Made by a program: the position numbers and the translations under genes
The notes under the pieces: model-generated
Told to the model about the DNA's origin: nothing
Database searches by the model: none
The model's input: only the letters and a program-made list of their open reading frames with translations
Shown: positions 1 to 64,000 of the stretch, one piece after another
Position numbering within the stretch: position 1 is the stretch's first letter
How the letters are laid out: each line of letters opens with the position of its first letter
Origin: a virus
Strand: one strand, 5' to 3'
DNA: 64,000 nt
IMG/VR virus record: IMGVR_UViG_3300045988_180775

Positions 1-470
1 ACGGCCTGGGCATCATTAGACGGAATGAGTTCAGGGGTGCCCACCTTGTCGTGGTAGGTCTCCTGCGCCGTTTTGTACCGGCTCTCGCCACGGATGGCGG
101 CGGCGTCAGAGCCGCCGATGCCGAAGTGACGAAGGGCCTCCCACTCTTTCGTCTGCACGAAAGCGCAGTCAACGACAACCTCCGCATTCGGCCACTCGAA
201 GCGATGCTCGACAGGCTTCCCGTCGTAGCTGTTCTGCACCCACATGGCAAGTTCCACGCTGTCCATCCGCTCGAACAGGTCAAAGCTGTTGTCAAACAGG
301 ATTTTGGCCGTCTTCGCGAACGCCGCGCCGTCCATGCCGGACTTTGCGAGCGCGTCATCGAGTTTTGCCATACGGGCCTTAATGACCTTCACCGTGTCCT
401 CGAAGTAGGACCGTTTTCCCGCACAGATGTGCGGGCAGGAATCAGGCAGATTGCATTCAAAATAACTCAT
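1..470 (-). CDS. YqaJ-like viral-recombinase-domain exonuclease (N-terminal part; gene continues past window start)
   Basis: Not in ORF track (no stop in window). ATG at 470-468 with RBS AAGGAGAATGAGAA upstream. Translation MSYFECNLPDSCPHICAGK...ALRHFGIGGSDAAAIRGESRYKTAQETYHDKVG carries the IGGSD..I.G motif of YqaJ/lambda-exo family. ATGA start/stop overlap with upstream gene. Confidence 0.6.
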   Translation of the reverse strand, partial: MSYFECNLPDSCPHICAGKRSYFEDTVKVIKARMAKLDDALAKSGMDGAAFAKTAKILFDNSFDLFERMDSVELAMWVQNSYDGKPVEHRFEWPNAEVVVDCAFVQTKEWEALRHFGIGGSDAAAIRGESRYKTAQETYHDKVGTPELIPSNDAQA

Positions 471-784
471 TTCTCATTCTCCTTTTTGTACTTTTTCTTC
501 GCGCATTCCGGGCAGAGGACGTTTTCGCCGCTCTGCATCATGGTCATGTAGATTTCCTGTCCAAACGCGCTGATGAAGCACTTGGAGCAGAAAACCTTTC
601 CGCATCCTTCCGCCCCACACGACCACAGTTCCCCGTGGACGTCATCGGAGGCGTCCCACTTTGCGTTGTGGCCGCAGAAATCGCAGGTGTAGGTATCTGT
701 CTTTTCGACATACATAAGCAGTTCTCCTTTCATGGGCGGCGGTGTGGGATTGCTCCGCACACCGCCGTAATCACTTACTTCCAA
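467..784 (-). CDS. Cys-rich zinc-ribbon protein (105 aa)
   Basis: ORF with paired CxxC motifs (CDFCGH...CGAEGCGKVFCSKC...CPEC). Translationally coupled to downstream exonuclease gene. Confidence 0.5.
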   Translation of the reverse strand: MEVSDYGGVRSNPTPPPMKGELLMYVEKTDTYTCDFCGHNAKWDASDDVHGELWSCGAEGCGKVFCSKCFISAFGQEIYMTMMQSGENVLCPECAKKKYKKENEK

Positions 785-1971
785 GCAACTGTTCCACCGA
801 TGTCATAATCGGACCAGTTGAGGTTCAGCGTCTTTCCGATAAGCTCTTCCAGCTCCAGAACCTTCGCATCGCTCGCACCTGCGTGCTTGGCGTAGGTGGG
901 AATTTGTGCCATGCTCAGGTAGATGTCCAGCGCAGACATACGCGGGGAGTTGATAGCAAAGGTATCAACTTCTTCACGCGCAGGGTCAGCATACTTTCTG
1001 GGGATTTTCAGGTAGGAGCAGATGCCAACGAGGCAGTTGACGGGATTGGAAATTTCCATGCTTCCCATCTTCTGCATCATTGCTGCGCCATCCTCAAACA
1101 GCGCATACAGTCCGCCCGCTTCGTCCTCAAATTTCTCCAGGCCGTACTTCCCTGCCGCCTGCTTCTTGTGCTCGACACGGATTCCCTTTCCAATGGCAAA
1201 GGAGAAGGAACCGCCGGGGGACATCAGCTTCGGCATCAGAATCGCCGAACTGGTCGCCGTGTCGCTGGTAGACAGACGGACAACAGGAACCCAGTTGATG
1301 GCGTGATTCCGAGAGACTGCGTTCGACAGCGCCTTCTGGTACTTATCAATGAGTTCGTCTCGGACGTCGGGCAACTCCCAGACAGCGCTGGTATAGCTAT
1401 GGGAATTGAACCCTTCCTTGAACTTCGGGACGCCGAATCGGTTGTTCAGCTTCTCCTTCGTGATACGGACCAACTCGCTGATGCGCATAATGGCGTAACC
1501 GTCGGATGCGCCGCTGTGCAGCGCGGACAGTTTGCCATAACGCAGCAGGAGAAGCCCGTTTCCCTTGGCATACCGCAGAGCGATATTCAAGCACTGCGCA
1601 AGGTCGGCAAACCCTTCCGCTTTCACCATGTTCGCATTGGCGGGGCCAATCAAACCGGCGGTGGTGTAGAGTGTCGCACGACCGGTATCACGCAGGCACC
1701 AGGTTGTGCCCTGATACTGAACCATGAGGTTCGTACCGTAACCACCATGCAAATCGTTGACGGCGGTATCATGTGCCGTATCATGGTCAACGCCATACTT
1801 TGCCACAGCGTCCGCTACGAACATCGGCCCATCCAGAGGAATGACCTGAAGCTCTTTGCGAGGGATTTCGGGGAGCCACTCGCTGTTGTTTTCCATGTCC
1901 CGGATAGAGTCGATAAATTCCGACTCGTCATGGAACATTTCTTGGAAATCGTCAAAAATCTTGCTGCTCAT
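775..1971 (-). CDS. hypothetical protein (398 aa), first gene after cassette copy 1
   Basis: Long minus ORF, balanced composition, conserved RBS AAAAGGAGAAATGAAAAA immediately upstream of ATG. No recognisable motif. Confidence 0.6.
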   Translation of the reverse strand: MSSKIFDDFQEMFHDESEFIDSIRDMENNSEWLPEIPRKELQVIPLDGPMFVADAVAKYGVDHDTAHDTAVNDLHGGYGTNLMVQYQGTTWCLRDTGRATLYTTAGLIGPANANMVKAEGFADLAQCLNIALRYAKGNGLLLLRYGKLSALHSGASDGYAIMRISELVRITKEKLNNRFGVPKFKEGFNSHSYTSAVWELPDVRDELIDKYQKALSNAVSRNHAINWVPVVRLSTSDTATSSAILMPKLMSPGGSFSFAIGKGIRVEHKKQAAGKYGLEKFEDEAGGLYALFEDGAAMMQKMGSMEISNPVNCLVGICSYLKIPRKYADPAREEVDTFAINSPRMSALDIYLSMAQIPTYAKHAGASDAKVLELEELIGKTLNLNWSDYDIGGTVAWK

Positions 1972-2146
1972 TTTTTCATTTCTCCTTTTCGTGAATTATT
2001 AGGTGATATATAAAAGCCAGTATCCGCAAGGGATACTGACTGAACTTTCTTTATGTATGTGATACTTCCTTTGTATGGTCTCAGCATACCGGCGGATGAA
2101 GAAAACGCCTTATTCTCCTTTCAAGAACCCAAGAACCGAGGAACTT
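1972..2146 (-). promoter_or_regulatory. conserved intergenic cassette copy 1 (GAACC repeats, hairpin A, hairpin B, U tract, conserved TIR)
   Basis: Shares about 120 bp near-identity with six other intergenic copies. Hairpin B 2018-2038 (cagtatcc/ggatactg), hairpin A 2073-2089 (gtatg..catac), GAACC x3 at 2124-2144. Confidence 0.7.
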
Positions 2147-2334
2147 TACGGCCCAGTAAGGCAACGAAGCCTTTCCTCCCGGAAAAACAGTGCAAATATG
2201 CCCTCTCATGGTGCATTTCTGCTCTTGCATGGACCTTTGGAATCCGGACAAAAAAGCGAGCAGGCATTAAGCCTGCTCGCGGTTTGCGGTTCGCTGAATG
2301 CGGATTCAGTTTTAGCCCCGAAAGGTGGCAAAAA

Positions 2335-2634
2335 CTATTTATCGCATTGGCTCTCAAGATAATCCACATCATCCACATATCCGGATACGCGGATATGCAG
2401 AAAGTTTTCGTCAGGCTCTACACCAACGACATCGTAGCTGATTTCCGATAGGCAGCAATTCAGCCCGACGAGACGCTCGGTAAGAATATCATCGAATCCT
2501 TCCATGTCATTTTCAATGATGTCATCCAGCGAGATGCCAACGACACCGGAAATTTGGCCGTCATCATCGAGATTTTTCAGAATTTCTGCGGCGGTGTAAG
2601 GCTGTTCCATAACCGTGTAGTTTAAGAGTCCCAT
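2335..2634 (-). CDS. small acidic hypothetical protein (99 aa)
   Basis: ORF with RBS AAAGGAGAAGC before ATG at 2634. Confidence 0.5.
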   Translation of the reverse strand: MGLLNYTVMEQPYTAAEILKNLDDDGQISGVVGISLDDIIENDMEGFDDILTERLVGLNCCLSEISYDVVGVEPDENFLHIRVSGYVDDVDYLESQCDK

Positions 2635-2678
2635 TTTGCTTCTCCTTTTGTGTTTTATTTCTGTTCCGGAAAGATAAT

Positions 2679-4433
2679 TCAGGGGTTTGCGGCAAAAAGC
2701 AGGTTACTGATTTCTCCGCACACAGCGTAGATGCCGGCGGTATCTTTCTTTCCGCTGGCTCCGGAGGTAAGTACGACCACGCCGCAGCCCGTGTCAGGAT
2801 TGTAGCACATGAGGTTGTACGCACCGTATGCGCTGCCGGTGTGATAGAACAATCTGCTCTGCCCATAGGTATTGGCTCGCAGACGCAGAGGCTGGCACTG
2901 GTAGAATCCGCCGGACACAGCCTTATCGCCGTGTGACTCCAATGTGGAGACGATGGACGGAGAAAGGTATTGTGCGCCCTCGTATTTGCCATCACCGGCA
3001 AGCAACGCCACAATTTTTCCAAGGTCGTAGGCGCTGATGGTGAGTCCGCCTGCGAATCCACTGCCGTCCGTACCGGGCAGTTCGTCATCAATAGCCTTGA
3101 GCATTTCCTGGTAGGACAGGCCCGTGCTGCCATCGGCACGGTAGAGCACCGCCAGTTTTTTCGTATCGGATACACTCCCTGTTCGGAATGCCGCGTCGAT
3201 GGACAGTGGACGGTAGAGGTAATGTCCAAGCAGCTCGTCCATCGTGCAGCTGTTTGCTCGCTCGACCGCAAGCCCCAGTGCAGAGAAGGCGTAGTTGTTA
3301 TACAGCCAGTTTTCCAAGTTGCCGGAACAGACCTCGCGTGTCGCAGACGAAGACATGAGTCGCGTCTTCATCCCCTCATAGCTTCTTGATACATCCTCCG
3401 GTGCCCTGAGAGAAGATGTATGTGTGAGAACGGAACGGACTGTAATGTGGTCTCCTTCCTGTGCTTTGTGGATGGGAAAACCGAGGTAGGTGTCCAGCTC
3501 TGTATCGAGAGTCATCGTTCCTTCTTCTGCGGAAAGGCTCGCTGCCATACCAACAAGCACTTTTGAGATGGATGCAGCCCGAACTTTCGTATCTGCTGTC
3601 ATGGCTGATACTCCGCGAACCGCCTCTCCATACGCAAAGGTATCTGATACATGGCCGTCCTTAATGTACGCAATCGACAGACCGACCGCACCGTACTTTT
3701 TTGCAATCGCATTGATTCTGTTTTGCAACGCTGCGTGCTGTTCTGTGGCCTGCACCACGGCTGACGCCGGGATTGTCCGGACAACAGGTCCGTTATTCTG
3801 GAGCCAGCAGCCGAGTGCGAGAATCATATCGACAGCTTCTTTATGATTCATCGTGCCTTTCGGCTCGAATCCTTTTTCTGAAGCGGTCAGGATGCCGTTC
3901 TCCATGCACCATTTCACAGCTCTTCTCGCGTAAAGCGGGACCTGCGCGGCGTCAGCGCACGCAAGCAGCGTGCGGGATGAAAGCGGAGCGGCGTCACAGC
4001 CCATCGCCTTCGCCAGACGGGCAGCCATCACAGCGGCCTCATTCCGTGTCAGCGGTGTGTCCGGCTCCAGTACGCCGGCCGCCGTGCCATTTATGATTCC
4101 GTTTGCCTTTGCCCAGCTCACCTGAAGCGCGTAGTATGCGTTCTCCGGAACATCGGGGAACGATGTGCTCTGAACCGTATCAAGCTCCGGGTTTGCGAGG
4201 TTCACCAGCATGGTCAGGAACTGCGCCCGTGTGGTCTTACCTTCTGTCTCAAGCATTTCTTCCAGGATACCGTCCGGCACGCCGGCTTCAAGACTCTGAG
4301 TCGGCTCAGTGTTATACGTTGCGTCTCGCACCTCCGTATCGGTCTCAAATTCTAATGCTGCGGAGCTTGGCGTCGCGAAAAGCAGCAGCAAAAAAGCCGC
4401 AGCAAATGCGGTAAATTTTCTTTTCACGTTCAT
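2679..4433 (-). CDS. secreted SLH-domain serine hydrolase, beta-lactamase/PBP4 family
   Basis: N-terminal signal peptide (MNVKRKFTAFAAAFLLLLFATPSSA). SLH-like repeats (FPDVPENAYYALQVSWAKANGI...LTRNEAAVMAARL). Serine hydrolase motifs SISK (SxxK) and YNN. Confidence 0.75.
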   Translation of the reverse strand: MNVKRKFTAFAAAFLLLLFATPSSAALEFETDTEVRDATYNTEPTQSLEAGVPDGILEEMLETEGKTTRAQFLTMLVNLANPELDTVQSTSFPDVPENAYYALQVSWAKANGIINGTAAGVLEPDTPLTRNEAAVMAARLAKAMGCDAAPLSSRTLLACADAAQVPLYARRAVKWCMENGILTASEKGFEPKGTMNHKEAVDMILALGCWLQNNGPVVRTIPASAVVQATEQHAALQNRINAIAKKYGAVGLSIAYIKDGHVSDTFAYGEAVRGVSAMTADTKVRAASISKVLVGMAASLSAEEGTMTLDTELDTYLGFPIHKAQEGDHITVRSVLTHTSSLRAPEDVSRSYEGMKTRLMSSSATREVCSGNLENWLYNNYAFSALGLAVERANSCTMDELLGHYLYRPLSIDAAFRTGSVSDTKKLAVLYRADGSTGLSYQEMLKAIDDELPGTDGSGFAGGLTISAYDLGKIVALLAGDGKYEGAQYLSPSIVSTLESHGDKAVSGGFYQCQPLRLRANTYGQSRLFYHTGSAYGAYNLMCYNPDTGCGVVVLTSGASGKKDTAGIYAVCGEISNLLFAANP

Positions 4434-4450
4434 AAAAAATATTGGCCGCT

Positions 4451-4490
4451 CCTCCCCCCACGCCTTTCGGCGCGTGGGGGAGAAACGGCA
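4451..4490 (-). terminator. GC-rich hairpin between genes (possible terminator/attenuator)
   Basis: ctcccccacgc...gcgtgggggag inverted repeat. The T-run on minus strand lies about 10 nt after the stem, so terminator function is uncertain. Confidence 0.35.
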
Positions 4491-4508
4491 TTCTCCTTTC
4501 CGATAAAA

Positions 4509-5054
4509 TTATTGCCATCTCACGGCATGGTAGATTCCCGCTCCCTGTTCCGGGTCATTTTTGCTTGCTGGAAGGTCTTCATAGTGGACGCCCCGCATCT
4601 TCCGGGTAATCTTGATGGGATACGGAAGAGCTGCGTTGTCCTCGTTGTAGCAGGCAATGTCGATGCCGACGCCGCGAAGCTCGGCACTATAGGGCCGGTA
4701 TAAGCTGACGGTTTCCCTCAGATGCTTGTCGAGCGCGTCACGCAACTGCTCAAACGGGATGGACAGGTCTGCAATGACCGGATACCATCTGAAATCCTTC
4801 AGACGGTACTGCTTTACGCTCCCGTTGTAGAAGCGGTGGATATGCGGAAGCAGGAAGTCCGGATTCTCCGCGATGAATGCGCGGTTCCACCGAACGACCA
4901 GTTCGTACACATCCTGCCCGTTGAACTCGCCGTAGCCTTCATAGCATGGCTCGTGGATAAAGGTCCCGTCCGGGCAGGCAATATAGCCTGCCCGGTCAGT
5001 ACGCAGGTTCTGTGTGTTGTCAGTATCGGCAAAAAGCCAGGAAAAGCATCCCAT
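4509..5054 (-). CDS. hypothetical protein (181 aa)
   Basis: Track ORF 4509..5231 trimmed to in-frame ATG 5054 preceded by GGGAGGCGGAGAC. Upstream 59 codons look like noncoding read-through (R/S/T rich). Confidence 0.55.
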   Translation of the reverse strand: MGCFSWLFADTDNTQNLRTDRAGYIACPDGTFIHEPCYEGYGEFNGQDVYELVVRWNRAFIAENPDFLLPHIHRFYNGSVKQYRLKDFRWYPVIADLSIPFEQLRDALDKHLRETVSLYRPYSAELRGVGIDIACYNEDNAALPYPIKITRKMRGVHYEDLPASKNDPEQGAGIYHAVRWQ

Positions 5055-5145
5055 GTCTCCGCCTCCCCTCTCACGCCGCGTTGGAACGAATGTCCGTGAG
5101 GATACGCTCCAGCGCCTTGTATACGCCGGACGGCGTAAGCGCGTG

Positions 5146-5487
5146 CTATTCCTTCGACAGGTCATTCCCTCTCCCGTGGTTCCACAGGAGAAGTGTGAAG
5201 ATTTCAGGGTGCTCCGCAAACACGCGGCCATATACGGCCTTCGTATCGGCGTTCAGGATGGACACGGTAGCATTCATCCCCCGGTTCTTGAGCGCACGGC
5301 AGATGCGCCGTGCCTCCAGACGGAGCGCCTGCTTGGATTCATCCAGCAACTTCCCATCCTCGCTCATGTCGAAGTAAATGGTTAGGTTGCCATTGAACGC
5401 ACCATGCACAGCGCCGCCATCCACGATATCGAACAGCTTCACGTTCTCAATGTCATATTCAAAACGCACCAATGTTCTCATTGTCAT
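5146..5487 (-). CDS. hypothetical protein (113 aa)
   Basis: ORF, coding-like composition. Confidence 0.5.
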   Translation of the reverse strand: MTMRTLVRFEYDIENVKLFDIVDGGAVHGAFNGNLTIYFDMSEDGKLLDESKQALRLEARRICRALKNRGMNATVSILNADTKAVYGRVFAEHPEIFTLLLWNHGRGNDLSKE

Positions 5488-6266
5488 TTTTCTCCTTTAC
5501 CTTCTTCAAAAATGATTTTGGCTGCCTTGCGAAGCTCCGCGACCTTTTTCGCTTTATTTCCCGTGTCATCCAGGTCGAAAGTAAGGGCAGCATCCTTGAA
5601 CCGCGTACAGCCATTCAGAGCGTCATCCCAGAGCGCACCGCGTTCCTCCTGTGCCTTGCTGAGCAGCGCCGCCTTATCCGAAGACGCGGCGAGCTGCTTC
5701 TTCAGCGCGGGGAAATCGCGTTCGTCCATTTCGCAGGCGTTCGTATACTCGAAACGCTCATAGAGCGAATCAAGGTACTGGGTGGCTTTTTTTGTTAAGC
5801 CAAAACCCCTTACATAGACGTCTTTCCCGGCAGAATCGCTCAGGAAGCAGAGGCTCGGATTGGACTGCGCGGAGAATTCGTAGACCGCCTCGCAGACAGC
5901 CTGCAAATTTTCCATGCTTTCTTTACGATTGGGGACATCTTTCCCTTCCAGATGTTTGGTCAGGAACTCCTCCAAGCCTTTGCGCTCCTCAGACGGGAAT
6001 AACCATGTGGCTCGCCACGAATTCCGCAGTAAGACGGGGTAGACCGCGCCGCCGACGAGAATGGCGAATTCATCCGCCGCGTCATCTCCGAAGAACTCAA
6101 GAGCGCTTCTGAGCCACGGCAGCAAGGCAGAAGAAACTACATCTTCGGCGATATCCGCCGCTCGTGTTTCTTCCTGAATACCCTGTACGCAACGCGCCAT
6201 AATCGTGAGGTCGTAGATACTCTGCGGCTTTCCGATGTGCCACGCATCGAAGATTGTCATGCTCAT
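5484..6266 (-). CDS. hypothetical protein (260 aa)
   Basis: ORF. 4-nt overlap with downstream gene suggests operon. Confidence 0.6.
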   Translation of the reverse strand: MSMTIFDAWHIGKPQSIYDLTIMARCVQGIQEETRAADIAEDVVSSALLPWLRSALEFFGDDAADEFAILVGGAVYPVLLRNSWRATWLFPSEERKGLEEFLTKHLEGKDVPNRKESMENLQAVCEAVYEFSAQSNPSLCFLSDSAGKDVYVRGFGLTKKATQYLDSLYERFEYTNACEMDERDFPALKKQLAASSDKAALLSKAQEERGALWDDALNGCTRFKDAALTFDLDDTGNKAKKVAELRKAAKIIFEEGKGEK

Positions 6267-6267
6267 T

Positions 6268-7182
6268 TTACGCCTCCCTTTCCGCCTGCTGCATCAGCTG
6301 GGCAAGGATATCGTAGGCGTCTGTACCCTTTACCTTGTTGAGCAGTGCCATTGTGTCCGCATAACGTTCTCTGATGACAGGCATACCGCAGAGCGCGGAA
6401 CGAACCTGAAAATATCCCGGCGTCCGCTTGGCGGCAGCCAGCAGATGTGCTACGTTGCAGACACTCAACTCTTCTGCGCATCCGGCCCACTCGAAGGAGT
6501 CTCGGCCGATGGGTGCGCCGTTGCGGGGTGGAGTATTCCGCTCAATGGCGTCCAGGTACTCCTGCGTGTAACGCTCGGTGGAGGTGTCTTGAAGCGCCTC
6601 ATAGGCCATCTTGAACGCGGCCAGCCACAGCCAAATGCGGTGTGCGATGGTTCGTCCCATATACGGGACGGTCTCCACGCCGTCCATGTCCATCTCCAGC
6701 CATGCGGAGAAGGCAACGGGATTTGCCACGAAGCCCTTCTCAGAGTTGAAGCTGCCCAGCAGGTCCGTTTCTCTCTCGTCGAGGTCGTCCTGATACTCTG
6801 TTTCTCCGTTTGCGAGCATATCGGGATGATTGTCCCTATACTCTTCCAGCAACATGGTCTTGCGCTCACGAAGCTCACCCTTGGCCGTTTCGTAATCAAA
6901 GAAGTAGTCGTCCGTTGTGCAGACAAACTTCTCCATGAAATAGCCGGGTTTCTTCCAGTAGCCGGAAAGAGCCTTCAAAGTGGCAGTCTCCGTCAGGCAA
7001 ATGACCGCAGAGCCAAGGTCTCCGGTGATATACACATGATAGCCGTCCATCACCGCACGAATCGCGTACGCCTGCGTCCCTGGCTGTCTCCAGTTCAGAA
7101 CGCGCACGTTTTCGTCCAGAATGTCGAGACGTGCCTTGTGGTTTGCGAATCGCTTTTCAGCTTTTACCATTTCCTGATTCAT
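6268..7182 (-). CDS. hypothetical protein (304 aa)
   Basis: ORF. The antisense plus-strand ORF 6235..7242 was rejected on composition. Confidence 0.6.
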   Translation of the reverse strand: MNQEMVKAEKRFANHKARLDILDENVRVLNWRQPGTQAYAIRAVMDGYHVYITGDLGSAVICLTETATLKALSGYWKKPGYFMEKFVCTTDDYFFDYETAKGELRERKTMLLEEYRDNHPDMLANGETEYQDDLDERETDLLGSFNSEKGFVANPVAFSAWLEMDMDGVETVPYMGRTIAHRIWLWLAAFKMAYEALQDTSTERYTQEYLDAIERNTPPRNGAPIGRDSFEWAGCAEELSVCNVAHLLAAAKRTPGYFQVRSALCGMPVIRERYADTMALLNKVKGTDAYDILAQLMQQAEREA

Positions 7183-7204
7183 TTTTTACTTCTCCTTTCC
7201 GCGT

Positions 7205-7396
7205 TCAGCAGTAGCTGCGTGCAAAATCCCGGTAAGCGTTGATACTCATTTCACAGTCATCGACCAGTCGATTGATGACGGAGATTTCGTCCTCGGCAAC
7301 ACCGGAATCCTGAAGCTGCTTGAGCTTCTCGTTCACTTCCTCTACGGTCTCACAGGTAGTGAACCGGTGAGAATGGAAATCCAAAACATAAAACAT
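7205..7396 (-). CDS. small hypothetical protein (63 aa)
   Basis: ORF with RBS GAAAGGAGAAGATATC upstream. Confidence 0.4.
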   Translation of the reverse strand: MFYVLDFHSHRFTTCETVEEVNEKLKQLQDSGVAEDEISVINRLVDDCEMSINAYRDFARSYC

Positions 7397-7418
7397 AGAT
7401 ATCTTCTCCTTTCGGTTT

Positions 7419-7649
7419 TCAAATGGTTGTGTTGTAATCCTTCATCTTCACTTGGATGATAATTTGCGTACATTTGACAGTCACGAATGTCACTTTTGCT
7501 TCCAGGATACCCGGCATAGCGACTGCCGGAATCTGGTATAGGCTGCGAAAATGCCCAATCTCCTGCAAGCCGACGCGAACTACGACAGGGATTTCATCGC
7601 TGGCGGCACCGATTTGGCTGCAAAAGTCGAAAACAGTCAGTTTCTTCAT
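7419..7649 (-). CDS. small hypothetical protein (76 aa)
   Basis: Track ORF trimmed to ATG at 7649 (MKKLTVFDF) preceded by GGGGGATAACCCT. Confidence 0.4.
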   Translation of the reverse strand: MKKLTVFDFCSQIGAASDEIPVVVRVGLQEIGHFRSLYQIPAVAMPGILEAKVTFVTVKCTQIIIQVKMKDYNTTI

Positions 7650-7664
7650 AGGGTTATCCCCCAC

Positions 7665-8210
7665 TCAGTTCCAGCAGAGATTCCTGATTTCGCGGTCAGA
7701 CAGACCAATCGTTCCATCCAGCATCTCCGTCAAGAACTCATACTGCTCGTCGCCAGTCATGCGGTCGGCATACTCCAAAACATTGTGGATAATGCGACCC
7801 GCCGTGCCGTCGATGTCGAAGTTGTTCAGAAGCCACTCGTAAGTGCCTTCGAGGCCGCAGGCTTCAGTCTCCTCGTCATCTGTGTCGGCGTTGCCATTTT
7901 CAAGAGCGTCAGCAAGGTCGTTGAGCATCTCTTGGATGGCGTCAGCGTCTTCCACCAACGTCTTGATGTCTGGCACACCACTCACGCTGCCCTGCGCATC
8001 GACCAACATCTTGACGTGTTCCTCGGTATCGAAGCTGTCCGCGTAAGAACGGACTTCGGCTGCAAGACTCTCGGCGTCAGATGCGTCTTTCGTCAGAACC
8101 GTGAAGGAGAAATCTTCCCCCGCCGGACTGCACTGGTTAAATTCGATGCTATCGCTGTCCATATCGACTGCCCATCCGTAGCTTTCTGCAATTTGAATCA
8201 TTTTTTCCAT
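7665..8210 (-). CDS. acidic hypothetical protein (181 aa), first gene after cassette copy 2
   Basis: ORF with conserved cassette TIR AAAAAGGAGAATTAAAAAATG. Confidence 0.55.
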   Translation of the reverse strand: MEKMIQIAESYGWAVDMDSDSIEFNQCSPAGEDFSFTVLTKDASDAESLAAEVRSYADSFDTEEHVKMLVDAQGSVSGVPDIKTLVEDADAIQEMLNDLADALENGNADTDDEETEACGLEGTYEWLLNNFDIDGTAGRIIHNVLEYADRMTGDEQYEFLTEMLDGTIGLSDREIRNLCWN

Positions 8211-8381
8211 TTTTTAATTCTCCTTTTTTGAAATTTTTTTGATATATAAAAGCCAGCATCCGTATGGACGCTGACTGAATTTTCTTTGTGTTTGTGATAC
8301 TTCTTTTGTATGGTCTCAGCATACCGGCAGGCACGGAAAACTCCGCATTTTGCAAATTGGAACCTAAGAACCGAGGAACCT
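8211..8381 (-). promoter_or_regulatory. conserved intergenic cassette copy 2
   Basis: Hairpin B cagcatcc/ggacgctg at about 8256-8275, hairpin A 8309-8325, GGAACCTAAGAACCGAGGAACC at 8359-8380. Confidence 0.7.
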
Positions 8382-8404
8382 CAAATCTGGAGTGTGAAAA
8401 GACA

Positions 8405-8440
8405 AAAAGAAAAAGCGCCGCCCACAAAGGGGCGGCGCTC
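8405..8440 (-). terminator. rho-independent terminator (minus orientation)
   Basis: gcgccgccc-acaaag-gggcggcgc stem followed on minus strand by TTTTTCTTTTTGTCTTTT. Confidence 0.7.
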
Positions 8441-8444
8441 AGGT

Positions 8445-8657
8445 TTAAGACTTGGGAATGGCCTCCAGAAAGGGTTCGACCTTCCGGAACACCTTCTCAG
8501 AGCAGAGAACATTATTTCCGTTGCCAAGGTGCAGTTCCACGCGGTCGCCGATTCTGTTCCAGACCTTCTCCCCGTGCAGTGTATAGACGGGTAGGCTGCC
8601 GTATCTGCCGGCTTCCACGGTATGCAGCAGAGACGTCAAGTTCTTGATTTTATACAA
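8445..8657 (-). CDS. small hypothetical protein (70 aa)
   Basis: ORF directly followed by terminator. Confidence 0.45.
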   Translation of the reverse strand: MYKIKNLTSLLHTVEAGRYGSLPVYTLHGEKVWNRIGDRVELHLGNGNNVLCSEKVFRKVEPFLEAIPKS

Positions 8658-9411
8658 GGGCCGTCACCTCTGTCATTTCCCCGTCGCAACGGAGAATCTT
8701 GAAGACCGCCATATCCACATTGGGATATGCCTCGGCAATCTTCTGGGCAACCTCGGCCTTGGAGGCTGCGTATACGTCCATGACGAGCATGGGACCACCG
8801 CAGTCCGCCCAGTTGCCCTCCTGGGATTCATCCATCGGGTCAGCATCCTCGGACAGCTGTTGGGGGAAGTAGCCCTGCGCGTCGCGCACATACGAGCTAT
8901 TCAGGAACACAAGATAGCGGCATTCCGCAACCTTGTCCCTGACTCGCTCAAAGAAGGCGCTGGCATCGAAGAGCTTTACCGCTTCCTCAAAGTGACTCGC
9001 ACACTCCTCCGCAGGGACAAACAGGGCAATTTCGTCACCCTCCGGGTCGGTATCCTCGCCGAACAGAACGGTCCCCCACGGCTTGCACTGCCTGGTCAGT
9101 TCCGTTGCAATGCTGCGGAGCGCTTTCCTCGCCTTCTGTTTGGCGTCCTTGACAGCAGGGACATCCATCCAGTTACTGTTGAACATCGTCGTGAGGAGCA
9201 TCCCATCCTCGCCGCTGTAAGTGACCGTATAGAGATTTGCGTCGCAGCCGGGGCTGAACTGATAGTGTTCGTACAGTTCCTTCACCGCAGCGGGAAGCCG
9301 CTCAGAGTCACCTGTCGAAAACCCAGAACCGGGATAGTTTACCTCGCCCTCGGCGTTACACCAGTAATACATGGAATCGGTCTGATATGCTTTGTTCAAA
9401 CTTTTAATCAT
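8650..9411 (-). CDS. hypothetical protein (253 aa)
   Basis: ORF. 8-nt overlap with next gene. Confidence 0.55.
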   Translation of the reverse strand: MIKSLNKAYQTDSMYYWCNAEGEVNYPGSGFSTGDSERLPAAVKELYEHYQFSPGCDANLYTVTYSGEDGMLLTTMFNSNWMDVPAVKDAKQKARKALRSIATELTRQCKPWGTVLFGEDTDPEGDEIALFVPAEECASHFEEAVKLFDASAFFERVRDKVAECRYLVFLNSSYVRDAQGYFPQQLSEDADPMDESQEGNWADCGGPMLVMDVYAASKAEVAQKIAEAYPNVDMAVFKILRCDGEMTEVTALV

Positions 9412-9440
9412 TTTTCATTTCTCCTTTTTCCGTATTTTTC

Positions 9441-9986
9441 TTATTCATTGCCCGCCCGGATAACCGCAGCGACGGCCTCTGGCGTCGCGCCGATGGCATC
9501 CGTATAGTTGATGAACTCGTCCTCGGCATAGTCGCGTCCGCCCACGATGTAGGCAGAAACTACCATAGTCCAGAGGTGTTTGAAATCCTCAACGGACATA
9601 TCGGCTGGCCGCTTAGCCAGCAGCCTTGGATGGGTCTTGGCAACAATGTCCAGCAGGGCATCTTCGTCGATGGTCTTGCTGTACGCATAGGTCTCCTTGT
9701 CGTTCAGGAGTCGTTCGACCTGTGCGGCCAGGATTTCGACGCGCTCATAAGCGGTCAGCTCCCCGGCACCGTCGTCAGGACCGCAGCCGTTGTCCAGCTG
9801 GGCCTGGAATGCGGCCAAGTCCTCGTCCCAACAGGCGGTGTGTGCCAAGTAATAATAGGCGTTCTCGGCAGCCACATTGACGTCGAACATGGAGTCATAC
9901 TCCAGCTCGTCCAGTGCCCTGTCGATGACCTCCCGAACCCGTTTAAGGGTGAGAGAGGAGGATTCGTAGTCTTTCAGCAATTTCAT
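9441..9986 (-). CDS. hypothetical protein (181 aa)
   Basis: ORF with RBS GAAAGGAGACAGAAGC. Confidence 0.55.
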   Translation of the reverse strand: MKLLKDYESSSLTLKRVREVIDRALDELEYDSMFDVNVAAENAYYYLAHTACWDEDLAAFQAQLDNGCGPDDGAGELTAYERVEILAAQVERLLNDKETYAYSKTIDEDALLDIVAKTHPRLLAKRPADMSVEDFKHLWTMVVSAYIVGGRDYAEDEFINYTDAIGATPEAVAAVIRAGNE

Positions 9987-10014
9987 GCTTCTGTCTCCTT
10001 TCGAGTCAAGAAAA

Positions 10015-11446
10015 TCAGTTGTTGGGCTTCAGAATATCGGGTATCCAGTTTTCAGCAGATGGCCTGCGGAGACTCTCCGGCACGCAATCATAGAACGCTG
10101 AATTTTCCGCCACAGCCATGTCGATAATCCAGAAATCGTCACCATTCTGCATCACGTCGATGCTCCACTGGCCTTGCAGGTCAAGCGCCGGCAGGAATTC
10201 CCGAATGTGTTCCACCACGGAATCGACATTCTCATGGTAGCGCCGCATCAAGGTCGCTTCGTGACTTTTGAAAATCACATAATCGTGCATCTGATGCGGA
10301 CTGTTTGCGTCCGAGCATGAACCAAAGCGATTGAGCATAGTCTTCGGCTCCCAATAGGGAGAGACACCGATGACAGCATCGCTGTCACAGTCAACAAATA
10401 CGCGATATTCCGTATGAAGCGGCAAACCATGATAGATGCAGGGATTTCCCTCTTTATCCGGAATGAATTCCCGCACGACCCACTCATTTGTCGTCGAGAC
10501 CCCATAAATGCAGGGAAAGCTAAGGGGACCGGCCATCTGTAACGCTTGATGGTGGATGTAGAGCAAAATACTCGCCAAGCTCTCGAACCTCTTTTTCTCC
10601 GTGTACCCGGCAATTCCGAAAGTCGAACTTCGATGAATAGGTGCCGGTTTTCACGAAGTAATCCCGCTCGTCATTCAGACGAAATACAGCGTGCGCCCAG
10701 TTATCGACGATTTGGATGGTCGAAGGCGTTAGGCTGTGATAGTCCAGACGAGTCAGCTGTAAGAGCGTCAGGGGGACCTTGGCTATCGTCGTTGCCGGAA
10801 TCCGGAAGAATCCAGAATCCCGGTAGGCACTCACAAGCTCCGGGAACCAATGTCCGATGGAGTTGCGATTCTGCCCGATGATGCGGTAGGCCAGCGCATC
10901 AAGGTCAAGGATGTCCAGTCCCTGCCGAAAGCGGTCATACGCATCCCTACGGTCCTTCGGCGTCTTCCCGTTCTGCATCTTGTCGTAGTAGAACAGGAGC
11001 GCAGCTGAGGCAGTGATGTCAAGGTCTCTCTTCATCAGTTCCCCACTCAGCTGCGGTCGCAGCGAAGCTGGAATTCGCAGCAGGTCCTGATTGGTGACAG
11101 GAGCATTTTTCTCCGGTGCGTTGGAAAGCGATTTTTCAATTTTGTCTGTTTTTCCATCATAAGTGTAGGTCAGCGTCTGCCCGATAAGCTCCTTCACGAT
11201 GCGCTCCGTAAGAGCTTTCAGCTCTTCCGGGCTGTCGTCGCCGAGCCGCTCGTTTTTCGCCGCTGCCTGCCTGGAATTGACCTCAAAAATGCTTTCTGGC
11301 TCAGTCTGCAACGCAGCTTTGGAATATGCCTTCTCGAAGGCGTCCAGTGCATCAGGACTGACGCGCAGGATTTCCGCGATTCGGTCTCTGCTGATGTTGA
11401 ATTTCTGCGCGGATGCCTGAGCAAACAGATTGTCTAATCCAAACAT
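10015..11446 (-). pseudogene. ATP-grasp-like protein split by a frameshift near 10520-10580
   Basis: Two ORFs (10520..11446 and 10015..10578) overlap by about 58 nt in different frames. Upstream part ends ...DYFVKTGTYSSKFDFRNCRVHGEKEV and downstream part contains EYRVFVDCDSDAVIGVSPYW. Together these resemble one ATP-grasp fold. Confidence 0.45.
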
Positions 11447-11458
11447 CTTTACCCCCCC

Positions 11459-12205
11459 TTATGCAATTTGGAAATCGGCGTTTTTTACATAGTCTTCCGC
11501 TTTCTTCTGAAGCTGGTTGACCTTGCAAATCACGTTCTCCTCGTCGTCGATATCCTCGTAACTGCTGTCACAGCCGTCTACCACATTACCGTTTGCGGCA
11601 ATGTAGAGCGTATCGAAGGAAATGCTATCGTACTCCGTAGAGTAATCCGTTACCAGCTCGTCCATGTCGGTCCTGAGCACCTCCGGTGCTCTTACGCCGA
11701 TGCCGTTCTTGTTGGCACGGCCGGTATTGAGCAGCCAATTCAAATCGTCATCCTTGACCGAATGCTTTTTACCCCGGCCGAGGAAGGACAAGCCTCTCAG
11801 AATTTTCGCGTTGTCGTTGTCGCGGAACGCCTCGTGGAACATATCCACAGAGACATCGACCTCGCACATATCTGGCTCTTCCATCTTAGGATATGCCTCC
11901 AGCAGCGTCAGCGCGAGGTCGCGCATCTGCTCCTTCGACGCCGCTCCGTTGGTGGCAACGTAGAAAGAATTCGGCATCGTACCGTAACGCTCCGCAAGTT
12001 CAAAGTATCGCTTGATGGCCGGCACATTCAAAGATGGCTCGCCGCCCGTGAAAGTGACGGAACTGGGATAGATGTGCTTGGCGATTTCCGATAAGGTGGC
12101 TGTTGAAATGTCCAGATTCTGCGCATCTCCGCGCAGGCAGTGCTCGCATTTCATGTTGCAGCGCCGCGTGACCTCAATGACGAGGGACTCTACATGAATC
12201 TCCAT
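11459..12205 (-). CDS. radical SAM enzyme (CxxxCxxC; QueE/NrdG/viperin-like core)
   Basis: CNMKCEHC cluster motif at residues 16-23 and TFTGGEPSL glycine-rich SAM motif. First gene after cassette copy 3. Confidence 0.8.
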   Translation of the reverse strand: MEIHVESLVIEVTRRCNMKCEHCLRGDAQNLDISTATLSEIAKHIYPSSVTFTGGEPSLNVPAIKRYFELAERYGTMPNSFYVATNGAASKEQMRDLALTLLEAYPKMEEPDMCEVDVSVDMFHEAFRDNDNAKILRGLSFLGRGKKHSVKDDDLNWLLNTGRANKNGIGVRAPEVLRTDMDELVTDYSTEYDSISFDTLYIAANGNVVDGCDSSYEDIDDEENVICKVNQLQKKAEDYVKNADFQIA

Positions 12206-12385
12206 TTTTCATTTCTCCTTTTTTGTGATGGTTATGTGATATATAAAAGCCAGCACCCACGCGGACGCTGACTGAACTTTCTTTATGTTTGTGATACTTC
12301 CTTTGTATGGTCTGAGCATACCGGCGGAAGTGGAAAATGCCACATTCACCTTCCAAGAACCTGAGAACCGAGGAACTGGAGAACT
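12206..12385 (-). promoter_or_regulatory. conserved intergenic cassette copy 3
   Basis: Hairpin B cagcacccacgcggacgctg, hairpin A gtatggtctgagcatac, GAACCTGAGAACCGAGGAACTGGAGAAC at 12358-12385. Confidence 0.7.
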
Positions 12386-12396
12386 GCAAAGAAAAA

Positions 12397-12425
12397 GCGC
12401 CGTCCATTACGGGCGGCGCTTTTTC
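12397..12425 (-). terminator. rho-independent terminator (bidirectional shape)
   Basis: aaaaagcgccgtccattacgggcggcgcttttt, with A-run and T-run flanks. Confidence 0.75.
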
Positions 12426-12426
12426 A

Positions 12427-13344
12427 TCAAATTTTGTGGGTGCAGTACGGGCAGCGCTCGTCTGTCGCGTAGCAGATGCACTCGGTATCATCCTGCCAGG
12501 GGTGGCAGGTATTGATGCGAAACCGTGCGGAAAGTGCGGTTTCCAGATAGTCTGTCACAGGACCAATGGCGGCCATATCCCAGCGAAGTGGAAGCCCGTC
12601 GTCGGCATTCTCCTGCAAGGAGTGTTCGCCGGCGGCTTCCTTCGCCTCGTCCGTGGCGTCAGACAGGAGGCCTTCCGGAAGCACGTTGACGTGTTCCACG
12701 GAAAGCTCATTTACAGCTGCGAGAAGAGCCTCTTTCGGCTCCTCCCCGTTTATGCTGTGGCCTGTAACAACCGCACAGATGAAATCGAACACTGCGTTGT
12801 CAATGCGGTCGCCGGCCTCGGTGAGGAGGTCATCGTCCTTCACAGGCTCCCTGCGGATGGTGCCATGCGTCCACGGCCCCGTGTAGGTGCCGATACTTGG
12901 CAGGCGCTCCAGAAGAGCCGCCTTCATACCGTCGAGATATGCCTTGTAGTGCTTCTTCTGGAAACCCTCCGAACAGGGGTTATCCTTCTGAAGCAGTTCC
13001 ACGGCATAGGCCCAGTCGCTGTCCACGACGCCAATGTAAAACAGGCTGCTTTCGAGGATGACGCGCACATCGCGGCCAAGCCACTTAACCTGATTGACAC
13101 GAGCAAAGCTGGGATACCTGTGCGTGAAGTTCTCCACAAAGCACTCCAGCACATCCTCCAGCTCGTTCGCACTGCCTTCGTCATCGAAGAGCCAGTCGCT
13201 GCCGGACAAATCCTTGGCGCTGAGGTCTTTCCGGAGGATGGTATCCTCACAGTCATCCTCGCGGCGAAGCACTGTGGTATAGTCGTTGTCGATATAGAAC
13301 AGGCCCTCATACGGACCGCTCACACAAACATTACCTTTTCCCAT
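12427..13344 (-). CDS. hypothetical protein with C-terminal Cys cluster (305 aa)
   Basis: ORF. C-terminus CHPWQDDTECICYATDERCPYC. Confidence 0.55.
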   Translation of the reverse strand: MGKGNVCVSGPYEGLFYIDNDYTTVLRREDDCEDTILRKDLSAKDLSGSDWLFDDEGSANELEDVLECFVENFTHRYPSFARVNQVKWLGRDVRVILESSLFYIGVVDSDWAYAVELLQKDNPCSEGFQKKHYKAYLDGMKAALLERLPSIGTYTGPWTHGTIRREPVKDDDLLTEAGDRIDNAVFDFICAVVTGHSINGEEPKEALLAAVNELSVEHVNVLPEGLLSDATDEAKEAAGEHSLQENADDGLPLRWDMAAIGPVTDYLETALSARFRINTCHPWQDDTECICYATDERCPYCTHKI

Positions 13345-13382
13345 TTTTTCATTTCTCCTTATTGTTAAAAAATCGTAGATTC

Positions 13383-13586
13383 TCAGATGTCGTCATCACC
13401 GACATCGAACCCCAAATGACAGAATCCAAACTCGTCGGACAGCCAGTTGGAAATCGTGTCGAGCCATTCTTCCCTACTTGCAAAATGGGACTGGTCGAAT
13501 CTACTCGGCAGCTCGACTTCCTTCGGCAGGGAGGCAAGAGCCTCCCTGCCGCCATCGGTATCCCAAAGGATATTGCGGATTTTCAT
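13383..13586 (-). CDS. small hypothetical protein (67 aa)
   Basis: Trimmed to ATG 13586 with RBS AAAGGAGAAATAATG. Confidence 0.4.
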   Translation of the reverse strand: MKIRNILWDTDGGREALASLPKEVELPSRFDQSHFASREEWLDTISNWLSDEFGFCHLGFDVGDDDI

Positions 13587-13597
13587 TATTTCTCCTT

Positions 13598-14002
13598 TCA
13601 GTCGGCGGACACATACCACCAGCCGGTGTATCTGTCTTCTTCGTGATTTCTTTCGTCCTCCTTGCGGTCGTAGTAGCCGGTGTGGAGGTCAAAGGCCTCC
13701 CCCCGTTCGTTGTAAAGCTGCCACAGGAGGTCGCACAGCGCGTTCGCGGCAGATTCTGTCTTGCACAGAATCTGGTCCCCATCGCTCCAGACTTCGCCAT
13801 CGGAATAGTCGCGAACCCGCGCACAGATGAACGAAAAGAAATCCTTTTCTGCATAGCTGTCGCAGTTCACGGAGATATCGAGCGTTTTGCTGACATTCTC
13901 AATCTCGTCGTAGTGTCTTTTGACGAGATAGTTGTTCACGATGAACTGCATCCGCTTGGAGCACACGCCCACATGAGTGCAGTTGAGACAAGTCTTCTGC
14001 AT
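13598..14002 (-). CDS. hypothetical protein (134 aa)
   Basis: ORF with RBS GAAGGAGGATTGCTGAT. Confidence 0.5.
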   Translation of the reverse strand: MQKTCLNCTHVGVCSKRMQFIVNNYLVKRHYDEIENVSKTLDISVNCDSYAEKDFFSFICARVRDYSDGEVWSDGDQILCKTESAANALCDLLWQLYNERGEAFDLHTGYYDRKEDERNHEEDRYTGWWYVSAD

Positions 14003-14003
14003 A

Positions 14004-14678
14004 TCAGCAATCCTCCTTCATCATGAAATCCTTCATAGCGTAGTCCTGGCAGCCGTCATCGCCCAGTCTCGGAGCCTTTCCGGTGACGAAGGGCAGCTTG
14101 CAGATGCCATGCGGATTGAAGACGCAGAACTCCGCGTCGCATTCCGTACACAGCTTCTCCAGTTCGGCGTAGTTATCCCGCTCCTGGTCGGAACTGCACT
14201 CAATCTTCGTCAGATATTTCAGGCTGGCATTCATGGTATTTCCGGTTTTGAGCAGGTAGTTGAACATACCGTTTCCGGTATCGTCCTTCTCAACGCTCAA
14301 GAACATCACAGCGGCACCGTTGGAATCCGGAAGCATTTTGACGATTTTGACCGTGGCACGGGAAGCGTTCTCCGTCCCAAAGCCATAGGCACAAACATCG
14401 CCGACCTTCAGCTCCTGTGCAGGCTGATTATGACGGCAGGTATCGGTCTCGGAGTTGTAATCGCAGTTCTCCACGCACTTGCCCTCCGGATGCTGGCAGG
14501 CGTCGCAGAGCATCAGCCGATTGCCGCAATGAGGGCAGAACGCCTTGTAGCCGTCTGCGGCCACATTCCATCGCATCTCGACCTCTGCTTCGCAATGCGG
14601 GCAGACCTCTGTCACGATATACTCGCGGTCTTTGCAGGAACCGGTGGTTTTCTCACTAATATTAGTCATAATTCTCAT
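14004..14678 (-). CDS. Cys-rich putative zinc-binding protein (224 aa)
   Basis: Multiple CxxC pairs (CPHCEAE...CPHCGNRLMLCDAC...CVENC). The ATG 9 nt further in (14669) has better SD spacing. Confidence 0.55.
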   Translation of the reverse strand: MRIMTNISEKTTGSCKDREYIVTEVCPHCEAEVEMRWNVAADGYKAFCPHCGNRLMLCDACQHPEGKCVENCDYNSETDTCRHNQPAQELKVGDVCAYGFGTENASRATVKIVKMLPDSNGAAVMFLSVEKDDTGNGMFNYLLKTGNTMNASLKYLTKIECSSDQERDNYAELEKLCTECDAEFCVFNPHGICKLPFVTGKAPRLGDDGCQDYAMKDFMMKEDC

Positions 14679-14693
14679 TCTCCTTCTTTTTTG

Positions 14694-15392
14694 TCAGTCA
14701 CGCCAGTATGCGCCGTCTTTCGCTTCGCCCTTCGGGAAAACGGTATACTCTGTTCCGTGCAGCACGATGTACTCATGGTCCAGAACATTGGCAGAATCTC
14801 CAACGTCAATGGTCTGAATGTTGAATACCTGCTTTGTGTCCAGACAGACATCTGCCTTTGTCGCCGCAATGCAATTTCCGCCGTCCCAAACGGAGACATA
14901 AGGGATGTTGCGAACGATGGAAGGCTCTTCCTCAGTGCTCTGCTCAGCTTTCTCCAGAGCTGCCCGTACCTCGCCAATCTGCCAAGAAGGCATCAACGGG
15001 AATCCGGCTCTCGTATAGAGACCGCCGCCCGCCTCCGCCTTCTCCAAGGCGGCCTTTGCGGCGTCCTCGGATGCGAAGATGGTGTACTGGCTGACCTCGA
15101 TACCGGGCAAGTAGGAAAACGTCTTCGTTTTACCATCAGAGCATTCGACTTCGGTCATTCCCGAATAGGCAACGCCCGTCCAGCCAAACCAACCGGGTTC
15201 CACAAATTCGGAGAAGGTCACAGTAGACACCGTTACTTTTACGACCGCCAACTCTCTCGTGGACGGACGATACAGCCGACCGTATTTGTTGACTTTCTGC
15301 TTAAAGGTGATTGCGTACACCTCGGAGCCAATGCCGATGGGAACGCCGTCAGCAGTCTTGCACGCTGGTAAGAGATATGCCTTGTTCTTCAT
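14694..15392 (-). CDS. hypothetical protein (232 aa), first gene after cassette copy 4
   Basis: ORF with conserved TIR AAAAAGGAGAAACGAAAAAAATG. Confidence 0.55.
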   Translation of the reverse strand: MKNKAYLLPACKTADGVPIGIGSEVYAITFKQKVNKYGRLYRPSTRELAVVKVTVSTVTFSEFVEPGWFGWTGVAYSGMTEVECSDGKTKTFSYLPGIEVSQYTIFASEDAAKAALEKAEAGGGLYTRAGFPLMPSWQIGEVRAALEKAEQSTEEEPSIVRNIPYVSVWDGGNCIAATKADVCLDTKQVFNIQTIDVGDSANVLDHEYIVLHGTEYTVFPKGEAKDGAYWRD

Positions 15393-15570
15393 TTTTTTCG
15401 TTTCTCCTTTTTGTTTATGAAATTTTTATATATAAAAGCCAGCATCCGCAACGGACGCTGACTGAACTTTCTTTGTGTTTGAGATACTTCTTTTGTATGA
15501 TTTCAGCATACCGGCAGAAGAGAAAAAATCACCTATTTCCTGATGGAGAACCTAAGAATATGAGAACTCG
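15393..15570 (-). promoter_or_regulatory. conserved intergenic cassette copy 4
   Basis: Hairpin B cagcatccgcaacggacgctg, hairpin A gtatgatttcagcatac (variant), GAGAACCTAAGAATATGAGAAC at 15545-15568. Confidence 0.65.
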
Positions 15571-15630
15571 ATTGTGGCAAAACATGGAAAAAGCGCCGGC
15601 GGATATTTTCATCCACCGACGCTTCAGTTG

Positions 15631-16626
15631 TTAAGTCGCGTGGAGCTTCCACTCGCTCTTCTCGCGGTCCACCGTATAGATGAATGGCAGCGTGCCAGCC
15701 ATCTCCCAGTTGATATACTTGCTGGGTTCCTGCGTTGTGACGACGCGATTGATGACGATGTGGCCTTCCCTGTCGGACTCGACATACTTGCCGTCACCGT
15801 CCTCGATAAAGGAGTTGACGCTGAAATCCTGACCGGAACGGTACTGCTTCAGCTCAATCGCCATCCAGATGACCTCATGGAAGCCAGCCTTAGCGGCCTC
15901 AATGGTATCGGCAGCGAATTTGTACCCGTAGCAGCCATCGCCGTCTTCCAGCATGATGCTGTTCACATATTTCTGCTCTTCCGCATCCCACTCCTTCAGG
16001 AGCTTCTTGTAGTCCATCTTCTCGTAGGTAGGACGGATGATGCGAAGCACTGCTTCCTGCTCGTCCTTTGATAAGGGGCGCACTGCCTCTACACAGACAT
16101 CACCGAGCCACAGAGATACCGTGAGGTATGGCTTTGCGAGCTTGGTGCAGTATTCGTCTACATCCGCATAGATGTTACAGTAGGAATCGTTCTGCTCCGT
16201 TTCAAAAAAGGTTCCGAATAGTCGGTCCACATCGGAAATGCCTTCCAGCATGACGTTCCACGTCTGCGTTTCATCGTCAAATAGGAAAGCATCGTTATTA
16301 TAACGGTCAACGCAGAAATCAGAGTCGGTGATTTCTGCTCCCATGAGCTTCAGGGAGTCGATTTTTGCCAGTGACTTTCCCTTCTCTTCCTCTGAGCTTT
16401 CAACGAGACGAAGAGATGACGTAAGGAAATTTGACCGCTTCTCGTCCTGAAACAGCACCTCTACCATCTGGAGGTAAGGCTTGGTCTTCAGAAGGGCCAT
16501 GATTCTGCCCGTCTGGTTATGGCGCTTGTTGCCGGAGGTGATGACCTGTACGGCGTCGAACAGGTGAAGGTTGATGCCATTGACATCCTTTACTTCGCTC
16601 CACTTCGGCATGATTCTATTATTCAT
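15631..16626 (-). CDS. hypothetical protein (331 aa)
   Basis: ORF with RBS AAAAGGAGAAATGAAAC. Confidence 0.6.
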   Translation of the reverse strand: MNNRIMPKWSEVKDVNGINLHLFDAVQVITSGNKRHNQTGRIMALLKTKPYLQMVEVLFQDEKRSNFLTSSLRLVESSEEEKGKSLAKIDSLKLMGAEITDSDFCVDRYNNDAFLFDDETQTWNVMLEGISDVDRLFGTFFETEQNDSYCNIYADVDEYCTKLAKPYLTVSLWLGDVCVEAVRPLSKDEQEAVLRIIRPTYEKMDYKKLLKEWDAEEQKYVNSIMLEDGDGCYGYKFAADTIEAAKAGFHEVIWMAIELKQYRSGQDFSVNSFIEDGDGKYVESDREGHIVINRVVTTQEPSKYINWEMAGTLPFIYTVDREKSEWKLHAT

Positions 16627-16643
16627 GTTTCATTTCTCCTTTT

Positions 16644-17057
16644 TTAAGTCCACATCAAATTTATGCCGCCAACCTGCTCCACACGCTCTGTGATTTTCTG
16701 CGCGTCCTTCATACCGGGAATCGCGAATCTTGCGTTCCAAGCACGAATCAAATCCGACAAGGTTTTATCCTTGACGGGCACGGCAAAATCACAGCAGAAG
16801 TTGTATAGGGGCTGGTCCAGCATTTCCTCGTACACATCTTCGGTTCCTTCCACAATACGAATCCGCTTGGCTGTATCGTGGATGTTGATGCGTCCGAGGT
16901 AGAGATGTCCGTGCAGTTCCTTCAGAGCCTTCAGCTTTTCTCGGTTCAGGTCGTTCAGAACACTGTCGGCCTCCGGCAGATTCAAAATGCCGCCGACGGA
17001 ACGGATATGCTCCATCTCGGCTTGCATAAGCTGGTCGATTTTTTCCTGTGCGTTCAT
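16644..17057 (-). CDS. hypothetical protein (138 aa)
   Basis: Trimmed to ATG 17057 with RBS AAAGGAGAAAAC, 13 nt after previous stop. Confidence 0.5.
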   Translation of the reverse strand: MNAQEKIDQLMQAEMEHIRSVGGILNLPEADSVLNDLNREKLKALKELHGHLYLGRINIHDTAKRIRIVEGTEDVYEEMLDQPLYNFCCDFAVPVKDKTLSDLIRAWNARFAIPGMKDAQKITERVEQVGGINLMWT

Positions 17058-17070
17058 GTTTTCTCCTTTC

Positions 17071-17442
17071 TCAAGCTGCCATCTGGTACAGCCATGCTTC
17101 AAAGTCTTCATAGTCCATCAGCCGTCCATCCACCTCGACGAATCCAGGCTGCGTTGTGCCGCGAACAACGGAAAAGGAATCTCCGCCGCCACAGAAAACG
17201 CGAATGTTCGTTCTGGAGATGCTCTCGCAGCGCAAGAAATACGAGCCGAGGCGTTCCCAAATTCGGGACATCTCCTCGTCGGTCGCTTCCCAACTGCGGT
17301 TTTGGCTGGTACGGACCTTTGTTGCGGATACGGACAACTCAACCTGCTCCGTATCTTCCGGCAGCCCAAGCTCCGCGCAGACCTCTTTCCACTTTGTTTC
17401 GTCACCGAAACCCCTCTTAAACATCATTGCTTTCATGTTCAT
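17071..17442 (-). CDS. hypothetical protein (123 aa), first gene after cassette copy 5
   Basis: ORF with conserved TIR AAAAAGGAGAAATGAACATG. Confidence 0.5.
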   Translation of the reverse strand: MNMKAMMFKRGFGDETKWKEVCAELGLPEDTEQVELSVSATKVRTSQNRSWEATDEEMSRIWERLGSYFLRCESISRTNIRVFCGGGDSFSVVRGTTQPGFVEVDGRLMDYEDFEAWLYQMAA

Positions 17443-17606
17443 TTCTCCTTTTTGTTTATGAATTTTTTATATATAAAAGCCAGCATCCGCAACGGACGCT
17501 GACTGAACTTTCTTTGTGTTTGAGATACTTCCTTTGTATGCTCTGAGCATACCGGCAAATATGGAAACACGCCTATTTTAATGTTGGGAACCTGAGAACC
17601 GAAGAA
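17443..17606 (-). promoter_or_regulatory. conserved intergenic cassette copy 5
   Basis: Near-identical to copy 4. GGGAACCTGAGAACCGAAGAATAC at 17586-17609. Confidence 0.7.
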
Positions 17607-17680
17607 TACATATCGTCACGCGCAATGTCCGCTTCACGCTGGCGGAACTGCTCGATTGGATTTAAGAAACGGAGAATAGC

Positions 17681-17713
17681 AAAAAAACGCCGCCCATCTG
17701 GGCGGCGTTTCTT
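17681..17713 (-). terminator. rho-independent terminator after sigma gene
   Basis: aaaaaaacgccgcccatctgggcggcgtttctt. On minus strand the stem is followed by TTTTTTT. Confidence 0.75.
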
Positions 17714-18680
17714 ATTCAAGAAAGTCCTGAAGCATCTTCCCTGCCTTTCCGTTGCGTAGCTTATCGAGTGTTTTATCTGTAACCTGACGGACACGCTCTC
17801 GCGTTAAGTCCATTTCGTCCCCGATTTCTTTGAGGGTATAAGCACAACCATCCTCCAATCCGAATCGTAAGCGAAGCACACAGGCGTCTCGTGCGGGCAT
17901 ATCGTGCAGGATTTTGTCCATCGTTTCCCATAGTGCCTTCCCTGACGTTGAAATTTCCGGGTTATCCCACTCGTTATGGCTTGGGATGAATTCCGAAAGC
18001 GGTGTGTTGGAATCGCTTGCGGCGTCCGAATTGACGGGCGCATCCAACGAGTCCGGCTTCCGGTACTGGAGCGAGTGTTGGATGATGCGCAGTTTTTTCT
18101 GCTGCTCCCTTTTTGAAAGGGAATCCCACGCATCCCCCTCCATGTATTTTGCGATTTCTAAAGGGTCATCACAAGGTAAGCCTTTTTGCTGCATTTGTTC
18201 TTTTGCATTATTGACGCTCCGCCTGCCCTCCGCAACATAGATGGGCTTGCGAATGGCTGGGTCCGTCGTGGCAAGTGCTCTTGTGATGTTTTGCCTTATC
18301 CAGAAGGTTGCGTAGGTGGAGAACTTCACATTCCTCGAAATGTCAAAAGAGTCGATGGAACGCATGAGGCCGATGTTGCCCTCCTGAATGAGGTCCATGA
18401 ACACCATAGAATCGGCTGAGTTTATATATTTCTTTGCGATGGACACAACAAGCCGAAGATTGCCCTCAACAACCTTATCTTTCGCCCGTCTTCCTGCTTC
18501 TATGGCCTTCATCAGGTCTTTCTCGATTTCGGGGTCAACTGCATTCCCACTCTCCTCGGCAATCACCCGCAGCGTTTCGAGCTGTTCGGCAGCGGCATTC
18601 CCCTTCTGCGCTTTTTCAATACAGCGATTCGCTTCTACCTGCGGCATAATGGGGATGCTGCCAATTTGGCTGAGATACAT
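17712..18680 (-). CDS. RNA polymerase sigma-70 family factor (regions 1.2, 2, 3, 4), element-encoded
   Basis: DLIQEGNIGLMRSIDSFDISRNVKFSTYATFWIRQNITRALA (region 2.1-2.4). YTLKEIGDEMDLTRERVRQVTDKTLDKLR (region 4.2 HTH). VAMYLSQIGSIPIMPQ (region 1.2). Track start 18884 is a TTG inside the promoter -35, so I trimmed to ATG 18680 (GTG 18686 also possible). Confidence 0.85.
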   Translation of the reverse strand: MYLSQIGSIPIMPQVEANRCIEKAQKGNAAAEQLETLRVIAEESGNAVDPEIEKDLMKAIEAGRRAKDKVVEGNLRLVVSIAKKYINSADSMVFMDLIQEGNIGLMRSIDSFDISRNVKFSTYATFWIRQNITRALATTDPAIRKPIYVAEGRRSVNNAKEQMQQKGLPCDDPLEIAKYMEGDAWDSLSKREQQKKLRIIQHSLQYRKPDSLDAPVNSDAASDSNTPLSEFIPSHNEWDNPEISTSGKALWETMDKILHDMPARDACVLRLRFGLEDGCAYTLKEIGDEMDLTRERVRQVTDKTLDKLRNGKAGKMLQDFLE

Positions 18681-18855
18681 CGCCACATGGTCGCCGATAT
18701 TTCCCGGCTGCTTCGCTTCGGTCTCCTGTTCATTCGAAGCTGCGATTTCTTCTGTTTCAGGCTGCTTTTCAATGGCTTCATAGGCAAGCGCACGGTCAGC
18801 GGCTAAATTACTGGTATTCGTGATGTCAACCACCCCCCCTTCATTGAATGCAGCA

Positions 18856-18884
18856 ATTATACCACACAATAGCTTACTTGTCAA
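18856..18884 (-). promoter_or_regulatory. sigma-A-type promoter (TTGACA-17-TGGTATAAT) upstream of sigma gene
   Basis: Minus strand TTGACAagtaagctattgtgTGgTATAAT. Member of a 7-copy promoter family. Confidence 0.65.
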
Positions 18885-18932
18885 TCAAAAGGCCGCCAGC
18901 GATGTGCTGACGGCCTTCCAGGATGGGAGAGA

Positions 18933-19436
18933 CTATTTTTGCTGTTGTGCTCGGAGTTGCTCCACCTCCGCCCTCCAGCGCGGTGTGGCCGTACTGATTG
19001 CCTCAACGGTACTTGGCGTGGTGGAGAGAGCCAGAATATCGGCTTTCGTCTTCACTCCTTTCAGACGGCGACACATCTCCTCGTAGGTCGTGCTGTTGTC
19101 TGCCGTAATCCAACAACCGCAGATGTCGTTTGAGCCGTCCTCGTTGTGCCGGCTGGCGGTAGTGGGAATCTCAATGCACCAGAGGGCGAACTCGGAATAT
19201 TCGGTGCTGCGGAATACATCCTGCACAAAGGGGTTTGTTTTCTTGAGCTGCTCCACAAGAGGACGCACGCAGTTTTTTTCCTGTTCATCCCTCCTTTGCG
19301 CAAGCCATATATTTTGCAATTCGAGAAAATGCGTTTCCTCGCCGCTTAATCTTTTCCCGTCAGCCGCCTTCTGAATGAGTTGCTTTCTCCGCTCCAAAAG
19401 CTCTTCAGCCGTTGGGAACTTACCGTTTTCAAACAT
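18933..19436 (-). CDS. hypothetical protein (167 aa)
   Basis: ORF. Confidence 0.5.
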   Translation of the reverse strand: MFENGKFPTAEELLERRKQLIQKAADGKRLSGEETHFLELQNIWLAQRRDEQEKNCVRPLVEQLKKTNPFVQDVFRSTEYSEFALWCIEIPTTASRHNEDGSNDICGCWITADNSTTYEEMCRRLKGVKTKADILALSTTPSTVEAISTATPRWRAEVEQLRAQQQK

Positions 19437-19440
19437 GATA

Positions 19441-19956
19441 TTATACCTCCAAAATTTCGATTCCGTACTTTTCCAACATAAGTTTGCGCTTCATGAGGTA
19501 CTTTTCGGTTCGTTTTCCCTTCGCGTCTTCCACGATACGCTCACCGTTGCGGAGATAGACGAAATCTGCCTTGTAGACCATTGGTCGAACCCGCTTGCCA
19601 TTTGGCCGTGTATAGCCCTCGACCAGCGTGAAGTCCTGCTGGAGCCGCAGGTCCTGGATTGCACCAACCTTGTACTGCAAATACAGTTCATCGAAGCGCC
19701 GTGCCTCCCGCTTGCTGGGGAATTTCACGGTTTCTCCATCCACCACGCGAATGACCTTTTTATTGCGATATTTGGATGGCTCAGCAGCGTCCGCTTCTTT
19801 CGGCTGTTTTTGCCTTTTCTGTGCTTCCGGCTGTTTTTTTGCTCGCTGCTGTTTCTGCTCGTCGAGCTTTGCACGCACCTGAATCTGTGCGGAAAGCGGC
19901 AGGCTATTGATGTCAATACCCACCTTCAGTTCCTCCGCCTGTTTGTGGCGCAGCAT
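19441..19956 (-). CDS. DUF1064-family phage protein (putative nuclease/resolvase-like)
   Basis: C-terminal YRNKKVIRVVDGETVKFPSKREARRFDELYL...DFTLVEGY...YKADFVYL...VEDAKG matches the DUF1064 pattern as I recall it. The K/Q-rich N-terminus may be over-called. Confidence 0.55.
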   Translation of the reverse strand: MLRHKQAEELKVGIDINSLPLSAQIQVRAKLDEQKQQRAKKQPEAQKRQKQPKEADAAEPSKYRNKKVIRVVDGETVKFPSKREARRFDELYLQYKVGAIQDLRLQQDFTLVEGYTRPNGKRVRPMVYKADFVYLRNGERIVEDAKGKRTEKYLMKRKLMLEKYGIEILEV

Positions 19957-20311
19957 TTTGGTTGCTTCCTTCTCGCAGCAGAATCAAATTCATGACCCTC
20001 CATACCGTCCAGATACACAGATGGCGAACTATGCTTCTGCTGGTGCCGTGCAGGTCGGCGATTTGCGAAAACGTCATTCTGTCACGAAAATACTTTTGGA
20101 CGATATCGCGGTTTCGCTCAGGAAGTGTGTCCAGCGCTTCATCGAACATCTCGTTAAAGCCCGGTGTAAATGAAATTTGATTCTTACCCCAGGCTGAAAT
20201 TTGATTTTTACACCAGGCAAAGGATGTATCGTACATAATGGCCGCCTTCCGCCACTCCTCCGGGGCGAACTCAGGCTTGTTAATCTTGTCTGTCGTTTGT
20301 TTCTTTGTCAT
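19913..20311 (-). CDS. small sigma-70 region-4-like HTH protein (132 aa)
   Basis: LPERNRDIVQKYFRDRMTFSQIADLHGTSRSIVRHL resembles sigma region 4/ECF HTH. Trimmed to ATG 20311 with RBS GGAAGGAGAAACAAAA. Contains a 24-bp tandem duplication (20171-20218). Confidence 0.45.
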   Translation of the reverse strand: MTKKQTTDKINKPEFAPEEWRKAAIMYDTSFAWCKNQISAWGKNQISFTPGFNEMFDEALDTLPERNRDIVQKYFRDRMTFSQIADLHGTSRSIVRHLCIWTVWRVMNLILLREGSNQNAAPQTGGGTEGGY

Positions 20312-21404
20312 TTTTGTTTCTCCTTCCAACAATCTCTCTTCGTGAGCTGCGCCACAGCATGAGCAGCATCTCGCTGACCGGTCTGGTTCGGTCCTTCCTC
20401 ACGGCTTTCCTCACGCATCGCAGATGCCCGCCGTCCGGGCAAAGCACACCGACGCCGTATGGCACAGTATCCTTCACCGCTTCGAAGACGTCTGCGGGCA
20501 TAACGTAGTAGTTGTAGTCCGCGATGAAGTTGTGCCCGTTAGGAGATTTGAAATCCTCCACAGAGGACTTGACCTCGTAGGCGTAGAAGTCCCCCTTCTC
20601 AATGCCGGAGGTCGAATTGTTGAGCGGCTGAAAGCGCATATAGTCCACGCGGATTTTGTGGTTCGTAGAGTAGTCGAATGTGACCTCTCTCGCCCAGTAG
20701 ATGCGTGGGTCGTTGCGCGGGTCGATGTATCGCTCCAGCATGGCAGAGAGCTGGCGAGTGTGTTCCTTCCGGGTGAAGGCATCACTCGTTTCCGGACAGA
20801 ATTGAGCTGGCTTTCCAAGGATGAAATGGAACGGCAGAGCCTTTTCCAGTACGTCGATAATATTCTGAAGGGTCCCCTGCCCGCATTGGCGCAGATTCTT
20901 CAGTTTGCCGCTCTCTATCAGTCGAACAACATCGCCGATACTTTGGGCACCACTGAACATAAGGCAGTTCTTGGTGCGAGTCGAGAAATTGAGGCACTGA
21001 AACGGAACAGAATCGCACAACTCCTCGATTTTTTTCCGGTTGCCATTCTCAATGGCTTCCTTCAAAGCAGAGGCGAGAGGGCTGCCTGCAAACCGGCGCA
21101 TTTCTTTCAGGATACCCCCCGCATATTTGGGGTGACGCAGCCTCCTTATGGCGAGGTCGAAGCAAGAGTGGAACTTGCCGATGTCAATTTCCAGTGCGTT
21201 TGCGCATTGTGTTGGTGTAAGACCGTCGCGGTAGCGTTTTAAGATAGCTTCCCGCTCCAACTCAGGGAATGTGGCGATGGCAGCGTCTACAGCTGCGTCG
21301 AAAGAGTCGGAGAACTCAGCACACGGCATACACAAGCAATCCTGCATCAAATTCTTTCGCCATTCTACTGACGAGCGAAGCAGGAAACGCTCCTCAGTGT
21401 TCAT
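20280..21404 (-). CDS. three-part protein: sigma region-4-like HTH, then RNAP alpha-CTD-like helix-hairpin-helix, then C-terminal PD-(D/E)xK-like domain
   Basis: EREAILKRYRDGLTPTQCANALEIDIGKFH (region-4-like). LNFSTRTKNCLMFSGAQSIGDVVRL...LKNLRQCGQGTLQNIIDVL (alpha-CTD-like). GDFYAYEVKSSVEDFK (D..E.K nuclease-like). Confidence 0.55.
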   Translation of the reverse strand: MNTEERFLLRSSVEWRKNLMQDCLCMPCAEFSDSFDAAVDAAIATFPELEREAILKRYRDGLTPTQCANALEIDIGKFHSCFDLAIRRLRHPKYAGGILKEMRRFAGSPLASALKEAIENGNRKKIEELCDSVPFQCLNFSTRTKNCLMFSGAQSIGDVVRLIESGKLKNLRQCGQGTLQNIIDVLEKALPFHFILGKPAQFCPETSDAFTRKEHTRQLSAMLERYIDPRNDPRIYWAREVTFDYSTNHKIRVDYMRFQPLNNSTSGIEKGDFYAYEVKSSVEDFKSPNGHNFIADYNYYVMPADVFEAVKDTVPYGVGVLCPDGGHLRCVRKAVRKDRTRPVSEMLLMLWRSSRREIVGRRNKNDKETNDRQD

Positions 21405-21616
21405 TCCGCTCCAACCTCCTCGTCATACTCTTCCGGGGTGATGATTTCTATGTCTTCCGCACTGTAGCCCAGTGCGTCAAGACACAGAAGTTCCGCGACC
21501 TTCTCTTTGTTGATGGATGCAGCAATTTCCTCGTATGAGATATCCCTCTCTGCCGCCTCAAAGCTCAGCTGTACCACAAATGTGGGCAGCCGAAAACAAA
21601 CTCTGTAATTTGCCAT
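21401..21616 (-). CDS. small acidic hypothetical protein (71 aa)
   Basis: ORF. 4-nt overlap with upstream gene. Confidence 0.4.
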   Translation of the reverse strand: MANYRVCFRLPTFVVQLSFEAAERDISYEEIAASINKEKVAELLCLDALGYSAEDIEIITPEEYDEEVGAE

Positions 21617-21631
21617 TTTTTGAATCCCTCC

Positions 21632-22129
21632 TTAAAAATCGTGGACGTACTGCCAACTCTGCGGTGCTCTCGCAAGTGCGAAGCAGTCGAGGCTCTTGGG
21701 CCGGTCATAGGCCTGCACATCAGAGATGTGCCATCCGTATCCCACGCGGCCACAGAGGTAGTCCTCTGCTTGCTTCACGGTGAGGCAGGCGTCCTCATAC
21801 AGTTTCCCCGCTGGGGTGTAGTTTCCAGGTTGTGCGTTGACACAGTATTGAAGCGGCGCGTTGCTGCCCATATAGCCCACGCGCACCACACGGTCAATTT
21901 CGGTACAGGTAAACTCCCCTACCACAAGACCGTTTGCTTTGTAAATTTTGCCGCCGCTGTGGATTTCAAGAATTTCACCTGGGTTCTTTGTGCCCTTACA
22001 GGAGCAGTAGAGAAATACCATGAAGGGCGGCGTAAGGTTCGGTCTGGACAGGCGCAGCTCCACGGTCTTCTGGCCCGACAGGATTTTCTGGAGCCACTCA
22101 GGTCGGATGCTGAGCATGATGTTTTTCAT
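21632..22129 (-). CDS. ASCH (PUA-like) domain protein
   Basis: MKNIMLSIRPEWLQKILSGQKTVELR matches the ASCH N-terminal pattern. Trimmed to ATG 22129 with RBS GGAAAGGAGTTTTCCT. Confidence 0.6.
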   Translation of the reverse strand: MKNIMLSIRPEWLQKILSGQKTVELRLSRPNLTPPFMVFLYCSCKGTKNPGEILEIHSGGKIYKANGLVVGEFTCTEIDRVVRVGYMGSNAPLQYCVNAQPGNYTPAGKLYEDACLTVKQAEDYLCGRVGYGWHISDVQAYDRPKSLDCFALARAPQSWQYVHDF

Positions 22130-22170
22130 AGGAAAACTCCTTTCCGACGGCAAAAGCCGCCTTGTCTTGC

Positions 22171-22198
22171 TTGACAAAGCGGCTTGCTGGTGTATAAT
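22171..22198 (+). promoter_or_regulatory. plus-strand sigma-A consensus promoter (TTGACA-16-TGTATAAT)
   Basis: TTGACAaagcggcttgctggtgTATAAT. The only strong plus-strand promoter seen. Drives a short transcript ending at the terminator about 90 nt downstream. Confidence 0.6.
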
Positions 22199-22204
22199 AA
22201 AAGC

Positions 22205-22296
22205 AGAAAGGCGATACCGATAAGCGGTCAGCCTAAGAGAATAGAGTCAAACGAAATGACCGTCTTCCTTTGGCGAGGGGCGGTCATTTTCGTTTG
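22205..22296 (+). ncRNA. candidate antisense small RNA (type I antitoxin-like), about 90 nt
   Basis: Starts about 7 nt after the -10 box. Ends at hairpin gaccgtcttcc-tttg-gcgaggggcggtc (G-U wobbles favour plus-strand folding) followed by ATTTTCGTTT. Its 3' end overlaps the 3' end of the convergent 28-aa peptide gene. Confidence 0.5.
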
Positions 22297-22370
22297 CAAA
22301 TCTGAACTATCAGACCCACAAGGCCGATGATAACAAGAGAATACGCAAAAAGCGATTCGTAAGTAACCAT
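22284..22370 (-). CDS. 28-aa hydrophobic peptide, Fst/Ldr-like candidate type I toxin
   Basis: Unannotated ORF ATG...TGA encoding MVTYESLFAYSLVIIGLVGLIVQICKRK (polar N-terminus, TM helix, KRK tail). SD GGAGGGAGGTGAT sits 4 nt before ATG and is buried in stem cacttccct/agggaggtg. Own promoter lies upstream. Confidence 0.5.
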   Translation of the reverse strand: MVTYESLFAYSLVIIGLVGLIVQICKRK

Positions 22371-22452
22371 TGGCATCACCTCCCTCCACAGGGAAGTGCC
22401 GACCGCCTACCGTATATGGTAACGCCTTTCTGGCTCCTTTTGGAGCATTGTA

Positions 22453-22481
22453 ATCTTACCAAAAAGGCCCCGCTTTGTCAA
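22453..22481 (-). promoter_or_regulatory. promoter for the 28-aa peptide mRNA (TTGACA-17-TAAGAT)
   Basis: Minus strand TTGACAaagcggggcctttttggTAAGATtacaat. About 76-nt structured leader. Confidence 0.45.
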
Positions 22482-22644
22482 TTTCCGCCGCCCACGGTTT
22501 ATCCGCAGGTGGTTATTTTTTTGCCTCGGCTGCTGCATGGGGAAGCCGCACCCAGCCGCCCTTGTGACGAACAAGCTGGATTTTCTTCATAGGAGGCTGG
22601 GCCGGAGTTTCCGGCGCACCCGCCCGCCATTCGGCGGGGTAAAG

Positions 22645-22983
22645 CTAAAGAGCAGCGTCCTGATTGACAGGACATTCGAGACTCATGTTTTTTCTCTTCT
22701 CACAGGACTCTGCCTGCGACCACAAGCTGTTTGGTAGATTGAGCACCGTTACGAGGACATCCCCTGCAAACAGATAGACGTGCCGGTGATATACTCGAAT
22801 ATTGTTGATGGTTTTGTTTTTGAAGCGGATGGATGCAAGGTATCCATTCAGGTGGCCTCTGGTCTCCGAGTGCTTCACGCCAAAGTCAAAGGCTTTCTGT
22901 GCATTGCGCACGGCTGCTCTTTTGCCGAGACCAGCACGCTGTTTTGTACGCTTCCTCGCGTGTTTACTTACCTGCGCTGACAT
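22645..22983 (-). CDS. basic hypothetical protein (112 aa), doubtful
   Basis: Track ORF trimmed to ATG 22983 (MSAQVSKHARKRTK...). 20-nt out-of-frame overlap with upstream gene. Confidence 0.3.
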   Translation of the reverse strand: MSAQVSKHARKRTKQRAGLGKRAAVRNAQKAFDFGVKHSETRGHLNGYLASIRFKNKTINNIRVYHRHVYLFAGDVLVTVLNLPNSLWSQAESCEKRKNMSLECPVNQDAAL

Positions 22984-23566
22984 GGTTCGTATCATTCTGA
23001 TGGACAGACACCGCGTTGCGATTGGCCTGCCGAATGAGCGACAGGATATCGTCCAGCCTGTTTCCACCAAAGTACACAAGTAATGGCTGATACAGCGCCA
23101 ATACCGCCACAACAAAGCAGACGGCATCAGCAGTACCCGCAGGGAAATCCGCCCGTGCCATAACTACAGAATACAGGCTTGCCAGCAGTACAATCGCCGC
23201 TGTGAGGGAAAGAACGGTATGGAAGAATAAAGCGAGCGCCTTACTCACAGCACCGCAGTTGGCGAACTTCTTCTCCACGAAATACTTCGCAGCCGGCAAG
23301 CCCACCAGGACTGCCAGCAGCACAAGCTGGATACCAAGAGAGACTTTGGGAATCTGGAACTCCCGGCTCTGGAAGAACAGCGTCACGCGGCTGCCGACGT
23401 TCAGTGTTTCAATGAGTAGGAATAGCCACAGAACCGCAAGCACCAGCGGTCTCGGCGCATTGAGCTTGCCCACGGCGAAATCGCACAACACCCATAGCAC
23501 AATGAGTACCGCAAGCTGCGGCATCATGAGCCGCCCTAATTCCAGAGCAAAACTAACAAAAGTCAT
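22964..23566 (-). CDS. multi-pass membrane protein (200 aa)
   Basis: Five to six hydrophobic helices (LAVLIVLWVLCDFAV, LVLAVLWLFLLI, LVLLAVLVGLPAA, LTAAIVLLASLYSVV, VCFVVAVLALYQPLLVYF). Confidence 0.55.
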   Translation of the reverse strand: MTFVSFALELGRLMMPQLAVLIVLWVLCDFAVGKLNAPRPLVLAVLWLFLLIETLNVGSRVTLFFQSREFQIPKVSLGIQLVLLAVLVGLPAAKYFVEKKFANCGAVSKALALFFHTVLSLTAAIVLLASLYSVVMARADFPAGTADAVCFVVAVLALYQPLLVYFGGNRLDDILSLIRQANRNAVSVHQNDTNHVSAGK

Positions 23567-23624
23567 TGTTCATTCCTCCTGAAAAATTTACTGATTCCTG
23601 TCATTTATTCGGCGGGAGTGCCGA

Positions 23625-23996
23625 CTAATTGTTGTAGGAATTGAAGGGGCAAAGCATACACTTTTGCAGGTCCTCGCCGCAGAACTGGCAGAAATCCACC
23701 TCGCTTTCCCGCATCTTCTCAAAGATGGCGGCGAAGTTCGGCCAGTGGAAGCCCAGCGCCTTTCCGAGATTGTCGAGAAGCACGTCCTGTGACATGGCAG
23801 ACACCAGCTCTGCGTCGCACAGCGGCTCGTCCGTTTCCGGGTCTATGGGACAGGTGATGATAGAGCCGCCGGTGATGTCTTCCCGCCATTGCGGCGGTGT
23901 TTCCCGGATGGTGTTGCCCTCCGTGTCCACAGTTTTTCTGGCCACCGTGTAGACGCCGCGCTGCACTACGACCGTGCTGCTCTTTGCATCCGGCAT
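23625..23996 (-). CDS. hypothetical protein (123 aa)
   Basis: ORF immediately downstream of helicase (2-nt gap). Confidence 0.5.
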   Translation of the reverse strand: MPDAKSSTVVVQRGVYTVARKTVDTEGNTIRETPPQWREDITGGSIITCPIDPETDEPLCDAELVSAMSQDVLLDNLGKALGFHWPNFAAIFEKMRESEVDFCQFCGEDLQKCMLCPFNSYNN

Positions 23997-23998
23997 TT

Positions 23999-25867
23999 TC
24001 AGTCTCCTTTCCCCGCCGCCAGCAGACGCGGCACAAATTCAGATACTTCCAGTTTTTCTTCGTACATCTTTCGGCAGGTGATGATTTCCAGTTCGTGCCG
24101 CGCCCGCGTCGCTCCGACGTAGAATGCTCGTGCATCCTCTTCGTCATCCTCCGCGTCGCGGTCGTCGCTGTCACCGGGAATGATGCCAGATACCATGTCG
24201 ATTAAGATGACCTTATCGAACTCCAGACCTTTACTGGAATGGATGGTGGTAACGGTCACATTGGAATCCTCGCAGCCCTTATATTCCGTGATGTTTTTGA
24301 GTGCGGCAAGAAAGTCCGGAATGGTCGAATATTTCTCCGCTACCATCTTCAAAATGCTGATACGCAGGCGGATAAACTGCTCGGAAGCACCGGCGTCAAT
24401 TTTCTTTGTCAGCCAGTTGTTCCAATAGTCGAGCACGAACAGAATGTAGTCGATAGCCTCGACGGGCTTCTTCTTCGCAATGTCTGAAAAGTCCCTCGGC
24501 AGGCATCCTATTTTCCATGTGTCTCCCTTGCCGCCCGCGAATTTCATCGCGGCGCTGAATACGTTCCGGCACTCCCCTTCTTCAACCGCCTCGATAATGC
24601 GCTTGGCGGTGACGCCCTTCATGTAAAGGCCCATTTTGTAGTACAGATGCCCAAAAGCGGTGGTGTCAGCAGGGTTCAGGGCCAGAAGCATAAAGTCGAG
24701 CAGGTCCCGAATGACGTAGTTCGTCATGAAGGTCCCCGTCGCATCTCTGGTTTGAACCTGAATGCCGTTCATCTGGAGCAGATTGATAAGAGGGATGGCA
24801 GAGTCGTTATTCCGATACAGAATTGCCAGGGATTCATCCGGCTTCTGATTCCGGATGCGCTCCAGCAGAAGCTCCGCCTGCTGTTCCATGCGGTCGATGC
24901 AGGTCACGACGATGGCTCCGTCCTTTTGGGACTGGGCACGCATATTCTTGTCGAGTCGTCTCGTATTCAGTTTGATGAACTGATTGGCCGCTGAGACGAT
25001 GTTCCTGTCGCTGCGGTAATTGGTCTCCATACGCAGGATACAGGGTTCGTTATAGTTGCTCTGGAAGTCCAGCAGTGCGGCAGGATACGCGCCTCGGAAG
25101 CCGTAGATGCTCTGGTCTTCGTCTCCGACCATGAAGATATTGCCATTCCGCCCAACCAGCTTCTGGACGATAAGGTGCTGGACATACGAGGTGTCCTGCG
25201 CCTCGTCCACACTCACATAGCGGAACTTCTCATGCGCCCGCTGTAAGATGTCCGGGTATTCATCCAGCAAATCATTTGCCATGAGAAGCTGGTCATCAAA
25301 ATCCATCAAATCATGCTCGCTCATGTAGAGCTTGTACGCCTGGTAAAAAGCAGAAAAATCAAGGCTGTTTTCTTCGATGGTCTCAATTTCCTGAAAGGTC
25401 ATGAGCTTGTTTTTTACTTTGCACACCTTCTGCGCGAGAGACCGCACCTGTGAATCACTGGGATACTCCGGAAGCATCTTAGCCGCAATAGCACGGACGA
25501 TGCTCTCGTTGTTCGGCACCAGCTTTGGTACATGAATGTACTTCTCTTTCGCACAGGTATTGATGACGGACAGGCAGAAGCTGTTGATAGTGGAGAATGC
25601 CGGTATCCGTTCCGGGGCAAACTTCTTTATGAAACGCTCCTTCATTTCCTTTGCCGCAGCGCGGGTATAAGTGATGGTCAGGATATTCTCCGGCTTTACG
25701 CCTGCGACATACATGAGATAGCCGGTTCTCGCTACGATGACCGTAGTTTTTCCGCTTCCCGGCACAGCAAGGAGCAGCGTTGCTCCATTCACGCGCCGGA
25801 CAGCGGCTTCCTGCTGTTCGTTGAGTCCGCAAATATTGAATTTTTGGCAAAAAGTGTGGTAATCCAA
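23999..25867 (-). CDS. UvrD/PcrA-family superfamily-1 DNA helicase
   Basis: Motif I AVPGSGKTTVIVAR, Ia TITYTRAAAKEMKER, II VSVDEAQDTS, III GDEDQSIYGFRGA. The track start lies upstream of the mapped promoter. Likely start is TTG 25867 (RBS GGGGGTG) or a later codon. Confidence 0.85.
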   Translation of the reverse strand: MDYHTFCQKFNICGLNEQQEAAVRRVNGATLLLAVPGSGKTTVIVARTGYLMYVAGVKPENILTITYTRAAAKEMKERFIKKFAPERIPAFSTINSFCLSVINTCAKEKYIHVPKLVPNNESIVRAIAAKMLPEYPSDSQVRSLAQKVCKVKNKLMTFQEIETIEENSLDFSAFYQAYKLYMSEHDLMDFDDQLLMANDLLDEYPDILQRAHEKFRYVSVDEAQDTSYVQHLIVQKLVGRNGNIFMVGDEDQSIYGFRGAYPAALLDFQSNYNEPCILRMETNYRSDRNIVSAANQFIKLNTRRLDKNMRAQSQKDGAIVVTCIDRMEQQAELLLERIRNQKPDESLAILYRNNDSAIPLINLLQMNGIQVQTRDATGTFMTNYVIRDLLDFMLLALNPADTTAFGHLYYKMGLYMKGVTAKRIIEAVEEGECRNVFSAAMKFAGGKGDTWKIGCLPRDFSDIAKKKPVEAIDYILFVLDYWNNWLTKKIDAGASEQFIRLRISILKMVAEKYSTIPDFLAALKNITEYKGCEDSNVTVTTIHSSKGLEFDKVILIDMVSGIIPGDSDDRDAEDDEEDARAFYVGATRARHELEIITCRKMYEEKLEVSEFVPRLLAAGKGD

Positions 25868-25897
25868 TGCAGCGCACCCCCGAACTTTTATATTTAC

Positions 25898-25926
25898 ATT
25901 ATACCACACATTAGCTTGATTGTCAA
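25898..25926 (-). promoter_or_regulatory. sigma-A-type promoter (TTGACA-17-TGGTATAAT) for helicase
   Basis: Minus strand TTGACAatcaagctaatgtgTGgTATAAT. Confidence 0.65.
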
Positions 25927-26102
25927 TTCGTTTCAGAAAAGCTAAGCGCCCCAAGACAAGGAGCGCTTGGCTTGCTGGCTGACGTCTACTGCTTCTCAAT
26001 ATAGCCGCTGACAGGCTCTGCGTACATATTGTCGTCTGTGACAGGCTGGTAGCTTTGGGTTTTCAAACACAGTATATCACATAGAATTTTGTGTGCAAAT
26101 AG

Positions 26103-26300
26103 TTACCGCTGCGAATGATGATGCCGCTTGCGTCGTGCAATTTGGTATTCGTCGAATGCTTTAAGCGGTTTCTGAGCCTCGTCAATCATATTCTTTTCCG
26201 CCGTCAGCGCCTTCTGAAACTCCGCCCATGCAGAACAAGCCTCCGGCTTATGGCATCCGGGAGTGCGGTCTGGGCAGTCGAGACAAGGAGAATTAACCAT
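26103..26300 (-). CDS. small Cys-rich protein (65 aa)
   Basis: Trimmed to ATG 26300 with RBS AAAGGAGGCGCAGGCCC. Sequence MVNSPCLDCPDRTPGCHKPEACSAW. 8-nt overlap with upstream large gene. Confidence 0.45.
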   Translation of the reverse strand: MVNSPCLDCPDRTPGCHKPEACSAWAEFQKALTAEKNMIDEAQKPLKAFDEYQIARRKRHHHSQR

Positions 26301-28524
26301 GGGCCTGCGCCTCCTTTCCAAGCGCCGTCGCGAAGCGTTTGGCCTGGTATTCCGTAATGGTTCGGACACCGGCGCGTAACTTCCACTCGGACAGCTTTAC
26401 CGGCCATTCCGCGTCCTGGCAGATACTGGTGTCCACGGCGTCCAGAAGCATTTTTTCCTTCGCTTCCCTTTTTCGGATGAAATCCAATGCTGTCTTGAGA
26501 TAGCGGATGGCGTAGGCATAGTCCACGGCAATGCCGCCGATGCGCCAGTCGCCGAGAGACTTGTTTGTGACCACATATTCCAGCCAGACCGAATTGAGGT
26601 AAGTCAGGTTGATATACTCGCCATCGTATAGCTCGAAGTTCGCACGGGCATTTGCGGCGCTTGTACGGTTCCAATTCCATTCGCCGCTCTTTTCAGCGGA
26701 CACAAACATATGGCGCTCAGGCTCTGTCTGATAGTGCCGGAGAATGACGTCCCCTTCTTTTTCGTCGAAATACTTCGCTTTCGCCTTGAAGGGACCATCC
26801 ATCCAGCCCTGGCAGGAACGGCGCTGGAATTCCACCATCTCAATCGGCGGGTCATATTCGACCAGATTCGCTTTATATAGCGTACAATCATCCACAGAGC
26901 AGTCATGCGTGCGATTGCGCTCGCCGCGTCCACGCACATTCTCCCATGCCCGTGGATAGAAAGCGGGTCTGTCCGTTTCAGGGACAAGATGCTGGGTCGT
27001 GAGCAGTACGTCGCCCTGCTGAACCTTCTGATTGCAGCGTGCGATGATATCCGTAAAGGAGCCGTACTTATTGTCTGAAATCCACTTATCCGCAACGGAG
27101 AAGATGACATACTCCGACTGTTTGGCAAGCGTAACGCCCTTCGGCAGCGGGAGCAGCGCGGAGTGGTCCACGACGCCTTGCAGGATGTTGTAGACGAAGG
27201 TGCGGGATACAAGGCCGTCCAGAATTCGCTTGCGCTGTTCTCTCTGCTCTTTCACATACCGTTTACGCTCTGACTCAAAGATGAATTCCTTCGGCTCCTC
27301 CGGCACGGTCTCTGTAACGACCTGCGCTCTGGTGAGAATCAGGTCGTCACTGATATGGACGCGGTTTTCATCCGTCCAGCCAAGGTAGAGATTTTCACCG
27401 TTTCGGATGATAATGCCAACGGTCTTGCCGTGGTAGTAGTCGTAGCGGTCGAGCATATTGTGGTACGGTCTGCCCTCATTGTCCATTGCGCGTCCGATGG
27501 ATTTTCCGGTGCGGCTGAGGCGCACGAGCATGATGCAGCGTTCGTTCGGTGCGAAGGTGTCCAGCGCGTATGGAGAGTGCTTGAGGAAGCTCTCAAACAT
27601 ATCCAGCTCATTCCACTGAATTTCATACAGGGACGCGAGCCTCCCTAAATCCTCGTCGAGGAAGCGAAGTTTCTGATGCACGACGATAGGCTCCGTGTCC
27701 GGCGCGTTCTTGCCGGAGCGGATGCGGGTGAAATTGACGACTTCTCCGGCATAACAGCGGATGGCATAGATTTGGGAGTCCAGCAGGTAGATTTGTCCCT
27801 CCAGCTGTTCCTTTTTCTCTTCCATCTCCTCCATTTTGCGGTTCAGTTCCGCCATGAGCTTATCTTTCTTCTGCCAAAGCTCCTGCTTGAGGGCCTCAAT
27901 TTGCGCTGTCAGTTCTGCAAGTTCGCCGGTCTTTGCGCCTTCGACATCCTTCATCTCACTTTTCAGCTTCTCAATTTCGGTCTGGTGAGTGCTAAGCTGT
28001 TCCTTGACCGTTTTCTGAGACAGCGCGGTTCCCGCACCCACCGGAATGATGCTCATATCGCAGACGGCCGCCGAGCCAAGCTCCGCCATCGCCTGTGCAG
28101 GCGTCAGGTCGGAGTAGTCTCTGTCCGGCGTATATGTCATGTACTTCTCAGGCTCCATGACAATGATGCCCTTCTGCGGATTGCCGATGTATAAAAACGC
28201 TGCTTCCTTCGACCAGAGAGCTGCGCGGATAGGCTGTTCAAACTCCTCCGCGAAGTGGAAGAACTGAAGCATTTTTTCGGAAACCGATGCTCTCTGCTTC
28301 TCCCAATTCTCTTCCGTCTGATGGCCGAAAAAGCTGAAGGTGTTGCGGCCAATATCGTAGAGGTCAACGCCCGCGTTCTTTGCCGCCTCTTTCGTCAGTC
28401 TTGAACAGACGTCGGAAATCTCTTTTGCGTCAGCCATGGAGAGGGTGCGATACCACGCCAAATAGGCGCTCACGCCCTCCTTCGCCACCTTTACGGTGCC
28501 GTTGTTGTAAATAGGTTCCTGCAT
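26293..28524 (-). CDS. large hypothetical protein with central coiled coil (743 aa)
   Basis: Long ORF. Heptad-like segment EIEKLKSEMKDVEGAKTGELAELTAQIEALKQELWQKKDKLMAELNRKMEEMEEKKEQLEGQ. No catalytic motif recognised. Confidence 0.6.
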   Translation of the reverse strand: MQEPIYNNGTVKVAKEGVSAYLAWYRTLSMADAKEISDVCSRLTKEAAKNAGVDLYDIGRNTFSFFGHQTEENWEKQRASVSEKMLQFFHFAEEFEQPIRAALWSKEAAFLYIGNPQKGIIVMEPEKYMTYTPDRDYSDLTPAQAMAELGSAAVCDMSIIPVGAGTALSQKTVKEQLSTHQTEIEKLKSEMKDVEGAKTGELAELTAQIEALKQELWQKKDKLMAELNRKMEEMEEKKEQLEGQIYLLDSQIYAIRCYAGEVVNFTRIRSGKNAPDTEPIVVHQKLRFLDEDLGRLASLYEIQWNELDMFESFLKHSPYALDTFAPNERCIMLVRLSRTGKSIGRAMDNEGRPYHNMLDRYDYYHGKTVGIIIRNGENLYLGWTDENRVHISDDLILTRAQVVTETVPEEPKEFIFESERKRYVKEQREQRKRILDGLVSRTFVYNILQGVVDHSALLPLPKGVTLAKQSEYVIFSVADKWISDNKYGSFTDIIARCNQKVQQGDVLLTTQHLVPETDRPAFYPRAWENVRGRGERNRTHDCSVDDCTLYKANLVEYDPPIEMVEFQRRSCQGWMDGPFKAKAKYFDEKEGDVILRHYQTEPERHMFVSAEKSGEWNWNRTSAANARANFELYDGEYINLTYLNSVWLEYVVTNKSLGDWRIGGIAVDYAYAIRYLKTALDFIRKREAKEKMLLDAVDTSICQDAEWPVKLSEWKLRAGVRTITEYQAKRFATALGKEAQAHG

Positions 28525-28544
28525 GGTCGGTCCCTCCCTGTGCT

Positions 28545-28757
28545 TCAGAAAATCAGACTACCCAAGGCGTCGTAGTCTGTGCTGCTTTTGAGTTTGGCGT
28601 AGCCGCCGTCCTCGCTAACGCTCCAGAGCGTGAAGGTTGGTGTATGGCCATCGTCACGTCTCTGTGTGATGGCATAGTGTGCTCCGTCCCGTGCGGTGAT
28701 GGACACACCAGGGTATCGTGTCTCCTCCGGAGGAAGACTATTCTGCGCTTTTGCCAT
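28545..28757 (-). CDS. small hypothetical protein (70 aa), in same frame as 29182..29738
   Basis: ATG 28757 (MAKAQNSLPPEE...) overlaps stop of 28738..29181 by 20 nt. Composition coding-like. Confidence 0.35.
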   Translation of the reverse strand: MAKAQNSLPPEETRYPGVSITARDGAHYAITQRRDDGHTPTFTLWSVSEDGGYAKLKSSTDYDALGSLIF

Positions 28758-29181
28758 CAGGCTTTCCCTCCTCCGTACTGGTTTTGATAGCACCGCACTC
28801 AACCAGAATGCGGTATATCTCATGGACAGCCGCATCCGAGACAGTGTATGTTCGCCAGCAACTGAATGGGTCGTATCCGTAAAAATCAGCATCAACGATT
28901 TTCTTGATGGCAGAGCGCTCGTCTGCGGTGCGAACCGCTTCCTCATAGGCTGCCATATCCGGATAGAGCACATAGCCGCCATTGCATTCATTCCGGTCGA
29001 TGTATTCACCAGTCTTGCGGCTGAAGGCGTCGTTGCCGATGTAGAAATACTTCTTGCCGACTTTTGTAACGGTTCTTGTGATTGGCGTTCTGCCGCCAGC
29101 GGTCCTTGCAAAATTGCCATACGGCATGAGCACGAGTTCGCGCCCGACACTAATGGTAGAGAGCCAGAGTTTGTCCTGCAT
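28738..29181 (-). CDS. hypothetical protein (147 aa)
   Basis: RBS GAGGAGGACGATACT before ATG 29181. Balanced composition, whereas the alternative frame over this stretch is S/R/A/T-rich. Confidence 0.5.
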   Translation of the reverse strand: MQDKLWLSTISVGRELVLMPYGNFARTAGGRTPITRTVTKVGKKYFYIGNDAFSRKTGEYIDRNECNGGYVLYPDMAAYEEAVRTADERSAIKKIVDADFYGYDPFSCWRTYTVSDAAVHEIYRILVECGAIKTSTEEGKPDGKSAE

Positions 29182-29738
29182 AGTATCGTCCTCCTCTTCA
29201 AGGAAAGATAATCAGCCACTTTGCTTATGACAATTTCTCCGTCTGAGCACTCAATGACGGAATAGGCTCCCTCACTCGAAATAATAATTGGCGCTCCTGC
29301 CTGAAACGTGAGAGTGTCTGGTTCCGTTTTGTTTGATTCTTTGCTGTTAGAAGCTGTAATGCAAACGAGTGCAGCTATAGCCGAAAGCAGAAATAAAGCC
29401 CTCTGCACAATTACCTTCCTCTCAGGGGTTTGCACTCGGTAGAGATGCACGAGTTCACAAACCGCGCAAACGCCGAAGCCAATGCTTCCAATAACGGAAA
29501 CAAAGAGAAAGATAATATACGCCGCAAGAAGTGCCATAGAATCATTCAGAAAAAAGTAAAAGTCTGAAAGTAAATCCCACGCGCAGGCCGATGCAACGCA
29601 CAAAATCGCGGCCGCGACAATACAGCAAAGCGCAAATGCAGCTGATTCGAGTGCGCTGGCGTTTGTCATGTCCGTATCTGTATCGTCATCAAGCCCCTGC
29701 CGCATAAGCCAAAGGGACATGATAATCGGAAAGTTCAA
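29182..29738 (-). CDS. membrane protein N-terminal portion (4 TM plus extracytoplasmic domain); frame runs on without stop to 28545
   Basis: MNFPIIMSLWLM...AAILCVASACAW...LLAAYIIFLFVSVIGSIGFGVCAVC...LFLLSAIAALVCITA. The downstream continuation of this frame looks noncoding, so a frameshift or gene disruption is possible. Confidence 0.4.
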
Positions 29739-29758
29739 AATGATATCCTCCTGTCCGG

Positions 29759-30439
29759 CTATGGAAGCTCCCAGTGAATTGGTGTGCTTCCCATCTGTTC
29801 CAACAATCTGTTAGTTTGAGAAAAAGGTCTGCTGCCGATGAATGCTTTTACTACATCGTTTCCTTTTCGCGCCCCAAGGGGACTTGGGTGACTTGAAAAT
29901 ACCACACCCTTATCAGGCAGTTGTGAAATTGGAATTCCGGCAAGAAAGGCTCTTGCCTGTCCGCCCCATGTGATGAACACAATCGGCTGCGGCAGCTTCG
30001 CACACGCCGCGAATACCGCCTGCGTGAAATTCTGCCACCCCCAGTTTCTATGGCTGTTTGCGGTCCCATCCTGTACTGTAAGTACGGTATTGAGCATGAG
30101 CACGCCTTGTTCCGCCCAGTGAGTCAGGTCTCCACTTTTCGGATACGGACAACCAATGTCACTGACCAGTTCCTTGAAGACGTTTTTGAGCGACGGTGGA
30201 AAAAGCACACCACGGTTTACTGAAAAGCACAGCCCATTCGCCTGCCCCGCCTCGTGATATGGGTCTTGCCCGACAAGGCATACCTTCACCTTCTCCGGCG
30301 TGGTAAGCTCCAACGCACGGAATATCTGCTCCTGCGGCGGGTATATTGTGCGACCCGCTTCGCGCTCACAGGCAGCCCGCTTGGCAAGCTCAGCTCCAAG
30401 CGCCTGTACATCCTGTGGGATTACATCGCTCCACATCAC
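29759..30439 (-). CDS. ung: uracil-DNA glycosylase, family 1
   Basis: GQDPYH water-activating motif, HPSPLGA leucine-loop-type motif and overall UNG length. Start GTG 30439 or ATG 30436. Confidence 0.9.
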   Translation of the reverse strand: MMWSDVIPQDVQALGAELAKRAACEREAGRTIYPPQEQIFRALELTTPEKVKVCLVGQDPYHEAGQANGLCFSVNRGVLFPPSLKNVFKELVSDIGCPYPKSGDLTHWAEQGVLMLNTVLTVQDGTANSHRNWGWQNFTQAVFAACAKLPQPIVFITWGGQARAFLAGIPISQLPDKGVVFSSHPSPLGARKGNDVVKAFIGSRPFSQTNRLLEQMGSTPIHWELP

Positions 30440-30474
30440 TGGAAAATCACATCCTCCGTTTACTTTATGCTTAT

Positions 30475-30503
30475 ATTATACCACACATTAGCTTAAAAGT
30501 CAA
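30475..30503 (-). promoter_or_regulatory. sigma-A-type promoter (TTGACT-17-TGGTATAAT) for ung
   Basis: Minus strand TTGACTtttaagctaatgtgTGgTATAAT. Confidence 0.65.
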
Positions 30504-30536
30504 TTTAATGCGTAGGGAAAACGGCCTTCGCGTGAT

Positions 30537-31076
30537 TCACGCGAAGTACCACTCCCCATTGCTGAATTCAACGAACTCTTCCTCGGCGGCGAAATGCACC
30601 TCCAAAAAAAGCTCTCCTTCGCCATTATCTACGACCACCACATCGTAGTCGTCGTCTCCATAGTAGGAGATGATATCGTGATGCTTATTCGCTTTCTCGT
30701 CGATGATGCACATATCGCGCGGCACCTTGTAGAGCAACGCTCCATCCTTCCGCCGCGTACAGCACGCGGCATCGTAGAAAAGGAAAGTCTCTCTGTTGTC
30801 TTCGTCGGCGTTTTTGAATTCCCTAATACCGTTCTTTTCTTTCTCCGCAAGTTCGTTAAGCAAAGCTACGACCTTCAGCGTTTTTACATTCAACATAGAG
30901 TTCCTCCTCAGTAATTCGTACAGCATCCCATAGAGATACTCCGGCGGGCTGCATTTCTCCTGCTCCCAGTTTCGGACTGTTCCCAGAGGAATTCCGGTGG
31001 TAAGGGCAAATTCACGCTGGGACAGCTTAAAATCCTGACGCTGCTTTCGGATGCGGTTCTGCTCGTGTTCAATCAT
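30537..31076 (-). CDS. XRE-family (Cro/CI-type HTH) transcriptional regulator
   Basis: LSQREFALTTGIPLGTVRNWEQEK helix-turn-helix. Trimmed to ATG 31076. Confidence 0.7.
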   Translation of the reverse strand: MIEHEQNRIRKQRQDFKLSQREFALTTGIPLGTVRNWEQEKCSPPEYLYGMLYELLRRNSMLNVKTLKVVALLNELAEKEKNGIREFKNADEDNRETFLFYDAACCTRRKDGALLYKVPRDMCIIDEKANKHHDIISYYGDDDYDVVVVDNGEGELFLEVHFAAEEEFVEFSNGEWYFA

Positions 31077-31128
31077 ACTTATTTCAACCACCCTTAATAA
31101 TTTGTAGTGCGCAATCTAAGTATTTTTC

Positions 31129-31158
31129 AATATAGCACCGGCATTCTGGCTTGTCAAG
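31129..31158 (-). promoter_or_regulatory. promoter for XRE regulator gene (TTGACA-18-TATATT)
   Basis: Minus strand TTGACAagccagaatgccggtgcTATATT. Confidence 0.5.
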
Positions 31159-31183
31159 CGCAATATCCAAAATGTGTAAAAAA

Positions 31184-31210
31184 TCACTCCCCCGTTGTCG
31201 AGGGAGTGAT
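31184..31210 (-). terminator. rho-independent terminator after flotillin gene
   Basis: atcactccc-ccgttgtcg-agggagtgat followed on minus strand by TTTTTACACATTTT. Confidence 0.75.
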
Positions 31211-31249
31211 GTGTTCTGTTTGGAAGGGTCTGCCGCAGTCAGCTATGTA

Positions 31250-32743
31250 TTATTCAGCCTTGCCGTCCGCGTCATTCTTGGCAGGCGGTTCCTGCGGCTG
31301 TGTGGGAGCTGCCGTATTGTCCGGCTTGTCCATGACGATGACAGGAGAGGTCTGCTGGGCCGTGAGCTTGCCGCCGATGGCTCCGGCAATAAGAGACTTA
31401 ATATCCAACCCCATTCCGGAAGAAAGGCCCTCTGTGACCTGTGTGGTGCCGTTGATGATGTCACCCAGCAGCTTCGCGCTGTTGCCTTCGCCGTACATCG
31501 TGATTTTATCCACCTTGCTGAGAGGTTCAGCGACATTCTTGGCGATTTCCGGCAAAGCGTTCATAATCATCTCAACGATGGCCGCGTCGCCGTATTTCTT
31601 CATAGCTTCTGCCTTCTTGTCGATACCTTCTGCTTCAGCAACGGCCTTGGCACGAATGACATTGGCTTCCGCCTCACCGACGGCGGCAATACCAGCAGCT
31701 TCCTGCTCGCGGGCGTACTTTACGGCGTCGGCTTCCGCTCTCTTTGCATCCGCCTCACGTTGGCGCTCGAAAAGCTGCGCCTCCGCGTCCTTCTGACGTC
31801 GGTAGAGGTCGGCATCCGCCTGTGCGCGGACCTCCGCATCCAGAGACTGCTTCTTAACTTCGACCTCTTTGTTTTTCAGCTCCGCTTCGCGTTCCGCCTT
31901 GGCGATTTGCGCATTGACGGTAGCCGTCTCAATGGAGCGCTGCTGTTCCTGCTGCTGGATGGTATACGCGGCATCGGCCTCGGCCTTCTTCGTATCCTCC
32001 TGAACCTTGAGTTCAGCTTTGCGGATGGAGAGGTCATTCAGCTTCTGAGCGATTTGCATTTCGGACTCGACTTTGGCATCGTTAGACGCCTTGGCCGCCT
32101 GCGCCTGAGCGATAGCCACGTCACGCTCCGCCTCAGCTTTGGCGATGGCAGCATCCTTCTGGATTTTGCTCATATTGTCCTGACCGAGGGAGTTGATTAA
32201 GCTGTTTTCGTCCGTGACACGCTGGATATTGCAGGAGATGATTTCGATACCGAGCGCACTCATATCTGTCTGTGCTTTTGACTGTACCTCGTCACCGAAT
32301 TTCTTTCGGTCATTGCAGATTTCCTTGAGAGAGATGGTGCCGATGATTTCGCGCATATTGCCCTGGAGAGAATCCGCGATGGCGCAGCTGAAATCCGCTT
32401 CTCGCATATTCAGAAAGTTCTTCATGGCGAGCTGGATGCCTTCCGGGTCCGTCTTGACTCTGACCTTGGCAACCGCGTCCACATCGACGCCGATGAAGTC
32501 GTTGGTCGGGATATAGCCTTCCGACTTGATGTCGATGGAGATTTGCCGGACAATGAGCTTATCTACACGCTCCAGAAATGGAATTCGGATACCTGCTCGC
32601 CCAATCAGAACGCGGGGCTTTTTTCGTATACCGGAAATGATGTAGGCCACATCGGGCGGAGCCTTTACATAGCCCAGAAGAAAGATGATTACCACAAGGG
32701 CCACGACTGCAATTACAGGCAGCAGCTTCACGAGATTTTCCAT
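31250..32743 (-). CDS. flotillin-like SPFH/band-7 protein (YqiK/FloT-like)
   Basis: N-terminal TM, SPFH core (YIISGIRKKPRVLIGRAGIRIPFLERVDKL...) and long EA-rich coiled coil (AKAEAERDVAIAQAQAAKASNDAKV...). Confidence 0.85.
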   Translation of the reverse strand: MENLVKLLPVIAVVALVVIIFLLGYVKAPPDVAYIISGIRKKPRVLIGRAGIRIPFLERVDKLIVRQISIDIKSEGYIPTNDFIGVDVDAVAKVRVKTDPEGIQLAMKNFLNMREADFSCAIADSLQGNMREIIGTISLKEICNDRKKFGDEVQSKAQTDMSALGIEIISCNIQRVTDENSLINSLGQDNMSKIQKDAAIAKAEAERDVAIAQAQAAKASNDAKVESEMQIAQKLNDLSIRKAELKVQEDTKKAEADAAYTIQQQEQQRSIETATVNAQIAKAEREAELKNKEVEVKKQSLDAEVRAQADADLYRRQKDAEAQLFERQREADAKRAEADAVKYAREQEAAGIAAVGEAEANVIRAKAVAEAEGIDKKAEAMKKYGDAAIVEMIMNALPEIAKNVAEPLSKVDKITMYGEGNSAKLLGDIINGTTQVTEGLSSGMGLDIKSLIAGAIGGKLTAQQTSPVIVMDKPDNTAAPTQPQEPPAKNDADGKAE

Positions 32744-32776
32744 TATGTATTACCTCCAGTTTTATTTTGTAAATAT

Positions 32777-32805
32777 ATTATACCACATAACACCTTGCAA
32801 GTCAA
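32777..32805 (-). promoter_or_regulatory. sigma-A-type promoter (TTGACT-17-TGGTATAAT) for flotillin gene
   Basis: Minus strand TTGACTtgcaaggtgttatgTGgTATAAT. Confidence 0.65.
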
Positions 32806-32897
32806 TTTTGCATAGAAGAAGACAGGTGAGACGCTGAACACGTCCCACCTGTCTGCCCAAACGATATAACTTCAATCGTGTGCAGCCTTTGCACGTC

Positions 32898-33302
32898 TCA
32901 CTCAATAGAGTCTTCCGGTTCCAAGGCCGCTCCGCAATGCACGCAACGGTTCGACGTTGCGGCGCAGCATCCGCAGAGGACATCGGCCGGAGTATCAGCG
33001 CAGGTGATATGTCTGCCGCAGACCTGACAAAAGCCGTCTGAGAAAGCGTGGAGAACGATGCGGTTTCTACACTTGCGGCATTCCTGCGGACCGGCAAGGC
33101 GCTGGACCCGTCCAACTTGTCCATCCTCCAGCATGACCTTAATGCCGCGTGGATGTGTTGGACTGTTGGTGAGAATCCGCTTCACGACGCCGCGTGTGAG
33201 TTTACCTGTCGGCTGGTCTGCTTTGAGTACGATATCTACTGGCATACCTGGGTGAATGGATGCCCGTTTGGTACAGGTTGGCTCAGGGAATTTATTTGTC
33301 AT
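32898..33302 (-). CDS. YwbE (DUF2196)-domain protein fused to C-terminal zinc ribbon
   Basis: IHPGMPVDIVLKADQPTGKLTRGVVKRILTNSPTHPRGIKVMLEDGQVGRVQR matches YwbE family as I recall it. C-terminus CRKCRN...CQVCGRHITC...CGCC...CVHCG. Confidence 0.55.
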   Translation of the reverse strand: MTNKFPEPTCTKRASIHPGMPVDIVLKADQPTGKLTRGVVKRILTNSPTHPRGIKVMLEDGQVGRVQRLAGPQECRKCRNRIVLHAFSDGFCQVCGRHITCADTPADVLCGCCAATSNRCVHCGAALEPEDSIE

Positions 33303-35031
33303 TCTGAGGGACCCCTCTCACTTTTGCCTTTTCGATTTTTCCAATCACTTCTGTTACCTTCTGTGCAGTTAGAGGACTGGCAGTGGATTTATCCAGTGCG
33401 TCAAGCAGTTCCGGCAGCTCGCCAAGTTTTACGACCGGGATTTCGCTGTTGTCCGCATCCTGCAATTTTACATTTGGGTTGGCAAGGCAGATGATGCCGC
33501 ATACCGGAACATCCTCACCAACGATTTTCGACAGTAAGGCAGCGTGACGCTTAACTTGGAAGGCGGGGCTTTCCGTTGTGGTGAAATGCCCCGCATTTCG
33601 CATATCCCTGTCCCAATAGTTCGTGTCATCGACGCGGATGGTTCCAACGTAGTTTTTTGTCTCAATATGAATGACGCCGGCAGGCCCTACGAGAAGGTGG
33701 TCGATTTCCTGTGGCTCTTTCATATAGTCCCACGCGGCGATACGGATACATCCTCCGCTGTACTTGCTCACGCAGTCTGCCGCGATGCTGCGGTATGCGC
33801 TGTGCTCTGCAAGCCACCACTTGAGTTTGTAATTCACTTCCCTCTCACCGGCTTCGCCCAGTTCTCGTGCTTTGCGCTCCCGCTCCTCCTGCTCTTGCTC
33901 CACACGAGCGGCTTCCGCCGCCGCGCTGGCGATTTGATTGCGGTAGTTCGAGCACACGCTTTCCGCGAGACCAGTCACGCCTTCCAGTATCAGATTAAGC
34001 TGACTGTTGAGTTGAAAATGTTTGGCTTCTATTTCGCTGCGCAAGTGCAAGATGTTTTTCGATTTTTCGAGAAGCACACACTCACCGAGCGTGAGGTCGG
34101 AGTAAGCGTCGCAGAAGGCATCTGGGATATTGAGCCTGCACTTCTCCGTTATCCAGCTTTTTACTTCCGCTCTCTTCTGTGCTCTGACACAGCAATACTC
34201 CGGATGCGTCCGCTCCAGCGTGTCGATGTACTGTCGCGCATGGGCGATGATGCCGCTTCGCTCCGCAGCAATCGCTGCTTCCTCGGCCTGCTTCGCCTCC
34301 GCTTCCCGGCGTCTGGCCTCTTCCTGCCTGCGTTGCCGCTCCTCACGGATATGCTGCGCGGCCTTCCCGCTTACGCCAGGTTTGAACTCGTACATCTTGC
34401 CGGTCGCAAACAGGGCTTTCAACAGGACGGAGACATAATAGGCGCTATACGGAATGAGCAGGACAATGCCAAGGTAGCAGAACACATAGGAGACGACGCC
34501 GAGAGCCTTCCACAACGAGACAACCAGGACGAAAGCCGCAACGTAGGCGGCCAGATAGATAAGGCATTTTGTCCTCTGATTTTTGTCGCGAGTCATGGTC
34601 AAGAATTTGCTCTGCTCCACATAATCCGCATACTGTTCGTCCGATACGACTTTCTGCCACTCGTCCGCCATGCTGCGGTTTGCAAAGAAGAAGGTTCGGA
34701 GCATTAACAACAAGCCGATAACCGCCGGCAGAATGAAGGCCACAATGCAGACACAGAGGAGTACGAGCACAGCGCTAATCACCTTGAGGATACCGTGACC
34801 GAGCAGTTCGGCGAGCCATCCGCACAGCTGGGTCGCCAGAATTCCGCCCATGCCGATGCAGAAGGTCTTAGTGAGCAGCGCGGTTTCCTTTTTCAGAATT
34901 GCCTTGACTGTACTGTAGTATGTTTCCGCAGACCTTATCCCCTCGTCGTTCTCCACAATTTCCCGTGCGGCATCCATGTACTTATGAAGCCGGTCAACAA
35001 ACCAATCTTTGATGGAATCCAACATAAGCAA
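33292..35031 (-). CDS. NERD-domain membrane protein (4 TM, coiled coil, C-terminal NERD)
   Basis: TM helices near the N-terminus. C-terminal GEREVNYKLKWWLAE...EIDHLLVGPAGVIHIETKNYVGTI resembles nuclease-related NERD domain. Confidence 0.55.
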   Translation of the reverse strand: MLMLDSIKDWFVDRLHKYMDAAREIVENDEGIRSAETYYSTVKAILKKETALLTKTFCIGMGGILATQLCGWLAELLGHGILKVISAVLVLLCVCIVAFILPAVIGLLLMLRTFFFANRSMADEWQKVVSDEQYADYVEQSKFLTMTRDKNQRTKCLIYLAAYVAAFVLVVSLWKALGVVSYVFCYLGIVLLIPYSAYYVSVLLKALFATGKMYEFKPGVSGKAAQHIREERQRRQEEARRREAEAKQAEEAAIAAERSGIIAHARQYIDTLERTHPEYCCVRAQKRAEVKSWITEKCRLNIPDAFCDAYSDLTLGECVLLEKSKNILHLRSEIEAKHFQLNSQLNLILEGVTGLAESVCSNYRNQIASAAAEAARVEQEQEERERKARELGEAGEREVNYKLKWWLAEHSAYRSIAADCVSKYSGGCIRIAAWDYMKEPQEIDHLLVGPAGVIHIETKNYVGTIRVDDTNYWDRDMRNAGHFTTTESPAFQVKRHAALLSKIVGEDVPVCGIICLANPNVKLQDADNSEIPVVKLGELPELLDALDKSTASPLTAQKVTEVIGKIEKAKVRGVPQNDK

Positions 35032-35117
35032 TCACCCCCCAAAAACTATGTCTTCATTCTACCGTATATCTCGGTTTCTGACAAGCTGACTTTTTGGCTT
35101 CGCAGCTTCGCATTCGC

Positions 35118-35603
35118 TCAGCAGAATTCGGGAACGAGGACACGGACATCTTCCAGATTTTTATTGAACATTTTTGCAACCATTTCGCCTTGGCCGCTGA
35201 ATAGTACCTTGGAAATTGCGTACTTTGCGTATTTGCCACCCCATGCGTGGGAGAACGGATAGGTATAGCAGATTTCCGATTTTCCTTCGTCTTCCTCAAA
35301 ACCGTCCCACACCACATTCGTTTCCAGCATAACAACGGGCAGGTTCGTTTCGACTTCCTTGATGACCTCCGGGATACTACCCCACAGAACAATCCACTTA
35401 TAGAGCATATTGGAGTTCATGGGGCTGTCATCGTTCTCATAGATGTGTGCATCCATTACTTCCCCATGTCCACTGTTCGGGTTTGCCTTCAGGTAGCGGA
35501 GTGATTTCAGTCTTACGCTCGTACACACTCCGTTCTCACCGGTCACATCGAACTCGGCTTCCCTGACATCGCTTTTGATTCGTACTAAATATTTCTGTTC
35601 CAT
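35118..35603 (-). CDS. hypothetical protein (161 aa)
   Basis: ORF with RBS GAGGAGGATACAGT. Confidence 0.55.
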   Translation of the reverse strand: MEQKYLVRIKSDVREAEFDVTGENGVCTSVRLKSLRYLKANPNSGHGEVMDAHIYENDDSPMNSNMLYKWIVLWGSIPEVIKEVETNLPVVMLETNVVWDGFEEDEGKSEICYTYPFSHAWGGKYAKYAISKVLFSGQGEMVAKMFNKNLEDVRVLVPEFC

Positions 35604-35623
35604 ACTGTATCCTCCTCATGCAG

Positions 35624-37012
35624 TTAAGAGACTGTCATGTATTTGACATCCTGCTCCATTGCTTCATAGTACGGTATCTGCCATTCTTCGCACAGAATTC
35701 CATAATCTACCTGCGTCTTTTCCGAGACTGCTTTCAATGTATCGACTCGCCGGATATCCATAAGGGTTCCCACGGATATCAACAAGCCGTCTTTGGTCTT
35801 GAGCGGAAACAGCTTCGCACTCACATCGGTGTTCTTCGTATAGATGCCGCTCTCGACCGCCGCCTCTATAATGTCCCGCTCCTCCGCATCGACGTCGGTC
35901 TCTGCCAGCGTCCGCATCTGTGCAACGCCCTTTCTATCCAGCGTCAGCACATAAAGGTGGTCTAAGCCCTTTCCGAGATGCTCTTTCCGCTTCCGCCTTT
36001 TCAACTTATCGCTGTAAATGTCGGCCAGGTCTTTTGCGTTCTTTACAATGAGTATTCCGTTGTTTTGCTGAGAGATGGTTCCGGCTCTGTTCGCGTTTCT
36101 GGAAAATCCGTTTTTCAGTGTGATTTCCTTGGATACAATGTGCTCGTGCCAATCCATGCCGTTCGCGTTTGCGAGATAGACAATGTAGCTATGAAAACAG
36201 CCGATTAAAAGACCACTGAGCCTGCACATCATAAGCCCGCGTGCTGCCTGCTTCTTCCGCTCCTCGGACAGCGTTGACAGCTCGACCCGTTTAACTTCAT
36301 CGGACGAATAGAATATGGGGCTATCTTTCTTTTCCCCTCTGTTCCGAATCGTTATATTTCCGTTAGTTGCTTCCATTATCATCTTCATCAATGGCGTCCC
36401 GTCATCTGCTGCGCAGGTCTCAACTTCGTACTCGGCTTCGCAATCTTCCTCCTCGTAATCGTCCTCGTCATTGTCCGCACCATCTTCCCCAAGAATACTC
36501 TCGATGTCGTCGAGCCACCAGCGGTCGAATTGCTCGTCGGTGTTCATCTTCTGTTTGGAGGCTAAAACACTCTTCTCCGTTTCCTCCTCGCTCCTGACTA
36601 TAAACATCATCTTTCCGCTGATGCCAGCTTCCACCGCCATCTGCATTGATACTGTTGACCGAAGAAACCGTTCCGCGTAATTCGTTGAAAAGCGCGTGCC
36701 TTTGATTTGTACTCTTTCGGAGTCCTCGACGCTGAGATTGGAAAGCCATTGGATTTTATGTGAGCATTTCTGCTTGAGGTATTCGATGCCGATTGGTGTT
36801 ATAGTGAGATACGTCAGTTGATGTTTGCGAGATACGCCTTTGATGTTGTATGTCATTCGCCCATCACTGATGGTTCGTTCTTCCAACCCGCGTTCAATCG
36901 CACGATAGATGGCATCTTTTGAAAAGTTGAGCAAGAGAAGGGATTTCTTGGTCGCATAATTGAACACAAGCAGTTGGTATAAGATGCTTTCATAGCAGGT
37001 CAATCGCTCCAT
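35624..37012 (-). CDS. large hypothetical protein with acidic central tract (462 aa); possible replication/transfer initiator
   Basis: ORF with RBS AGAGAGGAGGTCTCAAAG. Poly-acidic segment EDGADNDEDDYEEEDCEAEYEVE. Sits directly downstream of an A-tract/palindrome region. Function not established. Confidence 0.5.
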   Translation of the reverse strand: MERLTCYESILYQLLVFNYATKKSLLLLNFSKDAIYRAIERGLEERTISDGRMTYNIKGVSRKHQLTYLTITPIGIEYLKQKCSHKIQWLSNLSVEDSERVQIKGTRFSTNYAERFLRSTVSMQMAVEAGISGKMMFIVRSEEETEKSVLASKQKMNTDEQFDRWWLDDIESILGEDGADNDEDDYEEEDCEAEYEVETCAADDGTPLMKMIMEATNGNITIRNRGEKKDSPIFYSSDEVKRVELSTLSEERKKQAARGLMMCRLSGLLIGCFHSYIVYLANANGMDWHEHIVSKEITLKNGFSRNANRAGTISQQNNGILIVKNAKDLADIYSDKLKRRKRKEHLGKGLDHLYVLTLDRKGVAQMRTLAETDVDAEERDIIEAAVESGIYTKNTDVSAKLFPLKTKDGLLISVGTLMDIRRVDTLKAVSEKTQVDYGILCEEWQIPYYEAMEQDVKYMTVS

Positions 37013-37303
37013 CTTTGAGACCTCCTCTCTTTCATTCTTTTACAAGCTCTTTTACCGAGCCGTTCGGCGGCTGTTATCGACCTCTGCCTATGCGGAAATA
37101 AGCGCCTGATTTCCCTGGCAGTTACCAAGATGGCGGCAGACGGCTCAAAAGTCCAAAAAATGATTGCTTTCTCCGCTGACTCCTGAGCATGACGGAAAAT
37201 TCCGCTGACCGTGCTTCGGAGCCTTTGCAAAATCACGGTTTTTACAGCTTTTTTGTATACAAATAAACCGTTTTTGCGAATGTCGGTTTTTTTGTATGTT
37301 TTT
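37013..37303 (-). other. A-tract/palindrome-rich noncoding region (candidate origin: oriT or ori)
   Basis: 290 bp without ORF. Repeated AAAAACGG/AAAAACCG units, perfect palindrome TTTGTATACAAA and multiple phased A/T tracts. Confidence 0.4.
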
Positions 37304-38122
37304 TCAGCCGTTTTTTGCCGGTGAATCAGCAAAATTCTGACGGAAAATTTGAATGATTTCGTGCGGATTTGCGGCCGAAAATTTGTCCGGACAGACGCAA
37401 ATGTAGGTTCCTCGTGGGACATCATCGGAGCGAAAACCCGTCATGTGAAAGCTGGTTTTTTCTGCGGAATCATCGCAAAAAGTATGCAGGCAAATGGTGT
37501 CTGTGATTGCTTTTGTGTCGAAGTTGTCGCAATCAACAACGATATTTTCCGAGCAAGGAAACACAAAAATATAGTTGATGCTTTGACTTGGGAACGGGGG
37601 AATTTCGTTGTCAAGAAGCATCAGGCTCTCGTGCAAAGACTGCGTAAAAAAGGAGAAGAACCGCTTCAAAGCAGAGGCCTTTTCGATATGTGTAAGTGCG
37701 TAGCTTCGGCTCCAAATGACAGGCAACATCGGCAACTTTATTAGCAGCTTTCCCTCCGAGAGGAAAGTGCGGATTCCCTCGATTTCAGCGCCAAATGCAA
37801 GATAGTTTTCCCTCTGAACAGCTGCTTGCGAAAGGAGTCCGCCTGCGGTATTCGGCGCGATGATTGCCTGATACAGCGAGTGCGTGTGGACGAGTCCTGA
37901 AACGTAGAAGGACTTCACAATTTTCTGCGCGTCAATTTGATTTGCTTCACGTTCAAGAAAGCCATGGTCGTGCTCCACTTTTTCGGACAGTTTCAACACA
38001 CTTCCTGCAAGGTTATTCAGCGCATTTGCTTCCTCTGCAACTTCCTCTGCCACGGACTTTGCCTCGTCGATTTGCATGAGCGTCAACACGAATTCTTCAT
38101 CCGGCAAAGTTGAATTCACCAT
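37304..38122 (-). CDS. hypothetical protein (272 aa)
   Basis: ORF. 7-nt overlap with upstream gene. Confidence 0.55.
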   Translation of the reverse strand: MVNSTLPDEEFVLTLMQIDEAKSVAEEVAEEANALNNLAGSVLKLSEKVEHDHGFLEREANQIDAQKIVKSFYVSGLVHTHSLYQAIIAPNTAGGLLSQAAVQRENYLAFGAEIEGIRTFLSEGKLLIKLPMLPVIWSRSYALTHIEKASALKRFFSFFTQSLHESLMLLDNEIPPFPSQSINYIFVFPCSENIVVDCDNFDTKAITDTICLHTFCDDSAEKTSFHMTGFRSDDVPRGTYICVCPDKFSAANPHEIIQIFRQNFADSPAKNG

Positions 38123-38736
38123 GAGACATACCTCGGAATATTGTTATTATCCAGCGTACAGAAACAGTCAAATCCACGGTAAAGGCGGCTATTTTCGTCC
38201 AGGCATTCTTTCATAATTGCCTCGCCGGTTTCCTTATTATTCACCAGTGCGATGTGCGTAGCCTCCTCCTCAATGGCGCTCCGTTCGCATTTGCTTCGCT
38301 TGTAAACAACAGTCTTTGCGATGTCAACGGTGTTGCAGACGGCAATATCATACGGAATATACCGCTCCTCACCGTTCTCGTCCAACGTGCTTGCGATGAA
38401 GGAGAACTGCATCGGATGGTCCAGCGAGGTTACATCCAGAATAGCGTCGCATCCGACACGGGCAATCACCCAAAACGCACGGATTTTCGCCTTCACATAT
38501 TCCGGTCTCAGCCTCGAAGTTTTCAGGCCCATCCGGTGAAACCAAATCAGTTCGTAGTCCTGTTCGTCGATGTCAAGGACTCGTTGGCTTGCCAGCGCAT
38601 TGATAAGAAAATCAACCTGCGCTTGCGTAAGCTGCGAAGAGAAAAAGCGATACAACCCGCTTCGACTCAGCACAGTACATGACCTCATGAGACATTTCAA
38701 ATTGTCAACAGGAGCTTCATATAACATAGTCAGCAC
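38116..38736 (-). CDS. hypothetical protein (206 aa)
   Basis: ORF. Confidence 0.55.
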   Translation of the reverse strand: MLTMLYEAPVDNLKCLMRSCTVLSRSGLYRFFSSQLTQAQVDFLINALASQRVLDIDEQDYELIWFHRMGLKTSRLRPEYVKAKIRAFWVIARVGCDAILDVTSLDHPMQFSFIASTLDENGEERYIPYDIAVCNTVDIAKTVVYKRSKCERSAIEEEATHIALVNNKETGEAIMKECLDENSRLYRGFDCFCTLDNNNIPRYVSW

Positions 38737-38766
38737 CTCTCTTGTAAATAGTTTTTTCCCCTGAAA

Positions 38767-41259
38767 TCAGCGCCTGAAGGCAGCGCAAGTACGCTTCTGC
38801 TCAATTCGGCGCTTCGCAGCGGCTCTTGCTTTGGGGTCAGTCGTTATCAGGTATTCTTCCGTATCCGTCGCCTTAACATTGATGAAAATGTGGTTCTCAT
38901 TTGCGGTCAGGAGACAGGTTCCACGGTCCATGGTTTTTACACGCTTGAGTTCTTCGTCGGTCAGACCAATCGCATCCGCAATCGCGTTTGCTTCCTCTTT
39001 TTCGCTGCGCAAAATCATTTTGATTTTGGCGTTTCCAATGATGGCGGTGCCAATTCCCGCAGAGAAGAAGTCTGCGATATTCTGCGTGGCAGCGACGGCG
39101 CTTCCGCCGAAGCCTCGGATAGTACGGAAGATTTCGACCACGAAATTGGCGGCTTCGATAGGTGCATCGGAGCAGACCAAGCGCCAAGTCTCGTCAATGA
39201 AAACACACTTGTTGACGTTCCGATTTTCTTTGCATTTATCCCAAACATAATCCAATGCAAGGAACATAGCCACAGGAAGAAAGTCTTTCTGCGCATCGGA
39301 AACATCCAGCACTACGAACTTGTTGTTAAGGTTCACATTGGTTTGCGCGTTGAACGAAGATGCAGAACCTGTGGTGTATCGCGTCAGCAAACGGCACAAA
39401 CGATTTGCTGGTGCGCCCATCTTTTCCAGCTCGGAATATACGTCCGAAAGGATAGGCATTTTGCGGTATTTCTTCTTGTCGTTGGGGTCCAACAGGCTCT
39501 TGTTCTTATGGGTAATTCCGAAATTGCCGTAAGTTTTCAGCAGCGCGTCATCCACATACTGCACCTCTTCTGGCGTCATGTCCGGGATAATCAGCTTAAA
39601 GAAAATGAGAAGCTGCTGGATTTTCTGTGCCAAAATCGAGCCGGAAGTGACCAACGCACCATCGTCATCGTAGACGTTGCCCTCTTCCTTCTTGCGTATC
39701 TCCATGATATTGATATTCTGTCCGGAACCGGGTTTGATTTCAATGAAACTGCCCCCAACCTTCTCACAAAGCGGCAGGAACTCCTTGCCTTTCAGCGGCG
39801 CGATAATGAAGGTTTGAACCCCCTTCTCCCGCATTCTCAATGCCAGAACCTGCGTGGTGAAGGTCTTACCGGAGCCAGAGGAGCCGACAATATTGATGTT
39901 GGCATTGATATATTGCTGGCGGTCGAAGAAGTTGACCAGAACCGGTGATTTGAACACATCATCCACGCCCAGCATCACGCCGTCCTTATCGCACAGCTCG
40001 GAAGATGTGAACATATAGGTGGACGCAAAATCGGAACACAGAATATTTCTGCGGCTCTTACGGAATAGGTTTTTGTCATACTCACATACGGGAATGGTGG
40101 AGCGAAACGCTTCTGCTTGCTGGAAAGTACAAGGTTTAAGAGTCAATTCTCTCTCAATGAAAATGCGCCGGATTTCCTTGAATTTGTAGTCAATTTCTCG
40201 CTCGCTTTCACCTGTAATAGTGAGCATTGTAGACATATAGGCAAATTCGTCGCCGGCCGCGAGAGAGCTTTTCAGATAGTATCCTGCGTCCACCGCAGCC
40301 TTCACATCATCGTAGTCGCTACTGGTGGTTTCTGTGTTGCGGAAGCGCATTGCATTGAACCGCAGGCCATGATGCAGTGCAGTTTGAATCTTCTCCGGTG
40401 AAATCTTCTGAAGCCAAACATCCACATCAATCCCCTCCCCCAGTCCTGCCAGCAGCTGCATCCAGCCGCCAAGAACGCGCACAGGATAGGCATTGCTCGG
40501 AAGATAGCAGCACATATAGTAGATGCCATCCACGATGATATATCGGGGACTTGACTCCGTATCAATGCAGTACGGAGCAAGCACATCATTGACAGGAAGA
40601 TGCGCCGCGCTATCTCGCGTGAAGTCGATGTTTGCCGCCGTATATCGGGCAACAACATCCGCCATTCTCTCGTCAAACGGGTGGTTCGCGCTCTGTGCTC
40701 TGGACATGATATCGTAAAGCGTGGAAAGCACATAGACGTCATCGTGAGGCCTTGAAATCATAATGTTGCCGCAGGCCCGAAGGTTGCTTCTGATGGCGTC
40801 CTCCTGTCTCGTAATGGTGCTTCTGATTTCATTCCATGATGGTGAACGATGTGCGAATCCCTCTTCTTCCTCGTACTGGAATGCGAGAAAGAAGCGACGG
40901 GATACGCCTTGCGATGTGCCAAATTCTGACATCATGTCGATTTGCTCCCGCATCAGTTCACGGGTTCCTTCATTCTTTTCATGGCGCACACTTTCCACCA
41001 TGCCGGAAATATAGTGTTCGACATTTGCGCGATTGGACAGAACTTTGATTTGGACAACGCTTGGAAACGAGCGGATTGCGGCCGCATATTGTGCCGTAAT
41101 CATGTTCTTATCCTCGTTCGACCGTAAGCCGTAGTTAATGGGAGAGAACTCCATCAACTTCACAAATTTCCCGTCTTTCGTGACGATGATGCCGTCACGA
41201 ACATCGCTTATGGGCGAGAAAGATTGGCAGCTTATCACCTGTTTCAGTTTTCTGGACAT
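38767..41259 (-). CDS. T4SS VirB4/TrsE/TcpF-family conjugative ATPase
   Basis: Walker A IVGSSGSGKTFTTQ, Walker B CVFIDETW, about 830 aa. Typical size and position in Gram-positive conjugation loci. Confidence 0.9.
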   Translation of the reverse strand: MSRKLKQVISCQSFSPISDVRDGIIVTKDGKFVKLMEFSPINYGLRSNEDKNMITAQYAAAIRSFPSVVQIKVLSNRANVEHYISGMVESVRHEKNEGTRELMREQIDMMSEFGTSQGVSRRFFLAFQYEEEEGFAHRSPSWNEIRSTITRQEDAIRSNLRACGNIMISRPHDDVYVLSTLYDIMSRAQSANHPFDERMADVVARYTAANIDFTRDSAAHLPVNDVLAPYCIDTESSPRYIIVDGIYYMCCYLPSNAYPVRVLGGWMQLLAGLGEGIDVDVWLQKISPEKIQTALHHGLRFNAMRFRNTETTSSDYDDVKAAVDAGYYLKSSLAAGDEFAYMSTMLTITGESEREIDYKFKEIRRIFIERELTLKPCTFQQAEAFRSTIPVCEYDKNLFRKSRRNILCSDFASTYMFTSSELCDKDGVMLGVDDVFKSPVLVNFFDRQQYINANINIVGSSGSGKTFTTQVLALRMREKGVQTFIIAPLKGKEFLPLCEKVGGSFIEIKPGSGQNINIMEIRKKEEGNVYDDDGALVTSGSILAQKIQQLLIFFKLIIPDMTPEEVQYVDDALLKTYGNFGITHKNKSLLDPNDKKKYRKMPILSDVYSELEKMGAPANRLCRLLTRYTTGSASSFNAQTNVNLNNKFVVLDVSDAQKDFLPVAMFLALDYVWDKCKENRNVNKCVFIDETWRLVCSDAPIEAANFVVEIFRTIRGFGGSAVAATQNIADFFSAGIGTAIIGNAKIKMILRSEKEEANAIADAIGLTDEELKRVKTMDRGTCLLTANENHIFINVKATDTEEYLITTDPKARAAAKRRIEQKRTCAAFRR

Positions 41260-42131
41260 TAAAACAAATCCTCCTCGTCAAGTTCTTCATCTTCCCCATC
41301 CGCGTCGCCTTCGGCGTCAGAATTATCCTCTGCCGCAGACTCCAGCTGCGTTTCACACGCAGGGGGATTATCGTCAGGTTCCTCGGCGTCAGGCATCTCG
41401 TTAGTGTCATCGTTACTCAATTCCACATCGTCGGCCCCGCCCAAATCCGGCAACGGCAGGCCAGATTCCTCAACGGTGCTGCTGTCGATATCCTCCGTAA
41501 ATCCGTCCAGTTCCAACGAGGTATCGTCATCCTCTTCCAGGACTTCCACTTCAACGAAGGATTGGTTGCGCTCTGTTTTATGGAGATTGCCGGCGCTGCC
41601 GCTCGGCGTTTCATCGCCATCGTCATCTTCATCAATGTAGTTGCCCTCAAGTGAACTGTCAGGTGCAAACTCGAACGTTTTGCCTTCGACCATCTCCTGA
41701 CTCGCCCGTTCAGCGGCCTTCTTTTCCTTTCTGGCATCCAGAAAATCCCTGAGTTTGTCGCCCATGCCATCTTCCGACATCATGAGCTTAATGGGGGCTT
41801 CCTTCAACGCTCGTGCTTCGTTGTTGAACAACATCAGCCCCCGTTTTCTTCGCCATGAAAAGAAAATCTTGATAAAGGTGGACAGCGGGTCGCCGTTCAC
41901 GCCAAACAGGCCAAGCAGACCAAGTGGTGCGGAAAAAAATATGACCAGGGATATTTTTGTGGTGATAGGAACTGAAATGACATTCCAAAAGAAAATTGCC
42001 AATACCCCCGAAATCAATCCTCCTTCCACTACATTGCGTGTCTTTAACTGCCCTTGAAATAGTCTGGATTCTCCCATAAAATTTTCTGGAATAATGAACT
42101 GTTTCAAGTCCTCGTTACGCTTATCGCTCAC
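41259..42131 (-). CDS. conjugation membrane protein (VirB3/TcpE/Orf17-like N-terminal TM hairpin, acidic C-terminus)
   Basis: Two TM helices (GLISGVLAIFFWNVISV, LVIFFSAPLGLLGLFGV). Directly upstream of and overlapping the VirB4 gene start. Confidence 0.5.
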   Translation of the reverse strand: MSDKRNEDLKQFIIPENFMGESRLFQGQLKTRNVVEGGLISGVLAIFFWNVISVPITTKISLVIFFSAPLGLLGLFGVNGDPLSTFIKIFFSWRRKRGLMLFNNEARALKEAPIKLMMSEDGMGDKLRDFLDARKEKKAAERASQEMVEGKTFEFAPDSSLEGNYIDEDDDGDETPSGSAGNLHKTERNQSFVEVEVLEEDDDTSLELDGFTEDIDSSTVEESGLPLPDLGGADDVELSNDDTNEMPDAEEPDDNPPACETQLESAAEDNSDAEGDADGEDEELDEEDLF

Positions 42132-42218
42132 GAGAATGCAAGCCTCCTTTCAAAAAAACGTTTCAAAGAAAAGCGCGGCTCCGACTCCGAGTGGAGGGGA
42201 GCCGCACCGAAACGGTCA

Positions 42219-43472
42219 TCAGGCGTTGGGGAAATTCATGGGGCCTTGGGTGCCGATGCACCGGCACAGAATCATCCCGTTGTCCAAATAATTAAGAACC
42301 TTCAGCCGGACGGTCGAACCACGCGGAGGCTCGCTCCCAAGGAATTTCGCAGGCATATTGTTCACGAGTACGGGTAAATCGTACATCTTGATATACGCCA
42401 ACACATTGATATTCCCAGGCTGTTTCTTACTCGCAGCCACGGAAGATACGATGCCAAACACGATGGAGCCGATTGGAAGAGCGCTGCGCATTTGCTTCGC
42501 ACGCTCCAACTCAGGCTGCTTACAGTTCACCTCGACGATGTGGTGGCCGTCTTTCTCTTTGATGATTTGCTCTACCTGAACCATAATTTCCTGCCCCACC
42601 TTGTATTTGGTTCTCGCGTCAACAAGGTACTCGAAAGTCAGGGCGTGGAGCGGCACCCGCGTATCGACTCCGCCAACCACAACGGCAATGCTGTCGCGTG
42701 CCACAGAGGTAATCTGAGCACGAACAAAATCGCCTTCCTGAATGCGCGGGCCATCACCGTCAGGTCGGTCTCCGTAATTTGTCTCCTCAATAATGTCGAG
42801 CGCAGCCTTACGGGACGCGACAATGACATAAGCCGGAACTCCGGCTTCAGCATCGGTGCTTTCATCGACCTGGATAGTCGTAATCACCATCGGCACATTC
42901 AGGGAATACAGCTTTGCCGCCATCGTAGCGCAGCGGTTGACGTACTCTTCACGACCGGCCTTAGTTTCCATATTTACCGTCGCCATATCAATGGGATTCT
43001 TCTGGTAGAACTCGTCAAAGGGAATGGAAACCTTGTAGCGGCCCTCTACGAGCGCGATAATCATGACACAGGGAACTTCCGAATCCACATCGTTTCGCTG
43101 CTCGATATGAGAGACGAGACCATTTACGATGCTGTGGTTTTTAGCTGCGACTGTCAATGAAGAAAGTCCGATAAGAAACTCCTGATAGGCACGGACAGAC
43201 TCACTTCTTTCCGCTCTCCGCCGTCTTGCCTCCCTCAGTACATCAGCACGGGTAGGCTTCCCTTTGGGAGCGGTTTCCTCCGCGCCGGACTGCTCAGGTT
43301 CGTTTCCATCAAGCCCCTCAAAGAGCGCCTGCATCTCTGCGTCCTCTTCATTGGGGGCCTGCGTTTCAACGCTCTCTGCGGTGGAGGATTGGACGTTGCT
43401 CTGTTCCTCAGTGGGAGCCTGCACTTCAGCGTTTTCCTCGATTGAAGCAGTTGCTCCATCTTTTTTGACCAT
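42219..43472 (-). CDS. S1-domain RNA-binding protein (two S1-like repeats) with acidic N-terminus
   Basis: GDFVRAQITSVARDSIAVVVGGVDTRVPLHALTFEY...VGQEIMVQVEQI (S1-like) and a second GSIVFGIVSSV...GSTVRLKVLNYL repeat. Confidence 0.55.
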   Translation of the reverse strand: MVKKDGATASIEENAEVQAPTEEQSNVQSSTAESVETQAPNEEDAEMQALFEGLDGNEPEQSGAEETAPKGKPTRADVLREARRRRAERSESVRAYQEFLIGLSSLTVAAKNHSIVNGLVSHIEQRNDVDSEVPCVMIIALVEGRYKVSIPFDEFYQKNPIDMATVNMETKAGREEYVNRCATMAAKLYSLNVPMVITTIQVDESTDAEAGVPAYVIVASRKAALDIIEETNYGDRPDGDGPRIQEGDFVRAQITSVARDSIAVVVGGVDTRVPLHALTFEYLVDARTKYKVGQEIMVQVEQIIKEKDGHHIVEVNCKQPELERAKQMRSALPIGSIVFGIVSSVAASKKQPGNINVLAYIKMYDLPVLVNNMPAKFLGSEPPRGSTVRLKVLNYLDNGMILCRCIGTQGPMNFPNA

Positions 43473-43524
43473 TGCTATTGCCTCCTTTGCGTAATTTGGG
43501 GCATCTTAATGCCCTACACTTTTA

Positions 43525-43552
43525 TTATTACAACCTTTCGTTCAAAAGTCAA
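43525..43552 (-). promoter_or_regulatory. sigma-A-type promoter (TTGACT-16/17-TAATAAT) for S1-domain gene
   Basis: Minus strand TTGACTtttgaacgaaaggttgTAATAAT. Confidence 0.45.
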
Positions 43553-43629
43553 TTTTTTCGCAGATTTTCAAAAGCAAAAGGCCTATGAACGGAATCCCGC
43601 TCATAGGCCTTCTACTTGCTTTTCAATGA

Positions 43630-44151
43630 TTACCCGATGATAGTGAGTACATAGGACGATTCGATGTCCGTTCTCGGAATCAATCCGACAATGGAACTGC
43701 GGCTGTCAAGGCTGTTGTTTCGATTATCCCCCAGCACAAAGTAATAGCCATCCTCCACGGTGAGAGGAAACGATATACCATCGTCATATTCGATGTTGGT
43801 CGGGGTATTCGTGTACGGTTCACTCAGCGCGATTCCGTTGCGATAGACCACCCCCTGTTCGAAATCAATGTCGATGGTATCACCGGGGCAACCAATAATG
43901 CGCTTAACGATATTTTCATCCAGACCGCTCGAATTGCAAACAACAATGCTCTCAAACTCCAGATTCGGCTTAATGTGATTTGTCAGAATCACACTATTGT
44001 CCGCAAGCGTCGGCACCATAGAAGGGCCGGACACCACAACAACATTGAACAGGATTCGGAACAAAAGAAGAGCGATAATAAGCCCCTCCAGGGAACCCTT
44101 GAGCACTTCACGGCTCCATACAGTGCGGTTGGTGAGATTTTGTTCTTTCAT
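43630..44151 (-). CDS. type I signal peptidase (S26 family)
   Basis: Catalytic-Ser box GPSMVPTL and GDNRNNSLDSR box. Trimmed to ATG 44151 with RBS AGAGGTGATTCCA, because track GTG 44160 lies too close to the TSS. Confidence 0.85.
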   Translation of the reverse strand: MKEQNLTNRTVWSREVLKGSLEGLIIALLLFRILFNVVVVSGPSMVPTLADNSVILTNHIKPNLEFESIVVCNSSGLDENIVKRIIGCPGDTIDIDFEQGVVYRNGIALSEPYTNTPTNIEYDDGISFPLTVEDGYYFVLGDNRNNSLDSRSSIVGLIPRTDIESSYVLTIIG

Positions 44152-44176
44152 TGGAATCACCTCTTCTTTACGCTTA

Positions 44177-44205
44177 TATTATACCACACTTTATCTTATT
44201 TGTAA
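44177..44205 (-). promoter_or_regulatory. sigma-A-type promoter (TTTACA-17-TGGTATAAT) for signal peptidase
   Basis: Minus strand TTTACAaataagataaagtgTGgTATAAT. Confidence 0.6.
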
Positions 44206-44293
44206 AGTATCGAATGAAGTGACCTTACATACAACGGCGCAAGCAAAAAGGCACGTCAACGAAATGTTGGCGTGCCTGTGGCCTGTGCTGATA

Positions 44294-46570
44294 TTACCGC
44301 ATCCCCGGCAGCTTCCCCGACATTCTCGGTTTCCCTGTAGTCGGCGTAGAACTGAAGCTGCGCTTCGGCGGTGCTGGGCGCTTCCCACCCTGCGCTACAT
44401 CTTTTGCTTCGGCAGGCGTGGGGGCTTCCTTCGGTTTGCTTATGTCTTCCTGCTGCGGTTCTGTTTCGTCCCCTGCGCTTTCCAAGTCGATATCTGCGTT
44501 CGGCTTTGCGTCAACGGACAGTACCGGCTCCTGCTGTGCAGGTGGTGCTGAAGGTTCGACCGCCTGCTCCTCGTCTGTCTCGTCTACCTCGATGTATTCA
44601 TCACCGCAGTCCTCGACCTCTATCACATCGTCATCGGAGCCTTTCTTATTTATCTCCTTGACGTATGCAATAACGGCATCCTTGCTCTCTTCCCAAATGC
44701 TTTGTACTGGTATCGAGTTGCACATCCCCGTGTACGAACGGTCTACCTCGTTGATGTGCGGATGCGTGATATTGAAAGCGTCCAGAATATTTTGCTGACG
44801 CTGATAAAACAGCTCTCGCCCCTCTTTGTCGGTAATGGGTGGGATTTCACGGAAGTCAAAATTGCTGAGTTTCTTGGCGTCCGTATGAAGCGTGTGGGGG
44901 TATTTTTTCGCAAGTATAGGGTTATGCCCCTGAAAGATAATGATGCTGTCGTTCTTCCCCATCTTAAATGCTTCATCCAGCCCCACCAGCGCACGCTTAC
45001 CTTCGCCAGATGACCAGTTGTGAAGGAACTCGTTGTTTTTCAGCAGCGTTTCCATCGCCTTATGCTGGTTGGTCCGGACGTTTACGGTCGTATCACCGAT
45101 ACGAGAGGACACCATTTTCGCGGTAAATTCGTCGTTGATACCAAGGCTCACTAATGTCGAGCAGTTACTCAGGAGGGTTGCCCAGGTTGTCTGGTAGTTG
45201 TTCTGAAGCTGGGTGATGTCCTGAAATATCATACAGACATTCATGGCACGCTTTCGAATCGTCGCCATTTTTCGGTCAAAATCCGGAATCGTGCCGATTG
45301 ACGGAAACTCGTCCAGCAGGAAATCAACAGGGACATCGAGCTTACGGTCCTTGCCGTTATTATCCGCGTCGTTGATAAGGGTAATGAACAGCATGGAGAA
45401 GAACAGGGACACGATGAATTTGTAGGTGTCATGGCTGTCAGGGAAAATGCAGAAATAAGCGCAAGGCTGCTTTCCTGGAAGAGACATATCAATGCAGGGG
45501 GTGGAGAGCAGCGTCCGCACTTTTGCGTCATCCATAACCCCGATATCTGCCGCAAGGTTCACAATGAGGTTGCCGCGAAGATTCGGTGAGGACTGCTTGA
45601 AGGTCATGTACGGTCCGACGCAGGGCTGTTCCTCCGGCGTAAGACTGTCCGGGTCAAACATCATATCCAGATATGCCTCTCCCCCTGGGTTCTTGAGCAT
45701 CTGATGGACAGAGTTGATATTCTTCTTCTCAGGCGGGTAGTCATGTCCAAGCGCAACGCGCAGAAGGAGCGCCTTCAAAAGAGATTTCGGTCCGCTCTCG
45801 TAAATACCAGCACTCCCTCCGGCGTTGGAAATAATAACATTCGCAAAAATCTCTGCATTTTCGCCAATACGTTCTGGGTCTGCCAAAAGCGAGTCCATGC
45901 AATTCCAGCCGTCACTCTTGCTGATATTGTGCAGGTCGAAGCGTCGCACGACATATCCGTTGTCCATGAAGTACCTTGCCATATCTGCGTAAAGGCCGCC
46001 GTCCGGGTCTGTGAATATCAGGGACTCCCGGCGCTTTACCGCCTGGAAAGCGTAGTTCTTTGTAAAGGTATAGGTCTTGCCGCAGCCTGACGCGCCGATG
46101 ACGGCAATGTGCCGGTTCGCACGGTTCATCTTATCCTCTCGGAATACAATGGGGTAGCGGCCTGTCTCGTCCAGCTGTCCGAGGATAGTGCCAACTGCCT
46201 GCGGCTCATGCTGGATGATGGCGACATCCTCGTATTCTTTCGGGTCCTCAAAGTGCGCTTCTCCGTATGTCTTGCGGCCAATCGCCATGGAAAACAAGCG
46301 ACCCATCTTATCGACACCCGCTTCCTCGGAAGCGGAGTATGCCATCAGGATGGAAATGGCAATACCGATGAAAAGAAAACAGCCAAGGAACATCTTCCAC
46401 GGAAAGCCGTACTCACCGAAGAGGCGAATCAAACGGAACGGGTTGAGCGTGGACTTCACTACGGAAATGCTGAGAACAATCCCCGTCATGTAAATAGACA
46501 ATATGAGGACTACCAGCAATGCGATTTTCAGTCTGCGAATCAGATTCTGCTGTTGTTGAGTCATGGTCAC
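44294..46570 (-). CDS. type IV coupling protein (VirD4/TraG/TcpA family)
   Basis: N-terminal TM helices, Walker A VIGASGCGKTYTF, Walker B region FLLDEFPSIGTIPDF, about 758 aa. Confidence 0.9.
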   Translation of the reverse strand: MTMTQQQQNLIRRLKIALLVVLILSIYMTGIVLSISVVKSTLNPFRLIRLFGEYGFPWKMFLGCFLFIGIAISILMAYSASEEAGVDKMGRLFSMAIGRKTYGEAHFEDPKEYEDVAIIQHEPQAVGTILGQLDETGRYPIVFREDKMNRANRHIAVIGASGCGKTYTFTKNYAFQAVKRRESLIFTDPDGGLYADMARYFMDNGYVVRRFDLHNISKSDGWNCMDSLLADPERIGENAEIFANVIISNAGGSAGIYESGPKSLLKALLLRVALGHDYPPEKKNINSVHQMLKNPGGEAYLDMMFDPDSLTPEEQPCVGPYMTFKQSSPNLRGNLIVNLAADIGVMDDAKVRTLLSTPCIDMSLPGKQPCAYFCIFPDSHDTYKFIVSLFFSMLFITLINDADNNGKDRKLDVPVDFLLDEFPSIGTIPDFDRKMATIRKRAMNVCMIFQDITQLQNNYQTTWATLLSNCSTLVSLGINDEFTAKMVSSRIGDTTVNVRTNQHKAMETLLKNNEFLHNWSSGEGKRALVGLDEAFKMGKNDSIIIFQGHNPILAKKYPHTLHTDAKKLSNFDFREIPPITDKEGRELFYQRQQNILDAFNITHPHINEVDRSYTGMCNSIPVQSIWEESKDAVIAYVKEINKKGSDDDVIEVEDCGDEYIEVDETDEEQAVEPSAPPAQQEPVLSVDAKPNADIDLESAGDETEPQQEDISKPKEAPTPAEAKDVAQGGKRPAPPKRSFSSTPTTGKPRMSGKLPGMR

Positions 46571-46578
46571 TTACCTCC

Positions 46579-47904
46579 TCACCGTCCGCCGTAAGCGGGC
46601 CAGTATGTATTTTGCGCGAGATTGCCTCGCTCCACAGAATCTCCGACGCCATCACGCGGACGCTCAAATTTCAGGCACCACAGGAGTCCGGCCTCATACG
46701 CGCCATCTGATGTATTAGGCAGGTCCTTGATGGCGTTCCACGCTGTACGCTCCGAAGATTCGATTTCGGTCTTGAAAAACCAGAGCTGTCCTTCTATAGA
46801 GTCTTCAGCAAAACCATTTTCCTGCAAAAAACTCAGTAGTGCTGTCTTTCTGCTATAGGACCACTGGCATAAACCATAACCTTCGCCCAGTCCATCTCCG
46901 TATGCGTTTTTATCCTCATGTCTTGCCGGGTTAAAACCAGATTCATTTTGGATATTTGCCATAACCCCGCAGGCGGCAGCATTGTTCAGGCCAAGCTCCT
47001 CTGTCAGGAAAGAGAACACCTTCTCCTTGTTGGTGCCGCCCTGGATTTCCCAAAATGCTGTTTCAGGATATTCTACATGAACGATATAGCCGTTTTTCGC
47101 GGCTTTGTATGTGGTCGATGCTGTATAGTGGTTTTTTGCAACACCGCCGCCTGGGATTTGACCGCCGCCAGTTGTGTTGCCCTCGACCGTGTACCATCCA
47201 GTTTCATCCACCTCAACAATGATACCGATGTGATTAAAAGGCTTAGCCAGCCTTAGATTACCAGTCTCTGAAAAAAACATAAGGTCGCCCGGAACTGGTG
47301 TATAAGAACCACCGAACGGGGTTGTGCTTCGAACGGGATAGTATGCGTAGCCGTATCTTCCCGTGAGTTTCTTGAACATACTTGAGCAACTGGCATCCTT
47401 TGGAATTGTATTTTCCAAAAGGTCACATTCATTTGCGCACCAAGAGACAAACGCCGCGCACCACTGTCCGGAACGGTGGCTGCCATAGTACCAGTCGTTG
47501 TATTTGACATAATTCGAGTTCGGCGGGATTTCAATGGAATCATCCAAGCCGAGTTGGCTGAGCGCGACTTCAACGATATTGCTGCCATTTCCGCCTTCTC
47601 CAGTCGAAACACCAAGGTATTGCTTTGTGGTCAGAATGTTATTCCGATACCACTCTTCCTGATACCCTGCTTGCCGCTCATATTCGTTTCCGGTGTCGTC
47701 ATCCGTCCAGTCCTTCTCAAGATACTTATTATAGTCCCAGCCGAAGGAGGTTTCATACGATTCCTGGACTTCATCCCAATGCTCACCAAATGCGCCGCTT
47801 ACGCTCTTGCCGTCAATGGCAAATACGGTAGCTGTCATGCAGGATACCGAGAGAATACCGCACAGCAGTGAGGAAAGCATCTTTTTCCAGATATGGGTAG
47901 TCAT
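46579..47904 (-). CDS. secreted bifunctional cell-wall hydrolase (CHAP domain plus lysozyme-like domain)
   Basis: Signal/TM N-terminus. CHAP Cys motif GQWCAAFVSWCANE with downstream His. C-terminal GYGLCQWSYSRKTALL lysozyme-like pattern. Confidence 0.75.
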   Translation of the reverse strand: MTTHIWKKMLSSLLCGILSVSCMTATVFAIDGKSVSGAFGEHWDEVQESYETSFGWDYNKYLEKDWTDDDTGNEYERQAGYQEEWYRNNILTTKQYLGVSTGEGGNGSNIVEVALSQLGLDDSIEIPPNSNYVKYNDWYYGSHRSGQWCAAFVSWCANECDLLENTIPKDASCSSMFKKLTGRYGYAYYPVRSTTPFGGSYTPVPGDLMFFSETGNLRLAKPFNHIGIIVEVDETGWYTVEGNTTGGGQIPGGGVAKNHYTASTTYKAAKNGYIVHVEYPETAFWEIQGGTNKEKVFSFLTEELGLNNAAACGVMANIQNESGFNPARHEDKNAYGDGLGEGYGLCQWSYSRKTALLSFLQENGFAEDSIEGQLWFFKTEIESSERTAWNAIKDLPNTSDGAYEAGLLWCLKFERPRDGVGDSVERGNLAQNTYWPAYGGR

Positions 47905-47925
47905 GCAGAGCCTCCTTTCCTCGCG

Positions 47926-49251
47926 TTATGCTGCGGGTTCTTCTTCAAGTTCATCTTCGGGTTCTTGAGCAGTATCGTCTTCCGACTGCGAAACTCCAAT
48001 GCCACTCAAATCTCCACTCCAGAAGCCCATGATATCTGTTGCCAATTCATCTATGGAACGCATGGAGATAGATACTGAAAAATAAGCAGAATAATGTGTA
48101 ATACCATCATCATCAACATACGATGTTAAATTGATGGCGGAAGAGTCAGAAAAATCAGGGGACGTTACAACAAACAGCAGGTCTGCTGCCGGAGCCATGT
48201 GGTTCTCATATTCCTCACGAATATCTCTTGCATAGTCTTCATTGCTGCTCAGAGTCCCCGCCTGTGCAAGCTCCAGGCTCTTTGCCGTAATATCCTGTTT
48301 CATCTGTTCCTCCAGATACTGCGGCATAAAAGTGCCGCACCACGTCTTTGCGTAGCCATTGACGCCGCTTGCGCCTCCAATATTGAAGGAAACGCCGTTT
48401 CCGGCAAAGGTCTTATAGTAGCCAAGCCATTTCATGAAATCTGACAACTTCTGATTATCCAGAGAGCCGGCTTTCATGACGGTGTAGGCGGAGAGCAGCT
48501 TAATGGCATCGCTCTTGGTGGTCGGCGATTTCACTACGCAGACAGTTGCCCCGTCCCAAACACCGCTTCCGGCATACATCTGAGCGAGCTTTGTGTTGAT
48601 GCTTAGCTCTGCATTGTGTATCGCCGTCTCAATTTGGTCGGCCCGTTTGTCCAGCTTTTTCTGCGCAGCAGAAACCTTTTCATCAAGAGTTGTTTTTTCG
48701 TTTGCTTCGTTCATTGTGACGTACAATTCATATCCATCTTCAGTCAGAATGTCTGATTCATCGTCAACGGCATCATCTTTTGTGAACCAAGATTGTAAGC
48801 CATTCCAGATACTGCGGAACCAACCGGAAACAGCGTCCCCAATACGGGACAGCCCTTCTCCAGACAATCTTACGCCTGCCTTCAGCGTTGCCTCGACTCC
48901 GGCCACAAAGGTGCTTTTGTCAGAGCCGTAGACGTCAGATTCCCACTGCTCTTCGATATCCGCAAAATAAGTCGATACACCCTCGTAAATGGAGATAGGC
49001 AACGCATACAGGAACATGGTCGTAATCAGCACGAAAGATATGACAGGTATCAACAAGATAAGGAGAATTTTTTTGAGCGTTTCCGGGTCCTTTACTACTT
49101 CTGCTGCCGCTCCTGCCACATCGCCAGCCGCAGCGTGTGCAGCGGCTTTACCTAATGTTTTGGCGGTTCTCGCGGCATCCGCACCCATTTTTACCGCTCC
49201 TTGTATATCCCGTTCTACGGAATCGGAGACTTTTTCGTTTCTGTCATCCAT
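47926..49251 (-). CDS. conjugation-associated membrane-anchored protein (441 aa)
   Basis: Single N-terminal TM (ILLILLIPVISFVLITTMFLYAL) and acidic C-terminus. Sits within the T4SS gene block. Confidence 0.55.
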   Translation of the reverse strand: MDDRNEKVSDSVERDIQGAVKMGADAARTAKTLGKAAAHAAAGDVAGAAAEVVKDPETLKKILLILLIPVISFVLITTMFLYALPISIYEGVSTYFADIEEQWESDVYGSDKSTFVAGVEATLKAGVRLSGEGLSRIGDAVSGWFRSIWNGLQSWFTKDDAVDDESDILTEDGYELYVTMNEANEKTTLDEKVSAAQKKLDKRADQIETAIHNAELSINTKLAQMYAGSGVWDGATVCVVKSPTTKSDAIKLLSAYTVMKAGSLDNQKLSDFMKWLGYYKTFAGNGVSFNIGGASGVNGYAKTWCGTFMPQYLEEQMKQDITAKSLELAQAGTLSSNEDYARDIREEYENHMAPAADLLFVVTSPDFSDSSAINLTSYVDDDGITHYSAYFSVSISMRSIDELATDIMGFWSGDLSGIGVSQSEDDTAQEPEDELEEEPAA

Positions 49252-49352
49252 AAAATCACTCCTTTCCGTGTTGTAATGAGCCTAATGATTGTGTCCTATA
49301 CCGCCACCCGCCGCCCCGGTGAAAATGCTGGACGGCGGGTGGGTTTGTGGTG

Positions 49353-51998
49353 TTACTTTCGCTTATCGCGCAAGGGACCTACGCGAGGAGGCTTCTTGCC
49401 CTTGCCCTGTTCCTCCGGCTTGGGGCCTCCTCCGCCATTGCGGGAGCCGTCATCCCGCTGCCTGCCTTCGCTGCGCGGGGCAGATTCCGGAGAAGAAGGT
49501 GTCTGCGGCGTACCGGAAGCCGGCGTACCGGACGACTGGTCGTTGATGACTTCGATACGCTGTGTAGGCGTATAGCTGGGAGGCTGATTGATGATGGTGT
49601 TTTGTGTGACGGTCCGAGGTTCACCGTCGCTTCCGCCCGAAGCAGCACCCGCATCTCTGGCGGGAGGTTCGTAAGAGTGGGCTTCTCCACCGCCGGAGGG
49701 AGTCTCGTAAGTACGACGCTCACCGCCTGCGGCACCACCTGCGTCTTCGGAACGACGCTCATAAGTGTGCGTCTCTCCACCGCCGGAAGGAGTCTCGTGA
49801 GTACGGGAACTTTCTGTTCCTCTGCCGGTATTCGGCAGAGAATCGTCCGTATGAGGCTCATACCGCGTACTTGCAGCAATATTCTGTGCGACAGGTCTGC
49901 CCTGCTCAAATCTGGGGTTCTCGATATCCTGAAGTCCGCCGCCTTCCTGAACAGCGCGAGACCAATCTTCGACGCTGCCCTGAGTCTGGTCCACATCCAT
50001 TGCTCTCGCATAGAAAATCTCACCGTTCTTCGAGGGAATCTGCTGCATCTGAGCCTGCTGGATAGAGGACATCTGCTTATAGGCAGTCTCGTCCATGATT
50101 TCCAGACGCTTGAACTTCGGGACTTCCGTTCCGTCCTCATAGGTGCGGCCGGAACTGCCGGGAACGGCGCAGAGACCGCTGACCACTCGGCCGCCGCCCC
50201 ACTGATTCCCTGCTTCATCAGTGTATAGGGGCTGTGTCTCTGCACGGATATTGCTGAGGCGACTGGCCGCCGCCGTGCCGGACTGGTCGCCTACGCGGAG
50301 ATTTTCTCCGAAAGTATTGGAGAGTGCTGCCTGCGCAAGCGTATCGTTGCCAGAAATATTCTTTCTGTCGTTGAAAAGGACTTCCTGCGCGACAACAGGC
50401 GAGCCATGCGCGAGCGTATTCGCAAGCGTGCTCTGATACGCATTGGTCGAGTCTTCCTGCTGCGCCTTCATATTCTCCAGATTTTCCGGAGATAGGTTGG
50501 CGGGATTGACGTCATGGAACTCCGTGTCCGGAGCAAAATCAGTCAATTCGGTCTTATCAAAGTTATCCTGAATATGCGCGGCCACAGCGCTGTCCGGGCC
50601 AACCAGCATTCCGTCCTTGTCATCCCCAAACGGAAACGAGGTCATCAGGCCAGCATTTTTGGCTTCCGGAGACAGTTCGAAATTGGCTTTGTTGTCGCCG
50701 TCGGGTCCAATCAAGGCACAACCTGCACCGTTTGTCTCCAAATTCATGCGGGCAAACTGCTGTGCAGACATACCCATCTTCTTGGCATTGTCCTGGAAAT
50801 CCTGTTGACCTGTACGGCCTCCACCGTTCTCTCCGACGGGTCCGCTCTGCCGCTGGACCTTCTCCTGCCATGCGGCGGCACTTTCCTGAGAGCGTTTTGC
50901 CGTTGCCACAGCGTTTGCATTGCGGGGGGTGAACTGGTTCATGCCCCAGTCTCCAGCAGGAGTTTTCGCGTAATCCCTGGCCGCCTTTCTCGCGGCACGG
51001 CTGTCCGCCGGACTATTCCCCTGAGCGAATGCGTCATTGTACGCTCGCTTCCCACGAAAGAGATTGCCGAACGTGCTGTTGTTGCCGGAAAGAGCGTCTC
51101 CTTTGGATGCCTTCTGAGCTGCACCGCCAAATGCGTGCTTGAGTGCATAGCCGACTGCCATAGCGTTTCCAAGAATGCCTTCTCCGGTCGTCGGAACACC
51201 GATGCCGAGTTGCTGCATATAGGAATCCACCCGCTGTGCGATTTTGCACATGGTCAGGCACATAATCAGCTTTGCAATAACGGAGTTTCCTCCGCTCGTT
51301 GAACTGAGTGCGGAAATAGACAGTTTGGTAAAGAGTACGGAGAGCGACATCAGGGCGCATTCACCGCAGAACATTCCTACCCATCGTTGAAATACAGTAG
51401 CCGTCGCGGCAGAGGACAGGAACGGGTAAATGAGAGGCGATGTATAAACAAGAACGCCGACCATCAGGTATCGCTCAACACACTCCAGCAACAGCTTGAT
51501 AAGGTTCCATGCAATCGCAATGATTAGAACGAGTGAGACAAGCAGCCCAGCAGCTCCGACACCTACGGCAACGGACAAGTCTGTTAAGAGACTGTCGGGT
51601 ATGCCAAAATGATGGGTGATAGCGTCAGACCCAACAAAGATGTCGTATGGGACTTTCGCGATTCCCACAACTGCGGAAAGAAGATAGCCGCCGAGATAAA
51701 TGAGAACCGTGGCGAGTGCGGCTCGAACAAGGATTTGCGTAGGAGTATCCTGCGCTTTGGACAGGCTGCCAAGGAATACTTTGAACAAATTGACAGCCGC
51801 AATGGCAAGAACCAATCCCAGCCCGCAGGCTTGTAGAATTGCATAGGCTGTACCGAAATATGGAAAATTCTGATAAAGGTCTCCCAGGGTAAAGTTCAGG
51901 AGACCCCCATCGTTTCCATTGCCGAAGAAGAAATTGACAAACAACTGCAATCCTTCTCCGACCGCACTGAGCAGCCAGGAAAATATAGTTTCGAGCAT
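49353..51998 (-). CDS. VirB6/TcpH-like polytopic conjugation channel protein with Gly/Pro-rich repetitive C-terminus
   Basis: At least 8 predicted TM helices in the first about 360 aa. C-terminal low-complexity repeats (TPSGGGETHTYERR / TPSGGGEAHSYEPP). Confidence 0.6.
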   Translation of the reverse strand: MLETIFSWLLSAVGEGLQLFVNFFFGNGNDGGLLNFTLGDLYQNFPYFGTAYAILQACGLGLVLAIAAVNLFKVFLGSLSKAQDTPTQILVRAALATVLIYLGGYLLSAVVGIAKVPYDIFVGSDAITHHFGIPDSLLTDLSVAVGVGAAGLLVSLVLIIAIAWNLIKLLLECVERYLMVGVLVYTSPLIYPFLSSAATATVFQRWVGMFCGECALMSLSVLFTKLSISALSSTSGGNSVIAKLIMCLTMCKIAQRVDSYMQQLGIGVPTTGEGILGNAMAVGYALKHAFGGAAQKASKGDALSGNNSTFGNLFRGKRAYNDAFAQGNSPADSRAARKAARDYAKTPAGDWGMNQFTPRNANAVATAKRSQESAAAWQEKVQRQSGPVGENGGGRTGQQDFQDNAKKMGMSAQQFARMNLETNGAGCALIGPDGDNKANFELSPEAKNAGLMTSFPFGDDKDGMLVGPDSAVAAHIQDNFDKTELTDFAPDTEFHDVNPANLSPENLENMKAQQEDSTNAYQSTLANTLAHGSPVVAQEVLFNDRKNISGNDTLAQAALSNTFGENLRVGDQSGTAAASRLSNIRAETQPLYTDEAGNQWGGGRVVSGLCAVPGSSGRTYEDGTEVPKFKRLEIMDETAYKQMSSIQQAQMQQIPSKNGEIFYARAMDVDQTQGSVEDWSRAVQEGGGLQDIENPRFEQGRPVAQNIAASTRYEPHTDDSLPNTGRGTESSRTHETPSGGGETHTYERRSEDAGGAAGGERRTYETPSGGGEAHSYEPPARDAGAASGGSDGEPRTVTQNTIINQPPSYTPTQRIEVINDQSSGTPASGTPQTPSSPESAPRSEGRQRDDGSRNGGGGPKPEEQGKGKKPPRVGPLRDKRK

Positions 51999-52027
51999 GA
52001 GCTATTTCACCTCCACTTCCGCTGCCG

Positions 52028-52438
52028 TCACCAAGTAAAATCTGGATGTGCGGGGTCCCATTTGACCCCGTTCAACGAGTTGTATGCTGCTGAAATGACC
52101 AGCGGCAATAAGTACAACGCCATGAGCGCAATCAGGGACATCTTTATCATGGAGAAGCCCCTTTCCGCATCTTTCTCAGACCCAAAAAAAGCAATAAGGC
52201 CCCCGACAGTAATCGTGACAAGTGCGAATGGGGCTGCCATGCTGAGAATAAATTTGTAGGTTGCGCTGATGCGGTCCCGATACTCCCGCATAGACGAATC
52301 AGATACATTCGTACCAAACTCTACATCCGGGGACCACGGGTCTGCCGCAAACACAGGCGCAGAAAGCGTCAGGCTGACCGACACGATGCAGAGAGCTACT
52401 AAAATGGGAATCAAAAATCTATGAATTCGTTCATCCAT
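52028..52438 (-). CDS. small polytopic membrane protein (136 aa) of T4SS block
   Basis: Three to four hydrophobic helices. Confidence 0.5.
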   Translation of the reverse strand: MDERIHRFLIPILVALCIVSVSLTLSAPVFAADPWSPDVEFGTNVSDSSMREYRDRISATYKFILSMAAPFALVTITVGGLIAFFGSEKDAERGFSMIKMSLIALMALYLLPLVISAAYNSLNGVKWDPAHPDFTW

Positions 52439-52624
52439 AAAAAATAGGGCAAGGATACCCCCGCCCTACAAAGCCGGCGGAAGAACTGCCCGTCCTCCTT
52501 TCCGAAAATAGAAAACAAAAGAGGGCTTGCGGAATCCGGTGTGGGCCGGACTCCTGACAAGCTCTCTCTATATTGACAACCACAAAGCAAACGCAGTGGA
52601 TGACCTGCTCAACAGCCTGAGCTA

Positions 52625-53038
52625 TCAACCAAAGATTTGGTTCGTGGAGTTGTCAGCAATATTGCCAATCGCGCCGGTAACGGTCGTAACGAACAGCGGA
52701 GCAAGGAAGATGACGCCAACAACAAACAGAATCTTGATGATGTTGTCCTTGCACTTTTCCATGCCCTTTTCCGTACCGAGCAGAGCCTTCACAACATTGA
52801 AGCCAATGCCGACCAGAGCCAGAGGCGCGGTAATCGCTTGCAGCATATCCCAGATGCCCTTCAGAATGGTCTTGCCGGCCGACGTGATTTGCTGGAAGCC
52901 CTGCGCGGTTTCCGTATTCGCCGCAAAAGCGGTGACGGTAAACATAGCAGCCGTCAGGCACACGACCGTTGCTAAAGAAACGATGCGGGCGCGGACGCGC
53001 TGTCTCTCTTGAATTTGTTCGAGATTGCTATTCATCAT
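52625..53038 (-). CDS. small membrane protein with VirB2/TrbC-pilin-like topology (137 aa)
   Basis: Trimmed to ATGATG 53038 with RBS AGGAGCG (the track start is a TTG in the leader). Charged N-terminus, two hydrophobic segments, Gly-rich core. Confidence 0.45.
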   Translation of the reverse strand: MMNSNLEQIQERQRVRARIVSLATVVCLTAAMFTVTAFAANTETAQGFQQITSAGKTILKGIWDMLQAITAPLALVGIGFNVVKALLGTEKGMEKCKDNIIKILFVVGVIFLAPLFVTTVTGAIGNIADNSTNQIFG

Positions 53039-53199
53039 AGAAAAATCGCTCCTGTCTCGCGCCCAGAATATTTTTCGCTCAAAGTCAAATCCCTCACCCA
53101 CATGGGGAATCCAGCTCCGGGCCAGAGGTGCTTGACGCGGCGCTCCTCTTAGTCTAACTTTCCCACCCTTTCTCAAAAAGTCAAAATTCAGGCCTCCTT

Positions 53200-53227
53200 C
53201 TTATACCACACATGGGCAACACTTTAA
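53200..53227 (-). promoter_or_regulatory. extended -10 promoter (TGGTATAAG) with weak -35
   Basis: Minus strand TTAAAGtgttgcccatgtgTGgTATAAG. Shares the conserved TGTGTGGTATAA core of the promoter family. About 150-nt leader. Confidence 0.4.
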
Positions 53228-53260
53228 GAAGGTCGTGAGCGCAAAAAAAGAGCCTCTGCG

Positions 53261-54745
53261 TTAAGCAGAGGCCCCTTCACCGCCTGTGGCGGTTCTGATA
53301 GACAACAGATAGTCGTCAATTCCCTTGGTCTTATCAGACCAGTAGTGTTTCTCTTCCAGCCCATCTGCGTTTTTGACGCGGCTGTGCCGGATATTTCGCT
53401 TTGCAAGCTCCTGAGAAACATTTGCGAGGTCTGTGAACACGTTGAAGGTGGTCGGAACGAAAATGCCATGCTCACAACAGATGGCATTCAGTTCGCTGAG
53501 TTTCTGTTGTGCATATTCCGCATCCCAGCATTTCTCTGCAAGTTTGATGCCGTATCCTGCGGCAATGGCTCGAACACGCTTTCCCGCCTTTGCGACATTG
53601 ACATTTGTGACCTTATCCATGTCAAATACATTGAATACCGTTTCAACACCTTTGCCTTTCAGCCATGCGAAAATTGCTGGCAAGGTTTTGGTATTGGACG
53701 TTCCGTGCAGCGCAATGAAAAACATCTTTCGATTGCCCTTCAATTCAACTGCCGCATCCGCCTTGAGAGGGCCTTCCGTAATGCAGACAGCGGTTTCCGG
53801 GTCATCCAGGCTATCGTTCCCAAGTGGGAGATGCGCCTGACTGATATCCGTGGTAACGCCGTCTGGCAGGCCCTTCGCGGAGATGGTCATGTACCGAAGA
53901 AACTCCTTGTTCTGACCGGTACGCTTGCAGTAATCGTTCCAGTCGGACGGTTTATCCCGCCGTACTTGCAGGGCAACGATTTGACCTACCGCATTTCGTG
54001 TTGGAATCAGCATCCCAGGTTCAAGGTTGAAGCACCACACACCGTCTATCCGGAAAAAACCGGGTACGCCTCGCAGCTCGCATCCACATTTGGCAAGGAT
54101 GGAGGCCGCAATGAGACCTGCGATAAGCCGTTCTGGGGTACGGCGCTTGAGGATATTGTCCTTGCGAATAGACGGAATCAGCTTCTGATACTGCTCCTTC
54201 GCTTTCCGGTAACGGTTGACCCACGGAAAATCGGCCGAAATGCTTCGATACCCGTTTCGCTCAATCGCTTCATCGGAAAAGCCGCGCCTGTGCAGGTTCT
54301 CACGGTGCAGGTCGGAAAGCTGAAAGAACTTGATGTCCAAGAGCTTCCGATACGCCTTATCCACCACCTCGTCGCTGGCGCGGTGGATTTCCACGACCTC
54401 CGGGAGTTGTGCTTTCTGTACGCGGCTGCGAACTGGGGCTTCGATGTGCAGGTCGTCGCAGAGCTTTCGGTACATTTCCCTGCTGTTCTGTCCCTTGACA
54501 CAGCGAACGCCATGTGCAACGCGGGCATACAAGTCCAACGCACCTTGCCCCTTCTCACCCCCGGAGCATTTCACACACGAATACGCATTCTTCACGGTAT
54601 TGATATTCATGTGATATTTGGTGTCATTGCAAAACGGACAACGAACGTTGAAAGACGTCCCATTAAAATCCGATTGCGGAGACACCTTTAAGCCAAGCAG
54701 TTTGACAACCTCTCGGATGTCAATGCTGAATTTATCGTAGCCCAT
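53261..54745 (-). CDS. DNA primase (CHC2 zinc finger plus Toprim; conjugative TraC/DUF3991-like)
   Basis: CPFCNDTKYHMNINT...CVKCSGGEKG zinc finger. Toprim-like region with FDMD acidic motif. RBS GAAAGGAGCCTGCTCGG. Confidence 0.7.
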   Translation of the reverse strand: MGYDKFSIDIREVVKLLGLKVSPQSDFNGTSFNVRCPFCNDTKYHMNINTVKNAYSCVKCSGGEKGQGALDLYARVAHGVRCVKGQNSREMYRKLCDDLHIEAPVRSRVQKAQLPEVVEIHRASDEVVDKAYRKLLDIKFFQLSDLHRENLHRRGFSDEAIERNGYRSISADFPWVNRYRKAKEQYQKLIPSIRKDNILKRRTPERLIAGLIAASILAKCGCELRGVPGFFRIDGVWCFNLEPGMLIPTRNAVGQIVALQVRRDKPSDWNDYCKRTGQNKEFLRYMTISAKGLPDGVTTDISQAHLPLGNDSLDDPETAVCITEGPLKADAAVELKGNRKMFFIALHGTSNTKTLPAIFAWLKGKGVETVFNVFDMDKVTNVNVAKAGKRVRAIAAGYGIKLAEKCWDAEYAQQKLSELNAICCEHGIFVPTTFNVFTDLANVSQELAKRNIRHSRVKNADGLEEKHYWSDKTKGIDDYLLSIRTATGGEGASA

Positions 54746-54772
54746 CCGAGCAGGCTCCTTTCTTCATTTTTG

Positions 54773-54800
54773 CGCGGCGGGGGTAGAAACCCCCGCCGTT
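54773..54800 (-). promoter_or_regulatory. GC-rich intergenic hairpin between ERF and primase genes
   Basis: gcggcggggg-tagaaa-cccccgccg. No U-run on the minus strand, so possible RNA stability or attenuator element. Confidence 0.3.
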
Positions 54801-54815
54801 GTGTGTTTGATACGC

Positions 54816-55610
54816 TCAACCGGCTTTGCTCTGCGTAATGACCTGTGCAGCCTCATGCAGCTGCGGGTAAGTATCCCTGCGGGAGAAGCGGTCACTTGCG
54901 TAGAACTCCACCAGACTGCGGTCAATCGTCATCAGCTCACCAAGCGTCTTCTTGGCGTAGTTGCCGAACGGAACGATGACCTGTCTCGCCGCGTCAAGAG
55001 ACATCTGCGTATTCGCAGCCGCCTTTGCCGGGGCCTGTGTGGGCTGGGTGACGGGGGTGCTGGCCGCCGGACTGGTCGCCGGAATCATGGGGTTATTCTT
55101 GGAGGACGGAATCAGGGGATTCGTCTCCACGAAAGCAACGCCTTCATCGGGAGACGGAATGGAATCCGGGTCATTGGCTATGCCGGTGCTGATTTTGTAC
55201 GTCTTCATCAAAGCGTACTTATCGGCGTAGGTCATAGCCTTACCGGGAGCCTTATCTCCGGAATCCATACCCGTGCCGAAGCTAACGGTCTCCAGACAGT
55301 CTGTCGGCTCGTCAACGTTGACGAAACGGTAGACCTCAGTTACCGTCGCCATAACCAAGCGGACCAAACGCTGCTCACCGTTCCACATATACGGCTTCTC
55401 GACGATTTTCTGGTCGAGGGTGCGGCTGACCGCGTAAGAAAAGACGCCGTGCTTCTCTTCCAGCGGCTTGACTGCCGCAAGAATCGTAGCCTCGGAGGTT
55501 GCGCTGTACGCCTTATCCCCCTCACCAACGGTCAGGTCCTTGGCAATAGCGCCCAGTTCTGCGGTGATTGCCGCCACGCGCTGAAAAATGTTCTTATTGC
55601 TCATATTCAA
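54816..55610 (-). CDS. ERF-family single-strand annealing protein
   Basis: N-terminal IFQRVAAITAELGAIAKDL...KAYSATSEATILAAVKPLEEKHGV and GKAMTYADKYAL match ERF (PF04404) patterns as I recall them. Confidence 0.65.
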   Translation of the reverse strand: MNMSNKNIFQRVAAITAELGAIAKDLTVGEGDKAYSATSEATILAAVKPLEEKHGVFSYAVSRTLDQKIVEKPYMWNGEQRLVRLVMATVTEVYRFVNVDEPTDCLETVSFGTGMDSGDKAPGKAMTYADKYALMKTYKISTGIANDPDSIPSPDEGVAFVETNPLIPSSKNNPMIPATSPAASTPVTQPTQAPAKAAANTQMSLDAARQVIVPFGNYAKKTLGELMTIDRSLVEFYASDRFSRRDTYPQLHEAAQVITQSKAG

Positions 55611-56558
55611 TTAAACTCCTTCCTTCTGCCGCGCCAGATACTCCTGACGTTCGGCCTCCTTTTTGTTCTCTCCTTCGATGATGACGGGGATGCACATGGC
55701 ATTCTCCCACGTTTCGATGAAGCGTGTTACGCGATACATCATGCGGTACATATCGCGGTCAGAAACCTGGATAAATACCTCCACCTTGTTTCGCATGGAT
55801 TTTCCGTCGAATGTCGTGGCCCCGGTCGCCTGTTCAATCACCTTGGCCTCGCCGTTGGTGATTTTCAGGACCCAAGGATACATTGCAAGGTCTCCGTCCT
55901 GACGAACGCTGTCATGCGTGACTGTCAGCATAGACACCGGCGCAAATCCGTCCGTGCCTTTCTTGTAGGTATTGACCTTGGACATGGCATACTGGTAGTC
56001 CATTCGGTTCGGAAATTTGAGCGCAGTCCCAACGTCCGCATCCGCGATAGCAGTACGGGCTTCTTTCAGAACTGTGCCGGCTGCCATGAGGATATCCTTC
56101 TTTTCTGCTCCCTTAACGGCCTTGGCCACAATGCTTACGCTCTTGCTCAGAAGACTGCCATAAGCCTTTGCAACGCTGGCAGTGCGATGAATCGACTTCA
56201 TCAGACCATTGACAGCATTGGGGGCCAAAACAGTCTCCCAGGGCTTCTGCGCATCCTTCGCGACACGTCCAATCAGCGGAACAGCCATCGTACCGACATT
56301 GCAGCGGCAAACGGTGAGCCATTCGTCGAACATGGTCGGGTCAATATTCACAGAACAGGTGACACTTTTATCGCCCGTTCCCTTCGTGAAATCACAGATG
56401 ACCATTTCGATGACAGAGGGAAAGGTCTTTCCTCCATTTTTCTTGCCGCCAGACTGGTGCATCATCGCATACTCGTCAGGCAGCGACCGGCTCAGCTTGT
56501 CGCGAAAGTCAACGACTTTATCCTTGCCGTTACACTTGGTAATCACATTTGTTACCAT
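55611..56558 (-). CDS. hypothetical protein (315 aa), first gene after cassette copy 6
   Basis: ORF with cassette TIR GTAAGGAGAATCAGAAAAAATG. Confidence 0.55.
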   Translation of the reverse strand: MVTNVITKCNGKDKVVDFRDKLSRSLPDEYAMMHQSGGKKNGGKTFPSVIEMVICDFTKGTGDKSVTCSVNIDPTMFDEWLTVCRCNVGTMAVPLIGRVAKDAQKPWETVLAPNAVNGLMKSIHRTASVAKAYGSLLSKSVSIVAKAVKGAEKKDILMAAGTVLKEARTAIADADVGTALKFPNRMDYQYAMSKVNTYKKGTDGFAPVSMLTVTHDSVRQDGDLAMYPWVLKITNGEAKVIEQATGATTFDGKSMRNKVEVFIQVSDRDMYRMMYRVTRFIETWENAMCIPVIIEGENKKEAERQEYLARQKEGV

Positions 56559-56750
56559 TTTTTCTGATTCTCCTTACTTGTTATTTTTTGATTTATATAA
56601 AAGCCTGCGCCCGTTGGGTGCAGACTGAACTTTCATTATGTTTGTGATACTTCCTTTGTATGGTCTCAGCATACCGACCTTTTTCTCGCTTACAGAATTG
56701 CGCTGTGCAGGAATACAGGTTCTTAGGAATAGAAGTACCTAAGAACCAAA
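56559..56750 (-). promoter_or_regulatory. conserved intergenic cassette copy 6 (contains perfect 10-bp palindrome)
   Basis: Hairpin B ctgcgccc/gggtgcag (entirely different arm sequence, pairing preserved). Hairpin A gtatggtctcagcatac. GGTTCTTAGG-N10-CCTAAGAACC at 56718-56747. Confidence 0.7.
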
Positions 56751-56763
56751 GAAGGGCAAAAAG

Positions 56764-56788
56764 AAATCCGGGCCAGAAGGCCCGGATT
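56764..56788 (-). terminator. rho-independent terminator after VWA gene
   Basis: aaatccgggcc-agaa-ggcccggattt. On minus strand the stem is followed by CTTTTTGCCC. Confidence 0.65.
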
Positions 56789-56791
56789 ATC

Positions 56792-58933
56792 TCAAATATT
56801 GCGCAGAATCCTCTTCTTCACCATCCCTGTGAGCATCTTCGGAAATTTGCTCAGGTCGGTGATGTCGAGAAAGCCGTCACCGTAAATTGCCTGGATGTGC
56901 TCCTTGTCGTTGCCAATAGCTGCCGCAAAAACCTCGATACCGTTCCGTCGTGCGGATTTCACGATATTCTGGATATCTGCTCTGGCACTACTGCCGGAAT
57001 AGTTTCCGTCATTAGGCTGTCCATCGCTGATGACAAACATCAGCTTGACCTCCTCCGGTCTCTTTGCAAGAAGGCCAACGGAGGCTGCGATGGCAGCGCC
57101 ATCACGGTTACAGCCCCCTGTGCTCAGTTTGGCAAGCCGGAAGGCATCCTGCTTCCCGATGGCATCAAAGCGGGAGAACACATAGTATTCGGCACATCCC
57201 CTTGTCTGGGTATTGTGGCCGGCAACCATGACTGGAATGCCCAGTCCCGTCGCAAAGTCATAGAGCAGCATGGCCGCCCGCATTGCGGAGTTCATCCGTG
57301 CGCCCTGCATGGAGCCGGACATATCAACCAAAACGCTGACCGCCATAGACGGATAGTCCTGCGGCAGCTTCTTGCTGGCATAGAACTTCTGGTCCGGACG
57401 ATAGGCATTCTTGATTTCAAGACGGTTGCCAATGATGCGGTGATGAAGGATAGAACCCTGCTGGATATCAGCCAGAGCTTCCCGAATGAGTTTCTGAAGC
57501 CTGCGGGAATATCCCTTCAGGTCAGCCATCTGCCGCTCATACAGCTTTTTGTCCTGCTCTGTAACGCCTAAGATGCGATGGGGCCTGATATGGCCTCGAT
57601 GCGTGGGGCCAAGCTCCAACTGGGGGATTTCTGCCATCAGGTCGGACGTAATGTCCGCCTCCAGCTTTTCCTCCGCCTTCTGGTCGCTGATGCCCCGTGC
57701 AATAGCTTCCAAGGCCTCTTTGATTTGCTTGTCCGTCCCACTCGTATTCGCCGAAGCCTTCGTTTGGGGGGAAGTTTTCTGTCCGCCTTGCGCCTGCTGA
57801 CCCTTTTGGGCCTGCTTGCGATTTGCGGAAGCAACTTTGGACGTGGACTGGTTCTGCGGGGCGGCGTTCGCACCGGTATTCGATGCGGTCTGAGCAAGGC
57901 CGTTTACAACAGCCTGAATAGCAGCGGCAGAATGATTCATCGACTGAGTGTTGCCGGAGCTGTTCGGATTCCCGCTTCCAGGATTTCCGTTCGAGCCGGT
58001 CTGCCCGTCGCTGGAATCGCCGTTGCTGTTGCTCTGGGGATTTCCCGCTCCCGTCTGATTCTGTTGCTGTTCCGCTTCATCCAGGGCCTCTTTGATGATG
58101 GGCCACATGATAAGAAAGATTTCGTTGATTTGCGTAAAACGATATGCAACGTCATCTGTCCATCTGGCCTGACTCAAGGGCTTTGCCATGTCAATGACCA
58201 TCTTCATGATGTCGTTGTCACGCACGCACTGTTCAAGGTCTCTTGCGAAGACATCCTCGAATCGGGCAAACTCAAGCATCAGGGCATAGAGCTTTTGCAG
58301 CTTGGTTGCCTTATCATTTGCGAGGATGTTTTCCGCATAATCGAAACTGCGGAACAGGGCCTCACGCGATGTTGCGATTCCCTTTTCCACTATGCCGCCG
58401 AACTCGTCGATGATTTTGCCTTCATCGTGCGGGTCATCAATGGTGTTGGTCACATCGTTGAAAATCTGCTGAAACAGTGGCCGGTACGCACTGTTCTGAA
58501 GCGCGTCCTTCATTTCAGTCAATGCGTCAACCTCTGCCTGAGTCTTTGGCACCGGCAGTTCTCCGTAGAACTCTCCGGCCTTGATTTTATCAATGGCCTT
58601 CTGCTCCTCTGCAAAATCGCAATAAATGATATGTGCAATTTCGTGGAAATGGATACCCAGCAGAGCCGTAAACTTGGCATAGATGTCATTGTACGCCTCC
58701 GTGATGGTATTTTCAGGTACGAGATACTCCTTCTTTCCGTCCGTCCAGCCTGGTGCAATGCCTGTCGGCAGAATTGTCAGGGACAGTCGCTTAGTGATGC
58801 CGCAATGCCGCAACAGCGTCTCCCCCATCTTTTGCAGATAGCTGGAAAACTCAGCGGAGTGGAAGATTTCTTCGGAACTCAAGTTCTTGCGCTCTTCAGA
58901 ACTCAGCTTCCTGAGCTGGTGTTCGTATTTCAT
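56792..58933 (-). CDS. VWA-domain protein (MIDAS DxSxS) with N-terminal HExxH motif; CobT-like partner of AAA+ ATPase
   Basis: VLVDMSGSMQGARMNSAMRAAMLL (VWA MIDAS). FHEIAHIIYCDF (HExxH). Gln/Gly/Asn-rich linker. Confidence 0.7.
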   Translation of the reverse strand: MKYEHQLRKLSSEERKNLSSEEIFHSAEFSSYLQKMGETLLRHCGITKRLSLTILPTGIAPGWTDGKKEYLVPENTITEAYNDIYAKFTALLGIHFHEIAHIIYCDFAEEQKAIDKIKAGEFYGELPVPKTQAEVDALTEMKDALQNSAYRPLFQQIFNDVTNTIDDPHDEGKIIDEFGGIVEKGIATSREALFRSFDYAENILANDKATKLQKLYALMLEFARFEDVFARDLEQCVRDNDIMKMVIDMAKPLSQARWTDDVAYRFTQINEIFLIMWPIIKEALDEAEQQQNQTGAGNPQSNSNGDSSDGQTGSNGNPGSGNPNSSGNTQSMNHSAAAIQAVVNGLAQTASNTGANAAPQNQSTSKVASANRKQAQKGQQAQGGQKTSPQTKASANTSGTDKQIKEALEAIARGISDQKAEEKLEADITSDLMAEIPQLELGPTHRGHIRPHRILGVTEQDKKLYERQMADLKGYSRRLQKLIREALADIQQGSILHHRIIGNRLEIKNAYRPDQKFYASKKLPQDYPSMAVSVLVDMSGSMQGARMNSAMRAAMLLYDFATGLGIPVMVAGHNTQTRGCAEYYVFSRFDAIGKQDAFRLAKLSTGGCNRDGAAIAASVGLLAKRPEEVKLMFVISDGQPNDGNYSGSSARADIQNIVKSARRNGIEVFAAAIGNDKEHIQAIYGDGFLDITDLSKFPKMLTGMVKKRILRNI

Positions 58934-58999
58934 ATTCTTTCTCCTTTTTCAGAGAATGGGGACCATGCGGCCCCCATTCTCAGCGTATTGTGTGGAAAA

Positions 59000-60751
59000 T
59001 CAGAGATACAGGTCCACAACGGAACCCATAATCTCCTCTTGCTCCTCTACGACAGAAGTTGCCTTCGACACGACGCAGCAGCGGCAGTTCTCACGGACAT
59101 TACTCATGCCATCGACCTGTACCGACTGTGCCCACATCTCAAGCTCCGTCGCAGAGATAGAGCCTTCCGTAATATCATTCTCCTTGCAGTGCTTGGAAAT
59201 TGCCAGCCAGACCGTATACATCTTCTCCAGCAAATCCTTGTCAGGGAAACCGGTGTTATACCGAACACGGGCCAACAGCGTCTCCTTCGTCAGCTCATAA
59301 GAGTCAATGACGAAAGCACAGCGACGGATTACGGACGGGTCAACCGGACGACAGGAAGCATAGCCGACGTTATCGGTATAAACAACCATCGCATCCGGAT
59401 GACGGCGCACGAAGCGCCCATCAACCAGCGGAATCATCGCCCCTGCGCGGTCGTATTCGTTCAGACCGACGAGCACGCCAGCGTCGCGGATACGGGAAAT
59501 CTCCTGTACCTCAACGATGTAGCCGTGTTCCAGCGCCTTGACATAGTTCGACTCAACGAACTTGTAGCGCGCCACAGAGCCGTTACTCGCCGCCGCCTTG
59601 CCATACGCCTCAAGGGCCATCTGGCAGGTCGCGTCTTCGTCCTCCACGCCGGTGAGCTTGAAGTAAGCACTGGCGGGGTCCGCCGCGATTTCCGCGAAGT
59701 CAGGCAGTTCCGCTGTGTGCGCCCCATCCGTATCGGGAATGATATCGGAGAGGAAGTTCTGCGTCTCCATCGTGGAATTGCACGTCATACGCAGCAGCGG
59801 GATATTCAGGAACCCAGCCATCAGTTCAACACCCGTGGACTTACCATAGGAGGTAATGCCGCGCCACATGAAGTTATTCATGGGACGCTTATCCTTTCTG
59901 GTATTCACGAACTTTTTGGCAATGTCGATTGCCTCCGGCGCGACGGGATAATCGTCTGGGAACTGAGGAATGAGCGCCCGCTCCGCCGCTGACCAGCTGT
60001 GACTGGCTGCGAACGCGGAAAACAGCTTCTTTGCGCTTGCGAATGTGTGCGCCTTTGTTGCTGTTACGCGGATACTGCCGCACAGGACACACGCCTTGCC
60101 GCACAGCTCCGTGCCGGACAGAGAACCGCTTTTGACGCTGGTTCCCGTGAGGATATCAATATTCCCACCGGGAACCTTGACCTCGACCTCGTTGTTGTTC
60201 AGCATCACCACCAGCGTGTCGCAGATGCGGCGGAAACAGCCCTCGTCAAAAGGCGTTCCCGCGTTATACTGCTGCGTGATAGCGTTGAGGTCAGTACCAA
60301 CACCGTTCCAAATGGAAGTGGCGATAGGCAACAGGCACAGATAGATAGGTGCGAGGTTGACCTCGCAGCTTCGGTCAATCGTGGGGAGCGACGTAAAGGT
60401 ATAGTCCGCAGTTCCCACAACCGGCTTCGCAATGGCCGCACGAAGGCGGACCGTCTTGCCGTTCGGGTCCGGACGGTTCACCGTCGCAATCAGGACCGTA
60501 CCATCCGCCTGCGGAAGCTCCGCTGCGTAGGTAGAGCCGCCGACATCGACCAGCGCCATATCAGCGTGTTCGCCCTTCATCCATGCCACAACCGCCTGTG
60601 CGGCGTATGCGTTCAACGCGACATTGCCGCCACCGTTTCGGAGTGCCGAGAACATAGCTGGCTCCTTTACTGTCGGAGCATAGTTCTGAACCTCTTTCGG
60701 GAATCTGGCAACTGACCAACTGGCAGACGGCGTATTCAAAGTGTGATTCAT
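59000..60751 (-). CDS. AAA+ ATPase, MoxR/CobS-like (AAA_5-type)
   Basis: Walker A RGITSYGKSTG with downstream acidic Walker B region. Size and pairing with the VWA gene are typical of MoxR-VWA / CobS-CobT pairs. Confidence 0.6.
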   Translation of the reverse strand: MNHTLNTPSASWSVARFPKEVQNYAPTVKEPAMFSALRNGGGNVALNAYAAQAVVAWMKGEHADMALVDVGGSTYAAELPQADGTVLIATVNRPDPNGKTVRLRAAIAKPVVGTADYTFTSLPTIDRSCEVNLAPIYLCLLPIATSIWNGVGTDLNAITQQYNAGTPFDEGCFRRICDTLVVMLNNNEVEVKVPGGNIDILTGTSVKSGSLSGTELCGKACVLCGSIRVTATKAHTFASAKKLFSAFAASHSWSAAERALIPQFPDDYPVAPEAIDIAKKFVNTRKDKRPMNNFMWRGITSYGKSTGVELMAGFLNIPLLRMTCNSTMETQNFLSDIIPDTDGAHTAELPDFAEIAADPASAYFKLTGVEDEDATCQMALEAYGKAAASNGSVARYKFVESNYVKALEHGYIVEVQEISRIRDAGVLVGLNEYDRAGAMIPLVDGRFVRRHPDAMVVYTDNVGYASCRPVDPSVIRRCAFVIDSYELTKETLLARVRYNTGFPDKDLLEKMYTVWLAISKHCKENDITEGSISATELEMWAQSVQVDGMSNVRENCRCCVVSKATSVVEEQEEIMGSVVDLYL

Positions 60752-60773
60752 AGTTTCTTTCTCCTTTCACTCA

Positions 60774-60959
60774 TTAACGGGCGTTTGCAGCAGACAGATT
60801 CCGCCACACGCGAAACAGATGCGCGAGATAACTCTCCGCTTCCTGTCTCTCCATGAAACCGGAACCCGTCAGGTACTTCATTGCACTTTCCTTGCTGCCA
60901 CGGGATTCGCCGTCGATGACATAACCCATTGCTTTCGTAAAGTAGTCGTTTGTAAACAT
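60774..60959 (-). CDS. small hypothetical protein (61 aa), first gene after cassette copy 7
   Basis: ATG 60959 preceded by conserved TIR AAAAAGGAGAAATGAAAAAATG. The track ORF extension to 61277 runs through the cassette and was rejected. Confidence 0.4.
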   Translation of the reverse strand: MFTNDYFTKAMGYVIDGESRGSKESAMKYLTGSGFMERQEAESYLAHLFRVWRNLSAANAR

Positions 60960-61150
60960 TTTTTCATTTCTCCTTTTTGTTTTGTGTGATTTGGGATATA
61001 TAAAAAGCCAGTATCCGTAAAGGATGCTGACTGAACTTTCTTTATGTTTGCGATACTTCTTTTGTATGGTCACAGCATACCGGCCTTTTTGCCATTTGCA
61101 GAATTGTGATAAACAGGAATACAGGTTCCTGAGTTCCGAGGTGCCTGAGT
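60960..61150 (-). promoter_or_regulatory. conserved intergenic cassette copy 7 (GGTTCC motif in inverted orientation)
   Basis: Hairpin B cagtatcc/ggatgctg, hairpin A gtatggtcacagcatac. CAGGAATACAGGTTCCTGAGTTCCGAGG at 61114-61141, shared with copy 6. Confidence 0.7.
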
Positions 61151-61158
61151 GTTTCGGC

Positions 61159-61205
61159 AAAAAAACAGCAGCACCCATCCGGTATGGATAGATGCCGCTG
61201 GAAGA
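61159..61205 (-). terminator. imperfect hairpin plus T7 run after membrane protein gene
   Basis: cagcagcacccatcc-ggtat-ggatagatgccgctgg (12 of 15 positions pair, 3 mismatches) followed on minus strand by TTTTTTT. Confidence 0.45.
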
Positions 61206-61210
61206 TGTAC

Positions 61211-61774
61211 TCACATCTGCAAATAGGCATATAACAGATGCGGTGTTTTTTCGTTGATGTAGACGAGATATGGGCAATTCGGATAAAACGTCACCTTGCG
61301 GGGAAGTGTAAAGGTGAAATAAGACGGAACATCATCGTCTGTCCGGAAACACACTTTCGTGGAGCCTTTCAATCCGTTGGAAATTGCATTTGTCTGTACG
61401 CTGTAGCAAATCATCGGCAGTTCCCTAATAGTGCCGTCCTTAAAATCCAACCGCAGAGAAACCGCACAGTATAGAAGATAGACGGGGAAAAGAAGAAACA
61501 TGAGCAGCCGCACGGATAGAAGCGTGATGGACAACACGATGACTGTCAGCGTCATCAGTACCGCGACCGTACAGAGCATGACTTCCTTGGACTGCAAGGC
61601 GGTCGGCAGCTCGATGTCCCGCAGCTCCTGCCAGATAGATTTCTTCTCCCCCTCCGGTTCCGGTGCCGAGTCCGAAGCCTGTTTCCCTGCGGCATTTTCG
61701 GCCCGATTGGCGTCATCCTGCTCCAGCAGGGCACGGAGATGCGGGAATTCAATAATTTTTGACTTCTTCGGCAT
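61211..61774 (-). CDS. membrane protein (187 aa)
   Basis: Trimmed to ATG 61774 with RBS GGGAGGTAGTC. Two TM helices (LCTVAVLMTLTVIVLSITLL, LLMFLLFPVYLLYCAV). Confidence 0.5.
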   Translation of the reverse strand: MPKKSKIIEFPHLRALLEQDDANRAENAAGKQASDSAPEPEGEKKSIWQELRDIELPTALQSKEVMLCTVAVLMTLTVIVLSITLLSVRLLMFLLFPVYLLYCAVSLRLDFKDGTIRELPMICYSVQTNAISNGLKGSTKVCFRTDDDVPSYFTFTLPRKVTFYPNCPYLVYINEKTPHLLYAYLQM

Positions 61775-62855
61775 GACTACCTCCCAAAAGCGGTTCACCG
61801 TTTATCGTGAGTGAGTGGAAATATTCGTATGTTTTGGGCGTGCTTTTTTTCAGAAGCTGCATGGACTTGCTGCCATCCGAATGTGTCAGCAGATAAGCGA
61901 AATAATCTGCAAAATATTCGTTGCTGCTTGTTTTGGCATAGCTGCGGAAGGGTGCATCTTTTGCTTCTGCGTTGAAGAGTTCCTGACTTCTGGCAGGAAA
62001 GCTGAGCAGTTCCCCTTCTATAAAATGCCCGAACTCATGCAGGACTGCCCCCGCTTCCGAAACATAAATGGTTCGCTCCTGATAGCTGGTGACGCCGGTG
62101 CAGGACACATTATACAGCTTGCCCATTTTCGCCGTATACGCATGGTCGATAACGAGCTTCCATCCGTGCTCATTGAACGCATTGAGGACGGTATCCGGAA
62201 GATAGCGCAGTTCCATAAGATAATCGTTGAGATTCGCGTCAGAGCGATTTTCGCACACGACCGGAGATTTAGGCGCTTCGACCACAAATTGATGTGTCAA
62301 TGTCTCATATAGATAGACAGCCGCCTCTCCCCTCGTTACTCTTTCACCTACGGTCGAGGACGCAGAACATAAGCCCAGCTCTTGTCCAACACGCAGGACA
62401 TTTTCCTCACGGATAAGTGCCTTCCCTCCATAGAGTACATTGTCGTAGACCGGTATCTGTGCGGCATCGAACGCACTTTCCAGAACCGCACTCCGGCAGA
62501 GTTGTGTTTCTGGTGAGACGACAGCAGTCTCACTCAGCCAACCGTTGCCGTAAGCAGCATCCACGCCGCTCTGACTCTGCTCCATCCATCCATTGCCTTT
62601 CATTTGGACACCATAGGCTCGGCAGAGCATGACCGCCCATTGCCGAACGGTAATGGGGGCGTCCGGGGAGAACTGGCCGACGCCAGTCCCTGTGACGATT
62701 TGCCGTTCTGAGTGATAGACAACGCTATCATGATACGGTGCCGTTTCTGGCACATCGGAAAAGCCGGCGTCAGTGGCAGACGCTGTAACGGGAAAAGTCA
62801 GTATCAGCGCCAGAGTAAGAATTGCCAGCGCTGTCCTTCGCAGACCTCGAAACAT
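61749..62855 (-). CDS. secreted SLH-domain zinc metalloprotease (HExxH)
   Basis: Signal peptide MFRGLRRTALAILTLALILTFPVTASA. SLH-like segment (GQFSPDAPITVRQWAVMLCRAYG). VLHEFGHFIEGE zinc-binding motif. Confidence 0.65.
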   Translation of the reverse strand: MFRGLRRTALAILTLALILTFPVTASATDAGFSDVPETAPYHDSVVYHSERQIVTGTGVGQFSPDAPITVRQWAVMLCRAYGVQMKGNGWMEQSQSGVDAAYGNGWLSETAVVSPETQLCRSAVLESAFDAAQIPVYDNVLYGGKALIREENVLRVGQELGLCSASSTVGERVTRGEAAVYLYETLTHQFVVEAPKSPVVCENRSDANLNDYLMELRYLPDTVLNAFNEHGWKLVIDHAYTAKMGKLYNVSCTGVTSYQERTIYVSEAGAVLHEFGHFIEGELLSFPARSQELFNAEAKDAPFRSYAKTSSNEYFADYFAYLLTHSDGSKSMQLLKKSTPKTYEYFHSLTINGEPLLGGSHAEEVKNY

Positions 62856-64000
62856 CAGTCACCGCCTCCTTCCGCAGCCGTCTCAGCGTTTGCGTGGATG
62901 GCATCCCGAATCGTCTCCGCCAGCGCCCTTGCCTGCGCTGCGTATTCGCGCTTTGCGTCGGTCGTCGTGTCAATGTCGGAATCGTCGTGGAGCTTATATT
63001 TGATGGAAATGGACTTATCGGACAAGTCGCCGATTGCGTCCGATTGGTCGATGCCGATTTTGATACGAATATAGGCGGGCGTCAAGGTATCTGCCAGCGT
63101 TTCATCTTCCAAAAGCGCCGCACGGAGGTAATTGAGCTGTTCACCAGCAGGAATCTCCATCAGCTTGGTATATTCGTCGTAGATGCTGACCTGCTCCGCG
63201 TTCAGGATATCGCACACAATGACATTCTGCATTTCGTAGGTGTCAATGGAAACACTTTGATAGATGGTCGTCTGATGCGTCATTCCGGGAATGTCCGGAG
63301 AATCATCCGGGGCTTCCGTCTGCCGGACAGTCTCCTTTTTAATCGTCATATCAACTTTCGCGCCAAAATTGAGGAGAACGCTGGTCGCGGTTTCATCGTC
63401 CAGAGGGGCAGTCACATAGACCTTCCCCTGTTGCTCATTCACCCACGGATTCTTCGGCGGCGTGTATGCACTCGCTACATTGTTGTATGCGAGATACTGG
63501 CCGGTCGGGATATATGCGGTAGCATACTTGCCGATAAGGCTGGAAGCACGGTTATACTGGTAGATATTCGTTCCGCCCAGAGTAATTTGATTGTAGCTCT
63601 CTGCGCTGATGGTGGCGCTCTGAATGACGTCTTCCGTGATAACATCTCCCGGAATCAGGTCCTGCTTGACCTGAATGACCTGTATCGTGTTCAAGGACGG
63701 GTCTGGTTCATCCACGGGTTCCTGATTTTCAATCGGCGTAGGGTTAGACGGTGTATCATTGCCGCCGAAAAGCACACTGCTCGCAATGGAGCCGATGATG
63801 AACAACACCATCATCCCGCCGATGATGACAAGCAGCTTCTTCCTGGTCAGCGGAATTTTCTCAAATAGCGGCTGCTCCAAAGATTCCTTCAAGGCGTCCA
63901 ACCTGCTCCTACCGTCCTCAGATTCATCCTCAACATCGGATTTGGCCTTCCTGCGCAGCCACCTCCTTTTCCCACTTTCCTCTTCCTCACCGTTCTCTTC
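62855..64000 (-). CDS. membrane-anchored CpaB/RcpC-like (SAF-domain) protein, possibly 5'-truncated by window end
   Basis: N-terminal TM (LLVIIGGMMVLFIIGSIASSVLF) then IQVIQVKQDLIPGDVITEDVI, reminiscent of CpaB SAF domain. The open frame continues upstream to position 64000. Confidence 0.4.
   Translation of the reverse strand, partial: EENGEEEESGKRRWLRRKAKSDVEDESEDGRSRLDALKESLEQPLFEKIPLTRKKLLVIIGGMMVLFIIGSIASSVLFGGNDTPSNPTPIENQEPVDEPDPSLNTIQVIQVKQDLIPGDVITEDVIQSATISAESYNQITLGGTNIYQYNRASSLIGKYATAYIPTGQYLAYNNVASAYTPPKNPWVNEQQGKVYVTAPLDDETATSVLLNFGAKVDMTIKKETVRQTEAPDDSPDIPGMTHQTTIYQSVSIDTYEMQNVIVCDILNAEQVSIYDEYTKLMEIPAGEQLNYLRAALLEDETLADTLTPAYIRIKIGIDQSDAIGDLSDKSISIKYKLHDDSDIDTTTDAKREYAAQARALAETIRDAIHANAETAAEGGGD

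Follow-up and report, generated by a model that had tools for sequence, protein, structure and literature searches.

Does the gap between a T4SS block and the gene that follows it hold the transfer origin (oriT) of the element, or is it a regulatory site? The gap lies in a 64,000-nt stretch of DNA from IMG/VR record IMGVR_UViG_3300045988_180775 (the window). An earlier note had read it as a candidate transfer or replication origin, with the adjacent 462-aa protein as a candidate for an unconventional relaxase or Rep. We find that the AT-rich repeat block at the upstream end of the gap is most likely a docking site for the adjacent protein, whose N-terminal part is modelled as a winged helix. 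That the array is also the place where an oriT complex assembles and the DNA is nicked is a reading that we put forward tentatively.

Gene context and limits of the gap

All genes around the gap are on the minus strand, with a Gram-positive-type T4SS block upstream (table 1). The order of the block is as follows: primase-like ORF, pilins, 881- and 441-aa ORFs, CHAP/lysozyme, VirD4, S26 peptidase, S1-domain protein, PrgI-like ORF, VirB4, 206-aa ORF and 272-aa ORF. Downstream of the 462-aa gene are a 161-aa ORF, a membrane-anchored NERD protein, a flotillin-like protein, an HTH protein, UDG and a UvrD helicase.

In the NERD protein (33292–35031), several membrane passes and a coiled coil make up the N-terminal half, and the C-terminal part is a NERD nuclease-related domain. 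The protein is kept two genes downstream of the 462-aa family in the diverged relatives L001, L005 and L013. It was considered as a MOBC-like nuclease and set aside because of the nature of its N-terminal half.

The gap is 291 bp long, from the stop of the 272-aa ORF to the ATG of the 462-aa ORF; the coordinates of the earlier note are exact, and the gap is non-coding and directly 5′ of the 462-aa ORF. Its GC content is 0.45 overall, 0.29 in 37225–37303 and 0.48–0.53 in the remainder, so that the description of the gap as AT-rich holds for its upstream quarter but not for the whole. Similarly, it had been called the only long AT-rich non-coding stretch near the T4SS; it is the longest gap there, but there are others of 133–233 bp (43473–43629, 44161–44293, 52439–52624 and 56559–56791), some with lower GC. 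More AT-rich 80-nt windows occur at several other places.

The sole ORF across the gap (141 aa, 37000–37425, minus strand) was rejected as a coding reading. In the relative L048, homopolymer indels interrupt its frame, which indicates that the gap is not coding, and other clades lack this ORF. No Rfam family reached its gathering score anywhere in the window, and the matches in the gap are at chance level.

Table 1. Features of the gap, of the adjoining T4SS block and of the wider element. Positions refer to the window unless a locus is named.
Feature	Position	Strand	Remarks
Non-coding gap	37013..37303	-	between the DUF6100-like 272-aa ORF and the 462-aa winged-helix ORF
AT-rich repeat block	37225..37320	-	GC 0.29-0.33; starts within the last codons of the upstream 272-aa ORF
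Repeat unit 1, CATACAAAAAAACCG	37284..37298	-	left arm of the inverted repeat; exact match to CATAYWAAAAAAC
Repeat unit 2, TATACAAATAAACCG	37256..37270	+	inverted orientation; right arm of the inverted repeat
Repeat unit 3, TATACAAAAAAGCTG	37245..37259	-	direct orientation; overlaps unit 2
Core AAAAACCG	37236..37243	-	fourth and most downstream copy
Other cores	37268-37275, 37284-37291, 37308-37315	-	
Two GTCAGCGGA copies	37172..37209	-	29 nt apart; kept in close relatives only
Ribosome-binding site AGAGGAGG	37021..37028	-	good RBS, 8 nt 5′ of the ATG at 37012; read from the sequence
462-aa protein	35624..37012	-	predicted MarR/PadR-like winged helix (about 1-100), acidic linker (153-195), alpha/beta C-terminal domain (about 200-461)
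272-aa ORF	37304..38122	-	last gene before the gap; weak homolog of the pMM35_02 DUF6100 protein (E = 5e-5), and synteny
206-aa ORF	38116..38736	-	at the position of DUF5697 proteins in relatives (synteny); window copy without Pfam match
VirB4-type ATPase	38767..41259	-	
PrgI-like ORF		-	in the T4SS block
S1 RNA-binding-domain protein	42219-43472	-	
S26 signal peptidase	43630-44160	-	
VirD4-type coupling protein	44294..46570	-	
CHAP/lysozyme	46579-47904	-	
881-aa ORF and 441-aa ORF		-	in the T4SS block; without assigned function
Two VirB2/TrbC-like pilins	52028-52438, 52625-53176	-	
Primase-like ORF	53261-54745	-	
Leader cores	2061-2090, 8296-8325, 12293-12322, 15483-15512, 17524-17553, 56646-56675, 61052-61081	-	
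300-aa HD-domain protein	L069:10916-11818 (IMGVR_UViG_3300029584_000162, about 74.7-75.6 kb)		~10 kb beyond window position 1

Structure of the repeat block

The block is composed of three copies of a 13–15-nt A-tract unit, CATAYWAAAAAACNG, arranged as an inverted pair and one direct copy. The arms of the inverted repeat (37257–37270 and 37284–37297) are 14 nt long and 93% complementary, with a 13-nt spacer. The core AAAAACSG occurs seven times in the 64-kb window; four of these copies are found at 37236–37315, all on the minus strand, and one of the four (37308–37315) sits inside the end of the 272-aa ORF, outside the gap. There are four matches to the wider pattern AAAAACNG in 330 nt, compared with 0.09 expected (Poisson P = 2e-6). 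The repeated units noticed earlier are thus confirmed as enriched and clustered.

Two other features reported for the gap are less distinctive. The perfect palindrome TTTGTATACAAA is present at 37252–37263, where it is created by the overlap of units 2 and 3, but it is not significant alone, as perfect 12-nt palindromes number 10 in the window and ~16 in shuffled sequences. Six A5–7 tracts are clustered within 85 nt, but the spacings between their centres (12, 11.5, 17, 21.5 and 10.5 nt) correspond to partial helical phasing only.

Inverted and direct repeats adjoining a conjugation gene are a generic feature of oriT and are found here. Reading of the gap sequence by eye gave no obvious match to nic cores of the MOBP, MOBQ and MOBV families, and neither a nick-site motif nor similarity to a known oriT was seen. 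The features of a replication origin proposed for checking in the earlier note are likewise absent. An iteron-type oriV has at least three regular direct iterons of about 17–22 bp by the initiator gene, whereas the units in the window are spaced irregularly (24, 16 and 32 nt) and in mixed orientation. The cumulative GC skew of the window is monotonic through 37 kb, with no inflection, a test weakened by the strong gene-strand bias.

Conservation of the repeat pair in relatives

In the relative L002, whose protein is 57% identical, the repeat/hairpin block is the only gap DNA significantly conserved with the window (local alignment z = 9.6). The members of clade B (L001, L009, L011, L049–L058 and L060) encode proteins 36–39% identical to the 462-aa protein. 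The inverted pair of the CATAYWAAAAAACNG unit recurs in L002 and in clade B with a centre-to-centre distance of 28–30 nt and a spacer of variable sequence. The left unit of clade B, GAAAAACATATTAAAAAACYG, overlaps the stop codon of the preceding gene, whereas its counterpart in the window comes only after the stop; the pair is thus conserved at the DNA level and not as coding sequence.

Enrichment of AAAAACNG is found in clade A, L002 and clade B (P = 1e-4 to 2e-2) and not in the more distant L012, L013 and L055; the repeat unit itself is absent from L013 and L055. Between the window gap and the clade B gaps there is no significant DNA conservation beyond the repeat unit and the RBS. The best-conserved portion of the clade B gaps is a 35-nt block, AAAACGGCGGGCTGGAGCTTCTTCGCCGCAACTGA (e.g. 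L009:9860–9900), with no clear counterpart in the window.

The 462-aa protein and its family

No match to the 462-aa protein was found in Pfam, NCBIfam or PHROG, nor by tblastn in PLSDB or INPHARED, and the locus has no megablast match. Close homologs are few. The gene falls into protein clusters of 800–1,400 member sequences, and a profile search of the whole library retrieved 265 representatives at the 50% level, mostly of 410–500 aa.

The AlphaFold model, built on an alignment of 50 family members, has a pLDDT of 86.7 and a pTM of 0.86, and it predicts an N-terminal winged helix with confidence. Disorder is predicted only at 153–195, and this region coincides with the acidic tract pointed out in the earlier note. 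In the relative L001 (L001:10001–11389, protein P0008), the acidic linker carries a threefold tandem repeat DDADVVCE (24 nt x 3), which indicates that the linker evolves by slippage. The C-terminal domain, searched as part of the full-length model, has no significant PDB match.

The earlier note had suggested examining the protein for relaxase and Rep folds. The protein has no HUH fold, three-His motif, Pfam relaxase match or Rep_trans domain (PF02486). The top fold lists for the full-length model contain no HUH, Rep_trans, RepA-type initiator or significant PD-(D/E)xK structure, nor any tyrosine-recombinase chain as expected for the MOBM/TcpM type; FokI is one low-probability Foldseek row. 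Of the features of MOBC/Replic_Relax proteins, the predicted N-terminal winged helix is present, but the C-terminal PD-(D/E)xK core with conserved D, E and K is not, and the Pfam Replic_Relax model touches one of the 50 family members.

Four positions are invariant across the 50 members: G74, G266, W287 and C440. Y278 is replaced by F in four members, and Y447 and Y448 also vary, with F/I and V/L in the homologs of pCY186 and Vescimonas (see below). There is no invariant Tyr, His or acidic residue and no conserved D...ExK motif. The protein is therefore not recognizable as a relaxase or as a Rep.

Homologs in distant replicons

In every context examined, the family occupies the same position: VirB4, DUF5697, DUF6100-like gene, gap, family member. 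The nearest annotated replicons by VirB4 are pMM35_02 of Vescimonas fastidiosa (142 kb, 38% identity) and pCY186 of Butyrivibrio proteoclasticus (186 kb, 29% identity). The gene order in pMM35_02 is PrgI-VirB4, DUF5697, DUF6100, 372-aa hypothetical protein, VirD4 and S1-domain protein. The 372-aa protein, encoded directly upstream of VirD4, aligns with the C-terminal domain of the family (hhalign probability 95%, E = 4e-8). The counterpart in pCY186 is a 395-aa hypothetical protein, encoded upstream of VirD4 with one small gene in between, that aligns with the family over 351 columns (hhalign probability 95.8%, E = 7e-9). The neighbourhood of the S1-domain gene and VirD4 is common to the window and pMM35_02, where an S26 peptidase is also annotated, at a separate place.

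The gap upstream of the family carries lineage-specific repeats. In pCY186 (NC_014390.1), four iterons of 22-bp period, with the core AAAGACGGTAA plus 11 nt, are located directly 5′ of the 395-aa homolog (L080:15990–16108), with one inverted copy 36 nt further on. They differ in sequence from the window unit, which fits sites co-evolving with their binding protein. Regular iterons are found only in this gap, and pCY186 has its own replication initiator and ParM. On the basis of this separate initiator and of the placement in the T4SS clusters of both plasmids, the sequences indicate that the family goes with the T4SS and not with replication. MOB-suite classifies pMM35_02 and pCY186 as non-mobilizable although both carry T4SS genes, and no annotated relaxase was seen in pMM35_02.

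The whole element and the search for a relaxase

The element matches IMG/VR contigs of 86–147 kb (loci L007, L010, L017, L069, L074, L082, L088, L091 and L093) and is also found within a 571-kb Oscillospiraceae contig. The breakpoints of the 136-kb and 142-kb contigs are compatible with a circle of ~140 kb, and we estimate the size of the element at about 136–142 kb. The element is found very often in assemblies from the human gut, and 1,091 blocks of the collection index one of its proteins. The element is listed as viral in IMG/VR, yet it encodes a T4SS, ParA, a serine recombinase, a sortase, a 1370-aa SpaA pilin and SLH-domain proteins. NrdD is encoded together with an activase-like radical SAM protein.

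Relaxases were searched for in the window and in about 131 of the 136 kb of the closest full-length contig, from 1 kb after its start to ~4 kb before its end, among ORFs of ~180–200 aa or more, some of which were skipped. No Pfam relaxase family was found among the ORFs scanned, and the statement that no canonical relaxase is recognizable in the window is upheld. Beyond the start of the window, the 136-kb contig encodes a YqaJ exonuclease, a RecD2 helicase, an SLH protein, a 300-aa HD-domain protein and a serine recombinase. RNase H, RecJ, RecG, ParA, a DpnD/PcfM-like protein, NrdD, the sortase and the SpaA pilin follow further on; a C5 methylase and a PDDEXK_2 protein are also encoded. No Rep was found in the element.

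The HD-domain protein, located ~47 kb downstream of the repeat array and near the RecD2 helicase and the YqaJ exonuclease, is the sole relaxase-like candidate found on the element, and a weak one. Its Pfam HD score is just above the cut-off (23.0 bits compared with 22), whereas the scores for TraI_2 (18.1 bits compared with 23.9) and NCBIfam MobH (23.1 bits compared with 200) are below threshold. It has no homolog in pMM35_02.

Transcription signals

All intergenic gaps of the window were read. Most of those other than 37013–37303 have obvious GC-rich terminators and TTGACA / TGnTATAAT promoters. The terminators are GC-rich stems of 8–12 bp with T-runs (e.g. 43473–43629, 44161–44293, 53177–53260 and 12206–12426), and the sigma-70 promoters are of the type TTGACT-N17-TATAAT with a TGn extension (e.g. 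30440–30536, 44161–44293 and 35032–35117). Neither a sigma-70 promoter nor a terminator was found in the gap, by scan or by eye.

Seven copies of a leader with the core GGTATGCTSAGRSCATACAAARGAAGTATC are present in the window, compared with 0 expected by chance; all are on the minus strand, as 30-nt cores of a ~110-nt element. In the five gaps read for it, the leader is 3′ of a GC-rich terminator and ends in a second hairpin followed by TTTTATATAT and an RBS. No Rfam family matches it. It may serve as a promoter or leader specific to the element, perhaps in connection with the element's own sigma-like proteins (17712–18884 and 20280–21404).

Function of the repeat block

The repeats and the partly phased A-tracts would constitute a cis-acting protein-binding array, with the A-tracts bending the DNA; the most likely binder is the predicted winged helix of the 462-aa product of the next gene downstream. 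Site and protein would then form a conserved accessory of one Gram-positive T4SS family in Oscillospiraceae and Lachnospiraceae. In an oriT, the winged-helix protein may mark the site and assemble the relaxosome there, like MobI for MOBH, TcpK on pCW3 and TraX on pAD1. The nick could be made by the protein's own C-terminal domain or by a nuclease encoded elsewhere, such as the remote MobH-like HD protein paired with the RecD2 helicase.

An oriT is favoured because site and protein have a fixed place in the T4SS cluster of replicons in which no relaxase or oriT is recognized. It is also favoured because the gap has no promoter or terminator signals in a genome otherwise rich in clear ones, and because an inverted repeat, direct copies and A-tracts are the typical make-up of an oriT. 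In addition, there are three precedents for an adaptor or a winged-helix domain reading oriT repeats beside its own gene (PMC13635750, PMC12857230, PMC6137059). Against an oriT, no nick-site motif or resemblance to a known oriT was seen, a strong hairpin is confined to the window, L002 and L001, and L013 and L055 lack the unit. The HD protein, as the possible remote nuclease, is also weak (MobH score of 23 bits against 200) and absent from the Vescimonas plasmid. On balance, the conservation of the repeat pair and the association of the protein with the T4SS somewhat strengthen the earlier note as far as a transfer origin is concerned; its second suggestion, a replication origin, we judge unlikely.

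Each known system resembles the present one in part. TcpK is a small protein that works with the atypical relaxase TcpM. It is a winged helix–turn–helix protein that binds repeated boxes in the AT-rich oriT of pCW3 of Clostridium perfringens and is needed for efficient transfer (PMC6137059). The predicted winged helix and the Gram-positive type of conjugation are thus shared; however, the protein of the window, at 462 aa, has a further conserved domain, and we saw no gene resembling TcpM.

In pAD1, the N-terminal winged helix of TraX, a MOBC protein, binds five direct repeats 70–120 bp from nic (PMC12857230). The predicted winged helix of the 462-aa protein aligns weakly with TraX of pAM373 (E = 1e-3, probability 20%), annotated as ‘replication-relaxation family’ and encoded near the coupling-protein gene, three small ORFs away. 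The alignment is confined to the winged helix, and the C-terminal PD-(D/E)xK domain of TraX is without counterpart in the 462-aa family.

In MOBH systems, oriT is found directly at the 5′ end of mobI, the adaptor gene, and far from traI (PMC13635750). The MOBH1 oriT–mobI arrangement of IncA/C and SXT/R391 elements resembles that of the window: the oriT there, and the repeat array here, lies 5′ of the gene for a DNA-binding protein (predicted here), and the relaxase, an HD-domain enzyme, is encoded far away, as is the HD/MobH-like protein of the element, with its separate helicase. Unlike in MOBH1, the HD protein of this element falls well short of the thresholds for MobH and TraI_2, and the host is Gram-positive; between MobI, which is of 23 kDa, and the 462-aa family no homology was detected.

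The Hodor megaplasmids of the gut, for which a short HD nuclease and a separate helicase have been proposed as the relaxase module (PMC12934698), are likewise conjugative elements of gut Bacillota without a canonical relaxase, and their oriT is predicted from context only. In the present element, unlike in Hodors, the repeat array is remote from the HD gene. Hodors also exceed 300 kb and carry Rep_3, whereas this element is less than half that size and no Rep_3 was seen.

The array could instead be an operator, a reading that likewise takes the units as sites bound by the adjacent protein. The 462-aa protein would then be a MarR/PadR-like regulator with no role in DNA processing, which autoregulates or gates T4SS read-through into the module made of the 161-aa ORF, the NERD protein and the following genes. 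The majority of MarR/PadR-type winged-helix proteins act as transcription factors on inverted repeats 5′ of their own genes, so the evidence fits an operator as well as an oriT. The fold matches of the predicted winged helix are almost all transcriptional regulators; however, the protein is ~300 residues larger than MarR/PadR regulators and has a conserved C-terminal domain. An inverted repeat 5′ of the regulator's own gene is the classic arrangement, but the site is 230–290 nt from the start codon and no promoter is recognizable in or near the repeats, whereas the other promoters of the element are textbook examples. The repeats are placed where read-through or termination after the last T4SS gene would be decided, and the absence of an invariant catalytic residue in the family is as expected for a regulator; the retention of the family inside T4SS clusters, by VirD4, in distant plasmids is not. 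We consider an operator the main rival, though somewhat less likely than an oriT.

It is unlikely that the block is simple punctuation, that is, a weak intrinsic terminator of bidirectional type ending the T4SS operon, followed by an unrecognized promoter and a long 5′ UTR. The inverted repeat can fold into a hairpin (−16.3 kcal/mol as RNA, z = −3.6; −9.2 kcal/mol as DNA) that begins ~10 nt past the stop codon and has U-rich sequence 3′ of it, but its stem has 3–4 GC pairs and a 13-nt loop, compared with the GC-rich 8–12-bp stems of the element's terminators, and the GC-rich stem directly followed by a U-tract that defines an intrinsic terminator is not found in the gap. Fold z-scores of −3.6 to −4.3 were obtained in three lineages, the window, L002 and L001, the last with a strong hairpin of 7/8-bp stem followed by UUUUUAUAU. 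In L009, L011 and L012, however, the hairpin decays while the A/T half-sites persist, which fits protein half-sites better than a conserved RNA stem. A good RBS is present, in favour of this reading, but the terminator scan made no call, and the third unit and the four AAAAACSG cores are left unexplained.

That the 462-aa family is itself a new non-HUH relaxase, serving a T4SS type widespread in gut Oscillospiraceae and Lachnospiraceae and nicking at the repeat array 5′ of its own gene, seems improbable, because no catalytic residue is conserved; the lack of an invariant Tyr, His or acidic residue makes it a poor candidate. A vegetative replication origin, with the winged-helix protein as iteron-binding initiator, is very improbable: repeats, an AT-rich stretch and an adjacent predicted winged-helix protein come together in the gap, the pCY186 homolog has perfect iterons upstream and the element has no Rep that we could find, but the skew shows no turn, the units are irregularly spaced and pCY186 encodes a Rep of its own. 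The remaining probability falls to explanations of other kinds.

Significance

The element belongs to the large replicons of Oscillospiraceae and Lachnospiraceae that carry a full T4SS and are nevertheless typed as ‘non-mobilizable’ by MOB-suite, because no relaxase or oriT is recognized in them. A conserved site and protein at a fixed place in the T4SS cluster provide a clonable candidate for the start of transfer. Should the site be an operator only, it would still be the first cis-regulatory handle on the conjugation system of this element. If it is an oriT, it would be of a known kind, with a partner protein family that is uncharacterized and has a C-terminal domain without significant match to solved structures. 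Typing tools could then score these elements as conjugative, and a new protein family would be gained, of oriT adaptors or, with lower probability, of relaxases.

Follow-up and report, generated by a model that had tools for sequence, protein, structure and literature searches.

Control of transcription by partition proteins is already known for plasmids. In the IncP plasmid RK2, KorB is a large helix-turn-helix protein of the ParB type which recognizes a 13-bp palindrome and no phased short repeats; its operators are placed before many operons of a conjugative element, some of them upstream of the -35 hexamer, as in the layout proposed below. Phased short repeats are bound by MetJ at the chromosomal met genes. 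These metboxes are palindromic AGACGTCT units overlapping the promoters, a corepressor is needed, and each of the two to five tandem 8-bp units receives one ribbon-helix-helix dimer with cooperative contacts between neighbours. Sites of a closely similar kind are described for two small partition proteins. ParG of TP228 recognizes ACTC boxes of 4 bp, in direct and inverted orientation and with regular 4-bp spacers; each box takes one dimer, and binding requires more than one box (PMC3130281). The repeats recognized by the omega protein of pSM19035 are 7 bp long, occur in direct or inverted orientation and overlap three promoters, among them the one of its own parA; omega acts as a global repressor as well as the centromere protein (PMC9499535).

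The present work concerns a stretch of DNA of 64,000 nt (hereafter the window), which is part of a conjugative element. Its genes code for a VirB4 of the CD1110 family, a coupling protein, PrgI-like and pilin-like proteins and a CHAP/lysozyme hydrolase, together with an RpoD-like sigma factor, an ERF recombinase, a UDG and a PcrA-like helicase, and nearly all its genes are on the minus strand. Seven cassettes of the window each carry an array of GTTC-type repeats upstream of an operon. Compared with the O_F/parH site of TP228 (type Ib), these arrays have the same 8-bp register, made of a 4-bp core and a 4-bp spacer, and the same mixture of orientations; in both systems an array also lies upstream of a parA-type operon, in which a small partner with a flexible N-terminal tail is encoded after the ATPase gene. 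They differ by the core, which is GTTC and not ACTC, by spacers that are not AT-rich, and by their short length (2-5 units) and their dispersal at the promoters of more than 20 accessory operons. Moreover, the partner is here about twice as long and of putative fold, and the host is a Gram-positive gut anaerobe. The comparison with the omega (ParB) sites of pSM19035/inc18 gives a similar picture: short contiguous repeats in either orientation, located at or adjoining several promoters including that of parA (delta), in a Firmicute host. However, the omega repeats are WATCACW heptads (7 bp) whereas the units are here 8-bp GTTC units, three promoters are regulated there against dozens here, and the cassette arrays are further upstream, at about -70 to -47 of promoters without -35. 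As for MetJ, the tandem 8-bp units are common to both systems, but metboxes are palindromic and overlap the promoters.

Anatomy of the repeat arrays

Read on the minus strand, a cassette contains the intrinsic terminator of the preceding operon and then the GTTC-type repeats, which are followed by a semi-variable stretch of about 33 nt and by a conserved core of about 95 nt starting at yGGTATGCT. Thereafter come a strongly covarying hairpin and TTTTATATA, and then the operon, whose first gene is preceded by a ribosome-binding site. Most of the genes driven by the cassettes have no Pfam match. The positions of these features are given in Table 1.

Table 1. Repeat arrays and neighbouring features of the seven cassettes, in window coordinates
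Feature	Position	Strand	Sequence or remark
Cassette cores, copies 1 to 7	2061-2091, 8296-8326, 12293-12323, 15483-15513, 17524-17554, 56646-56676, 61052-61082		
Copy 1 unit array	2125..2144	-	3 units: AAGTTCCT CGGTTCTT GGGTTCTT
Copy 2 unit array	8360..8379	-	3 units: AGGTTCCT CGGTTCTT AGGTTCCA
Copy 3 unit array	12357..12384	-	4 units: CAGTTCTC CAGTTCCT CGGTTCTC AGGTTCTT
Copy 4 unit array	15548..15567	-	3 units: GAGTTCTC ATATTCTT AGGTTCTC
Copy 5 unit array	17588..17607	-	3 units: GTATTCTT CGGTTCTC AGGTTCCC
Copy 6 unit array	56711..56754	-	5 units: (CCCTTCTT) TGGTTCTT AGGTACTT CTATTCCT AAGAACCT GTATTCCT
Copy 6 cores, in register (n=5)	56711..56754	-	GTTC, GTAC, ATTC, GAAC (inverted), ATTC; spans the palindrome 56718-56747
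Copy 7 unit array	61117..61144	-	4 units: AGGCACCT CGGAACTC AGGAACCT GTATTCCT; two inverted, one degenerate, proximal unit direct
Intrinsic terminator of the operon upstream of copy 6 (VWA-domain gene, 56792-58933)	56765..56788	-	immediately upstream of the copy 6 array
Array-to-(-10) spacer, copy 6	56675..56710	-	A-rich stretch ending in near-invariant RAAT (~-39 to -36); no -35 hexamer
Assigned -10 TATGCT, copy 6	56668..56673	-	within invariant yGGTATGCT; from invariance in 31 types and from divergent types
Equivalent -10 hexamers, copies 7 to 1	61074-61079, 17546-17551, 15505-15510, 12315-12320, 8318-8323, 2083-2088	-	copy 6 in the row above
Conserved leader, copy 6	56599..56667	-	CATACAAAGGAAGTATCACA...TTCAG; ends in covarying hairpin 56603-56625 and TTTT, intrinsic-terminator-like
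Ribosome-binding site and start codon, copy 6	RBS 56574, ATG 56558	-	downstream of the leader hairpin

A first-pass annotation of the window had reported GGTTC-type repeats in every cassette. This was borne out in 7/7 cases, and the sequences and coordinates given were correct. All seven arrays are on the minus (coding) strand and consist of 3-5 adjoining 8-bp units, each composed of a 4-bp core (GTTC, ATTC or inverted GAAC) and a 4-bp spacer. Copies 1 to 5 had been described as three direct repeats at 8-bp phase, of which the plus-strand sequence GGAACCTAAGAACCGAGGAAC of copy 2 (8360-8380) is an example; the phasing is right, but copy 3 contains a fourth unit. In copy 7, the motif was said to be in the opposite orientation (GTTCCTGAGTTCCGAGGTGC, plus strand, 61125-61144). 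Inverted units are indeed found there, but the promoter-proximal unit is still direct. The same arrangement is seen in copy 6: in both copies the proximal unit is a direct ATTC, and inversion (GAAC) is seen in one or two of the other units. These inverted cores fill the same 4-bp slots as GTTC, and the register is therefore kept. In copy 6, the units generate a perfect inverted repeat with 10-bp arms set 10 nt apart, GGTTCTTAGGAATAGAAGTACCTAAGAACC on the plus strand (56718-56747).

The pattern GTTC-N4-GTTC-N4-RTTC, with at most one mismatch, gave 10 matches in the window, where 0.69 would be expected; eight of the ten are inside the seven cassettes. Together with an 8-bp periodicity above that of shuffled sequences (see below), this confirms that the spacing is conserved beyond chance. 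Perfect inverted repeats of at least 10 bp, on the other hand, are no rarity in the window (16 seen vs 1.1 expected), most of them being terminators. Another repeated feature of the window, at 49633-49805, consists of two tandem 83-nt repeats (76% identical) inside an 881-aa open reading frame (49353-51998); it is a coding repeat in a protein of the T4SS region.

The inverted cores of copies 6 and 7 bear on a possible role of LexA. The LexA box of Firmicutes, or Cheo-box, has the consensus CGAAC-N4-GTTCG, and the pairs found, among the seven copies, only in copy 6 (AGAACCTGTATTCC) and copy 7 (GGAACCTGTATTCC) match GAAC-N4-GTTC at 7/8 positions, with an N4 that varies among relatives. If GAAC-N4-ATTC were a Cheo-box-like SOS operator in these two copies, the other repeats would be neutral remnants of cassette duplication. 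We consider this explanation scarcely tenable. The pair, at about -62 to -49, has no overlap with the promoter and lacks the C/G that flank the box, and the direct repeats of copies 1 to 5 and of most cassette types would not fit a LexA dimer. In addition, the direct units are constrained, as indicated by the selection pattern described in the following section.

Conservation and promoter context of the arrays

Pattern scans detected the cassette in one genome, that of Oscillospiraceae bacterium CM18GR_63 (contig JAWQDX010000001.1, over about 240-376 kb), in several IMG/VR contigs, including one of 136 kb, and in many human-gut metagenome contigs. The relatives amount to 246 copies with 109 distinct upstream sequences, which fall into about 31 types. 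No match was obtained in the plasmid and phage collections that are curated. When GGTTC-N3-GGTTC and GTATRCT placed before different leaders were looked for in a collection scan, this family and chance matches only were returned, and a literature search on the motif strings yielded unrelated primers only.

Across the ~31 types, the two promoter-proximal units are near-invariant and the third is moderately conserved, and no conservation was found further upstream. The information-content logo anchored on the proximal unit reads GtTCtC.gGTTCTCAG|GTTCC. The self-match of the -80 to -46 region in the 31 types was 0.51 at lag 8 and 0.46 at lag 16, compared with a maximum of 0.32 in shuffles, and the same lag analysis of the neighbouring spacer did not give a self-similarity peak of this kind. 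Close variants of a same type were then compared for polymorphism, which affected 2/228 cells in the GTTC cores vs 109/1235 at the other positions (Fisher p=1.8e-6), the variable positions including the 4-bp spacers between the cores. This is an 8-bp periodic footprint of purifying selection. The perfect palindrome of copy 6 was found in only one of the eight sequence variants of that cassette and in 3/16 copies, the other variants reading GGTTCTTGGG or AGTTCTTGGG. Selection therefore does not act on the palindrome as such, which arises from the use of units in both orientations.

The first-pass annotation had also concluded that the repeats are a regulator site on DNA and not a transcribed motif, with the palindrome as one of its supports. 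The palindrome has to be withdrawn from this argument, and the conclusion is maintained on other grounds. The units lie between the terminator of the upstream operon and the promoter, that is outside the transcript; they are inverted in register; in the consensus fold they are unpaired, unlike the leader hairpin; and the selection acting on them is periodic. No family was found for the cassette or the repeats in an Rfam search. Position between terminator and promoter, occurrence in both orientations, lack of pairing and lack of an Rfam family all indicate a DNA-level site, and the arrays are thus predicted to be protein-binding sites on double-stranded DNA.

No canonical sigma-70-type promoter was found in the cassettes, the best -35 match being 3/6 or fewer in nearly all types. 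A hexamer TAT[GAT][CA]T is nevertheless present in 31/31 types; its T, A, T and final T are always kept, and it reads TATACT, TATTCT or TATGAT in some of them. A divergent cassette type (L028, L050, L078), in which three units are kept, has TTGAAA-N16-TATGAT, and in a distant relative (L204) this position is taken by TTGACT-N17-TATTAT; about 21 nt further on comes the same AAAGAAGTAT leader, with a hairpin, TTTTTTATATATA and a ribosome-binding site after it. Because these natural variants place canonical -35/-10 pairs there, TATGCT was assigned as the -10: the cassette promoter consists of an invariant TATGCT -10 without -35. Relative to this promoter, the core of the proximal unit starts at -52 +/- 1 in all 31 types (-52/-53 in the window).

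This assignment bears on the possibility that the units are themselves a promoter element. GGAAC resembles the -35 of ECF sigma factors and a near-invariant RAAT is found 10-11 nt after the proximal unit, so that a sigma factor of an alternative or split kind (ECF-like or restricted to region 4) could use the units as its -35-like element, with the conserved AAT as -10. We consider this reading highly improbable, and it is largely refuted by the following observations: the A at -11 is absent in about half of the types, AAT is lacking in two abundant types and in the divergent type, most types have GGTTC on the sense strand, an ECF sigma is absent and the element sigma is SigA-like in regions 2.4/4.2, and the distant and divergent relatives put their canonical -35/-10 pairs at TATGCT. 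The specific pairing of GGTTC as -35 with AAT as -10 was rejected on the unconserved -11 A, the abundant types without AAT and the variants that place canonical elements elsewhere. An ECF promoter, suggested by this likeness of GGAAC in the first-pass annotation, does not hold for the window copies either, since the sense strand is GGTTC in 5/7 of them, no CGT-type -10 is found at 16-17 bp, and the only sigma factor is RpoD-like.

The element sigma (window 17712-18884, minus strand; NCBIfam RpoD, 1e-67) has SigA-like 2.4/4.2 residues and an N-terminal extension of about 130 aa. It had been listed among the candidate binders of the repeats; as a specific recogniser it was rejected, since its regions 2.4 and 4.2 match SigA and five consensus promoters of the window could be its targets. 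These near-consensus promoters, TTGACA-N17-TGTGGTATAAT on the minus strand (18856-18884, 25898-25926, 30475-30503, 32777-32805 and 44178-44206), precede the sigma gene, the helicase gene, the UDG and flotillin-like genes and the signal peptidase/T4SS genes. Judged from its residues, the element sigma would fit these five promoters, and it might serve for host-independent housekeeping transcription. None of these sigma-A-type promoters carries GTTC units, so that the regulon defined by the units is selective.

Downstream of the promoter, the conserved leader with its hairpin and a short U-run before the ribosome-binding site is present in all seven cassettes and resembles a promoter-proximal terminator; as such, it would imply attenuation or antitermination. 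Seven pairs of the hairpin show compensatory changes in the consensus fold. The leader matched no Rfam family and an alternative pairing was looked for and not found; in one divergent cassette type, an invariant GAAGTATC pairs with a downstream GATACTTC. A leader peptide starting at the ATG in GGTATGCT was ruled out by a stop at codon 3 in copy 7. A single-stranded-DNA (Frpo-like) promoter on the transferred strand was also rejected, because the G.U pairs which the hairpin keeps on the sense strand would turn into A.C mismatches on the template strand. The conjugation cluster contains the gene of a 417-aa protein with an S1 RNA-binding domain (window 42219-43472, minus strand), a putative actor on the conserved leaders. 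At 8400-8481 (minus strand), a sub-threshold Rfam match to suhB/mmgR (37.9 bits vs a gathering score of 41, E=3e-4) overlaps the terminator that precedes copy 2 and is probably a terminator-driven false positive. Finally, the region 22200-22960, about 750 bp without convincing open reading frame, contains GC-rich structured sequence and a promoter, TTGACA-N17-TAAGAT, near 22490 (minus strand) and is conserved in one relative (L199); it may be a non-coding RNA or a regulatory switch region.

Units at parA and other promoters and the candidate binding protein

In related loci, the same units are also found outside the cassettes. Upstream of parA in this same element, TGGAACCT GAGAACCC ACATTCTT TTACTCTT GAGTTCTT adjoins the -35 (TTGACA) of a consensus promoter, and the parA arrays mix both core orientations in register. 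These units are present in L001 and in 11 other loci of the same element family, as well as in the diverged loci L202/L203 and L204. Four in-register GAAC/GTTC cores were counted at the parA promoters of each of these three lineages (P<5e-5, 2e-4 and 4e-4 vs shuffles). The identity of ParA was confirmed by Pfam, and a gene coding for a partner protein is always located directly 3' of parA. Homologues of the partner are 46% and 33% identical, and their parA promoters carry GAAC/GTTC cores at 8-bp phase. The parA and partner genes are absent from the 64,000-nt window, where a Pfam scan of the small open reading frames revealed no ribbon-helix-helix protein; they are on the same contigs as window-type cassettes, the partner gene being about 30-40 kb beyond the window.

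On the strength of the analogy with ParG and omega, we propose that the arrays may be operators through which a ParG/omega-like partition protein exerts global regulation, the putative binder being the 153-aa partner of ParA (P0022); we give this proposal about an even chance of being correct. The view of the first-pass annotation that the arrays are regulator sites is supported, and the partner is a better founded candidate than those named there, because its own promoter carries the same units. The type Ib features found here are the contiguous 7-8 bp register, the in-register inversion and the presence of the same repeats at the parA-partner promoter; the position of the candidate protein directly after a Walker-type ParA and its size also fit. 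The partner contains a conserved N-terminal peptide, a low-complexity linker and a C-terminal segment, VKRSYFMSGDLILALEERGIREKRKGGSGELSAIVREALREYL. Its profile matches to Pfam RHH_1 (E=0.095) and NCBIfam ORF56 (E=0.035) are weak and confined to the last helix (helix B), as is the match obtained by hhalign with an omega sequence (probability 11%). Two runs of AlphaFold gave low-confidence models (pLDDT 54-61) with two C-terminal helices and no strand. A Foldseek search with the partner model gave no match, and PDB sequence searches with the partner, the region-4-like and the alpha-CTD-like proteins gave weak or no matches. On this weak signature, the ribbon-helix-helix fold of the partner is putative.

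The arrays could instead be activator sites at which another helix-turn-helix regulator of the element, the XRE protein (30537-31091) or a 132-aa sigma-region-4-like protein (19913-20311), recruits RNA polymerase. Such genes exist in the window, and the promoter, devoid of -35, is downstream of the array. Furthermore, the units GTTCTCA and GTTCTTA resemble the GTTCTYT motif of SinR of Bacillus subtilis, a protein of the XRE family, and the copy number and orientation of this motif vary at its target promoters (PMC3163267). The window units match 5-6/7 positions of the motif; however, SinR sites have no fixed 8-bp register and prefer inverted pairs, and no SinR-like protein was identified in the window. 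The helix-turn-helix of the XRE protein scores weakly as MqsA-like and not as SinR-like (E=3.6e-6, below cut-off). The MqsA operator AACCT-N3-AGGTT was itself rejected: the units contain the AGGTT half-site, yet the palindrome occurs in no cassette. Moreover, with an 8-bp register, consecutive sites do not share one face of the helix, an unusual arrangement for helix-turn-helix dimers, and the same arrays at the parA promoters of three lineages would be left unexplained. The XRE regulator and two region-4-like proteins had been put forward as binders in the first-pass annotation. The recognition helix of the 132-aa protein is TSRSIVRHLCI vs ISGSRVRQLRV in elements with identical units; the helix varies and the units do not, and this candidate is not supported. 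The second region-4-like candidate, a 374-aa protein (20280-21404, minus strand), combines a sigma-region-4-like helix-turn-helix, a domain resembling the alpha-CTD of RNA polymerase and a sce7726-like C-terminal part. It is not supported either, being missing from relatives with identical cassettes; in L199-L201 it is replaced by several small open reading frames. Taken together, these observations leave a fairly low probability to the helix-turn-helix activators, and some other protein of the element or of the host could also recognize the GTTC cores.

The operator arrays bound by ParG and omega also function as centromeres, three such sites being present in pSM19035 (PMC3130281, PMC9499535). 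As the arrays are spread over the whole element, they could be mainly dispersed parS-like sites for segregation, with little effect on transcription. This is quite unlikely: the position relative to the -10 is fixed within 1 bp in 31/31 types, which a centromere does not need, and most arrays have 2-4 units, whereas the omega system needs at least four contiguous repeats for full activation of ParA (PMC9499535). Mixed arrays of 7-8 units also exist in related loci. One of them (L007, minus strand, ~6000-6080), AGAACCTG AGAATTCA GGAATTAA AGAATTTG AGAATCTC AGTTCAAA AGTTCCAA followed by the palindrome TGTTTCACATGAAACA, is upstream of an uncharacterised gene, and similar arrays are present in L080, L090, L141, L179 and others. 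Long arrays of this type could be the main centromere or a strong operator.

A further location of the units was found in relatives at an RNase H-like gene, where two inverted GAACC units stand directly after the -10, over the start site of a consensus promoter. This is a typical repressor position. In the loci concerned (L012, minus orientation, near 11100, and L126), the units are followed by the palindrome GTATTCTCAAGAATAC.

Mode of regulation and significance

If the partner protein is the binder, one dimer would occupy each core and neighbouring dimers would bind cooperatively, which would explain why the register is 8 bp, why at least two units are needed and why inverted units are tolerated. 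Like ParG and omega, the partner would have a C-terminal domain of ribbon-helix-helix-like type, joined by a disordered linker to a conserved N-terminal peptide. By analogy with KorB of RK2, ParG of TP228 and omega of pSM19035, it would autoregulate parA and set the expression of many array-bearing accessory operons, and repression once the partner protein has accumulated would be the most likely effect. ParG and omega are known as repressors. With this precedent and the RNase H promoter, repression or feedback is favoured by a narrow margin. The missing -35 of the cassette promoters counts against repression, since this is the anatomy expected of activator-dependent promoters; the cassette arrays end about 11 bp upstream of the place expected for a -35. 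That the partner is an activator, which would switch on more than 20 -35-less promoters, each with the same ~70-nt leader and terminator, seems unlikely to us. In that case, the dosage of the partition protein, possibly with an antitermination step, would time an accessory/establishment regulon after transfer, a regulatory architecture that is not described for ribbon-helix-helix partition proteins.

The element is an uncharacterised, plasmid-like conjugative element of about 136 kb, common in human-gut Oscillospiraceae metagenomes. Should the partner bind the arrays as proposed, recognition in the manner of ParG and omega, by short, phased and orientation-free boxes, would be extended to Clostridia and to a far larger set of promoters. 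Taken as one shared operator, the GTTC arrays define a regulon of more than 20 operons and name a candidate regulator for it, which gives a handle on the coordination of the maintenance, transfer and accessory genes of this element.

Follow-up and report, generated by a model that had tools for sequence, protein, structure and literature searches.

The unit analysed here consists of genes for a 61-aa protein, a 583-aa AAA+ ATPase and a 713-aa VWA protein, and is carried by a conjugative element from a gut bacterium of the Oscillospiraceae, of which a stretch of 64,000 nucleotides (hereafter the window) was studied. It is the form that the unexplained 'CobS/CobT-like' pair, known from phages and plasmids, takes in Firmicutes. 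Our tentative interpretation is that the three products make up an ATP-driven, CobST-like remodeller/protease used in establishment or in defence evasion.

The first-pass annotation had described a cassette-driven three-gene unit on a transfer element, and a cassette-preceded unit of this kind is borne out. All three ORFs (61, 583 and 713 aa) are found where it had placed them, co-directional on the minus strand (Table 1), with an AAGGAGA-type ribosome-binding site ahead of each, and the unit is bracketed by two terminator-like hairpins. The motifs it had quoted are also found, i.e., GITSYGKST (Walker A) in the ATPase, and FHEIAHII (HExxH, residues 97-101) and DMSGS (MIDAS, residues 537-541) in the VWA protein. 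In a database search 45 proteins were matched by the 713-aa protein and 263 by the 583-aa one, and the order small ORF, ATPase, VWA gene, whose co-occurrence in related elements had been at issue, is shared by relatives down to about 38% identity and beyond. These homologues and the recurring gene order indicate that the three genes are real and not chance ORFs.

Table 1. Features of the three-gene unit and its neighbours, in window positions
Feature	Position	Strand	Basis or remark
Terminator-like hairpin ending the upstream unit (195-aa membrane protein gene)	61166..61200	-	15-pair stem, then T-run
Cassette copy 7	60960..61150	-	GGAAC repeats; near-invariant core of ~95 nt from 61084; alignment of seven copies
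61-aa protein gene	60774..60959	-	ORF; start is an internal ATG inside a longer TTG ORF
583-aa ATPase gene	59000-60751	-	ORF
ATPase N-terminal domain, residues 1-290	59882..60751	-	Fast-evolving
AAA+ core, CbbQ/NorQ/CobS (MoxR) type	59000..59881	-	phmmer against PDB; motif conservation
ATPase motifs	59834-59860; 59492-59524; 59369-59377; 59321-59326	-	Walker A; Walker B (GYIVEVQEISR); sensor-1 TDN; RR
713-aa VWA protein gene	56792-58933	-	ORF
Zincin-fold N-terminal domain	58070..58933	-	HExxHxxxxDF 58613-58657; NxxxDxxxE 58421-58447
Low-complexity Q/S/N/A/G-rich linker, residues 289-400	57734..58069	-	Composition
Helical pre-VWA region, residues 401-529	57347..57733	-	Conserved columns; aligns with NorD from residue 388 onwards
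VWA domain with MIDAS and conserved C-terminal tail	56792..57346	-	DMSGS 57311-57325, NRDG, SDGQP
Terminator-like hairpin closing the three-gene unit	56765..56788	-	10 pairs, 7 of them G-C, then T-run; directly 3' of the VWA stop codon
315-aa protein gene	55611..56558	-	Separate unit preceded by cassette 6; conserved neighbour of the VWA gene
ERF-family single-strand annealing protein gene	54816-55610	-	Pfam ERF 1.5e-9
Primase-like protein gene	53261-54745	-	DUF3854 and CHC2 zinc finger, weak matches

The cassette is present in seven copies, the seventh of which lies upstream of the trio. Judged from its sequence, the conserved part resembles a leader that carries a terminator-like hairpin: in copy 7 an 11-bp hairpin (61006-61032) is followed by a U-run and then by the ribosome-binding site, and the alignment of the seven copies reveals three compensatory pairs in this hairpin. 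Copy 7 has no Rfam match and no sigma-70 consensus was found in it. The cassette does not resemble a single-strand promoter either, which we count against a role of the trio in establishment.

The 713-aa protein is built like CobT: its N-terminal domain has a zincin fold, a disordered linker and a helical region come next, and last comes a VWA domain with the MIDAS. Pfam CobT_C (6.9e-10) and VWA (2.1e-7) both match it above their cut-offs, and in the PDB it matches NorD (4e-6) and CobT (1.3e-3). The linker, which differs in length and sequence among homologues, is the counterpart of the disordered linker in CobT and NorD, and the helical region is, by analogy, the likely source of the 'shaft' or 'finger' entering the AAA+ pore. 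The MIDAS residues are invariant in 126 of 126 aligned sequences, and so are H97, E98, H101, D167 and E171; such invariance in homologues means that the HExxH is not a chance tetrad. Doubt had been expressed earlier as to whether this motif is conserved in homologues; it is, and within a domain of zincin fold, a similarity that is generic to small zincins. It is no addition of this particular element, as had been thought, being part of the CobT-type N-terminal domain and occurring in other elements too. A profile search found the domain in 916 clusters, nearly all of 650-830 aa and with the domain at the N-terminus. One VWA protein each was examined from an IncC plasmid and a Klebsiella phage-plasmid, and both show the full HExxHxxxxDF…NxxxDxxxE pattern; the HExxH is kept in the gut 'phage' contig L007, and the domain also has fold matches among phage and archaeal-virus proteins. 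The one Agrobacterium NorD examined has no HExxH and no match to the domain profile.

A conserved metal site need not imply cleavage. The pair could be a non-proteolytic remodeller or metal-insertion chaperone resembling CobST, NorQD and CbbQO, where the role of the HExxH…D…E would be to bind metal or maintain the fold, and that of the N-terminal domain would be limited to docking or client binding. All characterised relatives are indeed remodellers and not proteases, the M48C-like CobT_N serves docking on CobS and CobN, and the radical-SAM and other metalloenzyme genes that the element carries are possible clients. Because genuine CobT uses its homologous N-terminal domain purely for docking, a non-catalytic role is conceivable despite the conserved Glu. 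Even so, we regard this reading as unlikely: the general-base Glu and the acidic pair D167 and E171, all invariant, are expected for catalysis rather than docking, Agrobacterium NorD does without the HExxH, and a family scan of the window, covering 9 ORFs near the trio and about 30 larger ones elsewhere, gave no match to the CobN, NorB or Rubisco families.

The closest solved relative of the ATPase is CbbQ (phmmer against the PDB: 5c3c, 1.2e-8; 6l1q, 4.6e-6), and those of its partner are NorD and CobT, in agreement with the earlier assignment to a MoxR-class AAA+ and VWA pair. Pfam AAA_5 matches weakly, in 8 of 15 ATPase homologues. Across 123 aligned ATPases the Walker A Lys and the Walker B Glu are invariant, and the residues aligning with the sensor-1 Asn and the Arg-finger region of CbbQ are 99-100% conserved. 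The Walker B is atypical, with VQE in place of hDE; since its Asp is replaced by Gln throughout the family, ATP turnover may be slow or switch-like. The 290-aa N-terminal domain is hypervariable among homologues and has no match among solved folds. The 61-aa protein is a conserved third component with a DYF..MG.VI motif; its positional homologues are 34-41% identical in three relatives (L001, L005 and L014) and 21% identical in the most distant one compared (L013), and it has no family match in Pfam, PHROG, NCBIfam or PADLOC.

Downstream of the trio come the 315-aa gene, the ERF gene and the primase-like gene, in an order identical in relatives. In L001, L016 and the distant L007 the VWA gene has a homologue of the 315-aa gene directly behind it, whose product is 38% identical in L001 and 31% in L016 and matches at E 1e-9 to 1e-13 in L007. 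The order in L007 is SSB, 300-aa gene, ATPase, HTH gene and VWA, and in IncC it is AAA, 302-aa gene, ssb, bet, exo, DUF3150 and VWA. At 38-50% identity the trio is a syntenic component of the backbone and not part of a variable hotspot, and it lies 3-4 kb upstream of genes for a TrbC-type pilin and a type IV secretion system (T4SS). This position, in the backbone and not as cargo, would suit a chaperone-protease for assembly or maturation of the element's own large structures, these being the T4SS, pilus or relaxosome in the ICE and the virion in phages; a published virion-assembly proposal covers the identical architecture (PMC7824862), and in Acidianus two-tailed virus the MoxR-vWA pair has been demonstrated to have such a virion role. 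This explanation is nonetheless somewhat unlikely, as the immediate neighbours are ssDNA and replication genes and not structural ones, the three proteins have no signal peptides (by inspection), and the IncC ATPase acts in the recipient. In addition, the domain set is found in ICEs, plasmids (including a Rep3 plasmid), phage-plasmids, phages and archaeal viruses, which share neither virions nor T4SS, and such a spread speaks for a function that all invading DNA shares.

Two further readings concern the target of the machine. The first is a protease acting on the element's own DNA-bound or regulatory protein, either the relaxase, whose covalent bond to the incoming strand makes it a natural DNA-protein crosslink (cf. 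SprT/Wss1 and Cdc48), or an XRE-type repressor (cf. ImmA/ImmR). It appears quite improbable, since the fold similarity is generic to small zincins, no DNA-binding domain could be recognised, the scan of window ORFs yielded no relaxase gene, and the HTH gene of L007 is absent from the other loci examined. The second is a defence or abortive-infection system carried as cargo, of the MoxR-vWA 'ternary conflict system' kind, which the three components and the effector-like peptidase fused to the vWA protein bring to mind. It is highly improbable, given that PADLOC gave no match, that no VMAP-, iSTAND- or FtsH-like third component was seen (the 61-aa protein matching no family), that the trio holds its conserved backbone position, and that phages themselves carry relatives.

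Under the favoured interpretation, that of a CobST-like machine of the mobile-element clade for establishment or defence evasion, the solved NorQD and CobST complexes suggest how the parts might work. The ATPase would form a hexamer, into the pore of which the VWA protein would insert a shaft or finger, with its C-terminus and N-terminal domain docking on the ring. ATP turnover would then twist or stretch the linker, while the MIDAS face and the N-terminal domain would hold a client between them. As this domain is predicted from sequence to be a live metallopeptidase, the client would probably be cut as well as remodelled, which would make the trio analogous to an AAA+ protease, but split and VWA-adapted, with target recognition or regulation possibly coming from the variable N-terminal domain of the ATPase and from the 61-aa protein. 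We infer that it would act in the cytoplasm of the newly entered host by neutralising a host factor such as a restriction complex, as part of an establishment/host-defence-evasion gene set that may also include the ssDNA-annealing protein and the primase.

Among known systems, the MoxR and N-terminal-metallopeptidase-vWA pair of jumbo phages (group 2.2), noted from sequence analysis alone and assigned a putative part in virion assembly (Iyer et al. 2021, PMC7824862), has, going by its published description, the same two-protein architecture as the window pair, and phage 'VWFA/CobT-like' proteins match our model of the N-terminal domain. The element differs from these phages in having a T4SS, and its scanned ORFs include no virion genes; the description of the phage pair mentions neither a 61-aa partner nor the ATPase N-terminal domain nor the VQE Walker B. 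The MoxR-vWA ternary conflict systems (Kaur et al. 2020) likewise join a MoxR-vWA couple to a third protein and fuse effector domains to the vWA component, but they reside on the chromosomes of multicellular bacteria and have VMAP, iSTAND or FtsH partners, which were not identified in the window. ArdC, the antirestriction protein of R388, has a metalloprotease domain and an ssDNA-binding domain, but no AAA+ or VWA partner and no sequence relation to the trio.

The cobaltochelatase CobS-CobT(-CobN) is alike in its M48C-like N-terminal domain, disordered linker of about 90 aa, shaft and VWA domain; the shaft sits in the ring, and CobT_N binds both the small subdomain of CobS and the client, CobN. 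The likeness to CobT is seen in the CobT_C match, whereas with Pfam CobT (PF06213) it is the IncC and phage-plasmid relatives that match, through their N-terminal domains, the window protein falling below it. The scan of window ORFs revealed neither CobN nor a cobalamin pathway, and, on the window side, which is the side this comparison covers, the zincin site is intact and invariant in the family. The MoxR/VWA activases NorQ-NorD and CbbQ-CbbO are the best solved-structure matches, with similar N-terminal domain, linker and VWA domain; in NorQD, which also has the N-terminal domain, a finger enters the pore, the linker is unresolved and the C-terminal tail mediates docking. However, Agrobacterium NorD differs from the window protein at the HExxH, and the clients of these activases (cNOR, Rubisco) are missing from the window ORFs scanned.

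The 'hde' locus of IncC and SXT/R391 elements offers the sole experimental precedent, which points to host-defence evasion in the recipient and makes two roles raised in the first-pass annotation, maturation of transfer machinery and defence/abortive function, less likely. In the IncC plasmid pVCR94 the AAA protein Vcrx089 and Vcrx090 are encoded in the hde operon with ssb-bet-exo; deletion of both genes lowers transfer into a restricting recipient 25-fold, the defect is complemented only by expression in the recipient, and Vcrx089 is needed there for evading type I restriction. As depleted genes that study names vcrx089-093 and no others, and it is silent on the VWA gene, so the anti-restriction phenotype is known for Vcrx089-090 and not for the VWA protein. 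The IncC ATPase has 322 aa and lacks the N-terminal domain of the 583-aa window protein, and the IncC VWA gene, although co-directional, lies downstream of ssb-bet-exo, the pair being split by five genes, unlike that of the window. The recombinase is Bet/Exo in IncC and ERF in the window, where the 61-aa protein is present and no homologues of Vcrx090 or DUF3150 are detectable at the locus. In spite of these differences, the AAA+ core of Vcrx089 (CbbQ_C and AAA_5) is a remote homologue of that of the window ATPase (BLASTP 2e-6, 24% identity over 197 residues), and the two VWA proteins match each other (BLASTP 3e-7), that of IncC having the same HExxHxxxxDF…NxxxDxxxE, Q/G/N-rich linker and MIDAS, with an N-terminal domain matching PF06213. 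In both ATPases the Walker B Asp is replaced by an amide (N in IncC, Q in the window family), and each locus is part of a conjugative element and has a gene for an ssDNA-annealing recombinase linked to it.

The three consecutive minus-strand reading frames that the first-pass annotation had described between 56792 and 60959, encoding proteins of 61, 583 and 713 aa, are real and were accurately described, and every one of the motifs quoted for them (GITSYGKST, FHEIAHII and DMSGS) is present in their products. Because they are bracketed by two terminator-like hairpins, one closing the gene upstream and the other immediately following the stop codon of the 713-aa frame, with copy 7 of a repeated leader cassette between the upstream hairpin and the 61-aa ORF, the three genes can be taken as a discrete unit. 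All seven cassette copies lie on the same strand, each immediately ahead of a ribosome-binding site, and share a near-invariant core of ~95 nt that ends at its 3′ side in an 11-bp hairpin with a U-run, ~25 nt ahead of the ribosome-binding site. Three compensatory pairs make this hairpin covary across the copies, and in copy 7 its 3′ arm is able to pair with the conserved 5′ end, as a possible antiterminator. The GGTTC repeats upstream of the core are inverted in copies 6 and 7. No sigma-70 consensus was found in the cassette, an Rfam search returned no match, so that it belongs to no known RNA family, and the idea of an Frpo-like single-strand promoter was ruled out, the ssDNA fold being no better than that of shuffles (z -0.53). 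Judged from its sequence, the cassette looks like a regulatory leader or attenuator more than merely a promoter, and may represent an attenuator, or a target of antitermination, not described before; with such a reading, and no sigma-70 consensus, the earlier description of the trio as cassette-driven is therefore unproven. A second repeated intergenic element reads on the minus strand as a canonical TTGACA-N17-TGxTATAAT promoter, and for this reason the mobile element appears to have promoters or leaders of two classes.

The sizeable ORFs of the window are all on the minus strand. They include transfer genes (for a VirD4-type coupling protein, a VirB4-like ATPase, a CHAP/lysozyme protein and a TrbC-type pilin), as well as genes for the element's own sigma-70-family protein, an alpha-CTD protein, a UvrD helicase, a UDG, an ERF annealing protein and a primase-like protein. 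Virion genes were not found among the window ORFs scanned, nor was a relaxase or oriT in the window. A 99%-identical locus sits within a 571-kb contig of Oscillospiraceae bacterium CM18GR_63, and a relative at 49% identity within a 1-Mb scaffold of Pseudoflavonifractor sp.; since related loci are embedded in such long sequences, the window element is most likely an integrative conjugative element (ICE). No near-identical DNA was found among annotated plasmids or phages. IMG/VR catalogues related contigs of 86-147 kb (L010-L012) as viral, a label at odds with a T4SS without virion genes in the window, so that these contigs are either misclassified or carry an unseen phage-like part. The window also encodes two SLH-domain (cell-wall-anchored) proteins, of which one carries a metallopeptidase domain like that of anthrax lethal factor (ATLF) and the second a beta-lactamase-fold domain.

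Coordinates of the trio, its surroundings and the compared loci
Feature	Sequence	Coordinates	Strand	Remark
61-aa gene	window	60774-60959	minus	
ATPase gene, 583 aa	window	59000-60751	minus	
Walker B segment of ATPase gene	window	59492-59524		
VWA protein gene, 713 aa	window	56792-58933	minus	
Terminator-like hairpin upstream of trio	window	61200-61166	minus	15 pairs
Terminator-like hairpin after trio	window	56788-56765	minus	10 pairs
Leader cassette, seven copies	window	1957-2136, 8192-8371, 12189-12368, 15379-15558, 17420-17599, 56542-56721, 60948-61127	minus	
Second repeated intergenic element	window	18851, 25893, 30470, 32772, 43519, 44173	minus	~37-55 nt each
315-aa protein gene	window	55611-56558		
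315-aa protein homologue	L001	12373-13293		
315-aa protein homologue	L016	13759-14730		
315-aa protein homologue	L007	6068-6754		
XRE-type HTH gene	L007	3671-3937		
Sigma-70-family protein gene	window	17712-18884		
Alpha-CTD protein gene	window	20280-21404		
SLH-domain protein genes	window	61749-62855, 2679-4433		
Split ATPase gene	L002	7378-9948		466-aa + 173-aa ORFs
Fused AAA+ and VWA protein gene	L006	11956-14184		742 aa
61-aa hypothetical gene	L022	5282-5467		
ATPase homologue gene	L022	5687-6655		

The C-terminus of the 713-aa protein passes the Pfam cut-offs of CobT_C (39.4 bits, cut-off 21) and VWA (31.8 bits) and also matches PDB chains of NorD and CobT, and its MIDAS is complete (D537, S539, S541, D611 and D637, all invariant). 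At the other end, H97, E98 and H101 of the HExxH lie on helix 84-104, following strands 51-71, and N163-x3-D167-x3-E171 is located on helix 148-178; the candidates for the third metal ligand are the invariant D167 and E171, or D106 (85%). When the window protein was aligned to 125 full-length representatives, H97, E98, H101, D167, E171 and the MIDAS residues were invariant in 126/126 sequences, so that the loss of the motif in homologues, which the first-pass annotation had named as the result that would speak against it, did not come about. The view that the HExxH had been added to a MoxR-VWA pair, however, did not hold: the motif sits in what appears to be the ancestral CobT-type N-terminal domain, given that Pfam CobT (PF06213) is reached by the corresponding domain of the IncC and phage-plasmid proteins and that CobT_N resembles a peptidase M48C domain. 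The latter comes from a 2026 CobSTN preprint, in which CobT_N is a three-stranded sheet plus helices, followed by a disordered linker of ~90 residues. The window protein is built in the same way, with an M48C-like (zincin-fold) N-terminal domain and then a long disordered linker (residues 289-400, enriched in Q, S, N, A and G), as expected of a CobT-type adaptor. To judge from the alignment, the mobile-element clade is one that has kept the predicted catalytic residues of this domain.

The family is large, at least 916 clusters at 50% identity being matched by the N-terminal-domain profile at E<=1e-3 (680 at E<=1e-10), nearly all of them 650-830 aa long and with the domain at the N-terminus. 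The profile matched none of the NorD, CbbO and CobT chains in the PDB, the phage-plasmid N-terminal domain used as query against the PDB found no CobT chain either, and an Agrobacterium NorD is without HExxH and without a match to the profile. The Pfam domains DUF2201_N and DUF2201 are a metallopeptidase and a VWA-like domain, respectively; identity of our N-terminal domain with this pair was not borne out, as neither was matched in 13 members even at E<=5. In two metagenome-predicted proteins (P0036 and P0043), portions of the VWA protein that cover 24-42% of the query at 99-100% identity are fused to domains of the SMC/AAA_15-like or T4SS coupling-protein type; errors of assembly or gene calling on short contigs are the probable cause.

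No family profile in Pfam, PHROGs, NCBIfam or PADLOC matched the 583-aa ATPase significantly, AAA_5 reaching 15.4 bits against a cut-off of 22 and giving weak matches in 8/15 homologues. Direct profile assignment having failed, its placement in the CbbQ/NorQ/CobS group comes from the matches of residues 294-572 to CbbQ (5c3c, 1.2e-8; 6l1q, 4.6e-6; phmmer against PDB sequences). Its Walker A fits GxxxxGK[ST], with K304 invariant in 123/123 ATPases, and sensor-1 N461 and R476/R477, in register with ‘syNPgy’ and ‘stkqR’ of CbbQ, are conserved at 99-100%, as is R495 among the 123 family members. The Walker B is noncanonical, reading IVEVQE and not hhhhDE (family pattern E-h-Q-E): Q416, which aligns to the Asp of CbbQ, is present in 122/123 sequences, the remaining one being gapped at that column, and the catalytic E417 in 123/123. 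The same position is Asn in the IncC homologue, and the ATPase of the Klebsiella phage-plasmid retains the Walker B DE. Substitution of Gln for Asp may result in a slow or switch-like ATP turnover. In addition, the stretch from Walker A to Walker B exceeds that of CbbQ or the IncC ATPase by ~50 residues. One relative (L002), syntenic in other respects, has its ATPase gene split in two ORFs, which may reflect a frameshift/pseudogene or an assembly error. On the E. faecium plasmid p114-2 (L006) a single protein fuses AAA+ and VWA domains related to those of the window pair; it was rejected as the same system, being without HExxH and in a metabolic, non-transfer context beside a DUF6530 gene.

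The order small ORF, ATPase, VWA protein recurs in four near-identical loci at 49% identity and in one at 38%, and also in more distant members with proteins of 795-1148 aa, one of which adjoins a Rep3 replication gene. Homologues of the 61-aa protein are 34-41% identical in three relatives and 21% in the most distant one compared, and the protein has no match in Pfam, PHROG, NCBIfam or PADLOC. The ICE backbone 3′ of the trio is conserved too (~315-aa protein, ERF, primase-like protein and TrbC pilin). The 315-aa protein matches nothing in the PDB or Pfam; its homologue follows directly 3′ of the VWA gene even in the gut contig L007 (MT835792, labelled ‘Bacteriophage sp.’), our most distant relative, for which reason it may be a fourth functional partner. 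L007 also has an SSB gene upstream and an XRE-type HTH gene between the ATPase and zincin-VWA genes. The signature HExxHxxxxDF…NxxxDxxxE, then a low-complexity linker and a MIDAS VWA, is found in the L007 protein (26% identity to that of the window) and in those of a Klebsiella phage-plasmid and an IncC plasmid, with 15-20 residues between the second His of the HExxH and the N of NxxxDxxxE in the last two. For the phage-plasmid N-terminal domain the likeness does not go beyond the motifs (HMM E = 21); the N-terminal 135 residues of that protein have matches in 1,816 plasmid records, pMT1-type and IncC plasmids among them. The N-terminal-domain model further matches the N-termini of ‘VWFA/CobT-like’ proteins of phages and haloarchaeal viruses.

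In the complexes solved for NorQD and CobST, the VWA protein inserts a finger or shaft into the pore of a hexameric motor and docks its C-terminal tail and N-terminal domain on the ring, an unresolved linker is twisted or stretched, and the client is gripped between the MIDAS face and the N-terminal domain. Counterparts of every one of these parts are present in the window proteins, including a conserved C-terminal tail. The pair would thus work in the manner of this template, by ATP-driven remodelling of a client, and since its N-terminal domain keeps the invariant predicted catalytic set, the client is probably cleaved as well as remodelled.

The closest hint of function comes from the host-defence-evasion (hde) operon of the IncC plasmid pVCR94, where Vcrx089 (CbbQ_C/AAA_5) and Vcrx090 are encoded in a single operon with ssb-bet-exo, and where the double deletion of vcrx089-090 reduces transfer to a restricting recipient of V. 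cholerae by a factor of 25, a defect complemented only in the recipient (Roy et al. 2020). This restriction-evasion phenotype, exerted in the recipient, is known for pVCR94 only, and that study assigned no part to the VWA gene. In our IncC plasmid (L022) the order is AAA, 302-aa gene, ssb, bet, exo, DUF3150 and VWA, all co-directional. The window ATPase has a homologue in the AAA protein encoded at the Vcrx089 position (BLASTP 2e-6), pointing to a remote homology of the former to Vcrx089, and the 598-aa VWA protein resembles ours over the linker and VWA domain (BLASTP 3e-7) and in the TDG…HExxH segment (3e-4). In the window ERF is encoded two genes 3′ of the trio, and in L007 an SSB gene is situated upstream of the pair. 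Vcrx090 has no similarity by BLASTP to any protein of the window region or related loci, no DUF3150 homologue was found in the window ICE, and no exonuclease or SSB was identified adjoining the trio. The IncC AAA gene has a 61-aa hypothetical gene ~220 nt upstream of it, in the same position as the window 61-aa ORF, with no detectable sequence similarity between the two products. In SXT, deletion of s063 lowers transfer ~100-fold; s063 being only a candidate ATPase homologue, it was left out as evidence.

What would such a machine be for? For jumbo phages with a MoxR plus N-terminal-metallopeptidase-vWA pair, Iyer et al. (2021) proposed a role in virion assembly. We infer instead that establishment or defence evasion after entry is preferable to pilus or virion assembly, because the domain occurs in ICEs, plasmids, phage-plasmids, phages and archaeal viruses alike, because genes for SSB, annealing proteins and primases accompany the pair time and again, and because the IncC ATPase acts on the recipient side. 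A far bolder and, in our judgement, rather doubtful reading takes in every one of these carriers, namely Clostridial ICEs, IncC/SXT, SSU5/pMT1-like phage-plasmids, tailed phages and archaeal viruses: in each of them the Vcrx089-type ATPase would have an unrecognised working partner in the zincin-linker-VWA protein, the two making up a pan-mobilome ATP-driven anti-defence protease. As the DNA enters a new cell, the MIDAS site and the variable N-terminal domain of the ATPase would serve to grip a nuclease complex of the host, of restriction or another kind, which the protease would then unfold and cut.

If this reading were true, the ‘CobS/CobT’ genes of phages and plasmids, long without an explanation, would have a function. 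Such ‘CobS/CobT-like’ or MoxR/VWA pairs are among the most widespread unexplained genes in phages, phage-plasmids and conjugative elements, and their carriers include IncC/SXT, which spread multidrug resistance, and pMT1-type plasmids. The present locus shows that the adaptor of the mobile-element clade retains an invariant predicted zinc-protease site in its CobT-type N-terminal domain, that the pair repeatedly adjoins ssDNA recombination and replication genes in unrelated elements, and that the version in Clostridial ICEs has acquired both a small third protein and, on its motor, a variable N-terminal domain. Together with the published recipient-side anti-restriction phenotype of IncC, these features lead to a hypothesis for a large gene family that is concrete and can be tested, and suggest a possible target for narrowing the range of hosts open to conjugative elements. 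Both the architecture and a single phenotype had been published before; what is new here is that the zincin-VWA protein is linked with the hde-type ATPase and with recombination genes, in elements of very different kinds.

Among known systems, MoxR(CbbQ) and VWA genes have long been recorded as common backbone genes of pCAR1, R478, Rts1, SXT and R391. The trio is not a cobaltochelatase, since neither CobN nor any cobalamin gene is present among the ~40 window ORFs scanned (9 near the trio and ~30 larger ones elsewhere). It also differs from the MoxR-vWA ternary conflict systems, whose third component is VMAP, iSTAND, FtsH or a beta-propeller, whereas here it is a 61-aa protein, and PADLOC has no match for any of the five proteins searched. 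The window pair, in a Clostridial ICE, is a variant of those CobS/CobT-like MoxR-VWA pairs of mobile elements that have a predicted metallopeptidase as N-terminal domain, to which it adds the small third protein, a novel N-terminal domain of the ATPase and an atypical Walker B.
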